Below, in pieces: positions 1 through 64,000 of a DNA stretch of 64,000 nucleotides. A program made the translations under genes and the position numbers. How positions within the stretch are numbered: the stretch's first letter is position 1; every line of letters starts with the position of its first letter. The DNA lies in the NCBI GenBank assembly GCA_035288925.1, contig DATDYS010000013.1, forward strand, positions 22,168 to 86,167, read 5' to 3'. The notes beneath the pieces are model-generated. The model was not told where the DNA came from. It was given only the letters and a program-made list of their open reading frames with translations, and ran no database searches. This DNA is from Candidatus Nanoarchaeia archaeon. Lineage in GTDB: Archaea; Nanobdellota; Nanobdellia; Woesearchaeales; GW2011-AR4.

Positions 1-659
1 TTCATGTCACCTTCCATTTTCAGGTCCTTTTCAGCCCTGTCGAGAACCTGGATAATTTTTATCTCATGGTCCCCTAGCGAGTAAAAAGCCTCCCTTATCT
101 CCTCGATATTGACAAGAAAATCCGACACAACGACGAGCATAGATTTACTGCCGATGACTTTCTTGTACTGCCTTAAAGTATCGGCCAGCTTGGAAAATCC
201 TTTGGGCTTTACAGAGTTCAGGTGCTGAACCATTGCAGCAAGCTGCGACAGCCCTCTCTTCGGCTGGAATATCTCAAGCGTGTCAGCAAATGTCGAGAAC
301 ATGAATTTTTCATTCTCGCGCATTGCAAGATACCCGAACCCGACTCCAATCATGGATGCGTAATCAAACTTGCTCACCGGCTTGCCGAAATCCATGGAAG
401 CGCTTCGGTCAATTATAATATGCACAGTAAGGTTTTTCTCCTCCTCATGAACTTTCAGGTAAAAATTGTCCGTCCGGGCATAAACTTTCCAGTCAATCAT
501 TCTAATATCATCGCCAGGCGCGTAAATTCTGTAATCCTTGAACGTTAACCCGTGCCCTCCCATCGCGGACTTGCGTGCGCCGCTTATTGTAGAAGTAACC
601 CTCTTGTTGACTACAAGATTAAATCTAGTCAGCTGGTCCAAAAATTGCGTGTTTATCAT
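1..659 (-). CDS. DUF58 family protein (vWA-like, MoxR partner), 3' partial; runs off the window start
   Basis: Hand translation of the minus strand from the ATG at 659 gives MINTQFLDQLTRFNLVVNKRVTSTISGARKSAMGGHGLTFKDYRIYAPGDDIRMIDWKVYARTDNFYLKVHEEEKNLTVHIIIDRSASMDFG..., with the DxSxS-like DRSASM motif typical of DUF58. It lies immediately downstream of MoxR on the same strand. It is not in the ORF track because no stop codon falls inside the window. Confidence 0.8.
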   Translation of the reverse strand, partial: MINTQFLDQLTRFNLVVNKRVTSTISGARKSAMGGHGLTFKDYRIYAPGDDIRMIDWKVYARTDNFYLKVHEEEKNLTVHIIIDRSASMDFGKPVSKFDYASMIGVGFGYLAMRENEKFMFSTFADTLEIFQPKRGLSQLAAMVQHLNSVKPKGFSKLADTLRQYKKVIGSKSMLVVVSDFLVNIEEIREAFYSLGDHEIKIIQVLDRAEKDLKMEGDM

Positions 660-739
660 TTTCAACCTTTTTCTTTACAAGATCCTAAAAAATCCTTTGA
701 GGATTTTTGGGAACTTGAAAATTATTAATTTTCAAGTAA

Positions 740-808
740 AAGCTTGACCAAAAAGTGTGACATGTGAGCGAGTGAGGCGAGCTCACTCGCAAGTCGCACG
801 TCAAGCTT
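740..808. repeat. ~70-bp imperfect palindromic element. Outer arms are AAGCTTGAC/GTCAAGCTT; the core is GTGACATGTGAGCGAGT...GAGCTCACTCGCAAGTC. A second copy is at 34214..34288
   Basis: Read directly. GCGAGTGAG and CTCACTCGC are exact reverse complements flanking a 5-nt loop. The sequence is shared with 34214..34288 (TGACATGTGAGCGAGT, GAGCTCACTCGCAAGTC, GTCAAGC). Confidence 0.6.
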
Positions 809-1006
809 GAAGAGGCATAAAGCCTCTATTTTTTCTTGTATTTTTATCGCTGCGAAATTTCCAGCATGGATGAGAACTGAGTGCAGAACTTTTTTCCTTA
901 CGAAGTCGGGAAAAAAGTTTTGCGAATAAGCTTTTGACCAACAAAAGCCGTGTTCGAATCCTATGTTTGGAATTTTTTAAATTATTTTTTCGATATTTTT
1001 ATTCTC

Positions 1007-1942
1007 CTATTTTACCCTGTCAAGTATCGCCTTGATTGCATCATCGACTGACATGCCCTTTCTCTCGGCTTCAAAGTTCAGGACTATCCTGTGCCTTAAA
1101 ATAGGGTAAGCCAAAAAGTTGAGGTCGTCGTTGCTCACGTGGTTTCTTCCCTGTATCAGCGCCCTTGCTTTTGACGCCAAAATCAGTCCGATTGACGCTC
1201 TGGGGGATGCACCATATTGTATAATCTCCTTGTTTGAACGGGTCGCGTGTATTATTTTGACTGCCCTTTGCTTTATATCGTTCGCAATCGGAACCTGCCT
1301 TGTCAGCCCCTGCAAAGTCAGCAGGTGATTTTTGTTCAGCATCACTTTTAGCCTGCGGTCCCTGGCCTCTGCCGAGTACAGGTCAACTATTTCAATTTCC
1401 TGGTCAAATGTCGGGTAAGCCACTTTTATTTTCAGCAAAAACCTGTCAGCCTGCGCTTCCGGCAATGGATAAGTTCCCTCCTGCTCAATCGGGTTCTGCG
1501 TTGCAAGGACAAAAAACGGCGCGTCGAGCTTGTAAGTGTTTGTTCCGACGGTGACCTGCTTTTCCTGCATTGCCTCAAGCAGCGCCGACTGTGTTTTTGG
1601 AGTCGCACGGTTGATTTCATCAGCAAGAACTATATTTGCAAATATTGGGCCGGGCTGGAATTTAAACTGCCTCTTTCCTCCCGACTCCTCGATTATGTAA
1701 GTTCCGGTTATATCCGACGGCATTAAATCGGGGGTATTCTGGATTCTCGAGAATTTCAAATCCATCAGCTCTGCAAGCGTCCTCACGGTCAATGTCTTTG
1801 CGAGCCCGGGATAGCCTTCAAGCAAAGCGTTTGCATCGCACAAAATGGATACAAGAATCTGCTCAACAACATCCTGCTGGCCTACGATAACTTTGCCGAG
1901 CTCTTTCTGCAGCTCGTCAAAAACCTGCTTATAATTTTTCAT
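1007..1942 (-). CDS. moxR: MoxR-like AAA+ ATPase
   Basis: 311 aa. Walker A-like GLAKT, DEINRA Walker B, and the conserved MoxR C-terminal region. Confidence 0.9.
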   Translation of the reverse strand: MKNYKQVFDELQKELGKVIVGQQDVVEQILVSILCDANALLEGYPGLAKTLTVRTLAELMDLKFSRIQNTPDLMPSDITGTYIIEESGGKRQFKFQPGPIFANIVLADEINRATPKTQSALLEAMQEKQVTVGTNTYKLDAPFFVLATQNPIEQEGTYPLPEAQADRFLLKIKVAYPTFDQEIEIVDLYSAEARDRRLKVMLNKNHLLTLQGLTRQVPIANDIKQRAVKIIHATRSNKEIIQYGASPRASIGLILASKARALIQGRNHVSNDDLNFLAYPILRHRIVLNFEAERKGMSVDDAIKAILDRVK

Positions 1943-2202
1943 TTACAATTCACCTCAATATTTTTTGTTGGAAATTTTATTCAATTCATTATTATTAATT
2001 TTATTTTGATGTTATTTTTATGCATTATTTATTCTTTTATTTTATTTATTATTTTTAATTTTTGGATTTATGTTTTTCAATTAAGTTATTTTCCGCCAAA
2101 ATTTTGATTTCATTTATTTTTATTTTATTATTATTTTATCTTTTAATTATATTACTTTTTAATAATCAATAAATTTTGTTTCTTATTATCAGATTTATAT
2201 TA

Positions 2203-2967
2203 TTAACCCTCAGCCAGCTTCTTAAAATAATTCTTGACCAATTCCTGCTGCTCCTGGGGAATATTTTCTTCGAAAGCAGTTGTTTCCTTGACAGCCAGTT
2301 CAGAGGGAAAAGTTGCCTCAAACTTCTGCTGCTGCGAGTCGCCCTCTTCCTTCACATTGACCTTGAAGTCAACCGGCTTAAGCCGTATGTTGAGCTCTTT
2401 GTCACCGAGCGTCGCAACGTCATTCTTGCCGAAAATGTCCCCGCTTGTGTTTAGTTTTGCCGCCACAAAATTCCCGGCTCCCTTCGGGCCCTGGAAAATG
2501 TCAGGGACGGTGTTTCTTGCAAATTCAACTATCTTCAGGTTCATTGTCGTGGCAAAAATAATCAAAAATGAAAGCACCATGACGGCAAATATCTTGTAGG
2601 ACAGTGTCCTTGGATTGATAAACATGGACAGCTCAACATTCTTCATCGCATTTGTAACTTCATACTCAAGCTCATTTGCAATCGGGTTGTCCATGCCAAC
2701 ATTGTCAGCAGCCGTCCTTAATTTCTCCCTGAGCGGAGCGTATTTGCCCTCAACCATCATTGGCTTTGATGTTTTTACCGACATATAGCTGTAAAAACCA
2801 AGATACGCAACGGCGGGAATCAATGACAGCATCGGATGGAAATCCAGCACGGACAAAATAAGGTATGAAGCCAAAAAGACAAGAGTCGTGTTCACCACGT
2901 TCTCAAACAGCGTCAGCTGGTTCAGCGTCCTGTTGATTTCCTTTACGACCTGTGAAAATTGTTTCAT
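2203..2967 (-). CDS. hypothetical membrane protein in the MoxR/vWA operon
   Basis: 254 aa with several hydrophobic segments. Co-oriented and adjacent to the MoxR and vWA genes. Confidence 0.5.
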   Translation of the reverse strand: MKQFSQVVKEINRTLNQLTLFENVVNTTLVFLASYLILSVLDFHPMLSLIPAVAYLGFYSYMSVKTSKPMMVEGKYAPLREKLRTAADNVGMDNPIANELEYEVTNAMKNVELSMFINPRTLSYKIFAVMVLSFLIIFATTMNLKIVEFARNTVPDIFQGPKGAGNFVAAKLNTSGDIFGKNDVATLGDKELNIRLKPVDFKVNVKEEGDSQQQKFEATFPSELAVKETTAFEENIPQEQQELVKNYFKKLAEG

Positions 2968-2968
2968 T

Positions 2969-3490
2969 TTAGCAAGTTTCCGAAGCGCCTGCCGTGCTTT
3001 TTAAGCAGGCGTTCTTTTTTTCCAGAACATCAACTTTATCATCAAGCCTATTAACGTCCGATTTCAAATTCAGCACCTGGGTGTTCAACTGCTGCACCAG
3101 CACAGCCTGCGCTGCCAACTGGCTTTGGGTGTCAGCCAATTTGCTCAATGTAGCCGCCAACTCAGACTTTGTGCTTGTCAAGTCAACCGTCAGCTTAGTT
3201 TTATCAGCCTCCAGTTGGTCCCTTTCGCTTTTTGTATCCACATATTTCTTACTCAGGTCCTGCTCTTTCTGGCCCTGAAGCACGAGCTGCACATTCGTCT
3301 GGTTAAGCTGGCCTTTCTTGGCCTCAAGCTCTTTGCTTATCGTGTTAAGCTCATTGAGCTTTATCTCGTAGCTTTTCGACACATTCTTGAAAGTAGTCTG
3401 GTAATAAACGGTGAATCCGCTGAACATTAATATCGCCGCAACTATCAGCAGAAGCAGCCCAAGATTGACATCACGCCTCATTATCGCCAT
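2969..3490 (-). CDS. membrane-anchored coiled-coil protein
   Basis: 173 aa. N-terminal TM segment (LGLLLLIVAAILMFSGF) followed by a Q/L/K-rich coiled coil. 1-nt spacing to the downstream gene. Confidence 0.5.
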   Translation of the reverse strand: MAIMRRDVNLGLLLLIVAAILMFSGFTVYYQTTFKNVSKSYEIKLNELNTISKELEAKKGQLNQTNVQLVLQGQKEQDLSKKYVDTKSERDQLEADKTKLTVDLTSTKSELAATLSKLADTQSQLAAQAVLVQQLNTQVLNLKSDVNRLDDKVDVLEKKNACLKSTAGASETC

Positions 3491-3701
3491 TTTATCGCCT
3501 CATTTTAAATTAAATTTGTTTGAATTTTATTTTCCTATTAAATTAAATTTTTTATATTTTTTTACTGAATAAAATTTTTGATATATAATTTCTAAAATCA
3601 TATTTTCATAGTTTTTGGCTCATTATTTTTTATTGCTTTTATTAATTTTCTTATTCATTATTTTAATTATTCTTTGATTATCAATCCCTTAACTTAAATA
3701 T

Positions 3702-6179
3702 CTATCTTTGCGCATTCTCCCTGAATCTTCTTATCGCTATCTCGGCCAAAAACAGCAGCATCGCGATTATTGCAAACGGCCACCTGTAATCAGTTGAGTC
3801 AATTTTTATTCTTTTCGATTTTGCCTTGATGAATTCTATGATTCCTTTTGTATCACCGGGCTCAAAAACCTTGCCGCCGGTTTTCTGCACGAGAGTTGTG
3901 AATTCCGGATTAATTCCGAGGTTTGCGTATTCGTCATTGTAATTGGTGGCGAAAGTCGCGCCGAGCAGGTCCTTGAATCCAATTTCAGCCGGAGTGTATG
4001 GGGATGAATAAAGGTTCGTGTCTATTTTTGCGAACGCAAGGCCATATCCTTTCGGCATGTCTTTGGTTATCACATTCACGCTTGTAGATTTTCCCAGAAC
4101 GGTGTCGGCTATGCTCACATCATAGCTTTTTTTTCTTGCAAGATCGCCTATGGCCCAGTTTATGCTCTTGGTTATGAGTTTGGAATTTTCCTTGTTTAAT
4201 AATGCCCCCGCCCATCTTGAGCCGTCGTCAGTTCCAAATGTTACAACTCTTCCAAGCCCGAAGCGCCACACAGCCAGGATTGGAATATTCTTCTGCGTTG
4301 TCACAAGCAGCCTTGCCGCAGGCTTTGGCACCATATAATTATAGCCAGAAATGGTCGCATGCATGTCATCCATGGCAAGAGTTATAAAATGGGAAGTGTC
4401 AATTGGAATCAGCGTGTTGTAAAACTCCTCCCCTTTTGTCTCGTCTTTGTCGCCAAACTGGACTTTGAGTTTATTGGACGCGTCCGTCTTGAAGTAAATT
4501 CCCTCCCCGAGCCGTGCTATGTTGTCAAGGAAAAGGTTGTTGTCAGAAGACAGAACATCAGTGTCGGTTCCCACTCCGACGGTAAATATTTTTACGCCCT
4601 GGGCATTCACGCTCCGCACAATGTTAAGCGTGTTTTCCCTCAGCTGCTTGTATGTTGTCTTGCCGTCGCTGATGAAAATTATGTTTTTGCTTCCGCCGAC
4701 CTTGCCTAGCAGCTGCGCTCCGCCCTGTATGCCGACATCAAAGCAGGACTGGCCGTCAAAATCAAGTTTGGAGATTCTGTCCTTGAGCTCTTTTTTTACC
4801 TCCTTTAAGGGCTTCAAGCCGCCGGGAAGTATATCAAAAGCCTGGCATCTTTCTGTATGCCCATTGCCAAATGCAACAGCTCCGATGTTATTTTTCTCGC
4901 TCAGGCTGTCCACAACGCTTATTGCAAGAGCTTTTTCCAGCCCAATCGATTCGGACGTGCTGCTTGAAATGTCAATGACCAGCGCGATGTTTATGTCGCT
5001 TTTATTCGACTCCTCGCTTGCGCCGATTTTTACCGGAAGAAGCGTCTCAAGCAAAGTCCCTTTATACCCTCCCCTGTCGTAAGAATGCTCTCCGCCCAAA
5101 AATATCAGCCCGTTTCCGTCTGATACGTAGCTGCTGAGCCCGTCAATGCGGGAGTTTATGCTGGAGGCCGGAATGTCATTAAAAATTACAGCCATATAGT
5201 CCGACAAATCCTGCGGAAGCGAATCCCTGACGTCAACTTCATAAATCTTAAACAGCTGCTCGGCCAGCGGAGATGTTTTTTGCGTCATGTAAAGAATTTT
5301 CGGCCTTGGAACGATTTTCACGCTCTTGTAATAGGCATTGTTGTTCTGGAAATAGTCATCCTTGCCGACATTAAGCAGCCTTGCAGTCAGCTTGTGGTAC
5401 TCCCCCTCAGGAAATATTTTTGAAAATGCAAATGTTTTGGAGCCACTTCCCTGCTCTTCCAGTATAAGCACCGAATCATCCATGCTGACCTGCAGGGTGT
5501 AGGGGATGCTGCTGCCGATGACAGAAACCTTCACGACAAAATCGCCTTCGGTGTCCTTTATAAGCTCGGGGGGGCCGTCAATCGTAACCCCGACATCATT
5601 TTTCACGGCATCCATTTTCAGGGTGCTGATTGAGGAATTTATTCCGGAGGCAAAAAGCATGATGTCTCCAAGCACCTTGCCCTCGTTGTTCACCCCGTCC
5701 GTAACAACCAAAACATTGTCATCGCCCTCTATGTTGTTAAGTATCCCGTTTCCTATTGTTGAATGCTCTCCGCCCGCAATTGTCCTAATCTGCACCGGCA
5801 CCGTGCCTTCCAGTTTTTTGTACAAATTGTAGGCTATGTTTGGATTGTAAAGAGCCATAGACGTGGAATTGTCAACGAGAATCGTCAGCCTTGGATTGCC
5901 GGGAACGGTTTTGCTTTCCAGCATGAAAGGAGATGCAATCGCAATCATCAAAAATACAAATGCAAAGCTCCTCAGCGCAAGCACTATCTTCCTGTCCGTC
6001 TTCTTTGACTTCACATAATTTTCCAGTTCAAATTTGTTGTTGAATTTCACAAAAGTCTTTCTCGTAAGCCAAAATAAAAACAGCAGGATTGGGATTATTG
6101 CAATTAGCACATAGAAGTACCTGACGCAGTATTTGGACGTGCAGTATATGTTTGAGTAATCTGGGATAATAAAGCTCAT
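3702..6179 (-). CDS. membrane-anchored protein with two von Willebrand factor A domains (BatB-like)
   Basis: 825 aa. N-terminal TM. Two MIDAS-type motifs, LTILVDNSTSM and IALVIDISSST. Confidence 0.7.
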   Translation of the reverse strand: MSFIIPDYSNIYCTSKYCVRYFYVLIAIIPILLFLFWLTRKTFVKFNNKFELENYVKSKKTDRKIVLALRSFAFVFLMIAIASPFMLESKTVPGNPRLTILVDNSTSMALYNPNIAYNLYKKLEGTVPVQIRTIAGGEHSTIGNGILNNIEGDDNVLVVTDGVNNEGKVLGDIMLFASGINSSISTLKMDAVKNDVGVTIDGPPELIKDTEGDFVVKVSVIGSSIPYTLQVSMDDSVLILEEQGSGSKTFAFSKIFPEGEYHKLTARLLNVGKDDYFQNNNAYYKSVKIVPRPKILYMTQKTSPLAEQLFKIYEVDVRDSLPQDLSDYMAVIFNDIPASSINSRIDGLSSYVSDGNGLIFLGGEHSYDRGGYKGTLLETLLPVKIGASEESNKSDINIALVIDISSSTSESIGLEKALAISVVDSLSEKNNIGAVAFGNGHTERCQAFDILPGGLKPLKEVKKELKDRISKLDFDGQSCFDVGIQGGAQLLGKVGGSKNIIFISDGKTTYKQLRENTLNIVRSVNAQGVKIFTVGVGTDTDVLSSDNNLFLDNIARLGEGIYFKTDASNKLKVQFGDKDETKGEEFYNTLIPIDTSHFITLAMDDMHATISGYNYMVPKPAARLLVTTQKNIPILAVWRFGLGRVVTFGTDDGSRWAGALLNKENSKLITKSINWAIGDLARKKSYDVSIADTVLGKSTSVNVITKDMPKGYGLAFAKIDTNLYSSPYTPAEIGFKDLLGATFATNYNDEYANLGINPEFTTLVQKTGGKVFEPGDTKGIIEFIKAKSKRIKIDSTDYRWPFAIIAMLLFLAEIAIRRFRENAQR

Positions 6180-8050
6180 AGGTCCCCCCTCCTCTTTATG
6201 TATATAAACTCAGCCAGCATGAGCAAAAACACCAGCAATAAAATTAAAAATTCAAGATTGAAGTCCTGCTCCTTGCTTTCCCTTCCCAGCAGATTTTCCC
6301 TCGCCTGCCGGCTCTCAACCTTTGACGGCAGCGCAATATCGGATTCTTTTTCATCAATAAGGTTGGCCGCATATTTCTTGTTGTTGAATTCATAAACGCC
6401 TGCCTCATCCATCAGCACCCTGGATGTTGTAAAGCTGGCTGAGGGAGTGGTAACTTTCTGCTCATCCACTACAAATATTTTCCCAGTCTTAAAATTATAG
6501 TCTTTTATGTCCTCCGCCCCGACCATGAAATTTATGAGCGAGCTCCAGAAGATGGGATAGGCCGGAAGCGTCTTGAAGTCGCTTGAATCGTCGAGTATTC
6601 CATAATAGGCGACTTTTCCCTTCTGCCTTTCGCCGTAGACTACCAAAGGGGTTTTGTCATCGGCAGAGGCAAATGTGATTGTTCCTTTTTTGGAATCCGC
6701 CCCAAAATAAGCCCCTGAAGTGGTGAAGCACCTTTCTTTCTCGAACTGTTTTGTTATCTGGTTGATTGTCTCTACGCATGCTTTTGTTGCTTTGTTTATC
6801 ATGGACTTCACATTAATTGGCAAAAGGTCTTCCGTGTTTATATCCTTCAAATCACTCTGGGCGGCTATTATCACGTTTCCCCCCCTCTCAACATAATTCT
6901 GGATATCCTGGAATGTGCCAGGCACGATTCCGTCCTTTTTATTGGCATTGTTTATTTTGTATACTACGATAAGGTCCTGCTTGTAGGGGTCAACTTTTTC
7001 TTTTTTCGTGTTGATTGTCAGCACCGGCGGGTTCACAACATTCAGCTCAATATCCTTGGCGGACTCCAGCGCCAGCTCAAGATTGCTTGATTTTTCATTT
7101 GTAATGAGAAGCACGGAATTTTTTATTTTTCTGGGAGTAGCGATGTATGCAGCATCATCAGCCTCCAGACCGTCTTTCGGATCAAGCTCGACTTTTGACA
7201 CTCCTGCGGGCGTGTCAAATATGAAATTTTCAACTGAGTGAGGCGCTATGGTTACCTTAGTTTGCGTTATAACCTTGCCTTCCCTCACTATCTTTACAGT
7301 CCTGTCTTTTGGCTGGGAATCAAAATTTTTGATGTAAACCTTGGTATTATATTTTGTGACCTCCAGTTTTATGATGCCGACATTGCTGGCATCGTTTGAC
7401 ACGTCAACAAAGTCCACAAGCTTGTCTTCTGACAACAGAGTTGCCCTGACAACACCTATATCGGGCCCTTCTGTCGAGAGAAAATCACTAAGCACTACTA
7501 CTCTCCCGGGCCTTTCTCCCAGGATATCCTTGGCAAGCAGGAGTGAATCCCCTAAATTTGTTGTTGTTGCCTTTGGCCCTATTTTTGACAGGACATCAAG
7601 CGCAACGTCGGTGTTTTCATCCTCAAGGACAATCAGGGGGGTATTTTCAGCCAGGATTATGCTGTTTCTCCCGCTGAGCACTTTTTTTGCCTCATCTATT
7701 GCCGTGTCAAACCTCATAACCCCTTTTTCCTTTGCCTGCATTGAAGCGCTGACATCAATTATCACTACGGTGTTCTCAAGCGTGGAATCATATTTCAGCT
7801 TGACAAAAGGGGCAGCCGCCACCAGTGCCAATCCGAGGATCGTGAGGAGCTGCATCAGGAAAAGGAGGTTTGTCATGAGCTTCTGCAGGAAAGAATACTG
7901 CCTTGACCTTTTGTTGTCCTGCATTATGAACATCAGCGACGGGATAACCTTATCCTGCGGCTTTGGCCTCCTGAGATAGAGAATTATAAACGCAGCGACA
8001 GCTGCCAGCGCTATCAAACCAAGCGGCCTTGCAAAAGGGAGTGCTGCCAT
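6176..8050 (-). CDS. membrane-anchored vWA domain protein (BatA-like)
   Basis: 624 aa. N-terminal TM. TVVIIDVSASM MIDAS motif. Overlaps the downstream gene by 4 nt. Confidence 0.7.
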   Translation of the reverse strand: MAALPFARPLGLIALAAVAAFIILYLRRPKPQDKVIPSLMFIMQDNKRSRQYSFLQKLMTNLLFLMQLLTILGLALVAAAPFVKLKYDSTLENTVVIIDVSASMQAKEKGVMRFDTAIDEAKKVLSGRNSIILAENTPLIVLEDENTDVALDVLSKIGPKATTTNLGDSLLLAKDILGERPGRVVVLSDFLSTEGPDIGVVRATLLSEDKLVDFVDVSNDASNVGIIKLEVTKYNTKVYIKNFDSQPKDRTVKIVREGKVITQTKVTIAPHSVENFIFDTPAGVSKVELDPKDGLEADDAAYIATPRKIKNSVLLITNEKSSNLELALESAKDIELNVVNPPVLTINTKKEKVDPYKQDLIVVYKINNANKKDGIVPGTFQDIQNYVERGGNVIIAAQSDLKDINTEDLLPINVKSMINKATKACVETINQITKQFEKERCFTTSGAYFGADSKKGTITFASADDKTPLVVYGERQKGKVAYYGILDDSSDFKTLPAYPIFWSSLINFMVGAEDIKDYNFKTGKIFVVDEQKVTTPSASFTTSRVLMDEAGVYEFNNKKYAANLIDEKESDIALPSKVESRQARENLLGRESKEQDFNLEFLILLLVFLLMLAEFIYIKRRGDL

Positions 8051-8051
8051 T

Positions 8052-8261
8052 TTATTTTTTATTTCTCTTTTTTTTATTCATTATGACATCCATAATCTCA
8101 TTCGGATTAACCAAATCCTTGACAAGAATCAGGACATCATTAAGTTCGTACCAATAAACATCTGAGGCGGAATCTATCTCCAGGTCCTGCCTTCCCTCCT
8201 GGGGCAGCGTAAGCTGGCCCTGCTTCGTAAGCTTCGCCTTTCCTATGAACTTGGGTTCCAT
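8052..8261 (-). CDS. AbrB/MazE (SpoVT-AbrB swapped-hairpin) family DNA-binding protein
   Basis: 69 aa. KAKLTKQGQLTLPQEGRQDLEI resembles the AbrB-type motif. Lies at the head of the minus-strand vWA/MoxR operon. Confidence 0.5.
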   Translation of the reverse strand: MEPKFIGKAKLTKQGQLTLPQEGRQDLEIDSASDVYWYELNDVLILVKDLVNPNEIMDVIMNKKKRNKK

Positions 8262-8402
8262 TATTATTTGTATTACTTTTATTAAAATTATGTTATTTGA
8301 TACATATATTAAATTAATTAAAATTAATATTTATAAACTTTTCTGTTCAATTATTTTATCACTATACAGTAATAAACAAACGAAAGCTTTATATACTAGT
8401 TA

Positions 8403-8966
8403 TTGCAGTTATATAGTAGTACGGGGGTAAAATTGAACAAAAAAGCAGCCATATTTGCAGTCATGCTGTTTGCCCTTGGGTGGGTGAGCAGCATTATATA
8501 CTCAGGAGTTATGAGTAGCTCCAGCCCTGTTGACCATCCGGTAAGCACGCAAAGCAATGTTGCGGGTTTGCAGAAATTGCAGGGCAGCGCTTCAAGGGAC
8601 AAGCCTTCCCCTTCTGAATGGGTAAAAAACAGCCAGATTAATGTTTTTAATGACGAAGTTGTCCTTAAAATCAAAAATGCAAAGTGGGCAGTTTTTACCG
8701 ACACCAAGTCAATGGATCCGGTGATAGACTCAACCAGCAAGGCAATTCAAGTCATTCCTGAAAGTGAAAATTACATTCATGTCGGCGACATTGTGGCATA
8801 CAATTCAAAATATGAAAATGGAACTGTAACGCACAGGGTTGCCGAGATTGGGCACGATTCAAAAGGATGGTATGCTATGCTCAAAGGAGACAACAATAGA
8901 TATCCTGACCCTGAGAAAGTAAGATTTGAGCAGATAAAAAGCGTTGTTGTTGCGGTTATTTATTAG
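8403..8966 (+). CDS. signal peptidase I (archaeal Sec11/S26 type)
   Basis: N-terminal TM. SMDPV (catalytic Ser box), GDIVAY, THRV (His box). The true start may be downstream of 8403. Confidence 0.7.
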   Translation: MQLYSSTGVKLNKKAAIFAVMLFALGWVSSIIYSGVMSSSSPVDHPVSTQSNVAGLQKLQGSASRDKPSPSEWVKNSQINVFNDEVVLKIKNAKWAVFTDTKSMDPVIDSTSKAIQVIPESENYIHVGDIVAYNSKYENGTVTHRVAEIGHDSKGWYAMLKGDNNRYPDPEKVRFEQIKSVVVAVIY

Positions 8967-9153
8967 TTCTAAAAAGAAAATTATAAATAGAAGTTTGGTT
9001 TTTAGCTTTACTATGAAAAAGTTTACTTTAAATTTACCGGATGAATTCTTCACCAGATTAACAACTTCTACAACTACAACAGCGTAAAAGCTGCCCATTG
9101 TTTTATTCTTTTGTTCAATAAATATTTAAATCTGACAAAAACTAAACACAAAA

Positions 9154-11106
9154 ATGACCCACATCAAAATAACTTTCCCGGATGGAAGCGTGAAAGATTA
9201 TGCTAAAGGGATTACTGCAGGGGAAATTGCAATGCAAATAAGCCCAAGACTGGCAGAAGAGGCGGTTGTTGCAAAAGTAAACGGCGAATTGAAGGATTTA
9301 AGCCATTCAATAAATGAAGACGCAAATTTGCATATTTTAAAATTAAAAGACAAGGAAGGGCTTGATGCGTTAAGGCATTCTGTTGCGCACCTTCTCGCCG
9401 CTGCAGTCATGGAACTTTACCCAAACACAAAAAGAACCATAGGGCCGGCAATAGAAAACGGGTTTTATTTTGATTTTGAATTTGAAAAGCCCATTTCAGA
9501 AGAAGATTTGGCAAAAATAGAAAATAAAATGCGTGAAATTCTTCCAAAATGGGATAAATTCGAAAGGCATGAATTAAATGCATCAGAAGCTAAAAAAGAG
9601 TATCCGCACAACCAATTCAAGCACGAGCTTATAGAAGAGTTCTCAAAAGACGGGAAGAAATTAAGCTTCTATAAGTCAGGAGATTACTGGGATTTATGCA
9701 GAGGCGGTCATCTCTCGAGCATGAAAAAAGTAAAAGCAGAGTCATTCAAGCTTACCAAACTGGCCGGCGCTTACTGGAGGGGCTCTGAAAAAAATCAAAT
9801 GCTCACAAGAATCTATGGATTGGCCTTTGCTACAAAAAAAGAACTGAATGAATATTTGAAACAGCAGGAGGAAGCTGAGAAGCGGGATCACAAAAAGCTG
9901 GGAAGGGAAATGGAATTGTTCATGACTCACGAGCTCGTCGGAAAAGGCCTTCCGATTTGGCTGCCAAAGGGAGAAATAATCAAAAGAGAAATAGAAAATT
10001 TTGCAGTCGATACGGAAAGAAAAGCCGGCTATCAGAGAGTTTCAACGCCGATTCTTGCGAAAAAAGACCTGTACATCAAGTCTGGCCACATACCCTATTT
10101 CCAGGAATCTATGTTCCCGGAGATGGTTTTGGATGACGGCAGCTATTATCTCAAGGGAATGAACTGCCCGCACCACCATTTGATTTACGGACACAAAACA
10201 AGAAGCTACAGGGACTTGCCATTGAGGATTTCTGAATATGGGCTGTGCCATAGATATGAGTTGTCAGGCACTTTGGCAGGCTTGCTTCGGGTAAGGATGC
10301 TGTCCATGAATGATGCCCACATCTACTGTAGGAAAGACCAAATTGAGGAAGAATTTGAGAACGTGATAAGGCTCGTTGTAAATTACTATAAAATATTCGG
10401 CCTTGAACATTATTATTTCAGGCTGTCAACATGGGATCCAGAAAACAAAGAAAAATTCATCAATGAGCCGGAAAACTGGGAATTTTCGGAAAATATAATT
10501 AGAAAAGTGCTTCAGAGGAATAATGTAAAATTCACAGAGGCAAAGGGAGAAGCGGCGTTTTACGCAGTCAAGGTTGACATCCAATTTAAAGCGGTTACCG
10601 GAAGGGAAGAAACCATGTCAACAATCCAGCTTGATTTTGCAGCCAAGAAAAAGTTTGACTTGAAATACGCAGACAAAGATAACACCGAGAATAATGAGGT
10701 TTACGTAATCCATCGTGCGCCTCTTTCTACTCACGAAAGGTTTATGGCATTCTTAATAGAGCAGTATGCCGGCAGGTTCCCATTATGGCTGAGCCCGGTG
10801 CAAATCAGAATTTTAACCGTTGCCGACAGGTTCAATGATTATGCAAACAAATTAAAAGATGAATTTGAAAAAAATAATTTAAGGGTTGAAATTGATTCAA
10901 GCGCAGAAAGCATAGGCAAAAAGGTTTTTGAGGCGCAGAATGAAAAAATTCCCCTGATAATTACTGTAGGCGAAAAAGAAGAAAGCGCAAATACTGTTGC
11001 CGTTCGTACCTCGGAAGGAAAAGTTCATTTCGGGCTGAAGAATGAAGATTTCCTGAAGAAAGTTTTGGATAATGTCAAAAACCGCAATTTACAAATGATT
11101 TTTTAA
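9154..11106 (+). CDS. thrS: threonyl-tRNA synthetase (bacterial-type N-terminal TGS/SAD editing domains)
   Basis: 650 aa. HSVAHLL motif in the SAD domain. Class II motifs FRLSTWDPE and RDLPLRISEYGLCHRYE. C-terminal anticodon-binding domain. Confidence 0.9.
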   Translation: MTHIKITFPDGSVKDYAKGITAGEIAMQISPRLAEEAVVAKVNGELKDLSHSINEDANLHILKLKDKEGLDALRHSVAHLLAAAVMELYPNTKRTIGPAIENGFYFDFEFEKPISEEDLAKIENKMREILPKWDKFERHELNASEAKKEYPHNQFKHELIEEFSKDGKKLSFYKSGDYWDLCRGGHLSSMKKVKAESFKLTKLAGAYWRGSEKNQMLTRIYGLAFATKKELNEYLKQQEEAEKRDHKKLGREMELFMTHELVGKGLPIWLPKGEIIKREIENFAVDTERKAGYQRVSTPILAKKDLYIKSGHIPYFQESMFPEMVLDDGSYYLKGMNCPHHHLIYGHKTRSYRDLPLRISEYGLCHRYELSGTLAGLLRVRMLSMNDAHIYCRKDQIEEEFENVIRLVVNYYKIFGLEHYYFRLSTWDPENKEKFINEPENWEFSENIIRKVLQRNNVKFTEAKGEAAFYAVKVDIQFKAVTGREETMSTIQLDFAAKKKFDLKYADKDNTENNEVYVIHRAPLSTHERFMAFLIEQYAGRFPLWLSPVQIRILTVADRFNDYANKLKDEFEKNNLRVEIDSSAESIGKKVFEAQNEKIPLIITVGEKEESANTVAVRTSEGKVHFGLKNEDFLKKVLDNVKNRNLQMIF

Positions 11107-11122
11107 CGGTTTTTGAGCATGA

Positions 11123-11163
11123 TCGAAAATCGTAATACATACTGTAAAATTTGCGATTTTCGA
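11123..11163. terminator. 10-bp perfect inverted repeat TCGAAAATCG / CGATTTTCGA between convergent genes
   Basis: Read directly. Lies between the thrS stop (11106) and the convergent ORF ending at 11203. Confidence 0.35.
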
Positions 11164-11202
11164 CATATTCAAGAGAAAAAGATTAAAGTTGAGCTGTAAA
11201 AC

Positions 11203-11493
11203 TTACGTGTTCTTCTTATTTATTTTCTTAAAGATTGAGACTATCAAACACGAAACAAAATAAGAGATTATAAACCCAAGGATTAGGTAAGAATAATTAA
11301 TCTCATAGATATGTCCTGCATACTTCAGCGACATCAGCCACATTGCAGCTGAGCCTGTTGTATCTGCTGGGCAGGGAATTGTAAAGCATCGTATTCCATT
11401 GTCATACCTGATAAATGGAACAAAGATTGCCAAAACTATCAAAAACAAAATTAATTTCCCAATAGTCGGCCTGAAAAATTCTTTCCAATCCAT
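11203..11493 (-). CDS. small membrane protein
   Basis: 96 aa, two hydrophobic helices. Confidence 0.4.
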   Translation of the reverse strand: MDWKEFFRPTIGKLILFLIVLAIFVPFIRYDNGIRCFTIPCPADTTGSAAMWLMSLKYAGHIYEINYSYLILGFIISYFVSCLIVSIFKKINKKNT

Positions 11494-11526
11494 TTTATTA
11501 AAATTAAATCAAAAAAATAAAAAAAT

Positions 11527-13737
11527 TTATTCTATCATCACGGGCAGGTCTCTGTAAAGCGGCGGATACGGGTAATTATCCTGCTTGTAAGGCAATTTAA
11601 TTTCTTTTAATTCAGTGGCGATGTTGTTCAAATCATTTGCCTTAATCTTTTTGTCCGAAACTGTGTAAAGCACATCGTCCATGAACAATGACCTTCGGAC
11701 TGCATTTGGCGAGCCGTACCAGTACCAATCCTGCTTTTCGTCGCCTTCATTGTGGGTTATGGTTCCTTTAACATCAAATCCGCTTAAGTCGACATTAAAG
11801 ACATAAGCGCCCTGCCAGCTTCTCTGCCTATAGTAGCCAAGATTCTGATCATATTCCATCTTGCCCCTGATTTCAGTAACCGGAATTACAAGCAGATTCT
11901 TTTCCCTGTCAAACAGGAATGCCTTGTGGTCCCTCAATGCTTCTGAGTCCGTTCCGGATGTTCCTATCTCATATTTATCCACTTGCTTTGGATTTTTGAC
12001 ATCAGATACATCGAACAAAGCTAATTTAACTCCTTTAACTGAAACTCCGCCCCATTCATTTCCTTCAGTCTCTTTCCCAATTCCAATTATGTGATTTTCA
12101 TCGTACGGATGCAAATAATCAGAGTATCCAGGTATTTTCAATTCTCCGAGTACTTCCGGCTTTTGAGGATTTGACAAATCTATAACAAACAATGGGTCGA
12201 TTCTCTTGAAAGTCACCATATACAATCTGTCGCCCAAAAATCTCGCTGAATAAATTCTTTCGTCTGGGGCAATTGCCTCAAGCTTTCCGACCGTATTCAA
12301 TTTGCTGTCAAGCACAAAAACATTGTTGTACATCACATTTTCCCTTTGAGTCCATATTTCAGTCGTCGTTGCAACCCTGAAATAATCTCCGTTCTCGTCC
12401 ATTGAAAATTGGTTCAGCAGGTATCCGGAAACTTCCCCTTTTGCGCCGTATTCAATTTTGCCGTTGTCTATTGCTATCCTGTGAATTATTGTTTTCCTTC
12501 TCTCGGCTTCAAGCTTCGCCTCGTAATCATTGACGGCATTTTCTATTTTCTGTATTAAATCATCTTTGCCGCTCTCATCCATCTTGTTGTACATTTCCTC
12601 AAGGACTGTTGAGATTTTATCCCATCTTTGATACGGGTTTAGGCTGTTGTCGTTCTTCAAATCTTTTATTTTATTTTGCGCATCTGACGAAAGCAGCGGC
12701 ACAACAACTTCAAAGAACCTGTCTTCATTGTGCGATTCGTAGTAATTATACGGCAAATTTTTCTGGTAAGTTATGTAAATGTTATTTTTTGAGACGTAGA
12801 TGCTGTTGGAGTACCCCATCATGAAAGTCTTTGCATTTACGTCATCACTTCCGCTTAAAATATTGAACGAAGTAACCGTGTTGAAATTATAATTGTATTC
12901 CGGATTGTCAAAATAATAAATTTCCGGCCTCACAATCATCTTTGCGCTTTTTGCAGATTCCATTATTATGGGAGTGTCAATTACCCTGTTGGAATAATAG
13001 ACGTTCTCCTGTGTTATAAAATAAACATAATTGTCTATCATTCTTGATTCAAGGTAATAGCCGCCTAAGTTGTAATCTTTCACAAGCTTAGGGTTTCTTC
13101 GGTCAGAAATATCATAGACCAAGGAATGCGTTTTCTGGGTGTATCTTGGGCTTGGCCTGAAATCATAAGGCGAAAACCCCGCCACTTCATCATTTCCATC
13201 GGAGAAAACAACCAGCCTGTCCTTGTTTACAAATATGTTCCTCGGGTTTCCGTCTATTTTTGTTTCTGACAGTATTTTTGCATTTTCCGCAGGATAAGCG
13301 TCAACAATCACCAACTTATTTTGCGTCAAAGTATAAATATATTTGTCATCGTTTTTTACAAAATCCGCCTCATCAACACCCTGAACCTGAACATTTGTCT
13401 GCGAGTAATCAGTTGCGCCAGCGCTTGATTCCGAAGCAGAAGATTTGACTTGTGCAGCCATTGGAGCGGCTATATCCATAGCAATTCCACCCCTTATCCC
13501 GCCGCCTATTGTTCCATAATTTCCTGAATTTGTGTTTACCTTGTCAAGAAAATCCATCAATTCCTGAGTTGAGGAAAATTTTTTCAACTCCTGCGTCGAC
13601 TGGAACTGGGCCAGATTGGAATCCGGGGATTTGTTCTTCCCGTAATCATTGGCAACACCGGTGTTGCATGATGCCACAGCCAATATCAAAAATAAAAATG
13701 TAAATATGTAAAAAATCTTAGTGCTTTGGTTTTTCAT
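11527..13737 (-). CDS. secreted lipoprotein with a predicted beta-propeller domain
   Basis: 736 aa. Signal peptide with a lipobox-like AVASC. Repeated aromatic/Gly-rich blades. Family assignment is from recall only. Confidence 0.5.
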   Translation of the reverse strand: MKNQSTKIFYIFTFLFLILAVASCNTGVANDYGKNKSPDSNLAQFQSTQELKKFSSTQELMDFLDKVNTNSGNYGTIGGGIRGGIAMDIAAPMAAQVKSSASESSAGATDYSQTNVQVQGVDEADFVKNDDKYIYTLTQNKLVIVDAYPAENAKILSETKIDGNPRNIFVNKDRLVVFSDGNDEVAGFSPYDFRPSPRYTQKTHSLVYDISDRRNPKLVKDYNLGGYYLESRMIDNYVYFITQENVYYSNRVIDTPIIMESAKSAKMIVRPEIYYFDNPEYNYNFNTVTSFNILSGSDDVNAKTFMMGYSNSIYVSKNNIYITYQKNLPYNYYESHNEDRFFEVVVPLLSSDAQNKIKDLKNDNSLNPYQRWDKISTVLEEMYNKMDESGKDDLIQKIENAVNDYEAKLEAERRKTIIHRIAIDNGKIEYGAKGEVSGYLLNQFSMDENGDYFRVATTTEIWTQRENVMYNNVFVLDSKLNTVGKLEAIAPDERIYSARFLGDRLYMVTFKRIDPLFVIDLSNPQKPEVLGELKIPGYSDYLHPYDENHIIGIGKETEGNEWGGVSVKGVKLALFDVSDVKNPKQVDKYEIGTSGTDSEALRDHKAFLFDREKNLLVIPVTEIRGKMEYDQNLGYYRQRSWQGAYVFNVDLSGFDVKGTITHNEGDEKQDWYWYGSPNAVRRSLFMDDVLYTVSDKKIKANDLNNIATELKEIKLPYKQDNYPYPPLYRDLPVMIE

Positions 13738-13824
13738 TTTTATTACCTCGCTGTTTTTAATTAATCTTGATAATCACTACGTGTTTATATACTATTTCAT
13801 AACTATTAGCCGGTTTGAAGTTAT

Positions 13825-14442
13825 TCAGTCTGTATCTTTTCTCATTAAGCCAATTATAAAATAAACCAGCAAGGCGAATATTGCGCCGGCCAAAAACCAT
13901 AAGGCGATATTTGGAATTGCTGTTTGCGCCTGCTGTGTTGCCTGAACTGCAGCTTCCTGCGCCACCATAGGCGCTGCCATTGTTTTTGCAACTTCAGCAT
14001 CACCTGCTATTTGCCTAGTTGAAATTATATTTCCTCCTGAAAAATAATTATTAACCAGCTGGATTATCAATGCAGCTCCGCTCACTATCAGAACGGCTGG
14101 AAGAATGCTTTTTAATTTTTCTTTTATACTGGAAGCATTTTTCGGCGCTATTATTATATACTTGTTTGCCAGCCTGTAATGGTTTACTTCCTTGCCTTTC
14201 TCACTATAATGATACTCATTCGCATCAATCAGCCCAGTTTCCATCAGCTGCTGAAGATTATAATGCACCGTTGAGATTGGGATATCAAGTTTTGATGCAA
14301 GCTCTGATTCAGTCGCTTCCTTATTTGCCAAATAGTCCAGTATCTTCCTGCAGGAATCATTGCTGATTACGTTTGAAATCTTCTTAATCTTTGAATCTTC
14401 CATAGATAACAGTATGAAATTTTTCTTTGCCATAGTAAACAA
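13825..14442 (-). CDS. ArsR-like winged-helix regulator with a C-terminal TM anchor
   Basis: 205 aa. HTH region ISNDSCRKILDYLANKEATESELASKLDIPISTVHYNLQQL. C-terminal hydrophobic helix. Confidence 0.6.
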   Translation of the reverse strand: MFTMAKKNFILLSMEDSKIKKISNVISNDSCRKILDYLANKEATESELASKLDIPISTVHYNLQQLMETGLIDANEYHYSEKGKEVNHYRLANKYIIIAPKNASSIKEKLKSILPAVLIVSGAALIIQLVNNYFSGGNIISTRQIAGDAEVAKTMAAPMVAQEAAVQATQQAQTAIPNIALWFLAGAIFALLVYFIIGLMRKDTD

Positions 14443-14561
14443 TACAGATTGGGTTTTATAAATAGTTTTTGATGGATTTGAATTGGGTGGAAGCTATCTC
14501 CTAAGATTCAAAATATGCCTAAACGAATAGTTTTATAAATTAAATTGTACACCTAGCCTGT

Positions 14562-15911
14562 ATGGTCCTCGACAAGCTAAGCGACTCCCTGAAGAACACT
14601 CTGCAGAAGATAGCCAAATCTCTTTTTGTAGATGAAAAGCTGATAAATGAGCTAATAAAGGATATTCAGAAAGCATTATTGCACTCGGACGTCAACGTAA
14701 AATTGGTTTTTAACCTGACCGAAAATATCAAGCAAAGGGCATTAAATGAAGAATCTCCAAAAGGCCTGACAAAAAAAGAGCAGATAATAAACATTGTTTA
14801 TGACGAGCTGGTTAATTTTCTTGGAAAAGAGCAGCATAAAGTTGACATTAAGCAAAAGCCTTTCAAGATAATGCTCGTTGGATTGTTTGGCTCGGGAAAA
14901 ACAACAACCACTGGAAAACTCGCTAAATTCTACACAAAAAGGGGATATAAAGTTGCTTTGGTTGGGCTGGATGTCCACCGCCCGGCAGCGATGGACCAAA
15001 TTGAGCAAGTAGGAAAAACTGCAAATGTAAAAGTTTTTTCTGACAGGCACATCAAAGACGCTGTTGAAATATGGGAAAAATACAAAAATGAAGCTTATGA
15101 TTATGATGTTCTTATTATAGACACTTCCGGACGAGATGCACTGTCAAAAGACTTGATTCTTGAAATAGAAGAGGTAAACGGAAAAATACAGCCAGATGAA
15201 AATTTGCTTGTCATTTCTGCTGATATCGGGCAGGCTGCGCAAAAGCAGGCTGAGCAGTTTCACAAAAGCTGCGGCATAACCGGGATAATTGTTTCCAAGA
15301 TGGACGGGACTGCAAGGGGCGGCGGGGCATTGACAGCAGCAGCAGTTTCAGGAGCGCCGATAAAATTTATCGGTGTCGGCGAGAAAATAGATGATTTAGA
15401 ACAGTTCAACCCGCAGGGATTTGTCGGGCGCATTCTCGGAATGGGCGACCTGGAAGCTTTATTGGAAAAGGCAAAAGAAGCCATAAAAGTCGAGGATGCG
15501 GAAGATTTGGGAAAAAAATTTTTGAAAGGAGAATTTAATCTGATAGATTTATACGAGCAGATGGAAGCAATGTCAAAGATGGGGCCTTTGTCCTCGATTG
15601 TCGAGATGATTCCCGGATTCTCGTCATTGAAATTGCCGAAAGAAATGCTCCAGGTTCAGGAAGGCAAGCTAAAAAAATGGAAGATAGCCATGAATTCGAT
15701 GACAAGAGCGGAGCTTGAAGAGCCGGAATTGGTTGATTCCTCAAGAATCGAAAGAATCTCAAAAGGCTCAGGCATTCCAACAAATGAAATAAGGGAAATG
15801 ATAAAGCAGCACCGCCAGTCAAAGAAAATGGTCAAGATGTTCAAAGGAAGCAAAGGCGACATGGGCAAGATGATGAAGAAATTTGGAGGAAGGCTGCCGA
15901 TGGGCGGGTGA
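14562..15911 (+). CDS. srp54: signal recognition particle protein SRP54
   Basis: 449 aa. N domain MVLDKLSDSL. G domain GLFGSGKTTT, DTSGR, SKMDG. M domain is Met-rich. Confidence 0.95.
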   Translation: MVLDKLSDSLKNTLQKIAKSLFVDEKLINELIKDIQKALLHSDVNVKLVFNLTENIKQRALNEESPKGLTKKEQIINIVYDELVNFLGKEQHKVDIKQKPFKIMLVGLFGSGKTTTTGKLAKFYTKRGYKVALVGLDVHRPAAMDQIEQVGKTANVKVFSDRHIKDAVEIWEKYKNEAYDYDVLIIDTSGRDALSKDLILEIEEVNGKIQPDENLLVISADIGQAAQKQAEQFHKSCGITGIIVSKMDGTARGGGALTAAAVSGAPIKFIGVGEKIDDLEQFNPQGFVGRILGMGDLEALLEKAKEAIKVEDAEDLGKKFLKGEFNLIDLYEQMEAMSKMGPLSSIVEMIPGFSSLKLPKEMLQVQEGKLKKWKIAMNSMTRAELEEPELVDSSRIERISKGSGIPTNEIREMIKQHRQSKKMVKMFKGSKGDMGKMMKKFGGRLPMGG

Positions 15912-15912
15912 A

Positions 15913-16587
15913 TTACTCTCCCAGAAACTTCGGGTTAAATTTGTCAAACCATTCTCTTTTCTCTATCTCGTCAAGAATATTGTAGAATCCGAAAGTCGAG
16001 GCGTTCCCGTAAACCTCTATTTTTTTGTCAAACCCATTTTTTAGCGCGTAGAAAGCGCAGATCCTGAAGCAGGCCGAGTTGCCATTCAAAATTTCCGGGG
16101 CGTTGCAAATAATTTCAACCATTTTTTCTTTCCGGTCATACTCCGCGGCAACCGTGCCTGTCCCGTTCTCAGGGTCGATGTAGGAAAGGAACAATTTGTC
16201 CATTATCGAATCAAGAAAATTTGCAAATTTCTCAACATTTCCGACGTCAATCTGGCTGAAATTTGCCCTTCCGGCCGATTTCAATCCCGGGATCTTTGAG
16301 GCGGAATTTACGAAGAAATCTTTGACGTCTTTTTCTTTTACGAAAATTCTTACTTTGTAGCTGTCTATTGCTTTCCTTGTTTTTACTTTTATTCCTTTGT
16401 ATTTTCTGTTGAACTGCTCTGACAACTTTTCGAATTTCGGGATAAACATATCCAGGTCAGTCTGCGCCTCGCCGTAGTACCTGTCTATTTCCGCGCCTAC
16501 TTTAATCATCTGGAAAAAATCTTTCCTGAACTGGGAAATATCGTTTGCAGAAAACTCAGACAGCAGGTCACCGTTAGCCATGGGCAA
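15913..16587 (-). CDS. hypothetical protein
   Basis: 224 aa, no recognisable motif. Confidence 0.4.
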   Translation of the reverse strand: MPMANGDLLSEFSANDISQFRKDFFQMIKVGAEIDRYYGEAQTDLDMFIPKFEKLSEQFNRKYKGIKVKTRKAIDSYKVRIFVKEKDVKDFFVNSASKIPGLKSAGRANFSQIDVGNVEKFANFLDSIMDKLFLSYIDPENGTGTVAAEYDRKEKMVEIICNAPEILNGNSACFRICAFYALKNGFDKKIEVYGNASTFGFYNILDEIEKREWFDKFNPKFLGE

Positions 16588-16692
16588 ATTATTTTTACGG
16601 GATTATTTAAATATTGCGTATTAATCCATTTCAGCTGCCCAAATCAAAAGGTTTAAATACTATTTTTAAAATAGCCAGTTTATTAAAAAGAG

Positions 16693-16896
16693 GTGATTAT
16701 GTTGAATACAAAAACTGCCTATAAGCTTACAGGACTGGTGGTGCTTATATTGGGAATATTGTTCTTCCTGAGGGATATCGGTGTCAATCTCATCGGAGAT
16801 ACAAGCGGATGGACTATAGTGATAGTTCTGATAGGCGCAGGATTGATTGCCGGGGAAGTTACGCTGCCAAATCCGCCTGCAAAAAAGTCTAAATGA
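16693..16896 (+). CDS. small two-TM membrane protein
   Basis: 67 aa, two hydrophobic helices. Confidence 0.35.
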   Translation: MIMLNTKTAYKLTGLVVLILGILFFLRDIGVNLIGDTSGWTIVIVLIGAGLIAGEVTLPNPPAKKSK

Positions 16897-16984
16897 ATTA
16901 GTTTTTTCTTTTATATTTTTGATTTATTCTGAAATGGATGTGAATAGAAAAATAAAAAGGGTCAGCAATAAGCCAACCCTAAAA

Positions 16985-17145
16985 TCCCCGCGGCCGGACT
17001 TGCATGCGGAAGCACGCTCGCTTCTCGCAATTTGAACCAGCAACCTCCCGGGAACTGCTGCTGTTTTACCTTCATCCTTTGCCAATGCACAGTCGGTAAA
17101 TGAGTTTATCTACAGCCGAGCGCTCCACCGTTAAGCTACGCGGGG
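16985..17145 (-). tRNA. tRNA-Tyr (anticodon GTA) with three predicted introns: anticodon loop (~12 nt), variable region (~45 nt) and T-arm (~32 nt)
   Basis: Minus-strand read. Acceptor CCCCGCG pairs with CGCGGGG. D-arm GCTT-AACGGTG-GAGC with G18G19. Anticodon stem CTCGG, loop CTGTAG|A. T-stem GCTGG + TTCAAAT and CCGGC. Exon sequence matches the recalled M. jannaschii tRNA-Tyr layout (loop CTGTAGA, GCTGGTTCAAATCCGGC). The 161-nt length implies ~88 nt of introns. Confidence 0.55.
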
Positions 17146-17217
17146 ACAGGCTTTAGAAATGATTTTGGTTTATAAAGATTGTGTAAAAAAATCCGTTTTT
17201 TCCATTAATCCGCGTTC

Positions 17218-18651
17218 CTATCCGCCAACACTGACCCTGTTAGAATTAGTTATAATAACTTTATTCCCTATTTTAGTCCTTGCATTTGCGGCAGGCAGGT
17301 TAAACTCTCCAAGAATTGAAAGCCTTGACCTCATTTTATATGAAAGAACGCGCTCATCCCCTGGCTCAATCGATTCAATGTTCCACTTAATCATGATTCC
17401 TTTTTTTGGGTGCTGCAAAATCGCATGCGGCTGCATTGAGCCGATTGACAGTTCTTTCTCAACGTTTGCGATGTGGGGCACATTGTCCATGACTTCAATA
17501 GCTTCAATCAGCTTCGCGCTTCTGTTCTTGACCCTTACGACCACTTTTGCCTCTGAAATCCCGCCGTCGCTCATGCCGACATTCGCAATGCTTTTCCTCA
17601 CGACAAGAGGGCTTCTGAAAAGGAAGTAAAGAACCACGGCAACTATTATCAGCGCGATTATAACAACCAAAGGCCTGTAATTTTCAGTAACACGCAAGGA
17701 TATCGAGCGATCGCTGCCCAGGCTGACATCCCAGACAAGGTAATACCCATCATTCTCTTTAACAGTTCTTGCCCTGGGGCTTGTGGTCAGGAATAAATTT
17801 TTTATCGGGGAAGTTTCAATTTTTACAACTCCCTTATAATCCGGATTGTTGGATGATATCTTTATTCCGCTTCTCGTCTTCAGCAATAGCACTTCTTTCT
17901 TCAAATCTTCCTTTACAACATACTCAGCCACGCTGAATTCCGCTTCAGTCGGGCTGACAATTACCCTGTCCCCTTTCATGACTGTCACAGTCAGCCTGTC
18001 CAGCTGGGGAGGGGTCATTGAATCAAGTTCTTTCCTGATTTCAATTGTTTTTTCCTCCTTAGGATCAAGAGAAGTATAAAGCTCGCCATTAACCAGGCCG
18101 CTTTCGAGCTTTACTGTCAGGTTTGTGTAGTTAATCACGTTTTGATTGTTTAATTTAACTCTTATTGTGAACTCATTTCTTGGGTCAATGCTTTCCGGCA
18201 CTACGCTCGCAGTTGCCAGCACGGTAGGAATGTAGCCGCCAATTAGCGGCTCAGTGGATATTATCCCAACGATGACCGGGACTTTCTGCTCTTCTTTCAG
18301 CCGCTCAAGCACAACTCCCACATCCAAAGTGTAAGTGTCAACAGAGGTTATATGGAGCGGCGCAACATAAAGCGGCACAATCACATTGCCGTCTGCAGGA
18401 ACAATTACAGTTATCGGGTTTTGCAGCGGCTTGGTATACATGTCCCAGAAAGGGTACCCTGTTTTCTTGATTGTAAATTCTTCAGAAGTTGCCAGATTAT
18501 TGTGTATGTTTATATCAAAGAGCGCCACATCATCAACAACAATCTTGTCCTTGACGGGGGTTGCATTGATATCAAAAGAGCTTGCATAAGCCAGGTTAAT
18601 AGCCAGCAAAAATATGGAAGCGAGAATAAGCGACTGTGTTATTTTTCTCAT
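17218..18651 (-). CDS. secreted/surface protein with signal peptide and C-terminal TM anchor
   Basis: 477 aa. N-terminal signal peptide. Beta-rich repeats. C-terminal LVVIIALIIVAVVLYFLF. Confidence 0.55.
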   Translation of the reverse strand: MRKITQSLILASIFLLAINLAYASSFDINATPVKDKIVVDDVALFDINIHNNLATSEEFTIKKTGYPFWDMYTKPLQNPITVIVPADGNVIVPLYVAPLHITSVDTYTLDVGVVLERLKEEQKVPVIVGIISTEPLIGGYIPTVLATASVVPESIDPRNEFTIRVKLNNQNVINYTNLTVKLESGLVNGELYTSLDPKEEKTIEIRKELDSMTPPQLDRLTVTVMKGDRVIVSPTEAEFSVAEYVVKEDLKKEVLLLKTRSGIKISSNNPDYKGVVKIETSPIKNLFLTTSPRARTVKENDGYYLVWDVSLGSDRSISLRVTENYRPLVVIIALIIVAVVLYFLFRSPLVVRKSIANVGMSDGGISEAKVVVRVKNRSAKLIEAIEVMDNVPHIANVEKELSIGSMQPHAILQHPKKGIMIKWNIESIEPGDERVLSYKMRSRLSILGEFNLPAANARTKIGNKVIITNSNRVSVGG

Positions 18652-18801
18652 GAACGCACCTTTTTTACGTGTAAAAGACCGGACTGCCTACCTAATTGCA
18701 AAATTTTTGATGTTCTTAAATTGAATTACTTATATATAAATCTTTTCTTATATGAGTACCCATAGAAAACTTTATATACAACGATAATCAAAAATCAGCT
18801 C

Positions 18802-19365
18802 ATGCAACCCGATGATTTTATACACTTTAATGAAGCGCCTACGCGAACTGCCTACATCCAGTACAAGGGGATTTTTGACATGCAGGATTTGTATGAATCT
18901 GTGGCGGACTTCTTCAGCCAGAAAAAATTCAAGTTTTATGAAAAACAGCAGCGGTATAGGAAGCCGGGGCCTTTTGGCCCGGAAATATTATACCAATTTG
19001 AGGCCAACAGGACAATTGAAGATTATTATAAATGGTATGTATACATAACAATGGAAACTTTTGACGTGCACGATGTGGAGGTTGTGTCAAAAGACGGCAC
19101 AAAGAAAAAGATGACCAAAGGCAGGATTTGGGTGCAGCTTTACGGGAAAGTTGAGATGGACCCGGAGCATGTCTGGGATAAATCGGCATTTCTCGCGCAT
19201 TTAAAAGGATTTTACAACAAGTATGTACTAAGAAAAAGGATTGAAGGGGTGTGGTGGGATGAGCTCCAGTACAAAATTGTCTTGCGGCTTCATGCTCTTA
19301 TAAAAGAAAGGCTGAAAATGTCTTCTGAAGTCAATGAGACAAGGCACCACAGCGGCGTGCATTAA
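18802..19365 (+). CDS. hypothetical protein, paralog 1 of a tandem triplet
   Basis: 187 aa. Shares its layout with the next two ORFs (Y.G.F, W..E.GF/Y, V.KDGK/NGKK, IDAF/IDGFIDAH, FLRTI/FMRTIVD). Confidence 0.55.
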   Translation: MQPDDFIHFNEAPTRTAYIQYKGIFDMQDLYESVADFFSQKKFKFYEKQQRYRKPGPFGPEILYQFEANRTIEDYYKWYVYITMETFDVHDVEVVSKDGTKKKMTKGRIWVQLYGKVEMDPEHVWDKSAFLAHLKGFYNKYVLRKRIEGVWWDELQYKIVLRLHALIKERLKMSSEVNETRHHSGVH

Positions 19366-19377
19366 AAAAAGAGAAAA

Positions 19378-19905
19378 ATGGGACATCTAAAGATAATTGT
19401 AGACCATGTAAAGCTGGAATACAAGGGGCCTCTTGTTCTTAGCGATATGTTCAGGATGATTGAGACTTTCATCTGGGAAAAGGGCTATGACAAGCAGCAT
19501 GAGAAAGATTTTGAGCTTAACAACCCGGCAGGAAAATCATTCGAGTGGCAGGTTTCCCCATGGAAAAAGATATCAGACTATTCGCAGTACATACTTAAAA
19601 TCAGAATTCTTGGTTACGATTTCGTGAAAAGCGATATAATGGTCAACGGGAAGAAAACCAAAATCGACACCGGCAGGGTCAGCGTGGTGATTGACGCATT
19701 TCTTCAGCATGATTATGACAACTACTGGGACGAGCATCCGGTCCTTTATTTTTTGAGGACTATCTACGACCACTTTATTTTCAAGGTTTATACGGAAAAC
19801 CTCGAGCACAGGCTTGTGCACGACATGAACATGCTTGCCGATGACATTGCAAAATTTTTCAACATGTGCAGGCATTACACTGTGATTTCAAAATCAAAGC
19901 CATAA
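19378..19905 (+). CDS. hypothetical protein, paralog 2 of a tandem triplet
   Basis: 175 aa, same family as 18802 and 19910. Confidence 0.6.
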   Translation: MGHLKIIVDHVKLEYKGPLVLSDMFRMIETFIWEKGYDKQHEKDFELNNPAGKSFEWQVSPWKKISDYSQYILKIRILGYDFVKSDIMVNGKKTKIDTGRVSVVIDAFLQHDYDNYWDEHPVLYFLRTIYDHFIFKVYTENLEHRLVHDMNMLADDIAKFFNMCRHYTVISKSKP

Positions 19906-19909
19906 AAAA

Positions 19910-20422
19910 ATGTCAGAAAAAAAACAGGTAATTTACGATTTGAGGTACAGCTACAGCGGGCCTTTCCTGGTCGAGGATTTTTATGGCTATGTTGATGGCT
20001 GGATAAAAGAGCACGGGTTTGAGAAGGAGCCGAAAAAATCCCTTGAGTACGTGACGAAAGACGGCAAGCAAATCCAGTGGATTATTGAAGTCCACAGCCA
20101 CCTGGATGATCTGCACCACGGAATCGTGTTCCTGAAAGTCCTGATGAGCAATGTGAAGGAAACCGTGATAAAAATGAACAATAAAAAAATCAGGATAAAC
20201 AGCGGCGACGTCTTTGTCAACATTGACGGGTTCATTGACGCGCACGTGCACTCCACTTTCTGGCAGGTCAAGCCGGTTTATACTTTCATGAGAACTATAG
20301 TGGACAGGTTTGCGTACCATTTCCACTCTGACAAATACGACGGGGTTGTAGCAGAGCAGTCCCACAAGCTGTTCAAGGACATCCGTGCATTCTTCAACAC
20401 GCAGAAATTCAAGTACGAGTAA
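19910..20422 (+). CDS. hypothetical protein, paralog 3 of a tandem triplet
   Basis: 170 aa, same family. Confidence 0.6.
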   Translation: MSEKKQVIYDLRYSYSGPFLVEDFYGYVDGWIKEHGFEKEPKKSLEYVTKDGKQIQWIIEVHSHLDDLHHGIVFLKVLMSNVKETVIKMNNKKIRINSGDVFVNIDGFIDAHVHSTFWQVKPVYTFMRTIVDRFAYHFHSDKYDGVVAEQSHKLFKDIRAFFNTQKFKYE

Positions 20423-20490
20423 AAGATTATAATTTAAGTATAGGTAGAAATAAATTTCCTAAGCAATTTTTCTTTGATAATTTTATAATT

Positions 20491-20610
20491 AATCAGGGAG
20501 GGAATGTTCTTGCCGCACTAAATGTTATTTAGTTGCCCTCCACCCACCCGATAAAATATTTGTTAATAGTGCCCGATAAAACTCAATATGCGCAAGGGGG
20601 TGGGGAACGG
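20491..20610 (+). repeat. dispersed repeat family, copy A (AATCAGGGAGGGAAT ... GCCCTCCACCCACCC ... GGGGGTGGGG)
   Basis: 15-mer AATCAGGGAGGGAAT at 20491-20505 and 15-mer GCCCTCCACCCACCC at 20535-20549, identical to copy B at 55311-55360. GGGAGG/CCTCCC can pair. Confidence 0.65.
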
Positions 20611-20743
20611 ATGTTAAACAGAAAAAGTAGGAATCTGGTATTTCCCCTGAAGAATTTTAAAGTTTTGATTGAAAAGTAAATTATAAATTTTTTCACAACA
20701 TTTAAATAAGGTTTTCCAATTCAAAATAGATGACTAGGCAAAT

Positions 20744-20890
20744 GCGGGGGTTATTCTTAAGCGCACGCTTTTGAATCCTTAGAGCAAAGCCTGGTCAAAT
20801 GCGCAGGACTTAAGGAGGCACCCATCTGTAAATGGGATTATGATATCCTGTCTCTTAGTGAGTACGAGGGTTCGAATCCCTTCCCCCGCA
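20744..20890 (+). tRNA. tRNA-Leu (anticodon TAA) with two predicted introns: ~31 nt near position 8/9 (non-canonical) and ~30 nt at 37/38
   Basis: Acceptor GCGGGGG pairs with CCCCCGC, then A. D-arm GCA-AAGCCTGGTCAAA-TGC. Anticodon stem CAGGA/TCCTG with loop CTTAAG|A. Long variable arm TCTCTTAGTGAGTAC. T-arm GAGGG-TTCGAAT-CCCTT. Matches the recalled archaeal tRNA-Leu(UAA) layout. Confidence 0.55.
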
Positions 20891-20941
20891 TTTTTTCTTT
20901 TCACAAACTTTTAAAAATGAGACTAATTATCAAATTACAGC

Positions 20942-21026
20942 GCCTCTGTAGCATAGTAGCCATTGCGTTGCCTTGGTATTTCAAACAAACAGGCAAAGGT
21001 CGTGGGTGCAATTCCCATCAGAGGCT
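20942..21026 (+). tRNA. candidate tRNA (anticodon GGT, Thr-like) with a 12-nt anticodon-loop intron; atypical T-loop
   Basis: Acceptor GCCTCTG/CAGAGGC. Anticodon stem TTGCC/GGCAA. T-stem GTGGG/CCCAT. The T-loop reads TGCAATT (G at 55), which is unusual. Confidence 0.35.
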
Positions 21027-21082
21027 TATTATATTTCTCTCGATTAGAAAACTTTTTATATAACTGATGGAATGGCATTTCG

Positions 21083-21559
21083 ATGGCGAAAGTCAGGAAA
21101 GTGATGTTGACAGACGTGCCGACATTAAAAAAAGAGGACAAAGTGGAAGAAGCAGCGCGGCTTCTGACCAAGACGGACAATGGCTGCCTGATAATAGTGG
21201 AGAATGACGTGCCAATCGGAATTCTTACGGAGCTGGATATTGTCAGGCACATCAAGTCAAAGAACATCATGAAGCAGCCAGTCAGCAGCATAATGTCTTC
21301 ACCAGTGAGATTCATGACTCCCGACATGAAACTGGACGAAGCGCTCAAGATAATCGACACGAAAAGATTTAGAAAATATCCGGTAATAGAGAACAACAGA
21401 TTAGTTGGATTGGTTACAAAAAATGACGTGATACTTGCAATCAGCGACAATATGAAGCTCCACAGGGCAATACAAAATATAGTGCTGATTCTCTTCGTGC
21501 TTTTCGAGCTCTTCGTTTTCATTCTTTACGAGCCGCTGAAACAGTATCTTGGAGGATAG
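21083..21559 (+). CDS. CBS-pair domain protein with C-terminal TM helix
   Basis: 158 aa. Two CBS motifs, then a hydrophobic tail. Confidence 0.7.
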   Translation: MAKVRKVMLTDVPTLKKEDKVEEAARLLTKTDNGCLIIVENDVPIGILTELDIVRHIKSKNIMKQPVSSIMSSPVRFMTPDMKLDEALKIIDTKRFRKYPVIENNRLVGLVTKNDVILAISDNMKLHRAIQNIVLILFVLFELFVFILYEPLKQYLGG

Positions 21560-22028
21560 CATGATAAGGGCAAAAAACATGATGAGCAGGGAAGTGATAG
21601 CGGTATCGCAAAATTCGAGCATAATGGATGCAGCCCAGCTGTCGCTGTCAAAGTCAGTAAGCAGCCTCGTTGTAATGGAAAAGGAAAAGATAGTTGCTGT
21701 TCTTAGCGAAAGGGATATAATTGCAGGAGTATTATTAAAAAAATCGAAAGTGAAAGATGTGATGAACAAAAACTTCACAACTATAGGCCCAAATACTTCC
21801 TTCAATGCGGTGAGCAGGCTTCTCAGGCAAAAGCAAACAATCAGATTTCCTGTCGTGGAAAATGACAAGGTAATAGGCATAGTGACAGAGACTGACATTG
21901 TGCAGGCCACGAGGGACTTCACGAGACTTCACCAGGTCGTGCAGGATGTCATCCTGACGATTTTTGGGGTCGCAACGGCATTCTTTCTCTTTTATTTCAG
22001 CCCCCTCAGGGTATGGATTTTCGGATAG
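21549..22028 (+). CDS. CBS-pair domain protein with C-terminal TM helix (tandem paralog)
   Basis: 159 aa, same architecture as 21083. Confidence 0.7.
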   Translation: MEDSMIRAKNMMSREVIAVSQNSSIMDAAQLSLSKSVSSLVVMEKEKIVAVLSERDIIAGVLLKKSKVKDVMNKNFTTIGPNTSFNAVSRLLRQKQTIRFPVVENDKVIGIVTETDIVQATRDFTRLHQVVQDVILTIFGVATAFFLFYFSPLRVWIFG

Positions 22029-22077
22029 CTTTTGATTAGAAAAATATAAATACAGCGCGCCATGAGCAGAAGTTAAG

Positions 22078-22201
22078 GGGCCTGTGGTCTAGCGGTATGA
22101 CGTCACCTCGACAAACGGCAAAGTCCGTTTACACCTTGTGGGACATAAAGTCCCGAGTATCGAAACGGTGAAGGCCACCAGTTCGAATCTGGTCAGGCCC
22201 A
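22078..22201 (+). tRNA. tRNA (anticodon GAC, Val-like) with a ~51-nt intron; position 33 is C, not U
   Basis: Acceptor GGGCCTG/CAGGCCC, then A. D-arm GTCT-AGCGGTA-TGAC. Anticodon stem TCACC/GGTGA. T-arm ACCAG-TTCGAAT-CTGGT. The intron contains two hairpins (ACGG..CCGT, GGGAC..GTCCC). Confidence 0.5.
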
Positions 22202-22283
22202 TTATTATTTAACCGTGCCATCGCAGATGGCACTTGTTTCCGCACTCAACTGACGGAACAGTTGATTAGGTCAGGCCCATTAT
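22191..22283 (+). repeat. 15-bp direct repeat GGTCAGGCCCATTAT (tRNA 3' end at 22191-22205, duplicated at 22269-22283) bracketing 63 bp
   Basis: Read directly. The intervening 63 bp contains an 8-bp perfect hairpin, GTGCCATC-GCA-GATGGCAC. Confidence 0.6.
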
Positions 22284-22307
22284 CATCCTTAATCATAAAA
22301 AAAGAGT

Positions 22308-23399
22308 GTGAGAATCATCAAGTCAAAACTTTATCCCAGGCTGTTCTTTTTGGGCTTGCTTGCTGCAATCCTGATTCTGGGATTTTATATAACCAGGCCG
22401 TTTCTGCCGGCGCTGCTTACCGGAGCAACAATTACATATCTTTGCTATCCTTTTTACTGCAAGTCGCTTAATTATATCAAAAACAAAAATGCAGCTGCAT
22501 TTGCAGTTTCAATCATCATAGTCCTTCTTTTTACAGTGCCTTTTATTATAATACTCGGCCTGGTGTCACAGGAGGCCTACTACACATACACCACGCTTAG
22601 CCAGCACAACCTTGGAACAAATTTCATGAAAATAGCCTGCAGGGATGAGGGCTGGCTGTCATGCAAGGGCATGCGCACTGTCGTCAGCCTTCTTCCGGAG
22701 CAAAATCTGGATTACTATCTCCAGGTTTCAATAGAAAAGATAACAAAATTCATTGTAGAAAATTTTTCAGCATTCATTGTTTCGCTTCCCTCAATAATGC
22801 TCAATTTCTTCATCATGATTTTCGTTGTTTACTACTTGCTTAAAGACGGCAACAAAGTGGCGGAACGGATAAAAAACCTTCTCCCGCTGAAAGAGCCGCA
22901 CAAGCAGAAAGTTTTGGCAAGATTCCACGATTTGACATTCGGCTCATTTTACGGAAGCATCCTGATGGCGGTCCTGCAGGGCGTTTTGGGCGGAATAGGG
23001 TTTCTCGTGCTCGGAGTGCCATCGGCATTATTATGGGGGTTTGTAATGATTCTTTTCGCGCTGGTTCCGTATTTTGGAACCGCGGTTGTCTGGCTTCCGG
23101 CTGCTCTCGACCTGATATTCCAAGGATACCTGCAAAATGACACATCTTTCACAGTGAGGGGGGTTGTGCTGATAATTTACGGGCTCCTTGTGGTAAGCAC
23201 CATAGACAATTTTTTGAAGCCGAAGCTGATTGGCTCAAAAACAAAAGTTCACCCAATAGTGGTTTTGCTTGGAGTTTTGGGCGGCCTGAAATTGTTCGGG
23301 TTTATAGGCATTATCCTGGGTCCGGTTATGCTGGCACTGCTCATGACGTTTGTTGAAATTTACGAAACGGAAAAAGGCGAAGTGGAAAAATATTTTTGA
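22308..23399 (+). CDS. AI-2E family transporter (PerM/UPF0118 permease)
   Basis: 363 aa, about 8 TM segments. Glycine-rich C-terminal helices typical of the AI-2E family. Confidence 0.55.
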   Translation: MRIIKSKLYPRLFFLGLLAAILILGFYITRPFLPALLTGATITYLCYPFYCKSLNYIKNKNAAAFAVSIIIVLLFTVPFIIILGLVSQEAYYTYTTLSQHNLGTNFMKIACRDEGWLSCKGMRTVVSLLPEQNLDYYLQVSIEKITKFIVENFSAFIVSLPSIMLNFFIMIFVVYYLLKDGNKVAERIKNLLPLKEPHKQKVLARFHDLTFGSFYGSILMAVLQGVLGGIGFLVLGVPSALLWGFVMILFALVPYFGTAVVWLPAALDLIFQGYLQNDTSFTVRGVVLIIYGLLVVSTIDNFLKPKLIGSKTKVHPIVVLLGVLGGLKLFGFIGIILGPVMLALLMTFVEIYETEKGEVEKYF

Positions 23400-23458
23400 T
23401 GCTTTAGCCTGCCCTTTATCTAAAATTTTAAATACTAATAACAAAGCAGTCCAATAAA

Positions 23459-24943
23459 ATGAAGCTCAAAATAAAAGACATTGACATTTCCAGCGGCGGG
23501 CCGCTGATTGCGGTAATGAACAAGTCAGACGCCGCGCTGCTTGACCTGCACCTGATGGACAGGATTAAGGTAAAAAAAGAAAAAAAAATTGAGACGGTTG
23601 TCCTGGACATTTCAGAGGGAAATAAAATCATCCCGGAAGGAAGGATAGGGGTGTTTGAAGAGGTAATTAATTCTCTTAAGCTAAAAAACAACGATGAAGT
23701 CACGATAATTCCCGCAAGAAAGCCGCTGTCCCTGGACTTCATAAAAAAAAAGCTCGACGGGCAGGAGCTCTCAAAAAAAGAAATAAACCAGATTGTCTGG
23801 GACATTGTGCACAACAAATTAAGCGCAGTTGAATTGACTTATTTTGTCGCGGCATGCTACATGCATGTCATGAGCACAAGGGAAACAATACTCCTTACAG
23901 AGGCGATGGTCGCGCACGGCGATACGCTGAAGCTAAATAAATATCCCGTGATAGACAAGCACTGCATCGGCGGAATTCCCGGCAACAGGACAACCCTTAT
24001 TGTAGTTCCGATAATTGCAGCTTCCGGCTATACAATTCCAAAAACAAGCTCACGTTCAATTACTTCACCCGCAGGAACTGCAGATACAATGGAAGTTCTC
24101 GCAAACGTAACCTTTCCGATAAAAAAAATGAAGGAAATAGTCCTGAAAACAAATGCCTGCATCGTATGGGGCGGCTCTTTAAATTTGGCGCCTGCGGATG
24201 ACAAGATAATCGCGGTTGAAAGGCCTTTGGAAATTGATGCGGAATCGCAATTGCTCGCATCCATCATGGCAAAAAAGCATTCTGTTTCAAGCACACACAT
24301 TTTGATTGACATTCCGAGCGGAAAGGACGCGAAAGTAAAAAGCAGGCGCGCAGCGCTTAAGCTGAAAAAAGAGTTCGAGAGCATCGGCAAAAGGTTGAAG
24401 AAGCACATTAAAGTAATTGTTTCAGACGGCAACCAGCCGGTTGGAAACGGAATCGGGCCTGCGCTTGAAGCCCGCGATATCTTATGGCTTTTGAAGCGGG
24501 ACCCTCGAAGGCCTCTTGATTTAGAGAAAAAGTGCCTGATGATGTGCTCCGAGATTTTTAGGATGATTGGAGTTAAAGATGGCTACAGGAAATCACTTGA
24601 GATTCTTGATTCAGGAAAAGCTTATTCGAAAATGATTGAAATAATAAAGGCCCAGGGTGGCAAGGAAATTGCAGCAGAAGACATTCCGATTGGAAAGTAT
24701 TCTCAGGATATTGTTTCGAAAAAATCATGCAGCGTAAGGGACATTGACAATTTGGTGATTTCCCGCATCGCAAGAATTGCAGGCGCCCCAAAAGACAAGG
24801 GTGCAGGAGTTTATTTGTACAAGCACAACGGCGACAAAGTAAAGCGGGGAGAAAAATTGTTTACAATTTATTCTGAATCTGAACACGAGTTCAAGTTTGC
24901 GGTTGAGTATACGAAAAAGAACAATGGATTTTTAGTGAAATAG
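23459..24943 (+). CDS. deoA: AMP phosphorylase (thymidine phosphorylase family, archaeal AMPpase type)
   Basis: 494 aa. N-terminal MKLKIKDIDISSGGPLIAVMNKSDAALLDLHLMDRIKV extension as in archaeal AMPpase, followed by the glycosyltransferase family 3 core. Confidence 0.75.
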   Translation: MKLKIKDIDISSGGPLIAVMNKSDAALLDLHLMDRIKVKKEKKIETVVLDISEGNKIIPEGRIGVFEEVINSLKLKNNDEVTIIPARKPLSLDFIKKKLDGQELSKKEINQIVWDIVHNKLSAVELTYFVAACYMHVMSTRETILLTEAMVAHGDTLKLNKYPVIDKHCIGGIPGNRTTLIVVPIIAASGYTIPKTSSRSITSPAGTADTMEVLANVTFPIKKMKEIVLKTNACIVWGGSLNLAPADDKIIAVERPLEIDAESQLLASIMAKKHSVSSTHILIDIPSGKDAKVKSRRAALKLKKEFESIGKRLKKHIKVIVSDGNQPVGNGIGPALEARDILWLLKRDPRRPLDLEKKCLMMCSEIFRMIGVKDGYRKSLEILDSGKAYSKMIEIIKAQGGKEIAAEDIPIGKYSQDIVSKKSCSVRDIDNLVISRIARIAGAPKDKGAGVYLYKHNGDKVKRGEKLFTIYSESEHEFKFAVEYTKKNNGFLVK

Positions 24944-25136
24944 GAATTTATAATCTCATATAGCTAAATGATTTTTGAATTGCAAAACTTTGCAGCCACC
25001 GAAACTCGTTTTATTATTCTGAATTTACGTATAAAACATCAGAAAGCTTTATAAATCCTCTAACTTTCCCAAACAAGCTAAAAAATAGTTGTAAAACTAT
25101 AATAATTGATAATCAAAACTTGGAGGGTATTTTAAA

Positions 25137-26423
25137 ATGGCTAAAGGAAAACCGCACATGAATATTGTATTTATCGGTCACGTTGACCACGGCAAATCAA
25201 CGACAGTCGGAAGATTATTGTACGACACGGGAAACATCGACGAGCAGGCAATGAGGAAGCTCAAGGACACTGCCAAGGAATTAGGAAAAGTCGGCTTCGA
25301 ATTCGCGTTCGTCATGGACAATCTAAAAGAAGAAAGAGAGCGTGGAGTTACAATCGACCTTTCACATAAAAGATTCGAATCGGCAAAATATTATTTTACA
25401 ATTATCGACGCACCTGGGCACAAGGATTTCATCAAGAACATGATTACGGGCGCAGCGCAGGCTGATGCCGGAATTCTGGTTGTTTCTGCAAACCCGGGCG
25501 ACGGAGTGCAGGCGCAGACCAAGGAGCACATTTTCTTATCAAGAACTTTGGGAGTCAACCAGCTGGTTGTTTATGTCAACAAGATGGACATGGCAAAGTA
25601 TGATGAAAGGAGATTCAACGAAGTCAAGGAAGAAGTTTCAAAGCAATTAAAAATGGTCGGCTACAAAGTTGAGGACGTTCCGTTCGTTGCAGGGGCTTCA
25701 TTCCCGGGCGACAACGTTGCCAAGAAATCAGACAAGATGCCTTGGTACAAAGGGCACACTTTGCTTGAGACACTTGATAATTTAAAAGAGCCTCAGAAGC
25801 CGACACAATTGCCATTGAGGCTTCCGATTCAGGATGTGTATAATATCACAGGAATTGGGGTTGTCCCGGTCGGCAAAGTTGTGACTGGCGTAATGAAAAT
25901 CAATGACAAAGTTATAGTTGTTCCTGCCAGGGAAGGAAAAGGAATTGTTGGTGAAGTCAAGACGATAGAGATGCACCACGAGCAGATGACAGAAGCTGAG
26001 CCGGGAGACAACATCGGATTCAACGTCAGGGGCATTGAAAAGAAAGACATTGCAAGAGGCGATGTTTTGGGGCACGTTAGCCACCCGCCAAGCGTTGCAA
26101 CTGAATTCACAGCGCAGATGATTGTTTTGAACCACCCAACTGTCATAACTGTCGGATACACTCCGGTGTTTCACGTTCATACAGCGCAGGTCGCATGCCA
26201 AATCACAGAGATTGTGAAGAAGCTTGACCCTGCAACGGGCGCAACAAAGGAAGAGAAGCCTGACTTCATCAAGAATGGAGACGCAGCAATCGTTAAAATC
26301 AAGCCTATACAGCCTTTGTGCATTGAAAAGCAGGCTGAGATACCGCAGATGGCAAGATTTGCCGTCAGAGATTCGGGTGTCACAGTAGCAGCAGGAATGT
26401 GCATTGACTTAGTGAAGAAGTAA
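25137..26423 (+). CDS. tuf: translation elongation factor 1-alpha
   Basis: 428 aa. [18 protein letters not shown]. aEF-1alpha-specific regions. Confidence 0.95.
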
Positions 26424-26513
26424 TTTTATTTTTTCATTTTCCCCGATTTGGGGTCATGATAAACTGACAATTATCATGAAGCACTAAGTTGCTGAAAAAT
26501 CAATACCTAAAAA

Positions 26514-26822
26514 ATGCAAAAAGCAAGAATCAAACTGGCAAGCATTGATATCAACAAGATCAATGAAGTATGCAGCTACATTAAAGATATTTCTGACAAG
26601 ACGGGCGTTGACATGAGAGGCCCGATTCCTTTACCGACAAAAAGATTAAAGGTTACGACAAGAAAATCCCCAGATGGCGAAGGAACAGCAACTTGGGAAA
26701 GATACGAGATGCGGGTTCACAAAAGGTTGATTGATTTAGGCCTTGATGAGCGCGCTTTAAGATTGGTGATGAGAGTTCCTATTCCTGAAGGATTAAATAT
26801 CGAGATTGAAATGATAGAATAG
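26514..26822 (+). CDS. rps10: ribosomal protein uS10
   Basis: 102 aa. Follows tuf as in archaeal str-like clusters. Confidence 0.9.
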
Positions 26823-26845
26823 GTTTTTTCTGATTTCTTAAAATT

Positions 26846-27553
26846 TTAATCATTTATTTGCAGATTATTTATCACGCTAAGGGATCTTAATAAATCGTCC
26901 TTTTTGACTATTATTAATAATTCAGGCGCACAGCTCATTATTTCAACAATATTAACTCCTTCCGAATTCAGGCTGGATGCAACCAATGCAACAATTCCCT
27001 TGATATCCTGCGCTTCCTGTGTGAACTGCAGGTTGATTTCAACCAGTTTTTTATCAACTGAGATGACATCGTTTTTGTTGAATATATTGTAGAACTTTTC
27101 CATGTTTTTGTCATCTATGATAATTGTAATGCTTTGCTCTGCCTGGATTACCCTTATAATTTCTCCTTTTTCTATGTCCACTATTGAGTTTAACTTGCTT
27201 ATAGACTCGACGCTTCTTTTGTTTTTGCTGACCCTTAAGTCAACTATGTCGCTCCTTGTTTTTACTGCGATTTTCAGGAATAATTTTTTTAGGTTCCTGT
27301 CAGTTTCATCTTTTTCTGTTTTTTTGTATCTTCTTATTGCGCTTATCACGGCGTCCATGTTCTTGTCTTTCAAATCCAGTTTTTCTATCAAGTATCTCGC
27401 CAGTGCTCTCAGGCTCAATATATTCCTAAAAAGAGTTCTTCTTATTACGAAATCGCTGTCAAGGTATGTTTTTATCCTGTCTGATACATTATCATGTGTC
27501 ATAAAAGACCTATATGTGTCTTTATTTATAAATTTAATGGTTTTGTGCCACAA
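26846..27553 (-). CDS. hypothetical protein, possible regulator; divergent from trpE with an ACT-like C-terminal segment
   Basis: 235 aa. C-terminal GIVALVASSLNSEGVNIVEIMSCAPELLIIV looks ACT-like. Its position mirrors archaeal TrpY. No HTH could be confirmed. Confidence 0.35.
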   Translation of the reverse strand: MWHKTIKFINKDTYRSFMTHDNVSDRIKTYLDSDFVIRRTLFRNILSLRALARYLIEKLDLKDKNMDAVISAIRRYKKTEKDETDRNLKKLFLKIAVKTRSDIVDLRVSKNKRSVESISKLNSIVDIEKGEIIRVIQAEQSITIIIDDKNMEKFYNIFNKNDVISVDKKLVEINLQFTQEAQDIKGIVALVASSLNSEGVNIVEIMSCAPELLIIVKKDDLLRSLSVINNLQIND

Positions 27554-27657
27554 TCTTTAAGTACATGTATTTGTTTTATTTGTTTATGAAAATTAACTTA
27601 CTTAACGGATATTTGGATATTCTCTTTGATAATTTAGTCTCTGTTTCTTGGAATTAA

Positions 27658-29358
27658 GTGTTTTGTGGTGCAAAAATGATAAACAAACAGCTATATCGTG
27701 AATTGCAGGAATCTATTAAAAATAGCTGCAATTCACGTGATAGACAATTGCGCGTAAATGAAGTAAATCAGCACAATTGTCTATATAAAAATTTGGAGAT
27801 AGGAAGTGTTGTTCCGATAGTTGAAACACTCCCTTTTGCAATAAATCCGGTAGAGTATTTTGCAAAATTATCTGATTACGGAAGAAAGAAAAATTCATTA
27901 TTATTTGAATCAGCTTCAATCGTGCCAAAATATGGCGAGAGGAGCTTGGGGACTTCTGACCCGTGCCTTAAAATAATCGGCAGAGGGGAATCTTTTGAGA
28001 TAACTGCCCTGAATAAGGCTGGAATTAAATTCCTTGATTTTCTTAAGAATGATTTTGATTTTTGCGATGAAGTTGAATATTCCAAAGATTACATTAAGGG
28101 AAAATTAAAGCCAAAAAGGGAAAATGTAAGTGAAAATGAAAGATTGAAGCTGAAAAACCATACGGATATTTTAAGGGCAATTGCATTCAAGTTTAAGCCT
28201 GCTTCAAAACCATTTATTCCTTACTGCGGGCTTTTTGGCGCGATTTCTTATGACTTCATAGATCAGTTTGAGGATTTGCCCAAAAATGAAATTGATTTAT
28301 TGGAAGATGCTGATTATGTTTTTTATTTTGTGGATAATTTGTTTATGGTTGACCACAAGGAGCAAAAAACTTATTTTGCCGCAAACGCGCTGGTCACTAA
28401 AGATTTTGAAGAAGCTTATTCTGAATGCATTTCAAAGATTCAAAATTACAAAGAGTTAGTTAATGAAAAATTTGACGCTTCCAAACTTAATGATAATCCA
28501 AATAAATCTAAAATAAAATTTGAAAGTGATACAACCAAAGAAGAGTTTATAGAGCAGGTAAATAAGATTAAAAACCATATTTTGGCCGGCGATGTTTACC
28601 AGTGTGTTATATCAAGGACTATTAGCACTGAGTTTAATGGAAACGCTTTTGATATTTATAAAAAATTGAAGGAAGTAAATCCAAGCCCTTACATGTTTTA
28701 TATCAACAATTCAGACGAAATTGTTCTTGGAGCTTCTCCTGAGATGAATTTAAGAGTCGAAGGTGACAAGGAGAAAATAGTTGAAATTCGACCAATTGCA
28801 GGAACAAAGCCAAGAGGAATAGTAAATAGTAAAATTGATTCTGATTTGGATTCAAGATATGAGATTGAATTAAAAACTGATGCAAAGGAGATTGCAGAGC
28901 ATACAATGCTTGTTGATCTAGCAAGGAATGATATCGCCAGAATTTCAAAGCCCGGAACAAGGTATGTTGACGAGCCTTATACGATTGAGAAATATTCTCA
29001 TGTGCAGCATTTGGTTTCAAATGTTTCAGGTGTCTTGAAAGATGACTTGGATGCTTTGCATGCTTACCTTGCGACGATGAACATGGGAACTTTGAGCGGG
29101 GCTCCAAAGGTCGAGGCAATGAAACTGATTAGATTGTATGAAAAGACGAAAAGAGGATTTTATGGCGGGGCAGTTGGATATCTAACGCCAAGTGGAGATA
29201 TGGATAGTGCTATTTTGATACGTTCTATTAGAATTAAAGATAAAAAAGCTTATGTCAGGGTTGGTTCCGGGATTGTACATGATAGCAATCCTGAGTCTGA
29301 GTTTGTTGAAACTGAAAGAAAGGCTAGGGCTTGTTTGAAAGCTATTGAAGGTGTTTAA
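27658..29358 (+). CDS. trpE: anthranilate synthase component I
   Basis: 566 aa. Chorismate-binding core LVDLARNDIARIS...GAPKVEAM. Has insertions. Confidence 0.9.
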   Translation: MFCGAKMINKQLYRELQESIKNSCNSRDRQLRVNEVNQHNCLYKNLEIGSVVPIVETLPFAINPVEYFAKLSDYGRKKNSLLFESASIVPKYGERSLGTSDPCLKIIGRGESFEITALNKAGIKFLDFLKNDFDFCDEVEYSKDYIKGKLKPKRENVSENERLKLKNHTDILRAIAFKFKPASKPFIPYCGLFGAISYDFIDQFEDLPKNEIDLLEDADYVFYFVDNLFMVDHKEQKTYFAANALVTKDFEEAYSECISKIQNYKELVNEKFDASKLNDNPNKSKIKFESDTTKEEFIEQVNKIKNHILAGDVYQCVISRTISTEFNGNAFDIYKKLKEVNPSPYMFYINNSDEIVLGASPEMNLRVEGDKEKIVEIRPIAGTKPRGIVNSKIDSDLDSRYEIELKTDAKEIAEHTMLVDLARNDIARISKPGTRYVDEPYTIEKYSHVQHLVSNVSGVLKDDLDALHAYLATMNMGTLSGAPKVEAMKLIRLYEKTKRGFYGGAVGYLTPSGDMDSAILIRSIRIKDKKAYVRVGSGIVHDSNPESEFVETERKARACLKAIEGV

Positions 29359-29935
29359 TATGAATATCCTGATGATTGATAATTTCGACTCATTCACTTT
29401 CAATTTGGTTGATGAATTTGAAAAAAGAAATTGCAAAGTTCATGTATATAGAAATAATATTAGTCTTGAGAATTTTGAAAGAATAGTTGATGAGATAAAA
29501 CCTTCACTAATTGTTATTTCTCCCGGTCCTTCTACTCCTAAAGATGCTGGAATTTCAATTGATGTTATAAAAAAATATTCCGGTGAAATTCCAATATTTG
29601 GCGTTTGCCTTGGGCATCAGGCAATAATTGAGGCTTTTGGCGGTATTGTAGATAAAGCTCCTGAAGTGTTTCACGGAAAGCCTTCTAAAATCAGCCATGA
29701 TGGGAAAAATATCTACAAAAATCTTTCAAATTCACTGCAGGTTGCAAGGTATCATTCTTTATGCGGCTTAAAAGTTCCTGATTCGCTGGAAGTTACTTCA
29801 AAAACAAACAGTGGAATTGTGATGGGCGTTCGCCATAAGAAATTCTTTGTTGAAGGAGTGCAGTTTCATCCCGAGAGCATTCTAACTCCTGACGGCGGAT
29901 TGATGATTGAAAATTTGTTAGAGGGATTACAATGA
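29345..29935 (+). CDS. trpG: anthranilate synthase component II (class I glutamine amidotransferase)
   Basis: GVCLGHQ catalytic Cys box and HPES His box. Confidence 0.9.
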   Translation: MKVFNMNILMIDNFDSFTFNLVDEFEKRNCKVHVYRNNISLENFERIVDEIKPSLIVISPGPSTPKDAGISIDVIKKYSGEIPIFGVCLGHQAIIEAFGGIVDKAPEVFHGKPSKISHDGKNIYKNLSNSLQVARYHSLCGLKVPDSLEVTSKTNSGIVMGVRHKKFFVEGVQFHPESILTPDGGLMIENLLEGLQ

Positions 29936-30942
29936 TTAAAGAAACAATTTCAAAATTATCAGAAAAAAAGAATTTGACTGAAATTGAAACAGCTAGCACA
30001 ATGGAATTCATAATGGAAGGCAAAGCCACAACTCCGCAAATCAAGGAATTTTTGCTCGGACTGAAAACAAAAGGGGAAACTATTGATGAGATAACCGCGT
30101 GCGCAAGGATAATGAAATCCAAATCAATCAAAATTGATCCCGATGCAATGCATTTGGTTGATACGTGCGGAACTGGCGGAGATAACTCAGGCACTTTCAA
30201 CATTTCAACAGCCGCTGCTTTCGTTGCTGCAGGCGCAGGCGCTTCTGTTGCAAAGCATGGAAATAAATCAATCAGCTCAAAGTGCGGAAGCGCTGATGTA
30301 CTGAAAGCGCTTGGAGTTAATATTGAACTGGAGCCTGAAAAAGTTTCTAAATGCATTGAAAAAGTCGGAATAGGATTTTTGTTTGCTCCAAAATTTCATC
30401 CTGCAATGAAATATGCGATGGACGCTAGGCGGGAACTTGGAGTCAGGACGATTTTTAATATTTTAGGCCCGCTTACTAACCCAGCCGGCGCCAAATCGCA
30501 GTTAATTGGGGTGTTTGATGCAAAATTAATGCCTATCATGGCAAATGTTTTGAAGAATCTTGGAAGCAGGCATGCAATGATTGTAAATGCAAATGGATTG
30601 GATGAAATTTCAATAAGCTCTAAAACCGATGTTTTTGAATTAAAGCATGGAGAAATTCATAATTATTCCATTAATCCTTCTGATTTTGGATTTGAATTAA
30701 GCTCGATTGAAACTTTAAAGGGAGATGCGCCTGAAGAGAATTCCAAGATTATTACTGACGTTTTAAATGGATTGAAAGGGCCTAAAAGAGATGTGGTTGT
30801 GTTAAATGCCGCAGCAGCTTTATTGGTTTGCGGTCTTGCAAAAGATTTTGAAGGTGGGATTGCAATGGCTTCAAGGTCGATTGATAGCGGCAATGCGTTG
30901 GAAAAACTAAAACTTTTGAGGGAACAGAATGGACATTCTTGA
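29932..30942 (+). CDS. trpD: anthranilate phosphoribosyltransferase
   Basis: DTCGTGGD motif, KHGN. Confidence 0.9.
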   Translation: MIKETISKLSEKKNLTEIETASTMEFIMEGKATTPQIKEFLLGLKTKGETIDEITACARIMKSKSIKIDPDAMHLVDTCGTGGDNSGTFNISTAAAFVAAGAGASVAKHGNKSISSKCGSADVLKALGVNIELEPEKVSKCIEKVGIGFLFAPKFHPAMKYAMDARRELGVRTIFNILGPLTNPAGAKSQLIGVFDAKLMPIMANVLKNLGSRHAMIVNANGLDEISISSKTDVFELKHGEIHNYSINPSDFGFELSSIETLKGDAPEENSKIITDVLNGLKGPKRDVVVLNAAAALLVCGLAKDFEGGIAMASRSIDSGNALEKLKLLREQNGHS

Positions 30943-31699
30943 CAAATTCATTGAACAGGCAAAAGAAAATGTGAAACGCGGATATTATGATATATCGCGT
31001 GGGGCTATGCTTGATATAAAGCGAAATTCCCTAAAGCAAAAACTGCTGTCCCAATATTTTACGTTAATTGCTGAAATAAAGCACGCTTCCCCTGCAGGAG
31101 AGTATTCTTTTGATGATGTGGATGCAAATGAGCTGGCATTCAAGTTCAAAAAAGCAGGCGCAGATGCCATTTCAGTTGTGGTAGAGCCAAGAATTTTCAA
31201 AGGGCGCCTGGATAACATCACTATCGCAAAGAAAACTAATTTGCCCGTGCTTTTCAAGGATTTTATCATTGGGGAAACACAAATTAAAAGCGCTGCTGCA
31301 TTGGGAGCAGACTGCATACTTTTGATTGTAAAAGTCGGAGAAAGGCTGAATTTGGATATTGGCAAACTGATAAGAAGAGCGCATTCTTATGGCATGGAGG
31401 TTTTGCTGGAGTGCTATGATAAAGAAGAAGCCCAAAAAGCATTAAGGACAGAAGCAGATATCATTGGCATAAACAACAGGGACCTAAAAACTCTTAAAGT
31501 CGATTTAAATCAGACAAGGGAAATGATGGAATATCTTAGAACTCAAAATCGCCCGGTAATAAGCGAAAGCGGAATAAAGTCAGATAAAGATGCTGAATTT
31601 GTCAAATTGCAAGGTGTCAATGGAATATTGGTCGGCACTGCCATCTGGACTGCAAATGACCAATACGCTAAAATAAAAGAGCTTAGGCTGCGTGAATGA
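30929..31699 (+). CDS. trpC: indole-3-glycerol phosphate synthase (monofunctional; no TrpF domain)
   Basis: 256 aa. IAEIKHASP and INNRDLKT motifs. Confidence 0.85.
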   Translation: MDILDKFIEQAKENVKRGYYDISRGAMLDIKRNSLKQKLLSQYFTLIAEIKHASPAGEYSFDDVDANELAFKFKKAGADAISVVVEPRIFKGRLDNITIAKKTNLPVLFKDFIIGETQIKSAAALGADCILLIVKVGERLNLDIGKLIRRAHSYGMEVLLECYDKEEAQKALRTEADIIGINNRDLKTLKVDLNQTREMMEYLRTQNRPVISESGIKSDKDAEFVKLQGVNGILVGTAIWTANDQYAKIKELRLRE

Positions 31700-31792
31700 T
31701 ATATTCAAATTAACAAAATAAATGAATATTATGCGGAGAGAATATTAAATAAAATAACACAAAGAAATTGAATCGAGACTTTATGTCTCTTC

Positions 31793-31857
31793 AAGCTTGA
31801 CGAGTTTCTTTTGGTCAAGCTTTTCTTTGTTAAAGAAAAGGTTGTTGGTGAACAATA
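31793..31857 (+). promoter_or_regulatory. conserved leader element: AAGCTTGAC-N12-GTCAAGCTT palindrome plus TTTCTTTGTTAAAGAAAAGGTTGTTGG, upstream of trpB
   Basis: Perfect 9-bp inverted repeat. The downstream 35-nt block recurs almost unchanged at 35494-35524 (aroB leader) and inverted at 43075-43114. Confidence 0.6.
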
Positions 31858-33033
31858 ATGAAAACTTTAGGAAAATTTGGAGACTTCGGAGGAATATTTG
31901 TTCCGGAAACTTTGATTCCGGCGCTTGAAGAATTGGAAGAAGCGTTTTTTAGGTTGAAGGATGATAAAAAGTTTAATTCCGAGCTAAAAGATTTGCTTGA
32001 GAAATACGCGGGAAGGCCGACTGCTTTAACTTTCTGCCCAAATTTAAGCAGGAAGCTTGGCTTTAAGCTTTATCTTAAGCGGGAAGATTTGCTGCACACA
32101 GGCGCCCATAAGATAAACAATGCTTTGGGGCAGGCTTTGCTTGCAAAATACATCGGAAAGAAAAGATTGATTGCAGAAACGGGTGCAGGGCAGCATGGAG
32201 TTGCAACTGCAACAGCCGGAGCCCGCCTTAATTTCAAGACAGATGTTTACATGGGCTCAAAAGACATTGAAAGGCAGAAATTAAATGTCCTTAGGATGAA
32301 ACTGCTTGGCGCAAATGTTGTTCCCGTTGAATCAGGCTCTAAAACTCTTAAGGATGCCATTAATGAGGCACTTCGTGACTGGACTGCCAATGTTGAAGAT
32401 ACTCATTATCTTCTTGGAAGTGTACTGGGGCCGCATCCGTTTCCAACCATGATTAAATATTTCCAGAGCGTAGTTGGAATTGAAGCGCGGAAGCAGATAC
32501 TTGAAGCTGAGGGCAGATTGCCTACCCATATAATTGCCTGTGTCGGAGGCGGCTCAAATGCTATCGGAATCTTTAATTCATTCATTGATGATAAAAGCGT
32601 GGGATTGATTGGCGTGGAAGCCGGTGGGGAAGGGATTAAGGGCGGAAATCACGCTGCCCGTTTTGCAGATTCTTCGCTTGGAAGAGTCGGAGTCATACAC
32701 GGCACGAAAACATTTGTCTTGCAGGATAAATACGGCCAGATACACAATACTTCTTCAATAGCCGCAGGCCTTGATTATTGCGCTGTTGGACCTGAGCATA
32801 GCTTATTGAGAGATATTAAAAGAGTTTTATACACTTATGCAACTGATTTGGAGACACTTGATGCTTTTAAGGTATTATCTAAAGAAGAAGGGATTATTCC
32901 TGCGCTTGAAAGCGCGCATGCTGTTGCTCATATTTTGAAAATTGGCAAGAGCTTGAAGAAGGACGATGTTGTAATAGTAAACCTATCGGGAAGGGGAGAT
33001 AAGGATTTGGATCAGATTCAGGAATATCTTTGA
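31858..33033 (+). CDS. trpB: tryptophan synthase beta chain
   Basis: 391 aa. [12 protein letters not shown]-lysine motif. Confidence 0.95.
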
Positions 33034-33134
33034 TTTAAGATTTGATTTTGATTAGGATAATTAGGATTAAAATAAAAATAAAACATTAATGGCAGGCAAA
33101 CACGGGTTTTCTTGGTGAAAACCCTACTCACAAG

Positions 33135-33166
33135 GGAAATTTCCGAACTTCGTAACGGAAATTTCC
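33135..33166 (+). promoter_or_regulatory. intercistronic stem-loop GGAAATTTCC-N12-GGAAATTTCC between trpB and trpA
   Basis: Two copies of the self-complementary 10-mer GGAAATTTCC at 33135-33144 and 33157-33166. Confidence 0.4.
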
Positions 33167-33220
33167 TCTGCATTCGGTTTGCCGCCATACGACTCAGTTT
33201 TCGTCCAACGGAACTTCAAA

Positions 33221-34030
33221 ATGAAAACCTATGAAGAAGTTTTTTCAAATCTGAAAAAGGAAAATAAAGGCGCTTTGGTTGCTTTTATCGTAGCCGGAGA
33301 CCCTGATTACGAGACTAGCCTTCAAATAGCAAAAGCAGTTTGCGATGCAGGTGCTGATATTCTTGAAATCGGGCTGCCGTTTTCCGACCCTATCGCTGAC
33401 GGAAAGACCATACAGGCTGCTGATATACGGGCTTTAGGGAATGGAATGAATACTGACCTATTTTTTAAGTTTGTAAGCGATTTAAGGAAGCATACTGATG
33501 TTCCCATTGGCGTATTGTCATATTATAATCTTGTTTACCAAAGAGGCATAGAGAAATTCTGCATTGATTCAGGGAAAGCCGGAATCAACAGCATCCTGAT
33601 TGCTGACATGACAATAGAGGAAAGCGATTCAATGATTCTTAATGCCAAGAGGCACTCTGTTGAAACTGTTTTCATGATAACTCCGCTTACAAATGATTTG
33701 AGGATAAAAGAAATATCTTTACATTCCAATGGATTTATTTATCTGGTTTCAAGGCTTGGAGTCACAGGCGCCAGAGAGGATTTAAGCAAATCCACTTTGG
33801 AATTAATTAAAAGAGTCAGGAAATTTACTGACAAACCTCTTTGCGTTGGATTTGGAATAAGCACAGCTTCCCATGTTCAAGATGTAATTAACGCAGGCGC
33901 AGACGGCGCAATTGTCGGAAGCGCGATTGTCAAGATTATTGAAGAGAATTTAGAAAACAAAAAAAAGATGGTGGAAGAAGTTAAGGAGTTTGTGAAAGGA
34001 TTAAAAAACACAACATTTAAAAACACATAA
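33221..34030 (+). CDS. trpA: tryptophan synthase alpha chain
   Basis: ORF track frame from 33179. The likely start is MKTYEEV at 33221. Motifs GLPFSDPIADG, GFGIS, GSAIV. Confidence 0.85.
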   Translation: MKTYEEVFSNLKKENKGALVAFIVAGDPDYETSLQIAKAVCDAGADILEIGLPFSDPIADGKTIQAADIRALGNGMNTDLFFKFVSDLRKHTDVPIGVLSYYNLVYQRGIEKFCIDSGKAGINSILIADMTIEESDSMILNAKRHSVETVFMITPLTNDLRIKEISLHSNGFIYLVSRLGVTGAREDLSKSTLELIKRVRKFTDKPLCVGFGISTASHVQDVINAGADGAIVGSAIVKIIEENLENKKKMVEEVKEFVKGLKNTTFKNT

Positions 34031-34213
34031 TCAATCTTATCAATAATATGGAAAGCATCGTTTCAACTTCAAATGTAAGTTCTTTTAGCTATTTCTATTT
34101 CTGGCAGTAAGCCAGACCACCATAATTTTTAAATCATTGGCAATTTCAAGCCTTGATAGGGCTATATTCAGTTTTATCAAGTCGCTTTGAGTTCGGCACG
34201 CCACCATGGCGCT

Positions 34214-34288
34214 GGCTTGACGGGGGTTGTCCCGTGACATGTGAGCGAGTTCGCAACGAGCTCACTCGCAAGTCACTGGGTGTCAAGC
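34214..34288. repeat. second copy of the ~70-bp palindromic element (GCTTGAC...GTGACATGTGAGCGAGT...GAGCTCACTCGCAAGTCAC...GTCAAGC), upstream of the DAHP synthase gene
   Basis: Shares TGACATGTGAGCGAGT, GAGCTCACTCGCAAGTC and GTCAAGC with 740-808. Confidence 0.6.
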
Positions 34289-34369
34289 GAGGCGAAGCCG
34301 ACAGCCGCCATTGTGTGGCGTGCACTAATAAGAATAAACAATTAAAATCAATCAACGGAGGAAACTAAA

Positions 34370-35386
34370 ATGATAATCGTATTGAAAGAAGAAACATCAA
34401 AAGAGGAAATAAAAGATTTAATAGAGAAAATAAAAGAAACCGAGTTAAGGCCGGTTGAGTTCAATGGAGACGAAAGAACTGTAATCCATGTTCTGGGAAA
34501 CGTCACAGAGCAGACTGTAAACAGCTTCAGCTCCATTAAATGCGTTGAAAGGGTAATGAGAATTCTAAAGCCGTTCAAGCTGGCGTCTAAAGAGCATCAT
34601 CAGGGAACAACTGTTGTAAGAGTTGGAGATGTGAGTATAGGAAACGGAGAGATAACCGTAATAGCAGGCCCCTGCTCGATTGAATCAGAAGAGCAGATAA
34701 TGGAATCAGCAAACATAATGAAGAAATTGGGAATAAAAATCATGAGAGCTTCAGCATTCAAGCCAAGAACTTCGCCTTACGATTTCCAGGGAATGGGGAT
34801 AAAAGGATTAAAGCTGTTAAAGAAAGTCAAGGAAAAAACAGGAATATTAACAGAAACAGAAGTAATGGACGTAAGGGACGTTCCCATAGCTGCAGAATAT
34901 GTTGATGTCCTGAGAGTTGGAGCAAGAAACATGCAGAACTATGACTTGTTAAAGGAATTGGGAAAGATAAACAAGCCGGTCATATTAAAAAGGGGAATGT
35001 CAGCCACAATCAATGAATTCCTGATGGCAGCTGAATACGTACTATACCACGGCAACAAAGATGTGATATTATGCGAAAGGGGAATAAGGACTTTCGAGAC
35101 CGCTTACAGAAACACTTTGGATGTAGGCGCAGTTGCAGTATTAAAAAACATGACGCATTTGCCTGTGATAGTTGACCCAAGCCACGCAGCCGGAAAAAGA
35201 GAATTAATTGCACCGTTAAGCAAGGCAGCGATTGCAGCAGGGGCAGACGGGTTATTAATTGAATGCCATCCAAATCCAGAGAAAGCACTAAGCGATGGAG
35301 CGCAATCCATATATCCTGAGCAGTTAGCGCAATTGTTAAAAGATCTAAAGCCTTTATGCGAGGCTTTGGGAAGAAAATTGGGTTAA
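34370..35386 (+). CDS. 3-deoxy-7-phosphoheptulonate (DAHP) synthase, class I-beta, with N-terminal ferredoxin-like regulatory domain
   Basis: 338 aa. ~70-aa N-terminal extension, then the KDO8PS/DAHPS I-beta core (CSIESEEQ, KPRTSPY, DPSHA). Confidence 0.8.
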   Translation: MIIVLKEETSKEEIKDLIEKIKETELRPVEFNGDERTVIHVLGNVTEQTVNSFSSIKCVERVMRILKPFKLASKEHHQGTTVVRVGDVSIGNGEITVIAGPCSIESEEQIMESANIMKKLGIKIMRASAFKPRTSPYDFQGMGIKGLKLLKKVKEKTGILTETEVMDVRDVPIAAEYVDVLRVGARNMQNYDLLKELGKINKPVILKRGMSATINEFLMAAEYVLYHGNKDVILCERGIRTFETAYRNTLDVGAVAVLKNMTHLPVIVDPSHAAGKRELIAPLSKAAIAAGADGLLIECHPNPEKALSDGAQSIYPEQLAQLLKDLKPLCEALGRKLG

Positions 35387-35439
35387 AAACAATAAAAACT
35401 AAAAATAAAACAAGAAAAATAAGGGCTTTATGCCCTTCC

Positions 35440-35524
35440 AAGCTTGACGAGTTCCTCTTCAAGAGGGCTTTGAACTTTGTTCAAAACTTTTTTGTCAAGC
35501 TTTTTCTTGTGGAGAAAAAGGTTG
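35440..35524 (+). promoter_or_regulatory. conserved leader element, aroB copy (AAGCTTGACGAGTT ... GTCAAGCTTTTTCTTGTGGAGAAAAAGGTTGATGG)
   Basis: Same 5' AAGCTTGACGAGTT and 3' GTCAAGCTTTT-CTTTGT-AGAAAAGGTTG-TGG blocks as the trpB leader. Confidence 0.6.
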
Positions 35525-36652
35525 ATGGACACCATAAATGCGAAGATAAAATCAAAGGAATACGATTACCAGATTTTCGTAGGCAGCTCTATCCTAAACG
35601 AACTGGCAGATTTTATTAAAAAAAATCACAGCGGAAAGAAAGTTGCAGTCATAATGGGAGAGCACACCAGCAGGCTGCACAAGCCAAAGCTCGGCAAAAT
35701 ATTAAGCGACCTAAACCCATTGTTCATAACAGTCCCTTCAGGAGAATCTTCCAAATCCAGGGAAATGAAGGAAGAAATAGAGGACAATTTATTAGACCAT
35801 AAGTTCGGAAGGGATTCTTTAATCATAGCAATTGGCGGCGGAGTAATCGGAGATTTAGCCGGATTCGTGGCATCGACTTTCAACAGGGGGATTCCGGTAA
35901 TTCATGTGCCGACTACTTTATTGGCAATGGCAGACTCATCCATCGGCGGGAAAACGGCGATAAACACAAAGCACGGAAAGAATTTAATCGGAACTTTCCA
36001 CCAGCCCGATGCGGTATTTGTTGACATGGATTTTCTGGAAACGCTGCCGGATGACGAATTCAAAAGCGGATTGGGAGAAATCATAAAGCAGGGAATAATA
36101 CAAGACAAAGAACTGTTCAATTTTCTGGAAAAACACTGCAAGGAAATTCTTGAAAGAAAAAAAGACGTCCTGCAGCATATAATAAAGCGCTCAATTGAAT
36201 TAAAAAAGCAGGTTTTTGAATTGGACTCTCATGAAATGGGTTTGAGGCAGATTCTGAATTTCGGGCACACTTTCGGGCATGCTTTGGAAGCATATTACAA
36301 TTACAAGATAAAGCACGGATTTGCAGTAGCCATAGGAATGGTTGTAGAAGCAAGAATTTCAGCAATGACAAATAGTCTAAAGGAAAATGAGGAAGAAAGA
36401 ATCAGAAACATGATTAAAATATTCGGGTTTCCCATGTCTGATTCCGCCGGCACTTCAAAAATAATGGAACTTATGGTATCGGACAAGAAATCAAAAGGAA
36501 ACCGGCCAAGGTTTGTCTTGATTGACAGAATAGGAAAAGCAAAAGAAAAAGACGGCAGTTTCTCGTTTGAAGTTGACAGCAAGGTCGTAGAAGAAGCGAT
36601 AGAAAAAAGCAAAGATGAGTATGATTCAAAAACCAATCAGTTAATAAAATGA
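35525..36652 (+). CDS. aroB: 3-dehydroquinate synthase
   Basis: The ORF track starts at 35477. The likely start is MDTINAK at 35525, which falls inside the conserved leader block. Motifs GGGVIGDLAGF and the metal-binding His region. Confidence 0.85.
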   Translation: MDTINAKIKSKEYDYQIFVGSSILNELADFIKKNHSGKKVAVIMGEHTSRLHKPKLGKILSDLNPLFITVPSGESSKSREMKEEIEDNLLDHKFGRDSLIIAIGGGVIGDLAGFVASTFNRGIPVIHVPTTLLAMADSSIGGKTAINTKHGKNLIGTFHQPDAVFVDMDFLETLPDDEFKSGLGEIIKQGIIQDKELFNFLEKHCKEILERKKDVLQHIIKRSIELKKQVFELDSHEMGLRQILNFGHTFGHALEAYYNYKIKHGFAVAIGMVVEARISAMTNSLKENEEERIRNMIKIFGFPMSDSAGTSKIMELMVSDKKSKGNRPRFVLIDRIGKAKEKDGSFSFEVDSKVVEEAIEKSKDEYDSKTNQLIK

Positions 36653-39600
36653 TTGAGATAAATTCTGTTCAGAATCTTGATGCAGAGATTTCCATTCCTG
36701 GCAGCAAGTACATAGCAAACAGGTTGCTGATTATATGCGCTTTAGCCAACGGAACTTCAGTTCTGAAAAATGTGCCTGACAATGAGGATATTAATAATTC
36801 CATAAAAGCCCTGCAGCAATTCGGAATCGAGATTGAAAAAAATAAGGATAATCTGACAATAACCGGAACAGGAAAATTAAAAGCTCCAAATAACGAAATA
36901 AATGTAGGCGACTCAGGAACTTTATTAAGATTTATAACTGCATTTTCCGCTCTTGCAAAAGGGAACACCAAAATTACCGGAAGCAAAAGGATTCAGGAAA
37001 GGCCTATTTCTGATTTATTAAAAAGCTTGAGTGATTTGGGCATCAAATCCAATTCAAAAAATGGAAATGCGCCTTTGACAATTACCGGCGGGAATTTAGA
37101 TGGCGGAAAAACGAAAATCAAAGGAAGCATAAGCAGCCAGTTCATCAGCGCTTTGCTGTTAATCTCGCCTTTTGCAAAAAATGATGTAGAAATAACCATA
37201 GATGGGGAGCTGGTTTCTTCTGGATACGTTGATTTAACAATTAATTTGATGAAAGAATTCGGAGTAAATGTGGAAAGAAGCGGAAGCAGATTCACAGTCA
37301 AGGCAAATCAAAAATATAAATCAAGAAATTTTACAATTCCATCTGACTGGGCCTCTGCAAATTATTTTCTGGCAGCTGCAGCAATTGTTCCGGGAACTGT
37401 GACAATTAATAATCTGGATTTTAAGTCAAAAGTCCCTGAATCAGGATTTTACAGGGTATTGGAGAAGATGGGCTGCAAAGTTTTGCTGGATAATAATTCA
37501 ATAAAAATAACTGGAACTGATAAGTTAAAGCCAATTGATGCAGATATGGGTTCAATGCCAGATTCAGCGCAAACCTTAGCTGTTGCTGCACTATTTGCAG
37601 ACGGGACGACAAAAATAAGAAATATTGGAAATTTAAAATTCAAGGAATCAGACAGGATTAATGATACTGCAACTGAATTAAGGAAATTGGGCGCAGATGT
37701 CGAAGTAAAAAACGACGAATTAATAATTAATAATAATTTAAAAAAACTAAATTTCAAATCGGCAATCATTGATTCCCATAATGACCACCGGATGGCAATG
37801 AGCTTTGCAGTTGTCGGATTAAGAATTCCTGGAATTAAAATAGATAATCCGGAATGCGCAAACAAATCATTTCCGCAATTTTTCGCCAAATTAAATAAAA
37901 TAACAGCAAAGAAACAGAAAAATATTGTTCTGATTGGGTACAGGGGAGCCGGAAAGACGTCAACGGCAATGGAATTATCAAAATTGACAGGAATGAATAT
38001 CATTAGCACAGATGAAGAAATCTCAAAAAAAGTCGAAATGCCGATAGCGGATTTTATCGATAAAAACGGATGGGATGAGTTCAGGAAAGCTGAAAATGAA
38101 GTAATTGAAAGCCTCAAAGATGCTGATGGAGTGATAATTGACTGCGGCGGCGGAGTGGTTGAGAATGAGAATAATATCAAACTAATAAAACAAAATGGAG
38201 TGGTTTTCTGGCTTCGTGCGCAGGTCAGCGTGCTTGCTGACAGGATTAAAGACACTAAAAACAGGCCCTCAATAACCGGAAAAAAATCCTTTATTGACGA
38301 GATTGACGAAGTCTTGAGAAAAAGAATCCCCTTTTACAGGAAAGCCTGTGATTTTGAAATTGATACCAGCAACGAAAATCCGCTTCAAATAGCCCAATTG
38401 ATAATAAAATTGTATTCAATTCAACCTGTGAAAACAAGAATATGCGCCGTGATAACCGCAGACAATGTGAAAGACGCGCTTAATGATATGAAAAAAGCGG
38501 AATCCTCGGATTTGGTAGAATTAAGGCTGGATTTCATCAAGAATATTGATGAAAACAAAGTTAAGGAATTAATGAATAATAAAAAACAAAGAATAATTGC
38601 AACACTAAGGCCAGTTAAATTTGGTGGATTATTCAAAGGAGAAAAGAAAGGGAGATTTGCATTATTAAACAAAGCAATTGAGCTCGGAGCGGATTTTGTT
38701 GATGTTGAATTCGGCTCTGAAATTGCCGCGGATATTATTAAGAATAAAAAATCTTCAAAAATAATAATTTCGCACCATGACTTTAATGAAACTCCGTCAC
38801 TGGAAAAATTGGAATCAATCTACAGCCAAATAGATAAGTTGAATCCTGATTTTGTGAAGATTGTAACGGCTGCAAATTCAATCAATGATAATTTTATAAT
38901 TTTTGATTTACTTAAAGGAAAAAATAATTTAATATCATTTTGCATGGGGCAAAAAGGGGAGATTTCAAGGATTTTAGCGCCAAAGTTCGGCTCTGCGGTT
39001 ACATACTGCAGTATAAATCAAAACAAAGAATCCGCTCCCGGGCAGATTACTCAGGAAGAAATGAATAATCCGTATCATGTTGGTTTAATCAATCCGCAAA
39101 CTAATGTAATTGGAATAATTGGAGAATTCGCCGAGAATTCAATGTCAAAGTACATGCACAATCCTAATTTTGTGAAGAACAACGCCAATTTTGTCTATGT
39201 CCCTTTCAAAGTGTCTCCAAATGAATTAAGCGAGTTCATGGATAATTTCAAGAAATTTAATTTTAAGGGGGCTGCTGTTACGATTCCGCATAAAGAAACC
39301 ATAATCGGCCTGATACACAATGTAAATGAAACTGCGGACGAAATCGGGGCTGTAAATACGTTGGTTAGGGATGACGAAAAAATCATAGGCTATAATACTG
39401 ATTATTACGGCGCCGTTGAATCATTAAAGGAGAAATTAAATTCAAAAGGAAAGAAAGTCTTGGTTATTGGAGCAGGAGGGGCTGCAAGAGCCGTTATTTA
39501 CGGATTAAAGAAAGAAGGGGCAGAAATTATAATAATTAACCGAACAGGAGACAAGGCAAAAGAGCTTGCAGAAAATTTTAAGGTTAGCTTTGACAAATTT

Positions 39601-39921
39601 GAGAATATAAAATCATTGGCAAGGCAGGCTGATGTAATAATCAACACAACCAGTTTGGGGATGACGCCATTTGAAAACGGATGCGCCCTGGAAGAAGATG
39701 AATTGCCGGAAGGAAAGATTGTCATGGATGTTGTCTACAAGCCGGTTATCACAAAACTTATTAAGCTTGCGCAAAAAAAGAAATGCAGGACAATCACTGG
39801 CGACAGAATGCTTATATACCAGGCAGTAAGGCAATTTGAATTATGGACGAAAATAAATCCTGGATTTGAAAATATGGAAAAAGAACTGGCAAAGGAAATT
39901 AATAAAAATAAAAAACAATAA
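36649..39921 (+). CDS. tetrafunctional shikimate-pathway fusion: EPSP synthase, shikimate kinase (AroK-type), 3-dehydroquinate dehydratase (type I), shikimate dehydrogenase. AROM-like domain order
   Basis: 1090 aa. The EPSPS N-terminal ~420 aa carry LGNSGT-like GDSGTLLRF. P-loop kinase IGYRGAGKTS. Type I DHQase segment ICAVITAD...LRLDF. SDH segment with GAAVTIPHK and GAGGAARAVIYGL. Overlaps the aroB stop by 4 nt. Confidence 0.8.
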   Translation: MIEINSVQNLDAEISIPGSKYIANRLLIICALANGTSVLKNVPDNEDINNSIKALQQFGIEIEKNKDNLTITGTGKLKAPNNEINVGDSGTLLRFITAFSALAKGNTKITGSKRIQERPISDLLKSLSDLGIKSNSKNGNAPLTITGGNLDGGKTKIKGSISSQFISALLLISPFAKNDVEITIDGELVSSGYVDLTINLMKEFGVNVERSGSRFTVKANQKYKSRNFTIPSDWASANYFLAAAAIVPGTVTINNLDFKSKVPESGFYRVLEKMGCKVLLDNNSIKITGTDKLKPIDADMGSMPDSAQTLAVAALFADGTTKIRNIGNLKFKESDRINDTATELRKLGADVEVKNDELIINNNLKKLNFKSAIIDSHNDHRMAMSFAVVGLRIPGIKIDNPECANKSFPQFFAKLNKITAKKQKNIVLIGYRGAGKTSTAMELSKLTGMNIISTDEEISKKVEMPIADFIDKNGWDEFRKAENEVIESLKDADGVIIDCGGGVVENENNIKLIKQNGVVFWLRAQVSVLADRIKDTKNRPSITGKKSFIDEIDEVLRKRIPFYRKACDFEIDTSNENPLQIAQLIIKLYSIQPVKTRICAVITADNVKDALNDMKKAESSDLVELRLDFIKNIDENKVKELMNNKKQRIIATLRPVKFGGLFKGEKKGRFALLNKAIELGADFVDVEFGSEIAADIIKNKKSSKIIISHHDFNETPSLEKLESIYSQIDKLNPDFVKIVTAANSINDNFIIFDLLKGKNNLISFCMGQKGEISRILAPKFGSAVTYCSINQNKESAPGQITQEEMNNPYHVGLINPQTNVIGIIGEFAENSMSKYMHNPNFVKNNANFVYVPFKVSPNELSEFMDNFKKFNFKGAAVTIPHKETIIGLIHNVNETADEIGAVNTLVRDDEKIIGYNTDYYGAVESLKEKLNSKGKKVLVIGAGGAARAVIYGLKKEGAEIIIINRTGDKAKELAENFKVSFDKFENIKSLARQADVIINTTSLGMTPFENGCALEEDELPEGKIVMDVVYKPVITKLIKLAQKKKCRTITGDRMLIYQAVRQFELWTKINPGFENMEKELAKEINKNKKQ

Positions 39922-40009
39922 TAAAAATACATTACGAAACTAACTACAATACGACTAAAAATTCAATACAATACTAATAATCATCAACGAAAAATCAAAA
40001 ACTTAAAAG

Positions 40010-41113
40010 GTGAATAAAATGCCGGGAAACTCGTTTGGAGAATCATTCAAAATAACAAACTGGGGCGAGAGCCACGGAAAGGCGATTGGAGTGGTCATAG
40101 ATGGGTGTCCGGCACTATTAGAACTGAATGAAGGTTACATACAAAAATTTCTTGACAGAAGAGCGCCAGGCCAAAGCGATATCACAACTCAAAGGCAGGA
40201 GCCTGACAAGGTGGAAATACTTTCAGGACTGTTCAACGGCAGGACAACAGGAACTCCAATCAGCATGATAATCTCCAATAAAGATTACAAAAAAGAAGAC
40301 TACAAGGAGATTGCAGCAGCCTTCAGGCCCAGCCATGCGGACTTTACGTACCAAAAAAAGTTTGGAATCAGGGACATGTCCGGCGGAGGAAGAAGCTCGG
40401 CAAGATTGACCGCAGGAAATGTCGCAGCAGGGGCAATTGCATACAAGATACTGAATGAAAGGTTTGGCGTTGAAGTGGTTGCTTATGTAAAGCAGATTAA
40501 AGATGTACAAGCTGAAATTGATTCTGAAAAAGTTTCAAAAAAAGACGTTGACTCAAACATTGTCAGGTGTCCGGACAAAACTGCGGCAAAGCAGATGATT
40601 GAATTAATTGAAAATGCAAAAGACAAGGGAGATTCCGTAGGCGGAATAATAGAATGCATCATAAGAAACGCCCCAATCGGACTGGGAGAGCCGATTTTTG
40701 ACAAGCTGGAAGCGGATTTGGCAAAGGCAATGCTCTGCATCAATGCAACAAAGGGCTTTGAAATAGGCTCCGGGTTTGAAGGGACTAAATTATTCGGCAG
40801 CCAGCATAATGATGCCTTCGTGATGAAAAACGGAAAAGTTGAAACAAAAACAAACAACTCAGGCGGGGTCCAGGGAGGAATTTCAAACGGAATGCCAATC
40901 ATCTTTAGAGTCGCATTCAAGCCCACATCTACAATTCAAAAAGAGCAGGATACTATTGACATCAAAGGAAAGTCAGTAAAATTAGCCGCTAAGGGGCGCC
41001 ATGACCCATGCGTTTTGCCCAGGGCAGTCCCGATTGTCGAGGCAATGGCTTCTCTTGTCCTGTGCGACCATTACTTAAGGCAAAGGGCGCAGAACGGTGA
41101 TAAATTTGATTGA
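40010..41113 (+). CDS. aroC: chorismate synthase
   Basis: 367 aa. GESHG, GRSSAR motifs. Confidence 0.9.
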
Positions 41114-42116
41114 TGAGCTAAGAAAGGCAATTGATGGGCTGGATGAAAAAATATTAAATCTGCTTTCCAAAAGGAAAAATTTAGCTAAGGAAGTTGCGAA
41201 ACTAAAGGAAAATCTGGACTTGCCTGTTTTTGACAAAAAAAGGGAAGAGGAAATATTAAAAAATATTTCCGGCAGGGCAAAGCAGTTGGGACTTGATGTG
41301 AATTCTGTTTCAGATGTATTTAACGCAATCTTCCGGGGCTCGAGAAGCGAGCAGCAAAAGCAGATGGGCAAAGTTGAATGCAGCGTCAAAAAAATAGGAC
41401 TAATCGGCTTTGGAAGATTCGGAAAATTGATAGTAAGGCATCTTTCAGGCGACTTTGATTTTTATGTTTATGACAGATTGGCAAACAAGAATGAAATAAA
41501 AAATAATAATGCAGTCCCATCATCACTAAAGGAATTATGCCGGCTGGATATTATAATCTTAGCTGTCCCAATTTCAGAGATTAAATCTGTTTTGAATGAC
41601 ATCAAAAATTTATTAAAAAAAGATGCATTGGTTGTGGATGTCTGCTCGGTGAAAGAATACCCTATTAAATTAATGAAAAATATTTTGCCAAAAAGCGTGC
41701 AGATTCTTGGGACTCATTCAATGTTCGGGCCCGATACCGCCTACGACTCATTGGAGGAAAAAAAAATAGTATTGTGCAAAGTCAGGATTCAAAATAATCT
41801 TTATCTGCAAATCAAAAGATTTCTTGAAAGTAAGCAGCTTGCAGTTATCGAGGCAACTGCGCAGCAGCATGATGCGGAAATGGCAAAATCGCTTGTGCTG
41901 ACTCATTTTATCGGAAGAGCACTTATGGATATAGGAGTTTCTGATATGGAAATTGATACAAAAAGTTACAGGGATTTGCTCAGAATTTTAGATACTGTAA
42001 AAAATGACACATGGCAGCTTTTTGAGGATATGAATAAATTCAACAAATATTCAAAAGGAGTGAGAAAGGATTTAATCAAGTCGTTAAGCAACGTGGAGAA
42101 AAAATTATCAAAATGA
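41097..42116 (+). CDS. tyrA: bifunctional chorismate mutase (AroQ) / prephenate dehydrogenase
   Basis: N-terminal AroQ helix [20 protein letters not shown], then the NAD-binding [10 protein letters not shown]. Confidence 0.75.
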
Positions 42117-42931
42117 AAATAGCATACCAGGGAATCAAGGGGGCTTACAGCGAGGCAGCTGTCTACAAGCATTTTGGAGACAAAGCAGAATCTGCCGGGT
42201 TTGATACTTTTGAGGAAGTGTTTGAAGCAGTCAAATCAGGCAAAGTGGATTATGGAGTTGTGCCTGTTGACAACACAATAGCTGGAACTGTTGCTGCAAA
42301 CTGCGATTTGCTTTTAAAGCACGATGTTTATGTGATTGCGGAGATTTATTTGGATATCCATCATAATCTGCTTTCGCATAAAGGAACTTCATTGAAAGAT
42401 TTGAAAATTATTTATTCGCATCCCCACGCGCTGGAGCAGTGCAGGGAATTCATTAAAAAGCATAAATTAAAGTCAGTGCCGGAATATGACACTGCGGGAG
42501 CTGCAAAAATAATAAAGGAAAGAAACAAGAAAGACGAGGCTGCCATAGCTTCCGAATTCTGTGCCAAAATTTATGGTTTGGGTATAATTGAAAAAAATAT
42601 TTCAACTGCAAAGAACAACATTACAAAATTTTTTGTTTTTGTCAACAGCGATAAAATTCCCAAAAATATCAAGCAGGAAAAAACAAGCATTGTTTTCAGG
42701 ACAAAGCATTACCCGGGAGCATTGATCAACTGCCTTCAGAGGCTGGCAAAGCATGATATTAACCTGACCAAGCTTGAATCAAGGCCGGTTCCTGAAAATC
42801 CATGGGAGTATTCTTTCTATGCGGACTTTGAAGGCGGAGTCGAGGACGAAAAGGTAAAGCTTGCATTAAGCGAGATGGAAGCTTCTTGTGAATTCTTAAA
42901 GGTGCTTGGAAGCTATCCGAAAGGAAAATGA
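42113..42931 (+). CDS. pheA: prephenate dehydratase with C-terminal ACT domain
   Basis: 272 aa. PDT domain then an ACT domain with ESRP. Confidence 0.85.
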   Translation: MKIAYQGIKGAYSEAAVYKHFGDKAESAGFDTFEEVFEAVKSGKVDYGVVPVDNTIAGTVAANCDLLLKHDVYVIAEIYLDIHHNLLSHKGTSLKDLKIIYSHPHALEQCREFIKKHKLKSVPEYDTAGAAKIIKERNKKDEAAIASEFCAKIYGLGIIEKNISTAKNNITKFFVFVNSDKIPKNIKQEKTSIVFRTKHYPGALINCLQRLAKHDINLTKLESRPVPENPWEYSFYADFEGGVEDEKVKLALSEMEASCEFLKVLGSYPKGK

Positions 42932-43049
42932 CAGGGAACATTTATAAACAAAAAATCAATTCGAGTTCTTATCACGCCGGGGTCGCATAACCTGGTCAAT
43001 ATTCGAAGATGTTGAATCTTCAATATTCAGGAAATTGCGCAAGCCTGGA

Positions 43050-43125
43050 AAGCTTGTTTCCGAAAGGATATCTGGGTTCAAAACAACCTTTTCTTTTGCA
43101 AAGAAAAGCTTGACCAAAAGAAAGG
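43050..43125 (-). promoter_or_regulatory. inverted orphan copy of the trpB/aroB leader element
   Basis: The reverse complement reads CTTTCTTTTGGTCAAGCTTTTCTTTGCAAAAGAAAAGGTTGTTTTGAAC, near-identical to 31806-31850. Confidence 0.5.
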
Positions 43126-43262
43126 CACTCACGAGGTGGTGGGGCAAACCCCACTGGCTTAATGTTGCTTTCACACGGAAAGGTTGCTGAAATTCCCAGC
43201 TCCGGCGTTTTTAATTTTAATTCTTTGAGAGGTTATAGGCCAATTTTCAAAAGATATTACTG

Positions 43263-43970
43263 CTAAAATCCCCTGTTATTCCCCCATAAATGAATGTGCA
43301 GCCTATCGCTGAAATTAAAACCATGCTCTTTGCATAGTTCAATGAGCCATCTGCTTCTTTCTCTTATAGTTTCACTGTTATCCCCTTCAGGCATCAAGTA
43401 AACTTTGCCGGCTGGAATTGCAAGCTGGGTTCGCAGTTCAGAGACATCATCTAAATCCTCTGGAGATGCTACCACAAATTTTAATTGGTAATCATGCCTT
43501 GCCATAAATTTAGATAGTGCTTCAAGGTTTCTCATTAACCTTCTGTGCCTTGCCTCATACCTAGATCCTAAAGGAATACTGTTTTCCATTTTTGGTGATA
43601 TGCTCATATAAATTTGAGTCGGCAATTCCTTAAATATACTTCCATTGGTCTCCACTGTAACCTGATAGCCTGATTCTGTAAGCATTCTGGCAAGCTCAGG
43701 AAGATCCTTTTGTAAAAATGGTTCACCGCCTGTAATTACAACATGCCTTGCCGGGGTTTTTGCTGCCTGCCCCACTAATTCTTCCAATGGCACAAAACTG
43801 CCCTTAGGCTCCCACGATGTGTAGGGCGTGTCGCATTTTGTAACTTCCCCAGTTCTTTGGTCTCTCCACTCGCATCTTAAATTGCAGCCGGAACTTCTGA
43901 TAAAAAAAGATGGCACGCCTATATGTTTTCCTTCGCCCTGCACCGAGTAAAAAGTTTCTGCAACGTACAT
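43263..43970 (-). CDS. queE: 7-carboxy-7-deazaguanine synthase (radical SAM)
   Basis: 235 aa. FIRSSGCNLRCEW...C cluster, TGGEP. Confidence 0.85.
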   Translation of the reverse strand: MYVAETFYSVQGEGKHIGVPSFFIRSSGCNLRCEWRDQRTGEVTKCDTPYTSWEPKGSFVPLEELVGQAAKTPARHVVITGGEPFLQKDLPELARMLTESGYQVTVETNGSIFKELPTQIYMSISPKMENSIPLGSRYEARHRRLMRNLEALSKFMARHDYQLKFVVASPEDLDDVSELRTQLAIPAGKVYLMPEGDNSETIRERSRWLIELCKEHGFNFSDRLHIHLWGNNRGF

Positions 43971-44086
43971 AAACCTAAGGATAGGCGACCAATATTTAAA
44001 TTTTTTTAATTATTACTACTTGGGAGTTGAATCACACATAAGATTTATAAGTTAATCATCATTAATATCACTTTCTTGGGGGGTTT

Positions 44087-45043
44087 ATGCAGTATGAAAA
44101 ATTAGTTGAAATATCTGACAGAGTGCTCGTTTCGCCTAGGGACATAGAGCAAATGCTCTTTATCTTAAGAGGAGGCCCTACAAAACAGATTGAGATTCAA
44201 AGGAGACTGGGTTTTCCAAAATCGGCTATGCAAATTCTGCCGGTTGAGCTTAGCGATTTAATAACCAGGGAAGGGGACCGGTTCAGCTTAAGACAGAACG
44301 CTCAAGATGAAGTCGATGAGCTGCAAAGCAGAAGGGCGGGCTTTGATGCGCAGGTTGAGGCAAGATTAAGCTATGCAGTTGAAGAATTAAAATCGGTAGA
44401 GCAATCGAGGGACAGGTCTTACAGAAATTTTGACCAGTTCAGGGCTGTTCCGGAATCAACTGTTGCTAAAGTAGGCCTGATATATCAGCGCGGTGATTTG
44501 GAGTCAAGAGATATAATCCTTATTGGTGACAATGATTTAGCTGCGGTTGCGGCAGGATTTACAGGCGTTCCAAAAAAAATAACTGTCCTAGACATAGACA
44601 AAAAAATTCTTGATTTATTGGAGGAATTAAACAGGCAGCACTCTCTAAATATAGAAACTGTATGCTACAACGCGAAAAGCCCATTTCCGAACAGCTTAAA
44701 ATCACAATATTCTGTTGCAGTCACAGACCCGCCTTATACGCCTGAAGGGATCTCGCTGTTTGTGTCAAGATGCATTGGGGCATTGGGGAGAAAAAATGGA
44801 GTTATTTACCTTTCATATGGGTATAGCCCTAGAGCTGCTGAAAGGGCATTGCCAATTCAGGACGCTCTGACTAAAATGGGGCTGGTGATTGAGGAAGTAA
44901 AGCCGGGCTTCACAAAATATTATGCTGCACAGTCAATCGGATCATCATCTGCTCTTTACGTGTGTAGGATGACGCCAAGGTCTAAACCAATTATCAGCGG
45001 AAAGTTTACCGGTGACATTTATACAAAAACAAGGCCTAAGTGA
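44087..45043 (+). CDS. DUF43 / BpsA-like aminopropyl- or methyltransferase-fold protein with N-terminal winged helix
   Basis: 318 aa. GDNDL in place of GxGxG; TDPPYT motif. Family assignment is from recall of DUF43/BpsA motifs only. Confidence 0.45.
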   Translation: MQYEKLVEISDRVLVSPRDIEQMLFILRGGPTKQIEIQRRLGFPKSAMQILPVELSDLITREGDRFSLRQNAQDEVDELQSRRAGFDAQVEARLSYAVEELKSVEQSRDRSYRNFDQFRAVPESTVAKVGLIYQRGDLESRDIILIGDNDLAAVAAGFTGVPKKITVLDIDKKILDLLEELNRQHSLNIETVCYNAKSPFPNSLKSQYSVAVTDPPYTPEGISLFVSRCIGALGRKNGVIYLSYGYSPRAAERALPIQDALTKMGLVIEEVKPGFTKYYAAQSIGSSSALYVCRMTPRSKPIISGKFTGDIYTKTRPK

Positions 45044-46759
45044 ATGTTTATGCAGGAAGAATTTATAATCGGAATAAATGGATGGCAAGTCAGAGGCCAT
45101 GATGCTTCAGCAGCATTGATTAAATGCAAAACTGATGGCTTAGTGGAAATAGTTGCGGCTGCGGAGGAAGAACGATTTTTGGGTGTTAAGCATGCATATG
45201 ACACTTTGCCACTACACGCTGTCCAATTCTGCTTAGACGCAGCAGGAATTCAGCCGGAGGATTTAAGTTCTATTGCAGTTCCTTTTGAATATCCAAAAAT
45301 ATATGAAACACGGGGCTTAAGGTTTGATGTCAGTAATTCAAAATTAAGGAAAATCCTGTTTCCAAATCTTACACAAGCCAATAAGCCAGAAATATTTTAC
45401 GTGAATCACCACCTTGCCCATGCAGTCAGTGCATTTGCCCCATCTATGTCAAACTCCTCTCTTGTAATGGTTATAGACGGGCAAGGGGAATTTGAATCCT
45501 CAACGATATGGAGTGTAGGTAACAGAGGAAAACAAATTCAAAAAATTGCATCTTCAGATATTGCATCTTCACTAGGGTATTTTTATGAAGCCCTGACAGA
45601 ATTTATAGGATTTCAGCCGAACGAACCGGGAAAAACAATGGGCCTTGCCCCATATGGAAATCCGGAGAGATATAAAGGGAAGATTAATAATTTATTTGTT
45701 GTTAATGGAGGGGTAATCACGGTGCAGGGCCCGGAATTAAAATTTGGTTTGGCTGTCGGAGATTATCTTCCAATAGATGAGCAGCATCAGGTAAGATTGT
45801 TCTGGTTAAAAAAATTTTCTGAGATAACTGGAATGAACCCTAATGACAACTCCAGGAAGTATTCATTTAGAAATTTCCCTAAAGGCTATGCAGATTTGGC
45901 TGCATCTGGACAAAGAGTTCTTGAAGAAGTTGTAGTTACATTAGCGGCTCAGGCACAGAATTTAACACAATCAAAAAATGCCGGCATTGCAGGCGGTGTT
46001 GGATTAAATTGTGTAGCAAATGGGCTAATCGCTGAATCAGGGCTTTTTGACAGAATATATGTTCAGCCCGCATCAAACGATGCCGGCACATCCTTGGGGG
46101 CGGCATTAGAGGTAGCCAGACAAAAAGGTTATGGTATTCACAATGTGCCTATGGCCCCTTACCTGGGCTTAAGTGTTAGTAATCAGGATATACTAAAAAT
46201 TTTGACAAGATCCAATTATAATTTTATTATTTGTGATGACGCCTACAGATTTATCGCTGACCTAGTAGCAAATGGTAAGGTGGTTGGATTATTCCAGGGA
46301 AGAGCAGAATTTGGCCCTAGGGCATTAGGCAACAGGTCATTTATTGCAGATGCCAGGCAGGCAAGCATGCAGGATTATATTAATCAGCATGTAAAGGGCA
46401 GAGAAGAAGGCAGGCCGCTTGCACCTGCGGTTCTGGATTCAGATTCTGAGTACTTATTTGGCCAAACTGTAAATGCGCCGCATATGACAGTGGCATATCA
46501 AATCCAAGAGGGATTGGACGCAGTCACGCATGTTGACGGCACGACAAGGCCGCAGATAGTAACTGCTGCATCCAATAGCTCGTTTTACCGTCAGCTGCAG
46601 GCGGTTCAGAATAAGATAGGGATTGGTGCAGTAATCAACACTTCATTAAATTTGAATGGCCCGATAGTAAATACGCCTCAGCAGGCACTGAGATTATTGG
46701 AAACAACGGGAGCTGAGGCAATTGTATTCAACAACAGATATTTGGTGAGGCGAAAATGA
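45044..46759 (+). CDS. carbamoyltransferase (NodU/CmcH/TobZ family)
   Basis: 571 aa. HDASAAL, HHLAHAVSAF. ASKHA/Kae1-like N domain with a YrdC-like C-terminal region. Confidence 0.75.
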   Translation: MFMQEEFIIGINGWQVRGHDASAALIKCKTDGLVEIVAAAEEERFLGVKHAYDTLPLHAVQFCLDAAGIQPEDLSSIAVPFEYPKIYETRGLRFDVSNSKLRKILFPNLTQANKPEIFYVNHHLAHAVSAFAPSMSNSSLVMVIDGQGEFESSTIWSVGNRGKQIQKIASSDIASSLGYFYEALTEFIGFQPNEPGKTMGLAPYGNPERYKGKINNLFVVNGGVITVQGPELKFGLAVGDYLPIDEQHQVRLFWLKKFSEITGMNPNDNSRKYSFRNFPKGYADLAASGQRVLEEVVVTLAAQAQNLTQSKNAGIAGGVGLNCVANGLIAESGLFDRIYVQPASNDAGTSLGAALEVARQKGYGIHNVPMAPYLGLSVSNQDILKILTRSNYNFIICDDAYRFIADLVANGKVVGLFQGRAEFGPRALGNRSFIADARQASMQDYINQHVKGREEGRPLAPAVLDSDSEYLFGQTVNAPHMTVAYQIQEGLDAVTHVDGTTRPQIVTAASNSSFYRQLQAVQNKIGIGAVINTSLNLNGPIVNTPQQALRLLETTGAEAIVFNNRYLVRRK

Positions 46760-47640
46760 GCGACGAAACAAGAAATTCAGTAGTCAGATTAAATCAGCAT
46801 TTTTTAAGGGATAGTTCTGCTCTCGAGCAGATTGTTTCATTATCGGAAATCGAGCCGCAGGAAACAGTATTGGAAATAGGGCCCGGGCAAGGTTCTTTGA
46901 CTGGCAGAATAGCTGAGCGTGCTAAAAAAGTAGTAGCTATTGAAGCAGACGCAAGATTAAAAGCCGATTTGGATGCACTTCAAGCCCAGTATCCGAATGT
47001 CAGCGTGGTATATGGCGATGCAATTGAAATGAGATTTCCAAAGTTTGATAGGATGGTAGCTAACATACCGTTTAACATCACAGAGCCATTGATTACAAAA
47101 TTAATGGGGGAGAAATTTGTTGGCGCTTATTTACTGGTGGGGGAGAGTTTTGCAGATAATTGCACGACCATGGGAGGCTACACGACCAGGCTGGGATTAT
47201 TGACCAGGGCTTATTTTAAGACGGAGCAGCTGCTTCAAGTTCCAAAAGAAAGCTTTGATCCAATTCCGTCAACTGACGGTGTTTTAATATCACTCAGTCC
47301 AGTTAAAAAAAGCGATCTTCGGGAAGATTTTCCGCTTTACATGCTGCACTGCATGTGGGATCAAAGAACCAAACCATTGAAAGATGCTCTTTCATCTGCA
47401 TTGTACCAATATGCCTCAGGTAAAATTACGGGGGAGATAGACGTAAGCAGGGTGATAAGAGATTTTGAAAGGGATCACTCCGGAATTATAAATAGAAGAG
47501 TTGATGCGATAGGAAACACTGAATTTTTAGATTTATATCACGGATTGTCCGGAATGAAACTAAATAAATTATTTGGAAGGCACAAGCCAAGAGGCGGTGC
47601 GCAAAACTGGAGAAAAACTTATGCAGAACACCTTAGATAA
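46756..47640 (+). CDS. rRNA adenine N6-dimethyltransferase family protein (KsgA/Dim1/Erm-like)
   Basis: 294 aa. QHFLRD, VLEIGPGQGSLT, NIPFNITEP. Overlaps both neighbours by 4 nt. Confidence 0.7.
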   Translation: MSDETRNSVVRLNQHFLRDSSALEQIVSLSEIEPQETVLEIGPGQGSLTGRIAERAKKVVAIEADARLKADLDALQAQYPNVSVVYGDAIEMRFPKFDRMVANIPFNITEPLITKLMGEKFVGAYLLVGESFADNCTTMGGYTTRLGLLTRAYFKTEQLLQVPKESFDPIPSTDGVLISLSPVKKSDLREDFPLYMLHCMWDQRTKPLKDALSSALYQYASGKITGEIDVSRVIRDFERDHSGIINRRVDAIGNTEFLDLYHGLSGMKLNKLFGRHKPRGGAQNWRKTYAEHLR

Positions 47641-48298
47641 AATGGCCAACATAACTGTTTTGGCTCCGCACATAGACGATGAGATTATCGGAGCAGGAGG
47701 AAGCATAGCAAAGCATATTGATTTGGGCAACGCAGTTAGGGTTATCTATGTGCATTCAGGCGATACCCATGATGAAGTTCAAGTAAGAGAAAGCGAAGCT
47801 GCCAGAGTGGCAGATTTTCTTGGAATAAAGGATTCACATTTCTTAAGGCAGAGGCCAACATCAATCTCCAATAAGTCAGTTGAAGAAATAGTCGGACTAT
47901 TAAGAAAACAATCAACGGATTTTCTGTATGCCCCCCATCTGGATGATGGAGATACTGAGCACGTTGCAGTTTCTCAGCTCGCCCACAGGCTTTTGTGGCT
48001 GACAAACGGAGAATATTTTAAAGAACAGAATGGGCAAGGACGCTTGAAAGGATTGTTTTTGTATGAAGTTCACAGGCCAATTAGCCAAGTACATTATTTG
48101 GAAGACATTACAAAATATGAAAATAAAAAAATTGCTGCAATCAGATTATTTGAATCACAAGTAGCGAGGGTTAGATATGATTTAAGCGCTGTTCACCTCA
48201 ATAGGTACAGGGGCATAACTACCGAAGTTGCGCCTTCTGTCGAATCTTTCCAAATTGCAGGCGCAAGAAATTTTTTTGAACTTTTCAGGAGCAGATAA
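47573..48298 (+). CDS. LmbE/PIG-L family N-acetylglucosaminyl deacetylase
   Basis: LAPHIDDEIIGAGGSIAKH; the HxDD(E) zinc motif typical of PIG-L. Confidence 0.7.
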   Translation: MEGTSQEAVRKTGEKLMQNTLDKMANITVLAPHIDDEIIGAGGSIAKHIDLGNAVRVIYVHSGDTHDEVQVRESEAARVADFLGIKDSHFLRQRPTSISNKSVEEIVGLLRKQSTDFLYAPHLDDGDTEHVAVSQLAHRLLWLTNGEYFKEQNGQGRLKGLFLYEVHRPISQVHYLEDITKYENKKIAAIRLFESQVARVRYDLSAVHLNRYRGITTEVAPSVESFQIAGARNFFELFRSR

Positions 48299-48300
48299 TA

Positions 48301-49098
48301 ATGGACTTGTCTATTGTAATACCAGTTCACGATGATATAAGGGTTGAAAGATGCGTGAATAGCATTGACGAAAATGTTGAAGTTGTGCTTGCACTGAACA
48401 GGCCAACTGAAGAAGTTAAAGGAATTGCCAAAAAATTGGGAGTTAAATCAGTTAATGTTCCGGAACAAAATCTGGGCATGTGTTATAATTATGGCATGGA
48501 CGCTTCCACCTCTGAAAATGTTCTTTTTATGGACAGTGATTGTGTTTTTGCTCCGCGCACAATCGAAAGAGTTTATAGTGCAAAAACATCGCATCCGGAT
48601 GCGCTGATAAGAGGAAATGTAGTATATCTCACAGATTCTATTCAGTCCAGAATAACAAAAGCCGGGCGCGATGTGACAACAATTAATGTCCCTTATGCAT
48701 TTATCCCACTGCTTTTATTGGACAAAGGTGTTTTTTCCAGGATAAATGACGGGCGCAGATTTGCAGAAGATGTGGGCTGGACCGCGGATTATGAATTTGA
48801 ACTCCGAAGATCAAAAGCAGGAATACCTTTAGTACAGGTTCCAGAAGCCAGGATATTCCATGACCCCATGACTATTGCCTCCGATTTAAGGAGCGCTTTC
48901 AAATATGGCACTGGAAAAAGGATAAGGCATGAAAGGACAGGCGAACACACCAATTTCCTTGAAGTGTTGAAAGAGCCAATACTCAGAGGTTTTAGGGAAG
49001 GCGGATTTGTTGCTGGAGCTTATTTGATTGTATGGAAATCGGCTTTATATTCTGGCTACTATTCACAAAAATATGGATTAAACCAAACTAAAAGGTGA
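48301..49098 (+). CDS. glycosyltransferase family 2
   Basis: SIVIPVHDD and DSDC (DxD) motifs. GT-A fold. Confidence 0.7.
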   Translation: MDLSIVIPVHDDIRVERCVNSIDENVEVVLALNRPTEEVKGIAKKLGVKSVNVPEQNLGMCYNYGMDASTSENVLFMDSDCVFAPRTIERVYSAKTSHPDALIRGNVVYLTDSIQSRITKAGRDVTTINVPYAFIPLLLLDKGVFSRINDGRRFAEDVGWTADYEFELRRSKAGIPLVQVPEARIFHDPMTIASDLRSAFKYGTGKRIRHERTGEHTNFLEVLKEPILRGFREGGFVAGAYLIVWKSALYSGYYSQKYGLNQTKR

Positions 49099-49103
49099 TT
49101 TAA

Positions 49104-50372
49104 ATGAATCCAAGAAATATGGAAGAATTACGGAACTTAACTTTAAAGGATGCTGTTGTTGCAGTCACGGCTGATGATTCAGCAATCGATAACACATTAA
49201 TTAAGCATGCGAGAGCCACTGGAAGAAAATCTTTTTTGCTGTCTTTCAGGCAAAACTCAAATGTCAGAAGCGGTTCTATCATAGAAGACAGTGTAGCATA
49301 TCGCCAGTTTTTTACGCTTGATGATATTATAAACAGGGTAAGCTCAGGAACTTCTTCAGAACCAGAGGAAGTTAAAAGCACATTTGGATATTTTCTTCTT
49401 CTTTATTCATTAGGCGTAGCCAGAGCAGAATCCATGGCAGCTTCCAATTTAGTGCTGCCGGATAATATATTTCCAGCAGGTGTAAACAATTTAGGGCATT
49501 TTTACAATGTTTTGCAGAATCTGACTAATGAAGGAACAAGCAGAGACACAAACATTGCCGTAAAACTTCTGCTTACAGAAAAGCCAAAGTTGCATTACGG
49601 AAAAAGATACTTGTCTCCTGACAAAGTTGCCGCATTGATTTCCGGCGGAACAGACAGCGTGGGCGTGTCATTTATAGAACACAGATTGGGGAAAACTGTT
49701 TTGCCGGTGCAGGTTATATATGACCAAGCGGCCAGGCATCAGGAATTGTGGTGCGTTGACAGAGTTGCTGAAGATTTGGGAATAAAAGCTGATGATTTAT
49801 GCATAGTTTATCTTCCGATGCTGAAAAATTTTGGCGCTTCCGGCCTTTTGCGGGATGATGTGCAAATAAATGCGCAGAACACAAAAATAGAATATGTTCC
49901 GTTTAGAAATACTGTACTTCTGGCTATTGCAATAATGCGGGCTGAATTAGTTGGCGCGAAGTATGTTGCCATAGGCGCAAATCACGATGATACTTTAGCA
50001 CCCGATGGGACTCCACAATATGTAAAAGCAATAAATGAAGTCATTCAGGCAGTTGATGGGCAGGTTCCGTCAGTAATAGCCCCTCTTCTGGGATTTGGAG
50101 GAAAGCCGGAAATCGTAAGAACCGGGCTTGATTTGGGAGTTAATTTTTCCCATACATGGTCATGCCACGCATATGTTCCTCCTCCGGAAGTTGGGCTTGA
50201 TGCAAAATCCTGCGGCACCTGCGGAAATTGTGCAACAAGATATTCTGCTTTCGAGATGCTTGGGCTCAAAGACCCTGTAGGATACAAGGAAATTCCAAAA
50301 CTGAGAACCAAGTGGGCCGGGCCGCAGGGAAATTATGAATCTCTGAGAAGTGCCCTTGGAATCAGGAAATAA
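49104..50372 (+). CDS. QueC-like PP-loop ATPase (7-cyano-7-deazaguanine synthase family) with a ~190-aa N-terminal extension
   Basis: 422 aa. SGGTDS PP-loop, VPFRN, C-terminal SCHAY...CGTCGNCATR zinc motif as in QueC. The N-terminal 190 aa have no recognisable motif. Confidence 0.65.
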   Translation: MNPRNMEELRNLTLKDAVVAVTADDSAIDNTLIKHARATGRKSFLLSFRQNSNVRSGSIIEDSVAYRQFFTLDDIINRVSSGTSSEPEEVKSTFGYFLLLYSLGVARAESMAASNLVLPDNIFPAGVNNLGHFYNVLQNLTNEGTSRDTNIAVKLLLTEKPKLHYGKRYLSPDKVAALISGGTDSVGVSFIEHRLGKTVLPVQVIYDQAARHQELWCVDRVAEDLGIKADDLCIVYLPMLKNFGASGLLRDDVQINAQNTKIEYVPFRNTVLLAIAIMRAELVGAKYVAIGANHDDTLAPDGTPQYVKAINEVIQAVDGQVPSVIAPLLGFGGKPEIVRTGLDLGVNFSHTWSCHAYVPPPEVGLDAKSCGTCGNCATRYSAFEMLGLKDPVGYKEIPKLRTKWAGPQGNYESLRSALGIRK

Positions 50373-51111
50373 CTTTTGATTTTTTCATTATTAAAAGATA
50401 CCTGCAGGAGCCGGTCTTAATTCCAAGCTTATAACTGAATTTCTTTTTTATTATTTTCAAAAAAGGCATATCTTTTTTTAAATTGAAGCCCGGGATTATT
50501 GGCGTATTTTCCAAGAGAAAAATCAAATCAGGCAATTTATAATATTCAGTTGAGTGATAATGATATTTTACTGATACATTAAAACCGGCATCTTTAGCTT
50601 TTTTGATGTACTCATCTATTAATTTTCCGTGCTTTTTGCAGTAAGACTGGCCCCTTCCAAATATGTCTTTAATGTTTTGCTTATCCCTTTCCCCTACTTG
50701 TTGCGTTATCAGCAGCCCGCCTTCTTTCATTACTCTGTAAGCCTCTTTGAAATTTATTGGAGCGTGCCTGCTTGCAATAATGTCAAAAGTTTTATTTCCA
50801 TAAGGAACCTTATTGTTGTCGCCAATTTTGAATTCTGCATTCTTTAGCTTAACATTTTGTTTTGCTTTTGCTATCATAGATTTCGAGTTATCTATCCCGC
50901 AAACTCTCTTGCATTTTTTTGCAAAGGGAATAATTTTCTCTCCGCTTCCGGTTCCCAAGTCAAGCAAAATGGAATTTTTAGTAATATATTTTCCAACAAC
51001 TGCTGTAAAATCCCACTTCTGATTCTTAACAGCCACCCCCTTATCTAATTTTGAGAAATCCCATCCGATTCTTTTTCCCACTGAATCATAAAATTCCTTT
51101 TCGCGCGTCAT
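50362..51111 (-). CDS. class I SAM-dependent methyltransferase
   Basis: ILLDLGTGSGE motif I. Confidence 0.75.
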   Translation of the reverse strand: MTREKEFYDSVGKRIGWDFSKLDKGVAVKNQKWDFTAVVGKYITKNSILLDLGTGSGEKIIPFAKKCKRVCGIDNSKSMIAKAKQNVKLKNAEFKIGDNNKVPYGNKTFDIIASRHAPINFKEAYRVMKEGGLLITQQVGERDKQNIKDIFGRGQSYCKKHGKLIDEYIKKAKDAGFNVSVKYHYHSTEYYKLPDLIFLLENTPIIPGFNLKKDMPFLKIIKKKFSYKLGIKTGSCRYLLIMKKSKVIS

Positions 51112-51221
51112 AATTTAAAATAATAGTTAGTTATTATATAAATTTTTATCATTTGCTATGGGAAGCAACCTTTTTAATTAATAATTCTCCTGACGAAAAT
51201 ACGACAAAGCCCTTTCTAAAT

Positions 51222-51327
51222 TAAATAAGTATTTAAATAAGTACTAAAATAAGTAAATTCTGTTTTCAGTAAGAATTTCAAACCACAAGACTTATAAATA
51301 AGTATTTTATTAAGTAATAAAATAAGT
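51222..51327 (+). promoter_or_regulatory. array of five exact AAATAAGTA 9-mers (51222, 51235, 51247, 51296, 51319) upstream of a small AbrB-like gene
   Basis: Read directly. Confidence 0.6.
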
Positions 51328-51330
51328 AGA

Positions 51331-51498
51331 ATGGTAGAATTCAAAAGAAAACTGTATAGGAGAGGCTCGAGCTTTGAGACGACTATCCCTATGCCGCTTC
51401 TGTTTGCTCTCGACAGGAAAAAAAAGTATAACGTTGTTTTTTCGTATGATGGGGAATCAAACAAGTGGTTTTTGAAGTTTGAAGAAATGGGAAAATAA
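51331..51498 (+). CDS. small AbrB/SpoVT-like protein (55 aa); not in the ORF track
   Basis: Hand translation: MVEFKRKLYRRGSSFETTIPMPLLFALDRKKKYNVVFSYDGESNKWFLKFEEMGK. RRGSSFETTIP resembles the AbrB-type swapped-hairpin motif. Confidence 0.45.
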   Translation: MVEFKRKLYRRGSSFETTIPMPLLFALDRKKKYNVVFSYDGESNKWFLKFEEMGK

Positions 51499-51533
51499 AA
51501 ATTATAAAAAACAAAACAAACGAGGTGGATTAA

Positions 51534-51872
51534 ATGGGCAGGCGCTTTGAAGAAGTTATAGACGTGCTGGATTATGATGAATTGATGCGTTTTAAGTCTG
51601 ACCTGGACAGCGGGGCTGTAACTATCAAGAAACTGATGGAGGAAAAAATAAAGAAGAAGTTAAAAGAGCATGAGAAAATATGCGCCACGTGCTCGAACAC
51701 TTTGAACTTCTACAAGTCAAATAATTACACGATTGTATTCGGCCCCGATGATTTCAAGAAAAAAGCCAGCTTCTGCGGGCTGGACTGCCTGGAATATTTT
51801 ATCATAAAGCTAAAAGAGATGAATGACAAGCCGAAAGAAGACAACGTAAGCAACGCCGGCAGTTACATGTGA
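51534..51872 (+). CDS. small zinc-ribbon-like hypothetical protein
   Basis: 112 aa. CATCS...CGLDC cysteine pairs. Confidence 0.4.
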   Translation: MGRRFEEVIDVLDYDELMRFKSDLDSGAVTIKKLMEEKIKKKLKEHEKICATCSNTLNFYKSNNYTIVFGPDDFKKKASFCGLDCLEYFIIKLKEMNDKPKEDNVSNAGSYM

Positions 51873-51876
51873 AAGA

Positions 51877-54498
51877 ATGCACAACAAGCCCATAGAGCAG
51901 GTATTGAGGGAACTAAACACTTCAAATAATGGGCTGTCCCAGCAGGAAGCCGAGGAAAGGTTAAAGCAATACGGCTTCAATGAATTAAAGGAAGGAAAAA
52001 AGATTTCTCCGCTGGAAATTTTCATAAGCCAGTTCAAAAGCATCGTTGTGTGGATTTTAATTGTTGCAACGGTTATTTCAGCATTTCTAGGCGAGTACGT
52101 TGATTCGATTGTCATTTTCTCCATTATAATACTGATTGCCCTGCTGGGATTTTTCGAGGAGTACAGAGCCGAAAAAGCCATAGAGGCGCTGAAAAAGCTG
52201 GCGTCTTTAAGGGCAACTGTCATCAGGGACAGCCAGAAAAAGGAAATTGATGCAAAAAGCCTTGTGCCCGGCGATGTGATAATCCTGCAGACAGGCGACA
52301 AGGTGCCTGCCGATGCGCGCCTGATTGAGGTTTTCAACCTGCAGACACAGGAAGCCGCGCTTACCGGCGAATCCCAAGCCGTGAAGAAAAATATATCCCA
52401 GCTGGAAGAAAAAACAAGCATAGCCGACAGGCACAACATAGTTTTCTCCAGCACAATCGTCGTAAGCGGAAGGGCTAAGGCAGTAGTGATAGCAACGGGC
52501 ATGCAGAGCGAGATAGGAAAAATTGCCAAGATGATAGAGGAAGTAAAGCCCGAGCCGACGCCACTTCAAAAAGATATGGACCAATTGGGAAAATTTATCG
52601 GCACGATAACCCTCATTATAGCGGCGCTCATTTTTGCGGCTGGCATGCTGATTCGCCATTCCAACTGGGTTGACATGCTCCTTGTGTCAGTGTCGCTGGC
52701 AGTGGCAGCTATTCCGGAAGCGCTGCCGGCAGTCGTCACCATCTCCCTCGCCCTCGGCACCCAAAAAATGCTGAAGAGGAATGCGCTCATAAGAAGGCTG
52801 CCAAGCGTGGAAACTCTTGGCTCGACCACTGTAATATGCACCGACAAAACAGGCACGCTCACGGCCAACCAGGTGACTGTGAGAAAATTATACACTAATG
52901 GCAAGATAATAGATGCAACCGGCGTAGGCTACGGGACAAAGGGAATCTTTCTTTACAAAAACAAGCCGGTTCCGCCCGAAGAAATCGAACTTCTGCTGAG
53001 AATCGGAATACTGAACAATAATTCCGAGATAAAAGAGGGCAAGGTCATAGGCGATCCAACGGAAGCGGCATTGATTGTGAGCGCGGCCAGGCTTGGGCTG
53101 ATAAAAGAAGATTTTGATATTGAGTACAGAAGGATTGATGAAATTGAATTCACAAGCGAAAGAAAAATGATGACCACCATACACGGGCATCACGGCGAAA
53201 ATATTTCTTATGTCAAAGGCGCTCCGGAAGTTGTCCTGAAACTCTGCAATTTCATCTACATGAACGGGGAAATCAAAAAGCTGACAGCCGACATGAGGGA
53301 AGATATAATTGAGGCAAACAGGCAGTTTGCCGAAGGGGCGTTAAGAGTGCTGGGATTCGCCTATAAAACAATTGTTGACTCAAGCCCGGAAAAAAACCTG
53401 ATTTTTGTCGGCCTGCAGGGAATGATTGACCCGCCCAGGGAAGAAGTCAAAATTGCAATCGAGAAATGCAAGAAAGCGGGCATCAGGGTAATCATGATTA
53501 CTGGAGACCATGAGATAACAGCAAGGGCAATTGCAAAGGAGATTGGGCTGACTGGAAAAACAATAACCGGCGAGAAGCTTGACGAAATAAATAATTTGGA
53601 TTCTTTGGTTGAAGATATATCCATTTTTGCCAGGGTAAATCCGGAGCACAAGATTAAGATTGTCGATGCCCTGAAGAAAAAGGGCCACATTGTTGCGATG
53701 ACAGGGGATGGCATAAATGACGCGCCTGCATTAAAAAAGGCCGACATCGGCGTTGCGATGGGAATTTCAGGCACGGATGTAAGCAAAGAAGCAAGCGCAA
53801 TGATTCTTACTGATGATAATTTTGCATCAATTGTAAATGCAGTGGAGGAAGGAAGGGGGATTCATGACAATATAAAAAAATATTTTGCGTTCCTAATATC
53901 CGGCAATATAGGGGAAGTGCTGATAATATTCATTTCAATAATAATGGGCATTCCGCTCCCTCTGACCGTGACGCAGATTTTGCTCATAAATCTAGCAATG
54001 GACGGGCCTCCTGCCATATCACTTTCAGCGGAGCCTTCTGAGCCGGATGTGATGAGCAGGAAGCCAAGAAATCAAAAAGAGCCTATATACAGCAGAATTG
54101 GGAATTATGTATTTTTATTTCCTGCTGTGATGGTGGTGGCTGTGTTGCTGGTTTTCATTTATTTTTACCGCGCAGACGGCCTTGTAAAGGCGCAGACCAT
54201 GGCGTTCCTGACAATCATAATGTTCAGGCTCTTTGAAGTTTTCGCCTGCAGGTCGCTGACAAAAAATGTTTTCAAGATGGGATTGTTCAAAAACAGGTGG
54301 CTTGTGGCTGCAGTTGCGTCGTCATTTGCCATAGTTGTACTGACATTGTACGTTCCGCTCATGAACAAAATATTTGACACTATGCCCATAAGCATCCTTG
54401 AATTTCTTTTTATAATCCTGCTATCAAGCCTAGGGGCCATTGCAATTGAAATTTCAAAATTCCTTGGCAATAGGGGAAAAGCTGCTGTTAACATTTAA
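51877..54498 (+). CDS. P-type cation-transporting ATPase (type II, Ca2+/PMCA-SERCA-like)
   Basis: 873 aa. TGES, CTDKTGTLT, MITGD, GDGINDAPAL. Confidence 0.9.
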   Translation: MHNKPIEQVLRELNTSNNGLSQQEAEERLKQYGFNELKEGKKISPLEIFISQFKSIVVWILIVATVISAFLGEYVDSIVIFSIIILIALLGFFEEYRAEKAIEALKKLASLRATVIRDSQKKEIDAKSLVPGDVIILQTGDKVPADARLIEVFNLQTQEAALTGESQAVKKNISQLEEKTSIADRHNIVFSSTIVVSGRAKAVVIATGMQSEIGKIAKMIEEVKPEPTPLQKDMDQLGKFIGTITLIIAALIFAAGMLIRHSNWVDMLLVSVSLAVAAIPEALPAVVTISLALGTQKMLKRNALIRRLPSVETLGSTTVICTDKTGTLTANQVTVRKLYTNGKIIDATGVGYGTKGIFLYKNKPVPPEEIELLLRIGILNNNSEIKEGKVIGDPTEAALIVSAARLGLIKEDFDIEYRRIDEIEFTSERKMMTTIHGHHGENISYVKGAPEVVLKLCNFIYMNGEIKKLTADMREDIIEANRQFAEGALRVLGFAYKTIVDSSPEKNLIFVGLQGMIDPPREEVKIAIEKCKKAGIRVIMITGDHEITARAIAKEIGLTGKTITGEKLDEINNLDSLVEDISIFARVNPEHKIKIVDALKKKGHIVAMTGDGINDAPALKKADIGVAMGISGTDVSKEASAMILTDDNFASIVNAVEEGRGIHDNIKKYFAFLISGNIGEVLIIFISIIMGIPLPLTVTQILLINLAMDGPPAISLSAEPSEPDVMSRKPRNQKEPIYSRIGNYVFLFPAVMVVAVLLVFIYFYRADGLVKAQTMAFLTIIMFRLFEVFACRSLTKNVFKMGLFKNRWLVAAVASSFAIVVLTLYVPLMNKIFDTMPISILEFLFIILLSSLGAIAIEISKFLGNRGKAAVNI

Positions 54499-54523
54499 AT
54501 ATCTCAAACAAGTTCTGTAGGTA

Positions 54524-56527
54524 ATGGGCAGTTTCATGCAAGTTTGCACGGAGATAGTTAAGGAGCTTAAGAAAAGCGATGTGAAAACGCAGCGACAGCT
54601 GAATAAAATTAAGCTTAAAATTCTGAATAAATATAAGTCCAAAGGGAATATAATTCAAATACCGAAAAACGCTGACATATACTTTGCCGCTTCTGAAAAA
54701 GACAGGAAAAAGTTCATGGAGCTTCTTTCACTAAAACCCGTTCGGACAATAAGCGGAGTCGCTCCGATTGCATTGATGTCAGAGCCTTATCCGTGCCCGC
54801 ATACTTTAAAGGGAATAGGCCCTTGCACTTACTGCCCTGGCGGCCCGGGCTCGCCGTTCGGGAATGTTCCGCAAAGCTACACCGGCAAGGAGCCTTCAAC
54901 AAGAAGGTCAATAAGAAGCAATTACGACCCTTACATGATAGTTTTCAACAGGCTCGAGCACTATGTCGCGATGGGCAAAGTTCCGGACAAGGCCGAAATA
55001 ATTGTTCAGGGCGGCACTTTCACCTTTTTTCCAAAGCTGTACCAGGAATACTTTGTAAAGTACGCGCTGAAAGCAATGAATGACTTCTCAAGGCTATTTT
55101 TCGATGACGGCGGAAACATAGACATGCTGAAATTCAAGATTTTCTTTGAGCTGCCGAGAATAATTTCCGAAGACGAAAAAAGAACAAAGTCAATACAAAA
55201 AAAATTATTGCAGATTAAGCATCTGGATTTAAGCGATTCAAAAGTATTTGATAAAATTAAGCATGATTTTTTTAATGATAAACTTACAAAATTTGAAAAT
55301 AATCAGGGAGGGAATTTAATGAACGCACCAGCTGCAGATTTCAAAGCCCTCCACCCACCCCTCGCTGTTGAACTTAATAGTGCCAGCAGTTCATTGAAAC
55401 TAACAAATATAAATAACGCAAATGTCAGGGCAATAAAAAATGTGCAGAACAAAATCAAAACTGAAAATTTAACTCCGTTGTCATTAAAGCAGATTCAGAA
55501 AGAGAACGAAACTGCCTTAATCAGGTGCGTTGGCCTTACAATAGAGACAAAAAGCGATTTTGGTAAATTATACCACGGAAACATTATGCTGGAATTGGGC
55601 TGCACAAGAGTGGAATTGGGAATTCAGTCAGTTTATGATAAGGTTCTCAAAGAAACTCACAGGGGAAACACAGTAGCGGACAATATTGAATCAATCAGGA
55701 TTCTGAAAGATTTGGGATTTAAAATAAACTACCACTACATGCCGGGCCTGCCGCTGACAACCAAGAAAATGGATTTGAAAGGGCTGAAAGAATTGTTCAA
55801 AAATCCAGATTATATGCCCGATATGCTGAAAATCTACCCATGCATGGTTATGGAAGGAACAAAATTATACGATGACTGGAAAGCAGGAAAATTCAGGCCA
55901 TTAACTACAAAAGAAGCTGCTGAGATGATTGCCGAAACAAAAAGAAATGTGCCAAAATGGTGCAGAATAATGAGGGTTCAAAGGGATATTCCCACAAATG
56001 CGACCGCAGGCGGCGTTGACAAAACGAACCTGAGGCAGTATGTTGAGAAAATCTGCAAAGAAAAAAATATCCACTGCAAGTGCATAAGGTGCAGGGAGGT
56101 AGGATTTTATTCAAAAAATAAGGATAACCTAAAAATAAATTTTGATAAAATAAAAATAACAACAACAGAGTATAAAGCGTCGCACGGAAAAGAATTTTTT
56201 ATTGAAGCGGAAGATAAAAAAAATGACATACTGATTGGATTTGTCAGGTTAAGATTTCCTTCCCAGTTCCTAAGGGAAGAAATAACAAAAAAATCCGCTT
56301 TGATAAGGGAGATTCACGTCTTCTCGTCCGCAGTCCAGATAGGCAAAAAATCAGAAGACAGCTTCCAGCACCGCGGTTTGGGAAAAAAATTGTTAAAGAA
56401 AGCGGAAGATATCGCAAAGCAGAGCGGAAAAAACAAAATGGTTATAATCTCAGGCATCGGAGCAAGGGAATACTTCAGAAAACTGAGTTATGAGATGGAA
56501 GGGCCTTATATGGTCAAAAAGATTTAA
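54524..56527 (+). CDS. elp3: Elp3-family radical SAM / GNAT tRNA wobble-uridine modification enzyme, with ~90-aa insertion
   Basis: 667 aa. PCPHTLKGIGPCTYCPGG cluster, RCVGLTIETKSDF. C-terminal GNAT motif HRGLGKKLL. Confidence 0.8.
   Translation: MGSFMQVCTEIVKELKKSDVKTQRQLNKIKLKILNKYKSKGNIIQIPKNADIYFAASEKDRKKFMELLSLKPVRTISGVAPIALMSEPYPCPHTLKGIGPCTYCPGGPGSPFGNVPQSYTGKEPSTRRSIRSNYDPYMIVFNRLEHYVAMGKVPDKAEIIVQGGTFTFFPKLYQEYFVKYALKAMNDFSRLFFDDGGNIDMLKFKIFFELPRIISEDEKRTKSIQKKLLQIKHLDLSDSKVFDKIKHDFFNDKLTKFENNQGGNLMNAPAADFKALHPPLAVELNSASSSLKLTNINNANVRAIKNVQNKIKTENLTPLSLKQIQKENETALIRCVGLTIETKSDFGKLYHGNIMLELGCTRVELGIQSVYDKVLKETHRGNTVADNIESIRILKDLGFKINYHYMPGLPLTTKKMDLKGLKELFKNPDYMPDMLKIYPCMVMEGTKLYDDWKAGKFRPLTTKEAAEMIAETKRNVPKWCRIMRVQRDIPTNATAGGVDKTNLRQYVEKICKEKNIHCKCIRCREVGFYSKNKDNLKINFDKIKITTTEYKASHGKEFFIEAEDKKNDILIGFVRLRFPSQFLREEITKKSALIREIHVFSSAVQIGKKSEDSFQHRGLGKKLLKKAEDIAKQSGKNKMVIISGIGAREYFRKLSYEMEGPYMVKKI
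55311..55384 (+). repeat. dispersed repeat family, copy B, in-frame inside the Elp3 coding sequence
   Basis: AATCAGGGAGGGAAT (55311-55325), GCCCTCCACCCACCC (55346-55360) and TTAATAGTGCC, all shared with copy A. Confidence 0.65.
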
Positions 56528-56566
56528 TAGGGTTATAAGATTACCAAAACTGTGTTTTAAAAATAG

Positions 56567-57841
56567 GTGATAAAAATTAAACATCAGAATGAAAAGGATT
56601 GGCCATACATCGTTGAATTTTTGCATCACGGGACAAAAAACCCTTACGTTGCGAATCTTGTCACATCTATAGCAAAAAAAACTCGCAAGGATAGTAAACT
56701 TGGGCCAAGAGATGCAATAGATACAATAAAAAGAGACGGGCTTAAAGGAGTCATCTCACTTTTTGAGCACGTTAATTCTGCAGATGTCTGGTCTGGAGGA
56801 ACAGTAAGGGGAATGCACCATGTCGGATCCTATACTGAATTGCAAAATATCGGACTCAGGACTAACATCCACGTAGGAAGCTCAGCTGGTGGGATAACTG
56901 CCGTCTTTAGGGCCTTTGATATGGGCTATAATCATCAACCAACAGGTTTGATTGATACCGATGCGGCTTCTCTCAATAGTTTTGTCATGAAGCTTTTAGA
57001 GAGCATTCAACTTCCAAAATCAGAAGGATGGATGGGTAAAATTATTTATTTGTTAAAAGAAATTTTAAGAGTTATTAAGCTCGAAGGAATTGTGCCATCT
57101 GACAGGCTGGAAAAATTATTGAAGGAAACCTTAAGCAAAAGCGAAGGAGTCCCCTTCCTCATGGAGGATGCTCCAAATTTATATCTCGTTGTCACGCATC
57201 TGAATAGCTCTAGAGAGCATAAGCTGGTTATCAATTCCCATAGCCAGCCAAAAGAGCAAATATGGAAAGTTTTAAGAAAGTCGGCAGGCCATGTATATTT
57301 GTTTAGGCCAATAAATGAAGAAGGGGAAATTTATATCGATGGGATAGTTGAGGGGTTTCCATTGATGACTGCAATGGATGCCGGTGCAGACATATCAATT
57401 GGATTTTTTGTTAATTACGGGCTTACTAATGAAAATTTGGAAAGAATTAACATCAAAAAAGTAATTGAAAAGGTCGTCGTTAGGTGGCCATTAAAGGTTG
57501 CTCAATACATCGGGATTACTCAAATTCCAAGAACACTTAGTTATTTTGATGCTTTAATTCACATACTTTCCATGCAAATAAACTCTAACAACTGCAAAAA
57601 TTTAACAGGCTACAGCCCAGACGAATTATCATCCAAAGGGGACCCGTACGGCAAAGTGCTGCTTGTTATGCCTGATATATCAAACGTTTCTCCTACTGAA
57701 TTCACAGTCCACACCTCAGAGGAATTGATAATCAGGGGCAGAAAGGATACATTAAAAGCAATTAAATATTTTTTGAATCCGGCATTTGCGCATGAGAAGT
57801 ATGACCCAAACTATTTTTCCAAAAAACTTATTAAATGTTAA
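56567..57841 (+). CDS. patatin-like phospholipase domain protein
   Basis: 424 aa. SGGTVRG (GGxR oxyanion motif) and GSSAGG (GxSxG nucleophile). Confidence 0.55.
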   Translation: MIKIKHQNEKDWPYIVEFLHHGTKNPYVANLVTSIAKKTRKDSKLGPRDAIDTIKRDGLKGVISLFEHVNSADVWSGGTVRGMHHVGSYTELQNIGLRTNIHVGSSAGGITAVFRAFDMGYNHQPTGLIDTDAASLNSFVMKLLESIQLPKSEGWMGKIIYLLKEILRVIKLEGIVPSDRLEKLLKETLSKSEGVPFLMEDAPNLYLVVTHLNSSREHKLVINSHSQPKEQIWKVLRKSAGHVYLFRPINEEGEIYIDGIVEGFPLMTAMDAGADISIGFFVNYGLTNENLERINIKKVIEKVVVRWPLKVAQYIGITQIPRTLSYFDALIHILSMQINSNNCKNLTGYSPDELSSKGDPYGKVLLVMPDISNVSPTEFTVHTSEELIIRGRKDTLKAIKYFLNPAFAHEKYDPNYFSKKLIKC

Positions 57842-57861
57842 TTATAGTTTACTAAATTAAA

Positions 57862-58815
57862 ATGCAGACAAATCCATTTCACAATGCGGCTGAGATAACA
57901 TTCAAGCCCAAGTTTATAGAAAGGTATTCTAACCTAACAGACTGGGAAGAATTCAAGACATGCTCTTTGTCGTTTCTGCACCGCTCAATCCGCATCAACA
58001 CTTTAAAAATTTCAGTCAAAGAATTAAAGGAAAAGCTGGAAAAGAACTGGAATCTTGAGCAGGTTCCATGGTGCAAAGAGGGCTTTTTGATTGAGCACCA
58101 TAAAAAAGAAAGAAGAGATATTGGAAATTTAATCGAGCATTCATTGGGTTATTTTTACATACAGGAAGCGGCATCTATGATTCCGCCGATTGTTCTTGAG
58201 CCAAAGCCGCACGAAATCATTTTGGACATTGCAGCATCCCCGGGAAGCAAAACAACGCAAATTGCGCAGTACATGGAAAACAAGGGAATTCTGATAGCAA
58301 ACGATTACACATACGAGAGAATGAAGCCGCTGTCAATCAATTTGCAGAAATGCGGCGTTACAAACACAATAATAACTTTAATGGACGGACAGTGGTTTAA
58401 AAAATCCGGAATTGAATTTGACAGGGTCTTGGTTGACGCGCCCTGCTCCGGAACCGGCACTATTAGAAAAAGCCTGAAAACAATCGGCATCTGGAATCCT
58501 GACATGATTAGGAGGCTTTCAATAACCCAAAAGCAATTAATTGAAACGGGGTTTAATTTATTAAAAGAAAACGGAACTTTGACTTATTCAACCTGCTCAT
58601 TAGAGCCGGAGGAAGATGAGGCAGTTGTTGATTTCCTGTTAAATAAATATGAAAATGCAAAAATTGAAGAAATAAAATTAAATCTGAAAAGAAGCCCAGC
58701 AATTCTAGAGTTTGAAGATAAAAAATATTCAGATGAAGTCAAGAAATGCCTGAGAATCTGGCCGCAGGATAATAATACTGAAGGTTTCTTCGTGGCGAAG
58801 ATAAGGAAATCCTAA
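57862..58815 (+). CDS. NOL1/NOP2/Sun family RNA cytosine-C5 methyltransferase
   Basis: DAPCSGTG and TYSTCSL catalytic cysteine motifs. Confidence 0.85.
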   Translation: MQTNPFHNAAEITFKPKFIERYSNLTDWEEFKTCSLSFLHRSIRINTLKISVKELKEKLEKNWNLEQVPWCKEGFLIEHHKKERRDIGNLIEHSLGYFYIQEAASMIPPIVLEPKPHEIILDIAASPGSKTTQIAQYMENKGILIANDYTYERMKPLSINLQKCGVTNTIITLMDGQWFKKSGIEFDRVLVDAPCSGTGTIRKSLKTIGIWNPDMIRRLSITQKQLIETGFNLLKENGTLTYSTCSLEPEEDEAVVDFLLNKYENAKIEEIKLNLKRSPAILEFEDKKYSDEVKKCLRIWPQDNNTEGFFVAKIRKS

Positions 58816-59363
58816 GCCTTCCCTTTCAGCACTTTGCCGTTTACTTCCAATTCCTTTATCTTTGTTCTTAAGAAATCAATTGTTTTAGTGTTATCCTGAT
58901 GATTCAGAATAGATCCGCACTCAGGGCATCTGTATTCCAGGTCAACAGCTTTCTCAAAGCCAACCCTTACGCATGCGTTTGGGCACAGGTAAAAGTTTCC
59001 GAAATTTGCCTCTTCGTCTTTTAATCTTTGAGTATACTTGGAAAGTTTTTCTTTTGATGTCTTGTCAAGCAGTTCTTTAACCCGTTTCTTGTTGAAAGTC
59101 CAATAACTGATATACCATCCTTTCTGCCGGTCTTTCTTCCTGTAATAAGAAACAAGGTTGTGGTTGTAAAGCCTGTAAAGAATGTTCCTGACTTCGTGAA
59201 TGTCCCTGTCAACTTTCTCGGCAATCTTGAAATCCGAGATATTCTTCTTGTCTTTAAGGTACTCAATTATTTTTAACGAGTCTTCTCCAATTACTTCCTT
59301 GACTGTATCATTCACTTTGTTATTTGTTATTTTAGTTGTCATTGTGATTTCCTGTAATTTCAA
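58812..59363 (-). CDS. tfe: transcription factor E (TFIIE-alpha homolog)
   Basis: 183 aa. Winged helix plus CPNAC...CPECG zinc ribbon. Confidence 0.7.
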   Translation of the reverse strand: MKLQEITMTTKITNNKVNDTVKEVIGEDSLKIIEYLKDKKNISDFKIAEKVDRDIHEVRNILYRLYNHNLVSYYRKKDRQKGWYISYWTFNKKRVKELLDKTSKEKLSKYTQRLKDEEANFGNFYLCPNACVRVGFEKAVDLEYRCPECGSILNHQDNTKTIDFLRTKIKELEVNGKVLKGKA

Positions 59364-59616
59364 ATGATATAGGGCTATCCCAAACCGAATAAGCGCCTAT
59401 TCACCCCCTTTGATAATAACACAATACCTATAGCGAAACGTGACAAGTAATTACAGCAATAGAGCTAGAAGCTTACTGCATAGTTCTCACGGGTCTGGTA
59501 TATATAAACTTTATCATTATACAACATCTATTTTATAAACTATATATTAGGATTGTACTAATTAAGCTCACCCAGCCTGATAAAAGTTTTTATATTAAGC
59601 GTGATTTCCATGATTA

Positions 59617-60033
59617 ATGGCAACAGAAAAGAGCTGCGGTGCAGTTGTTTTTAAAAGAATGAAAGATAATTCTGCAAAATACCTGATTCTGCATTACATA
59701 AACGGGCATTGGGAATTCCCAAAAGGCCACATGGAAAAGAATGAGAAAGAAGAGCAGACTGCAATGCGCGAGATAAAGGAAGAAACCGCCTTAGAGGATG
59801 TGGAGTTCGTTGACGGATTCCGGGAAACGGTAAAATATTTCTTCAAGAAAGGCGAAGAGACTGTATACAAGGAAGTCATTTTCTTCCTTGGAGAAACCCA
59901 TTCTGATGAAGTCACACTGTCAAGCGAGCACATTGGTTATGCATGGCTGAATTACGAGCATGCTTACAAGAAATTAAACTTTAACAATTCCAAAGAGCTG
60001 CTGGAAAAGGCTGAGAAATTTTTGCATAAGTAA
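59617..60033 (+). CDS. NUDIX hydrolase
   Basis: Nudix box GHMEKNEKEEQTAMREIKEETAL. Confidence 0.85.
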   Translation: MATEKSCGAVVFKRMKDNSAKYLILHYINGHWEFPKGHMEKNEKEEQTAMREIKEETALEDVEFVDGFRETVKYFFKKGEETVYKEVIFFLGETHSDEVTLSSEHIGYAWLNYEHAYKKLNFNNSKELLEKAEKFLHK

Positions 60034-60087
60034 TAATGAGCCAATATTCTCCAAAACTTTAAATACAATAAAATTAAAGCCATTCCT

Positions 60088-61797
60088 ATGAAAAACTTTG
60101 AAGTCGCAGCGCTTCTTAATGAAATCGCCGATTACCTGGAATTTCAGAATGAGCCGTTCAAAGTGAGGGCGTACAGGAAAGCTGCCCTGATGATTAACGG
60201 GCTGTCGGAAGACATTGGGCAGATTTGGAAAGACAGCAAATTGGAAGAGCTGCCGGGAATCGGCGAGGGCATTGCAAAGAAAATTGATGATTTTCTGAAA
60301 AATAATAAATCAAAATATCTTGATGAATTAAAAAAGAAAACTCCGGTTGACATGGAGCAGCTCGGCACGATTGATGGCATCGGGCCAAAGACAATAATGA
60401 GATTGTACAGGGAATTGAAAATAAAAAATGTTAAAGATTTGGAAACGGCTGCAAAAAAAGGCAAAATACGAAAAATTGAAGGCCTCGGCCCAACTGTAGA
60501 AAAAAATATTCTGAAAAGCATTGATTTTGCAAGAACTTCCAAAAAAAGAGTTCTTTTGGGATTTGCCTTAAGCTATGCTGAAGAAATCGTTAACACGTTA
60601 AAAACACTAAAGGAAGTCAAAAGAGCGAATGTTGCCGGTTCAACAAGAAGAATGAAAGAGACAATAGGCGACATTGATATTTTAGTTACATCCCAAAACC
60701 CGGCAAAAGTCATTGAGTTCTTTGCAAAAATGCCAAATGTCGACCAGGTTCTTGCAAAAGGCGACACAAAATCTTCCATAAGGCTAAAAGAAGGAATTCA
60801 GGTTGACTTAAGGGTTGTTGATGATAAAATTTTTGGAGCCGCTTTGCTGTATTTCACTGGCAACCAGCAGCACAACATAATTCTGAGAAGAAGGGCAATC
60901 AAAAGGGGCCTGAAATTAAGCGAGTACGGATTGTTTGACAGAAAAAATGAAAAATTAATTGCAGGAAAAACTGAAGAAGAAATCTACAAAAAGCTTGGAT
61001 TAAGCTATATTGAGCCAGAGATGAGGGAAGATGAAGGCGAGATTGAAGCGTCACAGCTCGGCTCGCTGCCAAAAGTAATCGGCTACGATGGCATCAAAGG
61101 CGATTTGCAGATGCACACCAAATGGAGCGACGGCTCAAACACAATTGAGGAGATGGCCCTTGCCGCAAAAAAGCTCGGGCATGAATATATCTGCATAACT
61201 GACCACACCGGAAGATTGGCAATTGCAAATCCTCTTGATGAAAAAAGAATCCTGCAGCAGAAAAAGGAAATTAAAAAGGTAAATAAGAAAATTAAAGGAA
61301 TAACTGTATTGCACGGAACCGAAGTCAATATAACCGAAGACGGAAGTTTGGATATGAATGACCGAATTTTGAAACAATTTGATATTGTTATTGGCGCAAT
61401 TCATTCGGGCTTTAAGAATCCAAAGGAGAAAACAACTAAAAGAATGATTAGGGCAATGCAGAACGAAAATGTGGATATCATTGCGCATCCGACCGGAAGG
61501 CTGATTACCAAAAGAGAGGCTTACGAAATTGACCTGGAAAAAGTTTTCGATGAAGCAAAGAAAACGGGAACTGTGATGGAAATAAATTCTTACCCTGAAA
61601 GGATGGATTTGAAAGATACTGATGTCCGCGCAGCAATAAAAAATGGGGTTAAGCTGGTTATAAGCACAGACTCCCACAACACAGACCAATTAAAATTCAT
61701 AAAATTAGGAATCGGAACAGCAAGAAGAGGCTGGGCGAGGAAAGAGGATATCATCAACACGAGAAGCTTGAAGGAAATGATGAAGATGCTGAAATAA
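60088..61797 (+). CDS. DNA polymerase X family protein with C-terminal PHP domain
   Basis: 569 aa. Pol beta-like HhH motifs (LPGIGEGIAKKI, IDGIGPKT), nucleotidyltransferase GSTRR, PHP histidine clusters. Confidence 0.8.
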   Translation: MKNFEVAALLNEIADYLEFQNEPFKVRAYRKAALMINGLSEDIGQIWKDSKLEELPGIGEGIAKKIDDFLKNNKSKYLDELKKKTPVDMEQLGTIDGIGPKTIMRLYRELKIKNVKDLETAAKKGKIRKIEGLGPTVEKNILKSIDFARTSKKRVLLGFALSYAEEIVNTLKTLKEVKRANVAGSTRRMKETIGDIDILVTSQNPAKVIEFFAKMPNVDQVLAKGDTKSSIRLKEGIQVDLRVVDDKIFGAALLYFTGNQQHNIILRRRAIKRGLKLSEYGLFDRKNEKLIAGKTEEEIYKKLGLSYIEPEMREDEGEIEASQLGSLPKVIGYDGIKGDLQMHTKWSDGSNTIEEMALAAKKLGHEYICITDHTGRLAIANPLDEKRILQQKKEIKKVNKKIKGITVLHGTEVNITEDGSLDMNDRILKQFDIVIGAIHSGFKNPKEKTTKRMIRAMQNENVDIIAHPTGRLITKREAYEIDLEKVFDEAKKTGTVMEINSYPERMDLKDTDVRAAIKNGVKLVISTDSHNTDQLKFIKLGIGTARRGWARKEDIINTRSLKEMMKMLK

Positions 61798-61881
61798 GGA
61801 ATTCATTCTTTAAATTGTATTGCTTTAATAGTAGTTAATTACAAAATATTTATATAACGCGCATCTTTCCCCAGTCTTAAA

Positions 61882-62148
61882 ATGAGTATAAACGAATTGC
61901 TGGAAACTTATAGAAGTTTACGCACAGAGGATGCAAATCCGCAGCATAAGTATCAAAGAGGCTCGACTTCGCTGGCATCGGTATGGCAGGAAATTGTTTA
62001 TAACAAGCTCCCAGTAAGCCAATTTGACTTGCGTGCGATTTTAATGTATGGAATTGTGTCGTTGAAGCATCCGAAGGAATTGCCTGAATGGAAATTTGAA
62101 GAAACCAGAAGAAGTCTTGCATCGGTTGGCAGCGCAATCAGAACCTAG
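61882..62148 (+). CDS. hypothetical small protein
   Basis: 88 aa, no motif. Confidence 0.3.
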   Translation: MSINELLETYRSLRTEDANPQHKYQRGSTSLASVWQEIVYNKLPVSQFDLRAILMYGIVSLKHPKELPEWKFEETRRSLASVGSAIRT

Positions 62149-62241
62149 CTGAAAACTAATTTGCAGATAAAATAAGCTTAACACAATATTTTTATATAAG
62201 GTATAACTCTCCCGAATCAAAACTTTCAAAGGGGGGTTTAA

Positions 62242-63234
62242 ATGATAAACGTCGCAATAAACGGTTTTGGCAGGATCGGAAGATTAGTCCTAAGGGCAGG
62301 AATGAAGGATAAAAGCATAAACTGGGTTGCTGTCAATGATGTGACTGATGCAAAGACTCTGGCCCATTTGTTCAAATATGATTCTGTGCATGGAAAATAT
62401 GAAGGAACAGTCGAGCACACTGATGACTCTCTAGTAATTGACGGAAAGAAAATAAAAGTCTTGTCTGTGCTGGATGCGGCAAAATACCCCTGGAAAGAAT
62501 TGAATATCGACGTCGTTGTTGAAAGCACCGGAAAATTCACCGACAGGGCGGGAACTGAGATGCACCTTAAAGCGGGGGCAAAAAAAGTCCTGCTCAGCGC
62601 GCCAGGAAAAGGAATGGACCTTACAATTGTAATGGGCGTCAATGACGAAATGTATGACAAAAACAATCACCATATTGTTTCAAATGCGTCATGCACGACA
62701 AACTGCCTTGCGCCAGTTGTAAAAGTCCTTAACGATAACTTTGGCGTCAAAAGAGGGTTTATGACAACAGTCCATGCTTACACGGCAGACCAAAAATTAG
62801 TTGATGCCCCGCACAAGGACTTGAGAAGGTCAAGAAGCGCGGCAGTCTCCATAATACCAACAACAACCGGAGCTGCAAAATCAATCGGTGAAGTGATTCC
62901 AGAATTGAAGGGAAAGCTGGACGGCATTTCATTAAGAGTTCCCATACCGACCGGCTCTGTGACTGATTTGGTGTGCGAGCTGGAAAAGGAAACAACCAAA
63001 GAAGAGATAAATGAAACTTTCAAGAAAGCGGCAGAGAAGCTCAAAGGAATACTTGAATATTCAGAAGAGCCGCTGGTCTCGGTTGATATAGTAACCGACC
63101 CGCACTCGTCAATACTGGACTCGCAGCTCACGAACGTCATCGGCGGCAGCTTCGTAAAAGTTGTTGCATGGTATGACAACGAGTGGGGATTTTCAGTGAG
63201 AATGATTGATGTGATTAAATTGCTGATGAAGTGA
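62242..63234 (+). CDS. gap: glyceraldehyde-3-phosphate dehydrogenase, class I (bacterial/eukaryotic type)
   Basis: INGFGRIGR and [12 protein letters not shown] active-site motifs. Confidence 0.9.
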
Positions 63235-63299
63235 TTGATTTTTATTTTGATTATTTTTTTCTTAACTTTTAATTGCTGCAGGATTTCTAGATAAATTAA

Positions 63300-63390
63300 T
63301 CTTAAGGGAGGGAACTTTACATTTGCACTCAATGTGGTTTATCCGCCCTCCAGCCACCCGTAACTATTTTATATCGGGCGCGCTTCCCGG
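63300..63390 (+). repeat. dispersed repeat family, copy C (AAGGGAGGGAA ... GCCCTCCAGCCACCCG)
   Basis: Diverged copy. Same spacing (~30 nt) between the GGGAGGGAA and CCCTCC blocks, and GCACTCAATG matches GCACTAAATG in copy A. Confidence 0.55.
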
Positions 63391-63395
63391 AATGT

Positions 63396-64000
63396 ATGTA
63401 CCAAATAAAAGCAATTCCAAAAGATTTCATCGTAAAAGAAGTAAGCAAGTTTAACACAAAAGAGAATGGCCAATACGCATATTTCCTTCTCAAAAAAACC
63501 AATTATTCCACGGTAAAGTCGCTGGAAGTTCTGTCTGAAAAACTTAATATTCCATTAAAAAATATCGGCTTTGCCGGTAACAAAGACCGAAATGCAGTCA
63601 CGGAACAGGCAATCTCAGTCCTCAAAGGAAGTAGAAACGCTGAAAATCTCAGCTTAAGGGGCATTGAATTAAAATATTTGGGAAACGGAAAAGAGCCGAT
63701 TTCTTTGGGTGATTTGGAAGGCAATGAATTCACAATTACTGTGCGGAATTTAAATGATAATGAAGTTAAAAAAATAAAAAACCTGGAAAATAAAAAGATA
63801 AACGTGCCAAACCTATTCGGGCCACAGAGGTTCAGCAATAACAACCATCTCGCCGGAAAATCCATTATAAAAAAAGATTTCAAAAAAGCTGTTGGGCTGA
63901 TTATGGAAAATGAAGGAAACATCGAGAATGAAATCCAAGGATATCTTGAAAATAAAAAAAATGACTATGCCGGAGCATTAAGGCTGATTCCGCTAAAAAC
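63396..64000 (+). CDS. truD: tRNA pseudouridine synthase TruD, 5' partial (runs off the window end)
   Basis: Hand translation MYQIKAIPKDFIVKEV...NIGFAGNKDRNAVTEQ. F.V.E motif and GxKDR catalytic Asp motif. Not in the ORF track. Confidence 0.65.
   Translation, partial: MYQIKAIPKDFIVKEVSKFNTKENGQYAYFLLKKTNYSTVKSLEVLSEKLNIPLKNIGFAGNKDRNAVTEQAISVLKGSRNAENLSLRGIELKYLGNGKEPISLGDLEGNEFTITVRNLNDNEVKKIKNLENKKINVPNLFGPQRFSNNNHLAGKSIIKKDFKKAVGLIMENEGNIENEIQGYLENKKNDYAGALRLIPLK

Follow-up and report, generated by a model that had tools for sequence, protein, structure and literature searches.

The window, that is the whole 64,000-nucleotide stretch of DNA from a Candidatus Nanoarchaeia archaeon analysed here, contains an open reading frame whose product is recorded at NCBI as HLC61680.1 under the plain label '7-cyano-7-deazaguanine synthase'. 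The gene is tightly packed with its neighbors in the order PIG-L, GT2, QueC-like gene, and the surrounding genes as well as the features of the encoded protein are collected in Table 1. Translation of the PIG-L gene probably begins at the ATG at position 47642, 1 nt past the stop of the preceding gene, and the product of this preceding gene, the RrnaAD methyltransferase, stays under the curated cut-offs for KsgA and for Erm. A methyltransferase gene that is convergent with the QueC-like gene and lies directly downstream of it was also found at loci L001 and L003, with an overlap only in L003. Using tblastn, QueD and FolE2 were not detected in the window; their genes lie elsewhere in the same genome.

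Table 1. Coordinates of the two-domain QueC-like gene, its protein features and the neighboring genes; positions refer to the window.
Feature	Position	Strand	Remark
QueE-like radical SAM enzyme (7-carboxy-7-deazaguanine synthase family)	43263..43970	-	divergent from operon
BpsA_C-type protein, putative aminopropyltransferase	44087..45043	+	first gene of the operon
NodU/CmcH-type carbamoyltransferase	45044..46759	+	
KsgA/Erm-family (RrnaAD) methyltransferase	46756..47640	+	
PIG-L family de-N-acetylase	47573..48298	+	
Family-2 glycosyltransferase (GT2)	48301..49098	+	immediately upstream of QueC-like gene
AAAGGTGA Shine-Dalgarno-like motif	49091..49098	+	read directly from sequence
Whole ORF, tandem pseudo-QueC/QueC	49104..50372	+	422 aa plus stop
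N-terminal domain, residues 1-172	49104..49619	+	degenerate QueC-like Rossmann (PP-loop-fold) domain
A106-R-A-E109 helix motif	49419..49430	+	aligns with A-x-A-E after VPxRN of ordinary QueC
E143-G-T145 motif	49530..49538	+	aligns with conserved x-G-T turn of ordinary QueC
QueC-type PP-loop ATP-pyrophosphatase + zinc domain, residues 173-386	49620..50261	+	PF06508
PP-loop S180-G-G-T-D-S185	49641..49658	+	intact
VPxRN motif V265-P-F-R-N269	49896..49910	+	intact, invariant in family
A299-P-D-G302 replacing Y-P-D-C	49998..50009	+	E. coli Y131 equivalent lost
Zinc site C354...C370-x-x-C373-x-x-C376-x-x-R379	50163..50240	+	four Cys invariant in family
C-terminal tail, residues 387-422	50262..50369	+	D390-P, Y394, P398, R401, W404, G406
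SAM-dependent methyltransferase	50362..51111	-	convergent with QueC-like gene, 11 bp 3'-end overlap

The N-terminal extension of the protein is a translated domain and not a start-site artefact. The AAAGGTGA motif leaves a gap of 5 nt to the ATG at 49104 and shares bases with the TGA at which the upstream GT2 gene stops, and the reading frame, as judged from the protein sequences, is kept from the first residue onwards in 13 homologues with identities as low as 32%, in archaea as well as in bacteria; a misplaced start codon was ruled out by this motif together with the conserved full-length frame. An internal Met near residue 190, which the first-pass annotation had considered as a potential true start, was looked for, but residues 170-190 contain neither a Met nor a stop codon, and the same holds for the whole interval between residues 112 and 237. 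The Pfam QueC domain (PF06508, E 2.1e-37) starts only at residue 177 and ends at residue 386, with no Pfam matches for residues 1-176, which would fit two genes merged by the gene caller, a normal QueC preceded by a small ORF. Such an artefact is nevertheless scarcely credible in view of the start signal, the uninterrupted and conserved frame and a TTG at residue 178 whose use as a start would truncate the first strand. It is further contradicted by the confident two-domain AlphaFold2 model (pLDDT 85.9, pTM 0.90), in which the extension folds together with the rest of the protein. The gene product is one polypeptide with two homologous halves, followed by a 36-residue tail that goes past the end of single-domain QueC and is found in most two-domain members.

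The assignment to the QueC family with a real N-terminal domain, as proposed in the first-pass annotation, is borne out by the Pfam match and by the conservation of this domain in the 13 homologues, although the extension is about 172 aa long and not 190 aa. The same annotation had credited the protein with every QueC hallmark, and this applies to SGGTDS, VPFRN and the zinc cysteines (residues 370-379 read C370-G-T-C373-G-N-C376-x-x-R379), and in addition the core keeps a conserved Lys and the Asp of YPDC. It does not apply to the YPDC motif itself, as the APDG sequence aligns with s-g-Y-P-D-C of the structures 3BL5 and 2PG3, nor to the residue after C354, which is His355 at the position of E. 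coli Y189 (numbering mapped via the 2PG3 alignment), nor to the gap between the first two zinc cysteines, which is C(x)15C here and C(x)8C in canonical QueC. The YxQxHxxE region reads Y206-D-Q-A-A-R-H-Q-E214 and is one residue longer, and its His is not invariant; a 9-residue YGQRTxxRE variant is also present in canonical-looking YPDC relatives of the homologue set. Judged from the alignment, both tyrosines needed by canonical QueC for preQ0 are gone. In E. coli QueC the Y131A and Y189A variants are inactive and produce no preQ0, Y131F is partly active, and R99 of the VPxRN motif is essential (PMC13082051). The NCBIfam model TIGR00364 scores the protein with 97.5 bits, which is under the QueC equivalog cut-off of 150.3, and the other two-domain members reach 87-111 bits compared to 149-194 bits for the canonical YPDC relatives. 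All this makes a strong case that the protein is not a housekeeping preQ0 synthase.

The N-terminal domain has lost the catalytic signature of the family: TADDSA is found at the position of SGGxDS, and VPxRN and the zinc cysteines are missing. It is conserved in all family members, and A106, E109 and G144 are invariant in the 13-member alignment of the domain; in bacterial members a vestigial 'LSGD/VSGN' is left at the PP-loop position. The first-pass annotation had recognized no match for the extension, but a comparison with 66 single-domain QueCs using hhalign retrieved the QueC fold with a probability of 97.8% and an E-value of 6.5e-13 over 148-159 colinear columns. Real shuffles in the control reached at most 19.6, and a lone shuffle at 131.7 over 5 columns was treated as a numerical artefact. 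A second comparison, with the QueC core of the family itself, gave an E-value of 2.4e-5 and a score of 39.5, compared to 13.7 +/- 2.8 for 150 column shuffles. On the level of sequence, these results identify the N-terminal domain as a QueC fold that arose by internal duplication and has decayed. It is thus not the new fusion partner that had been suggested, the more so as QatC already shows an N-terminal alpha/beta extension (PMC13279940). A search of 1.84 billion representatives with the profile of the N-terminal domain yielded nine matches, and eight of these are two-domain proteins or their fragments; the weakest match, the 226-aa protein P0022 (E 2.7e-05), belongs to the single-domain QueCs and was matched via its QueC core. 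The N-domain HMM found nothing meaningful among PDB sequences, with QatC not among the matches, and a word-indexed search with a broad N-domain alignment returned two fragments. Foldseek with the N-terminal domain alone against the PDB gave weak and generic Rossmann/HUP matches, all with E-values of at least 1e-3. Pantothenate synthetase (TM 0.45-0.49) and short-chain dehydrogenases were observed among them.

In a neighbor-joining tree based on 213 columns the two-domain proteins (n = 9) form a single clade. The clade, and with it the extension, is found in DPANN archaea and in Firmicutes, among them cultured Bacillus subtilis, and the sister single-domain form belongs to bacteria of the candidate phyla radiation (CPR). 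On the bacterial side, the cluster is present in cultured strains of Bacillus subtilis, B. cereus, Paenibacillus, Brevibacillus and Enterococcus, and two-domain homologues were not found in the plasmid collection. In the B. subtilis assembly GCA_003710285.1 an AraC regulator lies upstream of the cluster; P0044 is the orthologue of this species. Two other DPANN lineages carry the same operon together with QueD, QueE and FolE2, and a seven-gene neighborhood is kept across lineages despite the proteins being only 44-58% identical. Orthologous clusters contain QueD plus FolE2 or FolE, and the conserved core consists of FolE/QueD/QueE, the two-domain enzyme, GT2 and carbamoyltransferase, often joined by PIG-L, which is missing from the two-domain clusters L008, L012, L021, L024 and L089. 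To relate the loss of the YPDC tyrosine to the genomic context, 84 QueC homologues were scored by tblastn with the proteins of the window: GT2 and/or carbamoyltransferase occur within 10 kb in 18 of 24 homologues that have lost the tyrosine and in none of the 60 that have kept it (Fisher p = 1.4e-13). In bacteria, the gene comes directly after that of an AMP-binding enzyme at four loci, with an overlap in L005, L013 and L089 and a 47 nt gap in L008. Close to the gene, bacterial loci also encode carrier proteins and an SbnA/SbnB-like pair, and two orthologues carry a C-terminal PP-binding (carrier-protein) domain above the Pfam threshold; the archaeal clusters contain neither a carrier protein nor an adenylation enzyme. 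A search of the literature for a description of this cluster found none. We strongly infer that the two-domain enzyme is the hallmark of a conserved 7-deazaguanine cluster of the secondary-metabolite type, which probably makes a sugar-decorated 7-deazaguanine compound, as far as can be predicted from the gene content.

A comparison with characterized members of the family illustrates what is shared and what is different. Canonical QueC (3BL5, 2PG3) has the same fold with about 25% identity over residues 173-386 and shares SGGxDS, VPxRN, the conserved Lys, the four-Cys zinc site and an adjoining QueE, whereas the window protein is twice as long due to the dead duplicated N-terminal domain and the C-terminal tail, and its gene belongs to a glycosyltransferase/carbamoyltransferase cluster. 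Among the solved proteins of the QueC family, QatC (9Y01, 9Y02) alone shares the layout of the window protein. In QatC, an N-terminal alpha/beta extension of four parallel strands flanked by helices is followed by the QueC core and a C-terminal extension, and the canonical nucleobase-recognizing Tyr has likewise been lost (PMC13279940). QatC is also the best full-length structural match (9Y02_B, Foldseek E 3.1e-8, TM 0.50 over 449 columns), and the order of strands and helices in the AlphaFold2 model fits. The likeness is one of plan only, as the identity to the window protein is 13% and QatC lacks VPxRN and YxQ, which are both intact here; furthermore, Foldseek with the N-terminal domain alone did not retrieve QatC. 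For the core the best Foldseek match is Cap9 of type IV CBASS (9NTO, E 1.2e-8, TMt 0.80), an amide-forming QueC homologue with Cys-Glu after the first zinc Cys that is also without the Tyr at this position (PMC13082051). Cap9 is, however, a minimal protein of about 185 aa that keeps Y-x-D-C and targets the N-terminus of a protein, and its gene lies beside that of a CD-NTase, unlike the window protein with its 422 aa and no CD-NTase neighbor. GAT-QueC, the crenarchaeal archaeosine synthase, is another N-terminally extended archaeal QueC-family protein, but it is extended by a class-II glutamine amidotransferase with the catalytic Cys2, whereas the extension here is QueC-like, residue 2 is Asn and Pfam and NCBIfam gave zero GATase matches to the window protein, in agreement with the earlier exclusion of this type.

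Two biosynthetic systems are of particular relevance for the function. RoyL, which takes part in the formation of peptidyl-deazapurines such as roseomycin A, is like the window protein a QueC homologue in a CDG-producing cluster and is reported to adenylate 7-carboxy-7-deazaguanine (CDG) and to join it to an amine instead of ammonia (bioRxiv 10.64898/2026.04.15.718813). RoyL is apparently single-domain with PP-loop and motif residues numbered from about 9 to 139, and its clusters are those of Streptomyces with ATP-grasp and TauD enzymes. The huimycin cluster of Kutzneria albida encodes FolE, QueD, QueE, QueC, a SAM methyltransferase and a glycosyltransferase with an adjacent carbamoyltransferase, and huimycin is GlcNAc N-linked to O-methyl-preQ0, a nitrile base (BGC0002354). 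Window-type clusters contain the same gene classes, namely CDG/preQ0 genes, methyltransferase, glycosyltransferase and carbamoyltransferase. The huimycin glycosyltransferase, however, comes from another family (PF13439), huimycin production does not need the adjacent carbamoyltransferase, and PIG-L, BpsA_C and RrnaAD are missing from the huimycin cluster.

The suggestion of the first-pass annotation that the substrate or the nitrogen donor is non-canonical has gained ground with the lost tyrosines, the score under the cut-off, the adenylation and carrier-protein modules coupled or fused to bacterial orthologues and the position of the gene right after GT2 and PIG-L in a cluster with a carbamoyltransferase and CDG-synthesis genes. 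Based on the sequence data we tentatively favor, as a reading that may well be right or wrong, an ATP-dependent ligase that joins CDG to an amine in a huimycin-like deazapurine glycoside pathway. The C-terminal domain would adenylate the C7 carboxylate of CDG, or of glycosylated or methylated CDG, and the acyl-adenylate would be captured by a non-ammonia amine to give a 7-carboxamide conjugate and not a nitrile, in a RoyL/Cap9-like chemistry; QueC homologues that use non-ammonia amines are known with Cap9/QatC and RoyL. The coupling to the AMP-binding enzyme, the PP-binding fusions, the carrier proteins and the SbnA/SbnB-like pair hint at an amine ligase, as do the tightly packed PIG-L, GT2 and QueC-like genes of the window and the full-length structural match to QatC. 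The bacterial amine would probably be an amino acid tethered to a carrier protein, for example 2,3-diaminopropionate. As the archaeal clusters lack both the carrier protein and the adenylation enzyme, this clue may not transfer to them, and there the amine would probably be made by the cluster, either as a de-N-acetylated hexosamine or as an aminopropylated amine. The PIG-L product as universal amine was dropped, because a deacetylated sugar cannot have this role in the five clusters without PIG-L. It seems feasible that the dead N-terminal domain and the C-terminal tail serve as an intrinsic pseudo-subunit or a docking surface that presents the larger co-substrate, which would match a putative role of the N- and C-terminal extensions of QatC, and the end product may be a cationic, carbamoylated and methylated deazaguanine glycoside. 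Several points count against an amide ligase: the base of huimycin, the product of the closest characterized cluster, is a nitrile (preQ0), the loss of the tyrosines could equally reflect a modified CDG in combination with ordinary ammonia chemistry, and the likeness of the N-terminal domain to the N-extension of QatC is putative; the domain alone gave weak and generic Foldseek matches.

The main rival is a dedicated nitrile synthase in a huimycin/dapiramicin-like pathway, which we regard as possible but doubtful. Such an enzyme would convert CDG, or CDG that is already glycosylated or O-methylated, via the amide to the nitrile with ammonia as donor, the lost tyrosines would open the pocket for bulk, and the dead N-terminal domain would merely be a structural pseudo-dimer partner. 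The window cluster corresponds to the gene classes of huimycin plus the PIG-L deacetylase, all ATP- and zinc-binding elements of QueC and the YPDC Asp are retained, and the two-domain enzyme is the sole QueC homologue seen in these clusters, all of which speak for this possibility. Both positions at which an exchange to alanine abolishes preQ0 formation in E. coli are substituted here, however, and a chemistry on the free base leaves the bacterial carrier-protein fusion and the coupling to the adenylation enzyme unexplained. Furthermore, the huimycin QueC HuiB is 72% identical to ToyM, which we take to be a preQ0 synthase, and thus huimycin does not need the two-domain variant.

An ordinary housekeeping QueC that provides preQ0 for tRNA archaeosine, with an inert or stabilizing extension and neighbors brought together by chance in a compact genome, is improbable. 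The annotation at NCBI, the adjoining QueE, the requirement of archaea for preQ0 in archaeosine formation (PMC13082051) and the fact that another QueC is not visible in the 64-kb window are in line with it. These arguments have to be set against the sub-cut-off score, the two missing residues essential for preQ0 formation, the seven-gene neighborhood kept at such moderate protein identity and an orthologue in Bacillus subtilis, a species with its own canonical QueC (structure 3BL5); in addition, a TGT or ArcS gene is absent from the window and from all clusters listed. A defence enzyme similar to QatC/Cap9 that puts deazaguanine on the N-terminus of a partner protein is very unlikely, even if Cap9 and QatC are the best structural matches and QatC has comparable extensions at both ends. 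The window protein is not matched by NF041925, the QatC model of NCBIfam with a cut-off of 280 bits, its bacterial relatives reach 18-29 bits, PADLOC retrieved only a generic QueC match, VPxRN is intact here and absent from QatC, and the neighbors are small-molecule tailoring enzymes, with qatA, qatB, qatD and CD-NTase missing around the gene in the window and in two orthologous DPANN clusters.

The amide ligase reading can be taken further to a previously unrecognized group of pseudo-dimeric deazapurine amide synthetases, although we consider this extended version unlikely. In this case CDG would be coupled to a tethered or cluster-made amine and yield a cationic carbamoylated deazaguanine amino-glycoside according to an aminoglycoside/streptothricin-like logic, and the pathway would have spread among DPANN archaea, CPR bacteria and Bacillales. 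The KsgA/Erm-type methyltransferase and an operon kinase could then provide episymbionts with tiny genomes with self-resistance to a ribosome-targeting product.

QueC-family enzymes have recently been shown to do far more than preQ0 synthesis, as exemplified by the protein modification of Cap9/QatC and by the amide-linked natural products of RoyL. The two-domain clade adds a new architecture to this family, in which a dead internal duplicate is fused to a remodelled core. Moreover, it offers a simple sequence rule, as a lost YPDC Tyr combined with a Cys-His pair at the first zinc Cys separates the cluster-associated paralogues from true QueC, both of which now carry the annotation '7-cyano-7-deazaguanine synthase'. 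The clade also points to an uncharacterized, probable deazapurine glycoside cluster in the cultured Bacillus, Paenibacillus, Brevibacillus and Enterococcus strains, and therefore its chemistry is directly testable. Specialized metabolism is usually held to be scant in DPANN archaea and CPR bacteria, and the presence of the same cluster in both groups should be of interest to microbial ecologists. If the antibiotic-like version of the pathway were true, it would rank among the earliest pathways of an antibiotic type to be assigned to DPANN archaea.

The QueC-like open reading frame was placed exactly by the first-pass annotation, and its product is an exact match to HLC61680.1 at NCBI, which comes from a 'Candidatus Nanoarchaeia archaeon' MAG (DPANN) and is labeled 7-cyano-7-deazaguanine synthase, nothing further. 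The start is well placed within a tightly packed operon, because a AAAGGTGA motif that ends 5 nt 5' of the ATG shares bases with the stop codon of the preceding glycosyltransferase gene. A gene-calling artefact, with the true start at an internal Met near residue 190 as initially considered, is nearly excluded, since neither a stop nor a Met usable for a separate start is present near residue 175 and full-length relatives align from residue 1. A search of 5.8 billion proteins returned 16 relatives; the 13 full-length ones show identities as low as 32%, and invariant positions of their N-domain include A106, R107, E109, P119, L137 and E143-G-T145. An N-domain profile matched only nine of 1.84 billion representative proteins, eight of which have the same architecture or are fragments thereof, while a single-domain QueC (P0022, 226 aa), aligned via its core, gave the weakest hit. 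The N-terminal extension is real and conserved, yet rare.

Coordinates of the features discussed
Feature	Sequence	Position	Strand	Remark
MoxR-VWA block	window	1007-8050	-	
ORFs of 175-477 aa	window	15913-16587, 17218-18651, 18802-19905, 26846-27553		no Pfam match, E <= 1e-5
tRNA gene	window	20942-21026		Rfam, 51.9 bits
tRNA gene	window	22078-22201		Rfam, 51.9 bits; 124 nt
Amino-acid biosynthesis run	window	27658-42931		15 kb
Shikimate-pathway fusion	window	36649-39921		1090 aa
QueE-like radical SAM gene	window	43263-43970		upstream, divergent from operon
BpsA_C-like putative aminopropyltransferase	window	44087-45043		operon gene 1
NodU-type carbamoyltransferase	window	start 45044		operon gene 2
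KsgA/Erm-family (RrnaAD) methyltransferase	window	46756-47640		operon gene 3
PIG-L deacetylase	window	start 47573		operon gene 4
GT2 glycosyltransferase	window	start 48301		operon gene 5, directly before QueC-like gene
QueC-like gene	window	49104-50372	+	final operon gene, 422 aa
SAM methyltransferase	window	50362-51111		downstream, convergent
QueC-QueE fusion P0016	L007	2324-3718		464 aa, TPDN type
Apparently split GTP cyclohydrolase I	L008	7585-7861		72-aa and 24-aa pieces
BpsA_C with AdoMet decarboxylase directly after it	L020	16860-18147		Shapirobacteria
N-domain + QueC + phosphopantetheine protein P0050	L090	10001-11374		Candidatus Enterococcus ikei

Pfam assigned residues 177-386 to QueC (PF06508, E 2.1e-37) and gave no match for residues 1-176. 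The protein is not a crenarchaeal GAT-QueC, as had been recognized from the missing Cys2, because Asn occupies position 2 and an amidotransferase domain was not detected. The AlphaFold2 model of the whole protein (14 input sequences, pLDDT 85.9, pTM 0.90) predicts that the N-domain folds into an alpha/beta sandwich, in which four parallel strands and a hairpin are combined with four helices. By eye, 'VVAVTADDSAID ... GVARAESMAASNLVLP ... FYNVLQNLTNEGTSRDTNIAVKLL' in the N-domain parallels 'VAALISGGTDSVGV ... IMRAELVGAKYVAIG ... YVKAINEVIQ...VIAPLL' in the core, and this is confirmed by profile-profile scores that exceed those of column shuffles: 39.5 against the QueC core of its own family (E 2.4e-5, 119 colinear columns; 150 shuffles, 13.7 +/- 2.8, maximum 24.8), and 88.1 for a broader N-domain alignment against 66 single-domain QueCs (probability 97.8%, E 6.5e-13, 148-159 columns; of 100 shuffles, all but one 5-column numerical artefact scored no higher than 19.6). 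The part first described as matching nothing recognizable therefore resembles the QueC fold itself and, judged by its profile, is a decayed internal duplicate of it. It lacks PP-loop, VPxRN, YPDC and zinc cysteines and therefore would not bind ATP in the manner of QueC; bacterial members retain 'LSGD/VSGN' at the PP-loop position.

The core carries SGGTDS (180-185), VPFRN (265-269) and C370-G-T-C-G-N-C-x-x-R379. According to a 2026 survey with mutagenesis of E. coli QueC, the canonical signature comprises SGGxDS, YxQxHxxE, VPxRN, YPDC, K165, the zinc motif and Y189, and both Y131A (the YPDC tyrosine) and Y189A are dead (PMC13082051). Transferring the E. coli numbering via alignments of 3BL5 and 2PG3, we found PP-loop, VPFRN, the conserved Lys (K334) and the four zinc cysteines kept, but A299-P-D-G302 at the position of YPDC and His355 at that of Y189, the Tyr following the first zinc Cys. 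The initial impression of a complete set of QueC hallmarks thus holds for SGGxDS, VPxRN and the zinc cysteines, but not for YPDC (APDG) and Cys-Tyr (Cys-His). With the QueC equivalog model the protein scored 97.5 bits (cut-off 150.3), other two-domain members 87-111, single-domain relatives without the tyrosine 124-167 and YPDC-type relatives 149-194. By its motifs the core is not canonical. In the amide ligase Cap9, too, the second Tyr is missing, with Cys-Glu at that site (PMC13082051), and in QatC the nucleobase-recognizing Tyr/Asp are substituted (PMC13279940).

Scanning 185,579 species genomes gave 80 loci, and 84 QueC homologues (one per collected locus plus the window) were compared for motifs and for gene context, using the window's own proteins as queries. 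GT2 and/or carbamoyltransferase genes lie within 10 kb in 18 of the 24 loci that have lost the YPDC tyrosine ([ACST]PD[NGC], mostly with WSCH), but in none of the 60 that keep it (YPD[CT], one YWDC, mostly with WSCY; Fisher p = 1.4e-13). In a neighbor-joining tree of the cores the nine two-domain proteins form a single clade, and single-domain proteins lacking the tyrosine form a second one ([ACST]PDN and WSCH in place of YPDC and WSCY; L014-L027, L033, L075), which stems from CPR bacteria and from one MAG each of Aenigmatarchaeota, actinobacterial and gammaproteobacterial affiliation. Their genes usually adjoin GT2 and carbamoyltransferase genes, and all of these proteins are likely annotated as ordinary QueC. 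P0016, a QueC-QueE fusion, is encoded in a cluster of bacterial appearance together with SHMT, QueD, FolE, GT2, PALP, PIG-L, an ABC transporter and OCD.

The same gene block is present in a Woesearchaeota MAG (QueC-like protein 58% identical; QueD and QueE adjacent) and in a Nanoarchaeota MAG (proteins 44% identical; flanked by QueD, QueE, FolE2 and an APH-type kinase). The 3' ends of the QueC-like and the convergent methyltransferase gene share 11 bp (50362-50372), and this convergent layout recurs in L001 (without overlap) and L003 (overlapping). Two contigs with a DPANN-type cluster (L010 and L012; proteins 85% and 46% identical) are binned as 'uncultured Methanosarcinales archaeon', either by mis-binning or after cluster transfer. 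The BpsA_C-type product is related to branched-polyamine aminopropyltransferases (5XNC, E 5.6e-29). The Shapirobacteria locus combines a YhhQ-type transporter, QueC-like protein, carbamoyltransferase, GT2, SHMT, kinase, RrnaAD, BpsA_C and AdoMet decarboxylase; the latter supports a real aminopropyl-transfer step and, together with the BpsA_C-type gene, suggests that the cluster product is aminopropylated. Since this locus also contains RrnaAD, the methyltransferase accompanies the cluster across domains (window, L001, L003, L012, L015, L016, L020, L023), in DPANN operons and, differently ordered, in CPR bacterial versions. The window copy is below both cut-offs (KsgA 148 vs 171, Erm 139 vs 212), is structurally closest to KsgA/Dim1 proteins of archaeal/eukaryotic type, and could serve self-resistance, small-molecule N-methylation or as housekeeping KsgA.

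The extension, whose distribution the first-pass annotation proposed to survey, occurs in DPANN archaea and in Firmicutes-type bacteria: Brevibacillus laterosporus, Bacillus subtilis (18 contigs), B. cereus, Paenibacillus wenxiniae, Candidatus Enterococcus ikei, and Lachnospiraceae and Roseburia MAGs. As B. subtilis possesses a canonical QueC (structure 3BL5), we infer that the cluster copy in this species is an extra paralogue. The bacterial clusters contain QueD, QueE, FolE, carbamoyltransferase, GT2, an ABC exporter, PIG-L in some, an SbnA/SbnB-like PALP/OCD pair and one or two carrier proteins. An AMP-binding adenylation gene lies immediately 5' of the QueC-like gene in four loci (overlapping in L005, L013 and L089, 47 nt apart in L008), and a phosphopantetheine-attachment domain is fused C-terminally in P0050 and the metagenomic P0052 (28-30 bits, gathering threshold 20.8). 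In the Brevibacillus laterosporus cluster (L008, CP025545.1) GTP cyclohydrolase I is apparently split and PIG-L was not found; this cluster may be decaying.

A two-domain protein that keeps the ATP and zinc machinery and has lost two residues required for preQ0, the nitrile product of canonical QueC, is thus encoded in a CDG-producing tailoring cluster (CDG, 7-carboxy-7-deazaguanine). The core would still adenylate the C7 carboxylate of CDG or decorated CDG. We tentatively favor capture of the activated CDG by an amine instead of ammonia, because all characterized divergent CDG-activating QueCs do so (the CDG amide synthetase RoyL, Cap9 and probably QatC), because adenylation and carrier-protein modules are linked to the bacterial orthologues by coupling or fusion, because the archaeal operon would itself produce amines via PIG-L and BpsA_C, and because the closest structural analogue of the full-length model is QatC, whose extensions would hold an amine-delivering protein. 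On this reading, the dead N-domain together with the tail would form a module for docking or pseudo-dimerization. The chief alternative to amine capture is a nitrile synthase dedicated to making a huimycin-like product. It draws on the huimycin cluster, which has the same gene classes and an adjacent carbamoyltransferase; we regard it as somewhat less likely. A housekeeping QueC role is improbable; TGT, ArcS and DpdA genes were found neither in the window nor in any listed cluster. A defence role is nearly excluded, as PADLOC assigned no defence system to this region.

Elsewhere in the window, a single run holds a complete tryptophan operon followed by a bacterial-type shikimate/chorismate pathway, ending with chorismate mutase-prephenate dehydrogenase and prephenate dehydratase; DPANN archaea are usually portrayed as lacking amino-acid biosynthesis. 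One gene of this run encodes EPSP synthase, shikimate kinase (SKI type), type I dehydroquinase and shikimate dehydrogenase as a single polypeptide. The start of this fusion gene overlaps the 3' end of the gene for a DHQ synthase of bacterial type, and a DAHP synthase carrying an FXD domain is encoded farther upstream. A bacterial-type AROM-like tetrafunctional enzyme is unexpected for a DPANN archaeon. Two tRNA genes were detected by Rfam and unreported by ARAGORN; the length of the second suggests an intron. A MoxR AAA ATPase is encoded in a minus-strand block together with DUF7502 and two large proteins of VWA/BatA type.

No description of the two-domain architecture is given in the 2026 survey of the QueC family, in which three small archaeal clusters stayed unanalysed (PMC13082051). 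A 2026 bacterial deazapurine genome-mining preprint makes no mention of carbamoyltransferase, PIG-L or AMP-binding contexts or of these genera, and our literature searches otherwise gave nothing on a carbamoyltransferase/GT2 deazapurine cluster. The QueC-family paralogue with its pseudo-enzyme duplicate marks an uncharacterized deazapurine cluster.

Follow-up and report, generated by a model that had tools for sequence, protein, structure and literature searches.

Why should an Elp3 gene carry, within its reading frame, a stretch of DNA that recurs between genes elsewhere on the same contig? A first-pass annotation of the window, that is, of the whole 64-kb stretch of DNA analysed here, had noted a dispersed element, GGGAGGGAA...CCCTCCACCCACCC, one copy of which lies in an insertion of Elp3. 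The question is whether this copy is retained for the peptide that it encodes or for its bases. The gene and its insertion are as follows.

54524 to 56527, plus strand: Elp3 gene, 667 aa, a tRNA U34 cm5U radical-SAM/GNAT enzyme, identified from the ORF, named homologues and matches to solved Elp3 structures.
55085 to 55480, plus strand: lineage-specific insertion of 132 aa, residues 188-319, from structure alignment.

The insertion replaces a 4-residue linker in the Elp3 structure of Methanocaldococcus infernus (6IA8), with query residues 187 and 320 aligning to chain residues 165 and 170, respectively. The homologue alignment and 6IA8 bear out the earlier view that the copy lies in an insertion and keeps the frame open, and show this insertion to be lineage-specific, but not the size of about 90 aa given for it; only its centre (about 55235-55414 in the homologue alignment), where the copy lies, is hypervariable. 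The copy encodes ...QGGNLMNAPAADFKALHPPLAVELNSAS... in frame. An AlphaFold model of Elp3 (mean pLDDT 53.6) renders the insert as coil at pLDDT 24-33, with parts of the core equally low; owing to its poor quality, the model cannot place the insert.

The pattern GGGAGGGAA-N(20-45)-CCCTCCA[C/G]CCACCC has exactly three matches in the window, all on the plus strand (20496-20549, 55306-55360 and 63306-63359), and none in 100 dinucleotide-preserving shuffles, which confirms the three same-strand copies first noted. The spacer between the blocks, described as about 30 nt with GCAC, is indeed 30-31 nt and contains GCAC in all three. In a covariance-model scan of the window with filters off, these copies, A, B and C, scored 68-91 bits, the next match 12.7 bits, and no further strong copy was found. 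A candidate fourth copy on the minus strand (4498-4512) was rejected as a chance GGGGAGGGAAT within a gene. The copies thus stand, but their bounds, first given as 20491-20610, 55311-55384 and 63300-63390, do not: they run from about 20483 to 20662, 55293 to 55383 and 63293 to 63381, and copy A is a dimer.

About 20483 to 20662: copy A, the whole two-unit dimer.
20483 to 20572, plus strand: copy A, type-A unit (covariance model, 91 bits), with lead 20483-20495, GGGAGGGAA 20496-20504, GCAC 20515-20518, GCCCTCC 20535-20541, linker A 20542, CCCACCC 20543-20549 and GTGC 20569-20572.
20569 to 20662, minus strand: copy A, type-B unit, the inverted and diverged partner (covariance-model minus-strand match 20554-20662), reading on the plus strand AAGGGGG-T-GGGGAAC 20594-20608, TTTCCCC 20641-20647 and the reverse complement of the lead, TGAAGAATTTTAAAG, 20648-20662.
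55293 to 55383, plus strand: copy B, type-A unit in frame within Elp3 (covariance model, 78 bits), with lead 55293-55305, purine strand GGGAGGGAA 55306-55314, GCAC (5' strand of helix P2) 55325-55328, G and the Watson-Crick strand CCCTCC 55346-55352, linker A 55353, tail CCCACCC 55354-55360 and GTGC (3' strand of P2) 55380-55383.
63293 to 63381, plus strand: copy C, slightly degenerate type-A unit between gap and truD (covariance model, 68 bits), with GGGAGGGAA 63306-63314, GCAC 63325-63328, GCCCTCC 63345-63351, tail GCCACCC 63353-63359 and GCGC 63378-63381.

The two units of copy A overlap at GTGCCC. In copy C, the 3' strand of P2 is GCGC, which leaves one A-C mismatch in this helix. Orthologues of copy C are found in L049 and L063 (9988-10095), and TruD is annotated downstream in L063. 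The variable region V3 of copy C contains TTTTATAT at 63367-63374, about 20 nt ahead of the truD ATG at 63392.

Beyond the window, the element proved to be one copy of an apparently undescribed family of folded repeats of about 100-105 nt. A pattern scan of the genome collection gave 61 loci, of which 60 are archaeal; three MAGs have 12-16 exact copies apiece. In metagenomes, the pattern occurs at no fewer than 119 loci; the copy count for which the first-pass annotation had asked therefore bears out a dispersed repeat family. Every record with an organism name belongs to Woesearchaeota/Nanoarchaeia, and several related contigs originate from the Hainich groundwater wells. The location is intergenic for 59 of 63 copies. 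The blocks are identical across every source genome sampled and 24 bases are constant between species, an invariance across loci that is partly a product of the exact search pattern, with few HMM or covariance-model matches escaping that pattern. Rfam 15 returned only two tRNAs for the whole window at gathering threshold, and for copy A with its dimer partner, at E <= 10, a single chance-level match on the wrong strand. Searches of the literature on the sequence and on Woesearchaeota RNA motifs gave nothing relevant.

Each unit, about 105 nt long, comprises a lead of 13 conserved nucleotides, the purine strand GGGAGGG with CCCUCC as its Watson-Crick partner, a single linker A, a C-rich tail (CCCACCC in type A) and the helix P2. 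That the two blocks can pair, as had been suggested, is supported by compensatory changes on both strands in subtypes B1, B2 and C. The two P1 strands and the tail read GGGAGGG/CCCUCC/CCCACCC in type A, GGGGGAA/UUCCCC/CCCCCUU in B1, GGGGAAC/GUUCCC/CACCUU in B2 and GGGAGAA/UUCUCC/CCCUCUU in C; all three parts change together among the subtypes. Helix P2 (GCAC/GUGC) makes the unit a pseudoknot by tying its 3' end to the large loop. The third pair of P2 covaries: 109 units have A-T, 9 have T-A and 8 have G-C. Orthologous copies keep the blocks, and their variable regions V1 and V2 have diverged.

The tail mirrors the purine strand in parallel, with 0-1 mirror mismatches in the four subtypes versus 4-7 in nearly all other purine hairpins of the same DNA. 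Such a parallel mirror tail is the signature of a triple helix, and at the level of sequence the units follow the pyrimidine-purine-pyrimidine pattern, in which a parallel third strand places C against G and U/T against A. The purine strand and CCCUCC form helix P1, and after the linker A the tail may return parallel as a putative third strand. Three points count against a triplex: the type-A tail has A, not U, facing the A-U pair, the linker is just 1 nt long, and neutral pH disfavours C+.G-C triples in succession. Minimum-free-energy folds of the dimer and of individual copies, whether as RNA or as DNA, were no better than those of shuffles, a result that is uninformative because the folding programs do not model pseudoknots or triplexes; RNAalifold on the alignment returned the invariant P1 alone. 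The order of strands, i.e., purine, loop, Watson-Crick pyrimidine, turn and parallel pyrimidine, is shared with H-DNA-type foldback triplexes, the ENE of MALAT1 and SAM-II-type pseudoknots, and the third strand covaries as C+.G-C and U.A-U triples predict, a resemblance only in the way the unit may fold. In contrast to the ENE, which clamps an A-rich tract by U-rich loops, the Woesearchaeota triplex would be G/C-rich with a 1-nt turn, and whereas riboswitch triplexes bind ligands, neither a ligand nor a role at a 3' end is indicated for this unit.

Some units stand alone and others form convergent A/B dimers about 180 nt long, copy A being a type-A unit followed by an inverted type-B unit. A convergent type-A partner accompanies 30 of the 35 type-B/C units. 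Dimers repeat the lead and the purine strand in inverted orientation at the far end, whereas solo units lack terminal inverted repeats. Two readings of the second module of copy A, an expression platform and a group II intron's 5' end, were rejected because it proved to be an inverted unit.

Is the Elp3 copy a coincidence at the protein level, GGN...ALHPP being a conserved Elp3 peptide that happens to resemble intergenic DNA? The peptide G-G-N...A-L-H-P-P does recur in several Elp3 orthologues. However, it is present in only 5 of 120 homologues, plus one with ALRPP. A protein-database search with a profile of the encoded peptide gave no matches. In Elp3, the exact bases of the element are preserved, beyond its amino acids: across the seven Elp3 genes with unit A at this site (window, L018, L055, L064, L065, L066 and L083), all six amino-acid-invariant codons of the element are also codon-invariant, compared with 57 of 324 (18%) in the rest of the gene, the frozen codons being GGA GGG ... 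GCC CTC CAC CCA CCC. More than 130 intergenic copies have these same bases along with the lead, P2 and tail. Moreover, at the same Elp3 site L062 and L063 have the inverted unit B in a different reading frame and L067 has the full dimer. The first-pass annotation had reasoned that the similarity would be coincidental if relatives bearing the insertion had no other copies of the repeat; such relatives have many. The protein-level explanation is therefore refuted, and we give it virtually no credence.

Among 136 non-redundant units, those in frame are the Elp3 copies and one in an intein-containing ORF (L128); the rest are intergenic or in spurious ORF extensions. A close parallel is offered by the Rickettsia palindromic elements (RPEs), palindromic repeats of about 100-150 bp that lie between genes and also in frame in protein genes where the fold tolerates them (PMC10969869). 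Both are palindromic repeats with many copies per genome, and the dimers in the L067 Elp3 gene and the L128 ORF are of the RPE type in their layout. RPEs, however, occur in many unrelated genes, whereas the units are in frame in these two alone, and the Woesearchaeota family differs by its DPANN host, the triplex-like mirror tail, the pseudoknot and a strong strand polarity.

This polarity is evident along contigs, where 24 of 26 neighbouring pairs of units lie on one strand. It does not follow the genes. Coding sequence near the units is co-oriented with them in 56% and on the opposite strand in about 44%, and the orientation of flanking genes is mixed, with tight (-,-) contexts that include S6e/eIF2-gamma. 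The part of the third-codon GC skew that the coding strand does not account for is positive on the strand of the unit in 67 of 105 loci (p = 0.0013); it is a small effect of about 0.03, from loci that are in part interdependent.

Do the units act as RNA, either as expressed or processed small RNAs or as a cis element of mRNAs that affects stability, processing or translation, so that the Elp3 copy would be an RNA signal embedded in coding sequence? The pseudoknot, the hairpin insertion of variable length in V1 and the compensatory changes are typical of functional RNAs, P2 is preserved in five of the seven Elp3 copies, and every dimer with checked flanks precedes a gene or tRNA on the same strand. 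Co-orientation with replication is common among highly expressed RNA genes and could account for the 24:2 polarity. Against this stand the absence of any positional signal for a TATA/BRE promoter or fixed-distance TATA box upstream of -13 and the lack of enrichment of oligo-T terminators downstream (of 98 units, 25 are followed by a T4+ run and 57 by an A4+ run), although a processed precursor RNA is possible. The opposite-strand coding sequence, as in the S6e/eIF2-gamma context, the functionally unrelated downstream genes and the lack of a matching Rfam family also argue against it. The version put forward in the first-pass annotation, in which the element masks a Shine-Dalgarno-like GGAGG, fails because B1 and B2 carry GGGGGAA or GGGGAAC in place of GGAGG and because no start codon lies at a constant distance in the copies listed, as judged by inspection and not by a count; the mixed gene orientation and 56% co-orientation weigh against it as well. 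We consider action as RNA, for the family and for its Elp3 copy alike, unlikely but well worth keeping in view.

It has also been suggested that the element is a small mobile one. In its strongest form, the units would be purely selfish, non-autonomous derivatives of the MITE or IS200/IS605 type that entered Elp3 in frame by accident and have no host function. Consistent with this are the many, mostly intergenic copies, the inverted dimer termini with lead and purine strand at either end, and the in-frame copy in a second ORF, L128. Transposition of IS200/IS605 elements through a single strand gives a strand bias tied to the lagging-strand template, and the bias of the units may follow the presumed lagging-strand template; as with the ends of these elements, a function of folded single-stranded DNA is compatible with the polarity and skew data. 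Yet the orthologous sites are occupied in species whose Elp3 proteins are just 73-88% identical, and the 24 bases are unchanged while spacer and synonymous sites nearby are saturated, which indicates purifying selection rather than decay. Solo units would be halves unable to move, yet they are as conserved as dimers. Orthologous copies are retained in all relatives compared, and no difference in presence was seen across these syntenic regions. By inspection, the AT-rich flanks show no consistent target-site duplication. No transposase, TnpA and TnpB included, is among the top 25 Pfam families by matches to 109 flanking ORFs (110 further families lie beyond those 25), and no copies were found in viral sequences. 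The units also differ from IS200/IS605 ends in having a hairpin, tail and pseudoknot instead of two subterminal hairpins. A purely selfish origin of the present pattern thus appears improbable.

A further comparison is with the bacterial REP/BIME and ERIC sequences, which are likewise short, structured and intergenic, occur singly or as inverted pairs, are conserved beyond neutral expectation and show no association with neighbouring transposases. In contrast to these, the Woesearchaeota unit is longer, its blocks are shared by all sampled genomes instead of being species-specific, a pseudoknot and a mirror tail running in parallel take the place of a simple palindrome, and its orientation is uniform along contigs.

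The explanation that we prefer, and to which we assign roughly even chances, is that the units are a host-maintained, strand-polar family of folded repeats specific to Woesearchaeota that acts as nucleic acid, and that Elp3 merely tolerates its copy. The host genome would maintain the units, which would not be read as protein signals, and their fold may be the recognition substrate, at the nucleic-acid level, of a putative conserved trans-acting factor. We infer that DNA, not RNA, is the acting molecule: the fold would most likely form as single-stranded DNA on the G-rich strand, the presumed lagging-strand template, since orientation is uniform along contigs but independent of genes, and fixed upstream promoters and T-run terminators were not found. 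In Elp3, an ancient dimer would have come to lie, with the frame intact, in the disordered middle of a lineage-specific loop, where the protein could tolerate about 30-60 added residues, and the bases of the element may be constrained because it still performs its nucleic-acid job there.

A more specific and rather speculative suggestion is that the units are triple-helix-capped pseudoknots that mark the polarity of DPANN chromosomes, as Ter, Chi and KOPS do, acting as single-stranded DNA in replication, or else a new class of abundant structured RNAs. If either is true, the units are conserved wherever the family is found and are important enough to freeze synonymous sites in an essential tRNA-modification gene. 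DPANN genomes are tiny and have little spare DNA, yet those with this family keep at least 12-16 copies each of a 105-nt element. Were the fold real, the unit would combine a natural, G/C-rich intramolecular triple helix with a pseudoknot, which is a rare motif. The host archaea cannot be grown in isolation and show hardly any GC skew; if the polarity reflects replication, the units would provide a handle on origins, termini and replication-linked processes. From the standpoint of protein evolution, the Elp3 gene offers a clean archaeal case of a nucleic-acid element within coding sequence, in which selection would act on bases and the translated by-product lies in a loop. For annotation, the element accounts for odd low-complexity inserts in Elp3, and its GC-rich blocks in AT-rich spacers could pass for ribosome-binding sites.

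Several other candidates were considered for the unit. An asymmetry of G:U wobbles, a sign of plus-strand RNA, appeared in the first 63 copies and was withdrawn as it is absent from the larger set of 145 non-redundant units (30 G:U versus 33 A:C). Small ORFs were rejected, as the spacing shifts by 1-3 nt and most copies contain stop codons, and so were guide sequences in V1/V2, which show no conservation between orthologous copies. HDV-like, pistol, hatchet and twister ribozymes, as well as C/D or H/ACA guide RNAs, attC sites and origin recognition boxes, had no Rfam support, and their defining boxes are absent. An insertion sequence targeting the unit was likewise rejected, the string common to L004 and L064 being a hairpin expansion of V1. 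In one copy of the family, P2 is 11 bp long and V1 accommodates an inserted hairpin of 45 nt.

The composite pattern GGGAGGGAA-N(20-45)-CCCTCCA[C/G]CCACCC has three matches in the window, all on the + strand, and none in 100 dinucleotide-preserving shuffles of it, which bears out the three same-strand copies reported in the first-pass annotation. A covariance model applied to the window with filters off recovered three strong copies only (91, 78, and 68 bits), the next match scoring 12.7 bits, together with a minus-strand match beside copy A. The window is archaeal, with approximately 40% G+C and intron-containing tRNAs. The features concerned are listed below.

20496-20549, + strand: pattern match of copy A
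20554-20662, - strand: covariance-model match beside copy A
55306-55360, + strand: pattern match of copy B
54524-56527: Elp3 ORF (667 aa), which contains copy B in frame, as had been proposed
63306-63359, + strand: pattern match of copy C

Copies A and B also have in common AATCA upstream and TTAATAGTGCC about 19 nt downstream. In V3, the last variable region, copy C holds TTTTATAT (63367-63374), some 20 nt 5' of the ATG of truD (63392) and conserved in the outside loci L049 and L063. This is possibly the TATA box of truD, and the unit would then contain a promoter for its neighbour.

Scanning one genome per prokaryotic species with the exact pattern gave 61 loci, of which 60 are on archaeal MAG contigs and one, in a GC-rich Dehalococcoidia contig, was rejected as a chance match. 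The archaeal records are mostly titled Woesearchaeota, Nanoarchaeota, or Nanoarchaeia; others go under Methanosarcinales or 'uncultured archaeon' but have the same syntenic genes. L001, L003, L005, L008, and other loci come from MAGs titled 'uncultured Methanosarcinales archaeon', yet they carry the repeat and the syntenic genes of the Woesearchaeota MAGs, which suggests that these titles are mislabelled. A metagenome scan added at least 119 further loci, and the viral contigs scanned with the pattern gave none. That the element is dispersed was confirmed by counts of 12, 16, and 12 exact copies in the MAGs SMAG_U8179, H43-bin135_1, and ERP119705_co14_301, respectively. It is a large repeat family restricted to one lineage.

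The anatomy of one unit was derived from 63 aligned copies (alignment A2) and from an HMM alignment of 145 non-redundant copies. From 5' to 3' it reads as follows.

About -13 to -1: lead, conserved; consensus A-rich, then T-[C/A]-W-T-[C/A]-A
After the lead: GGGAGGGAA, V1 (about 9 nt), TTGCACT, V2 (about 17-20 nt)
After V2: G-CCCTCC, linker A, CCCACCC, V3 (about 17-19 nt), AGTGCAA

Two helices are formed, P1 (GGAGGG/CCCTCC) and P2 (GCAC/GTGC), and because P2 crosses P1, the fold is a pseudoknot. The structure outscores shuffle and slide controls, and the third pair of P2, which is A-T in 109 units, T-A in 9, and G-C in 8, ranks first by mutual information in the alignment. Compensated P2 variants occur as single copies in genomes otherwise of the GCAC type (e.g., GCGC/GCGC in L049 and L056, GAAC/GTTC in L024, ACGC/GCGT in L023), and in L004 and its orthologue L064 P2 is 11 bp long and V1 carries an extra hairpin of 45 nt. 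In these units (L004 4440-4600, - strand; L064 14239-14296) the hairpin reads GCATGC...GCATGC, and L037 (6469-6573) is a related, degenerate unit with the strings AATTGTGAGC and CAGGTAC in common. The P1 of type-A units is invariant, for which the search pattern is partly responsible. Compensatory changes between subtypes support P1, and with it the earlier proposal that the two blocks can pair. An early impression that wobble pairs favour the + strand disappeared in the larger set (30 G:U vs 33 A:C).

Copy A is a dimer in which a type-B unit converges on unit A, with an overlap at GTGCYC. The segment ...CAAGGGGGTGGGGAAC...TATTTCCCCTGAAGAATTTT, which at first looked like a 3' extension, is this second, diverged, opposite-strand unit. 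Type-B units possess their own lead, P1 (GGGGGAA/TTCCCC or GGGGAAC/GTTCCC), and P2 (GCTC/GAGC), and a convergent A partner was found for 30 of the 35 non-redundant B- or C-type units.

In all subtypes P1 excludes the initial G of the purine strand, the linker is A, and after it comes a tail that mirrors the purine strand as its parallel complement.

Purine strand, tail, and number of non-redundant units in each subtype
A: GGGAGGG; CCCACCC; 135
B1: GGGGGAA; CCCCCTT; 15
B2: GGGGAA; CACCTT; no separate count
C (locus L074): GGGAGAA; CCCTCTT; 1

Of the other purine-rich hairpins that the same scan found in this DNA, nearly all mismatch the mirror at 4-7 of 7 positions. A parallel complement forms no Watson-Crick duplex with the purine strand and is required by Hoogsteen C+.G-C and T/U.A-T/U triples. 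The strand order of the unit is that of classical foldback triplexes, namely purine, loop, Watson-Crick pyrimidine, turn, and Hoogsteen pyrimidine. As purine strand and tail covary, the sequences point to a probable triple helix, despite a turn of only 1 nt, a run of C+ triples, and, at the fourth position of the tail in type A, an A instead of U. With A there, however, the tail would not compete as Watson-Crick partner of the palindromic GGGAGGG.

Most copies (59 of 63) are intergenic, next to ordinary housekeeping genes such as those for S6e, eIF2-gamma, GAPDH, LytB, and fibrillarin, and the genes 3' of dimers are mutually unrelated (RibB, a pilin-like protein, Fic, NMN adenylyltransferase, an ATP-grasp protein, a tRNA). 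The orientation of flanking genes is mixed, 56% of nearby coding bases sharing the unit's strand. Masking of a Shine-Dalgarno sequence, suggested earlier, is not supported, because orientation is mixed in this way, inspection showed no start codon at a constant distance, and the B subtypes have no GGAGG. It is possible that the units function as RNA, which in either gene context would require processing from read-through transcripts; the units have no TATA-like signal at a fixed upstream distance and no downstream T-run (T4+ after 25 of 98 units vs A4+ after 57).

Of 26 pairs of neighbouring copies within a contig, 24 lie on one strand, a count with some contig redundancy, and both switches go from + to -. 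Since neighbours are co-stranded, yet local gene orientation is mixed, unit orientation tracks something long-range rather than local genes. When third-codon GC skew was split into a component due to the coding strand and a residual, the residual was above zero on the strand of the unit (mean 0.03; positive in 67 of 105 loci; Wilcoxon p = 0.0013), placing the unit on the G-rich strand, by convention the lagging-strand template. Within the window, cumulative GC skew climbs over the region with the three + strand copies.

Orthologous sites are shared across species at, for example, S6e/eIF2-gamma (L015, L029, L030, L038), gap/truD (copy C, L049, L063), copy A (with L052), and Elp3, and at these the blocks are kept while V1 and V2 have diverged. 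Such deep orthologous retention, with blocks that are frozen even in solo units, agrees poorly with a purely selfish element that is mobile at present, and no transposase family is among the 25 commonest Pfam families of flanking genes; if the element arose by single-strand transposition, on the other hand, the polarity and the inverted dimers would be accounted for.

Mapped against M. infernus Elp3 (6IA8), residues 188-319 of the window's Elp3 replace a 4-residue connector; an AlphaFold model from a shallow alignment was too poor for use. The closest Elp3 proteins all have this radical-SAM-domain insertion of about 130 aa (window 55085-55480), missing from solved archaeal Elp3 structures, and the 120 closest homologues are all similarly long (553-702 aa). 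Its flanks (FSRLFFD...IKHLDLS and NANVRAIKNVQNKIK) show good conservation and are possibly a lineage-specific module, and the centre, bounded by KHLDLS and NANVRAIK, is hypervariable, in sequence as well as in length, but always open. Aligned relatives hold unit A, unit B, or the dimer at the exact site of copy B: seven genes (window, L018, L055, L064, L065, L066, L083) carry unit A, L062 and L063 (Elp3 86% identical) the 3' end of unit A and an intact unit B read in a different frame (...SRGWGTDK...IPP), and L067 the whole A+B dimer, and other homologues only decayed, alignable remnants. A single ancient insertion of the dimer in frame, with differential loss afterwards, is the simplest history, although the site may instead be a hot spot of re-insertion.

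In the seven Elp3 genes aligned in full as DNA, the codon is invariant, outside the element, in 57 of 324 columns with an invariant, degenerate amino acid (17.6%; Gly 4/24, Ala 1/12, Leu 3/36, Pro 2/26). All six such columns of the element (GGA GGG ... GCC CTC ... CCA CCC) are invariant, the product of the per-amino-acid rates being about 1e-6; these codons are GC-rich within an AT-rich gene, and 5 of the 7 copies retain an intact P2. Because the element codons are frozen at synonymous sites, selection acts on the bases and not on the peptide alone; a protein-level coincidence is excluded. A second host is L128 (1-1383), with a complete in-frame A+B dimer in the same reading frame, in a low-complexity frame of 461 aa that ends in an intein C-terminal splicing block (PF14890), on a contig cut 5'. 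No host gene beyond these two was found among 136 non-redundant units.

We favour a host-maintained repeat, similar to REP/BIME elements but structurally novel. A conserved factor would take as its substrate the fold of the single strand (hairpin, probable triplex, pseudoknot), which most likely arises on the strand exposed in lagging-strand synthesis, and Elp3 would tolerate the translated by-product in a disordered loop, much as Rickettsia proteins tolerate RPEs (PMC10969869). Our confidence is high in the family description and modest in the DNA-level mechanism. Rfam has no family matching the element, a full-text literature search for its sequence returned nothing, and the unit matched nothing among curated RNA families, papers, and annotated elements. 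Dispersed structured intergenic repeats, at times in frame in genes, are a known kind; what appears new is the combination of four features: the architecture with mirror tail and pseudoknot, block invariance in every source genome sampled, strand polarity, and synonymous-site constraint in a coding gene.

Directly upstream of copy A lies a tandem array of three paralogous ORFs (18802-20422; 187, 175, and 170 aa), the two tested having no Pfam match. Rfam identified two intron-containing tRNA genes (20870-21026 and 22078-22201), although ARAGORN reported no tRNA anywhere in the window; the first gene apparently contains two introns, and its L052 orthologue is without the first of them. Another repeat of 52 nt (75% identical), holding TTGTYAARGAAAAGGTTGTTG and unrelated to the folded element, occurs two or three times (31809-31860, 35489-35540, 4522-4542). 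Finally, two 34-nt copies of TAAATAAGTATTTAAATAAGTACTAAAATAAGTA, 91% identical and 73 nt apart (51222-51328), lie upstream of a P-type ATPase gene at 51877.
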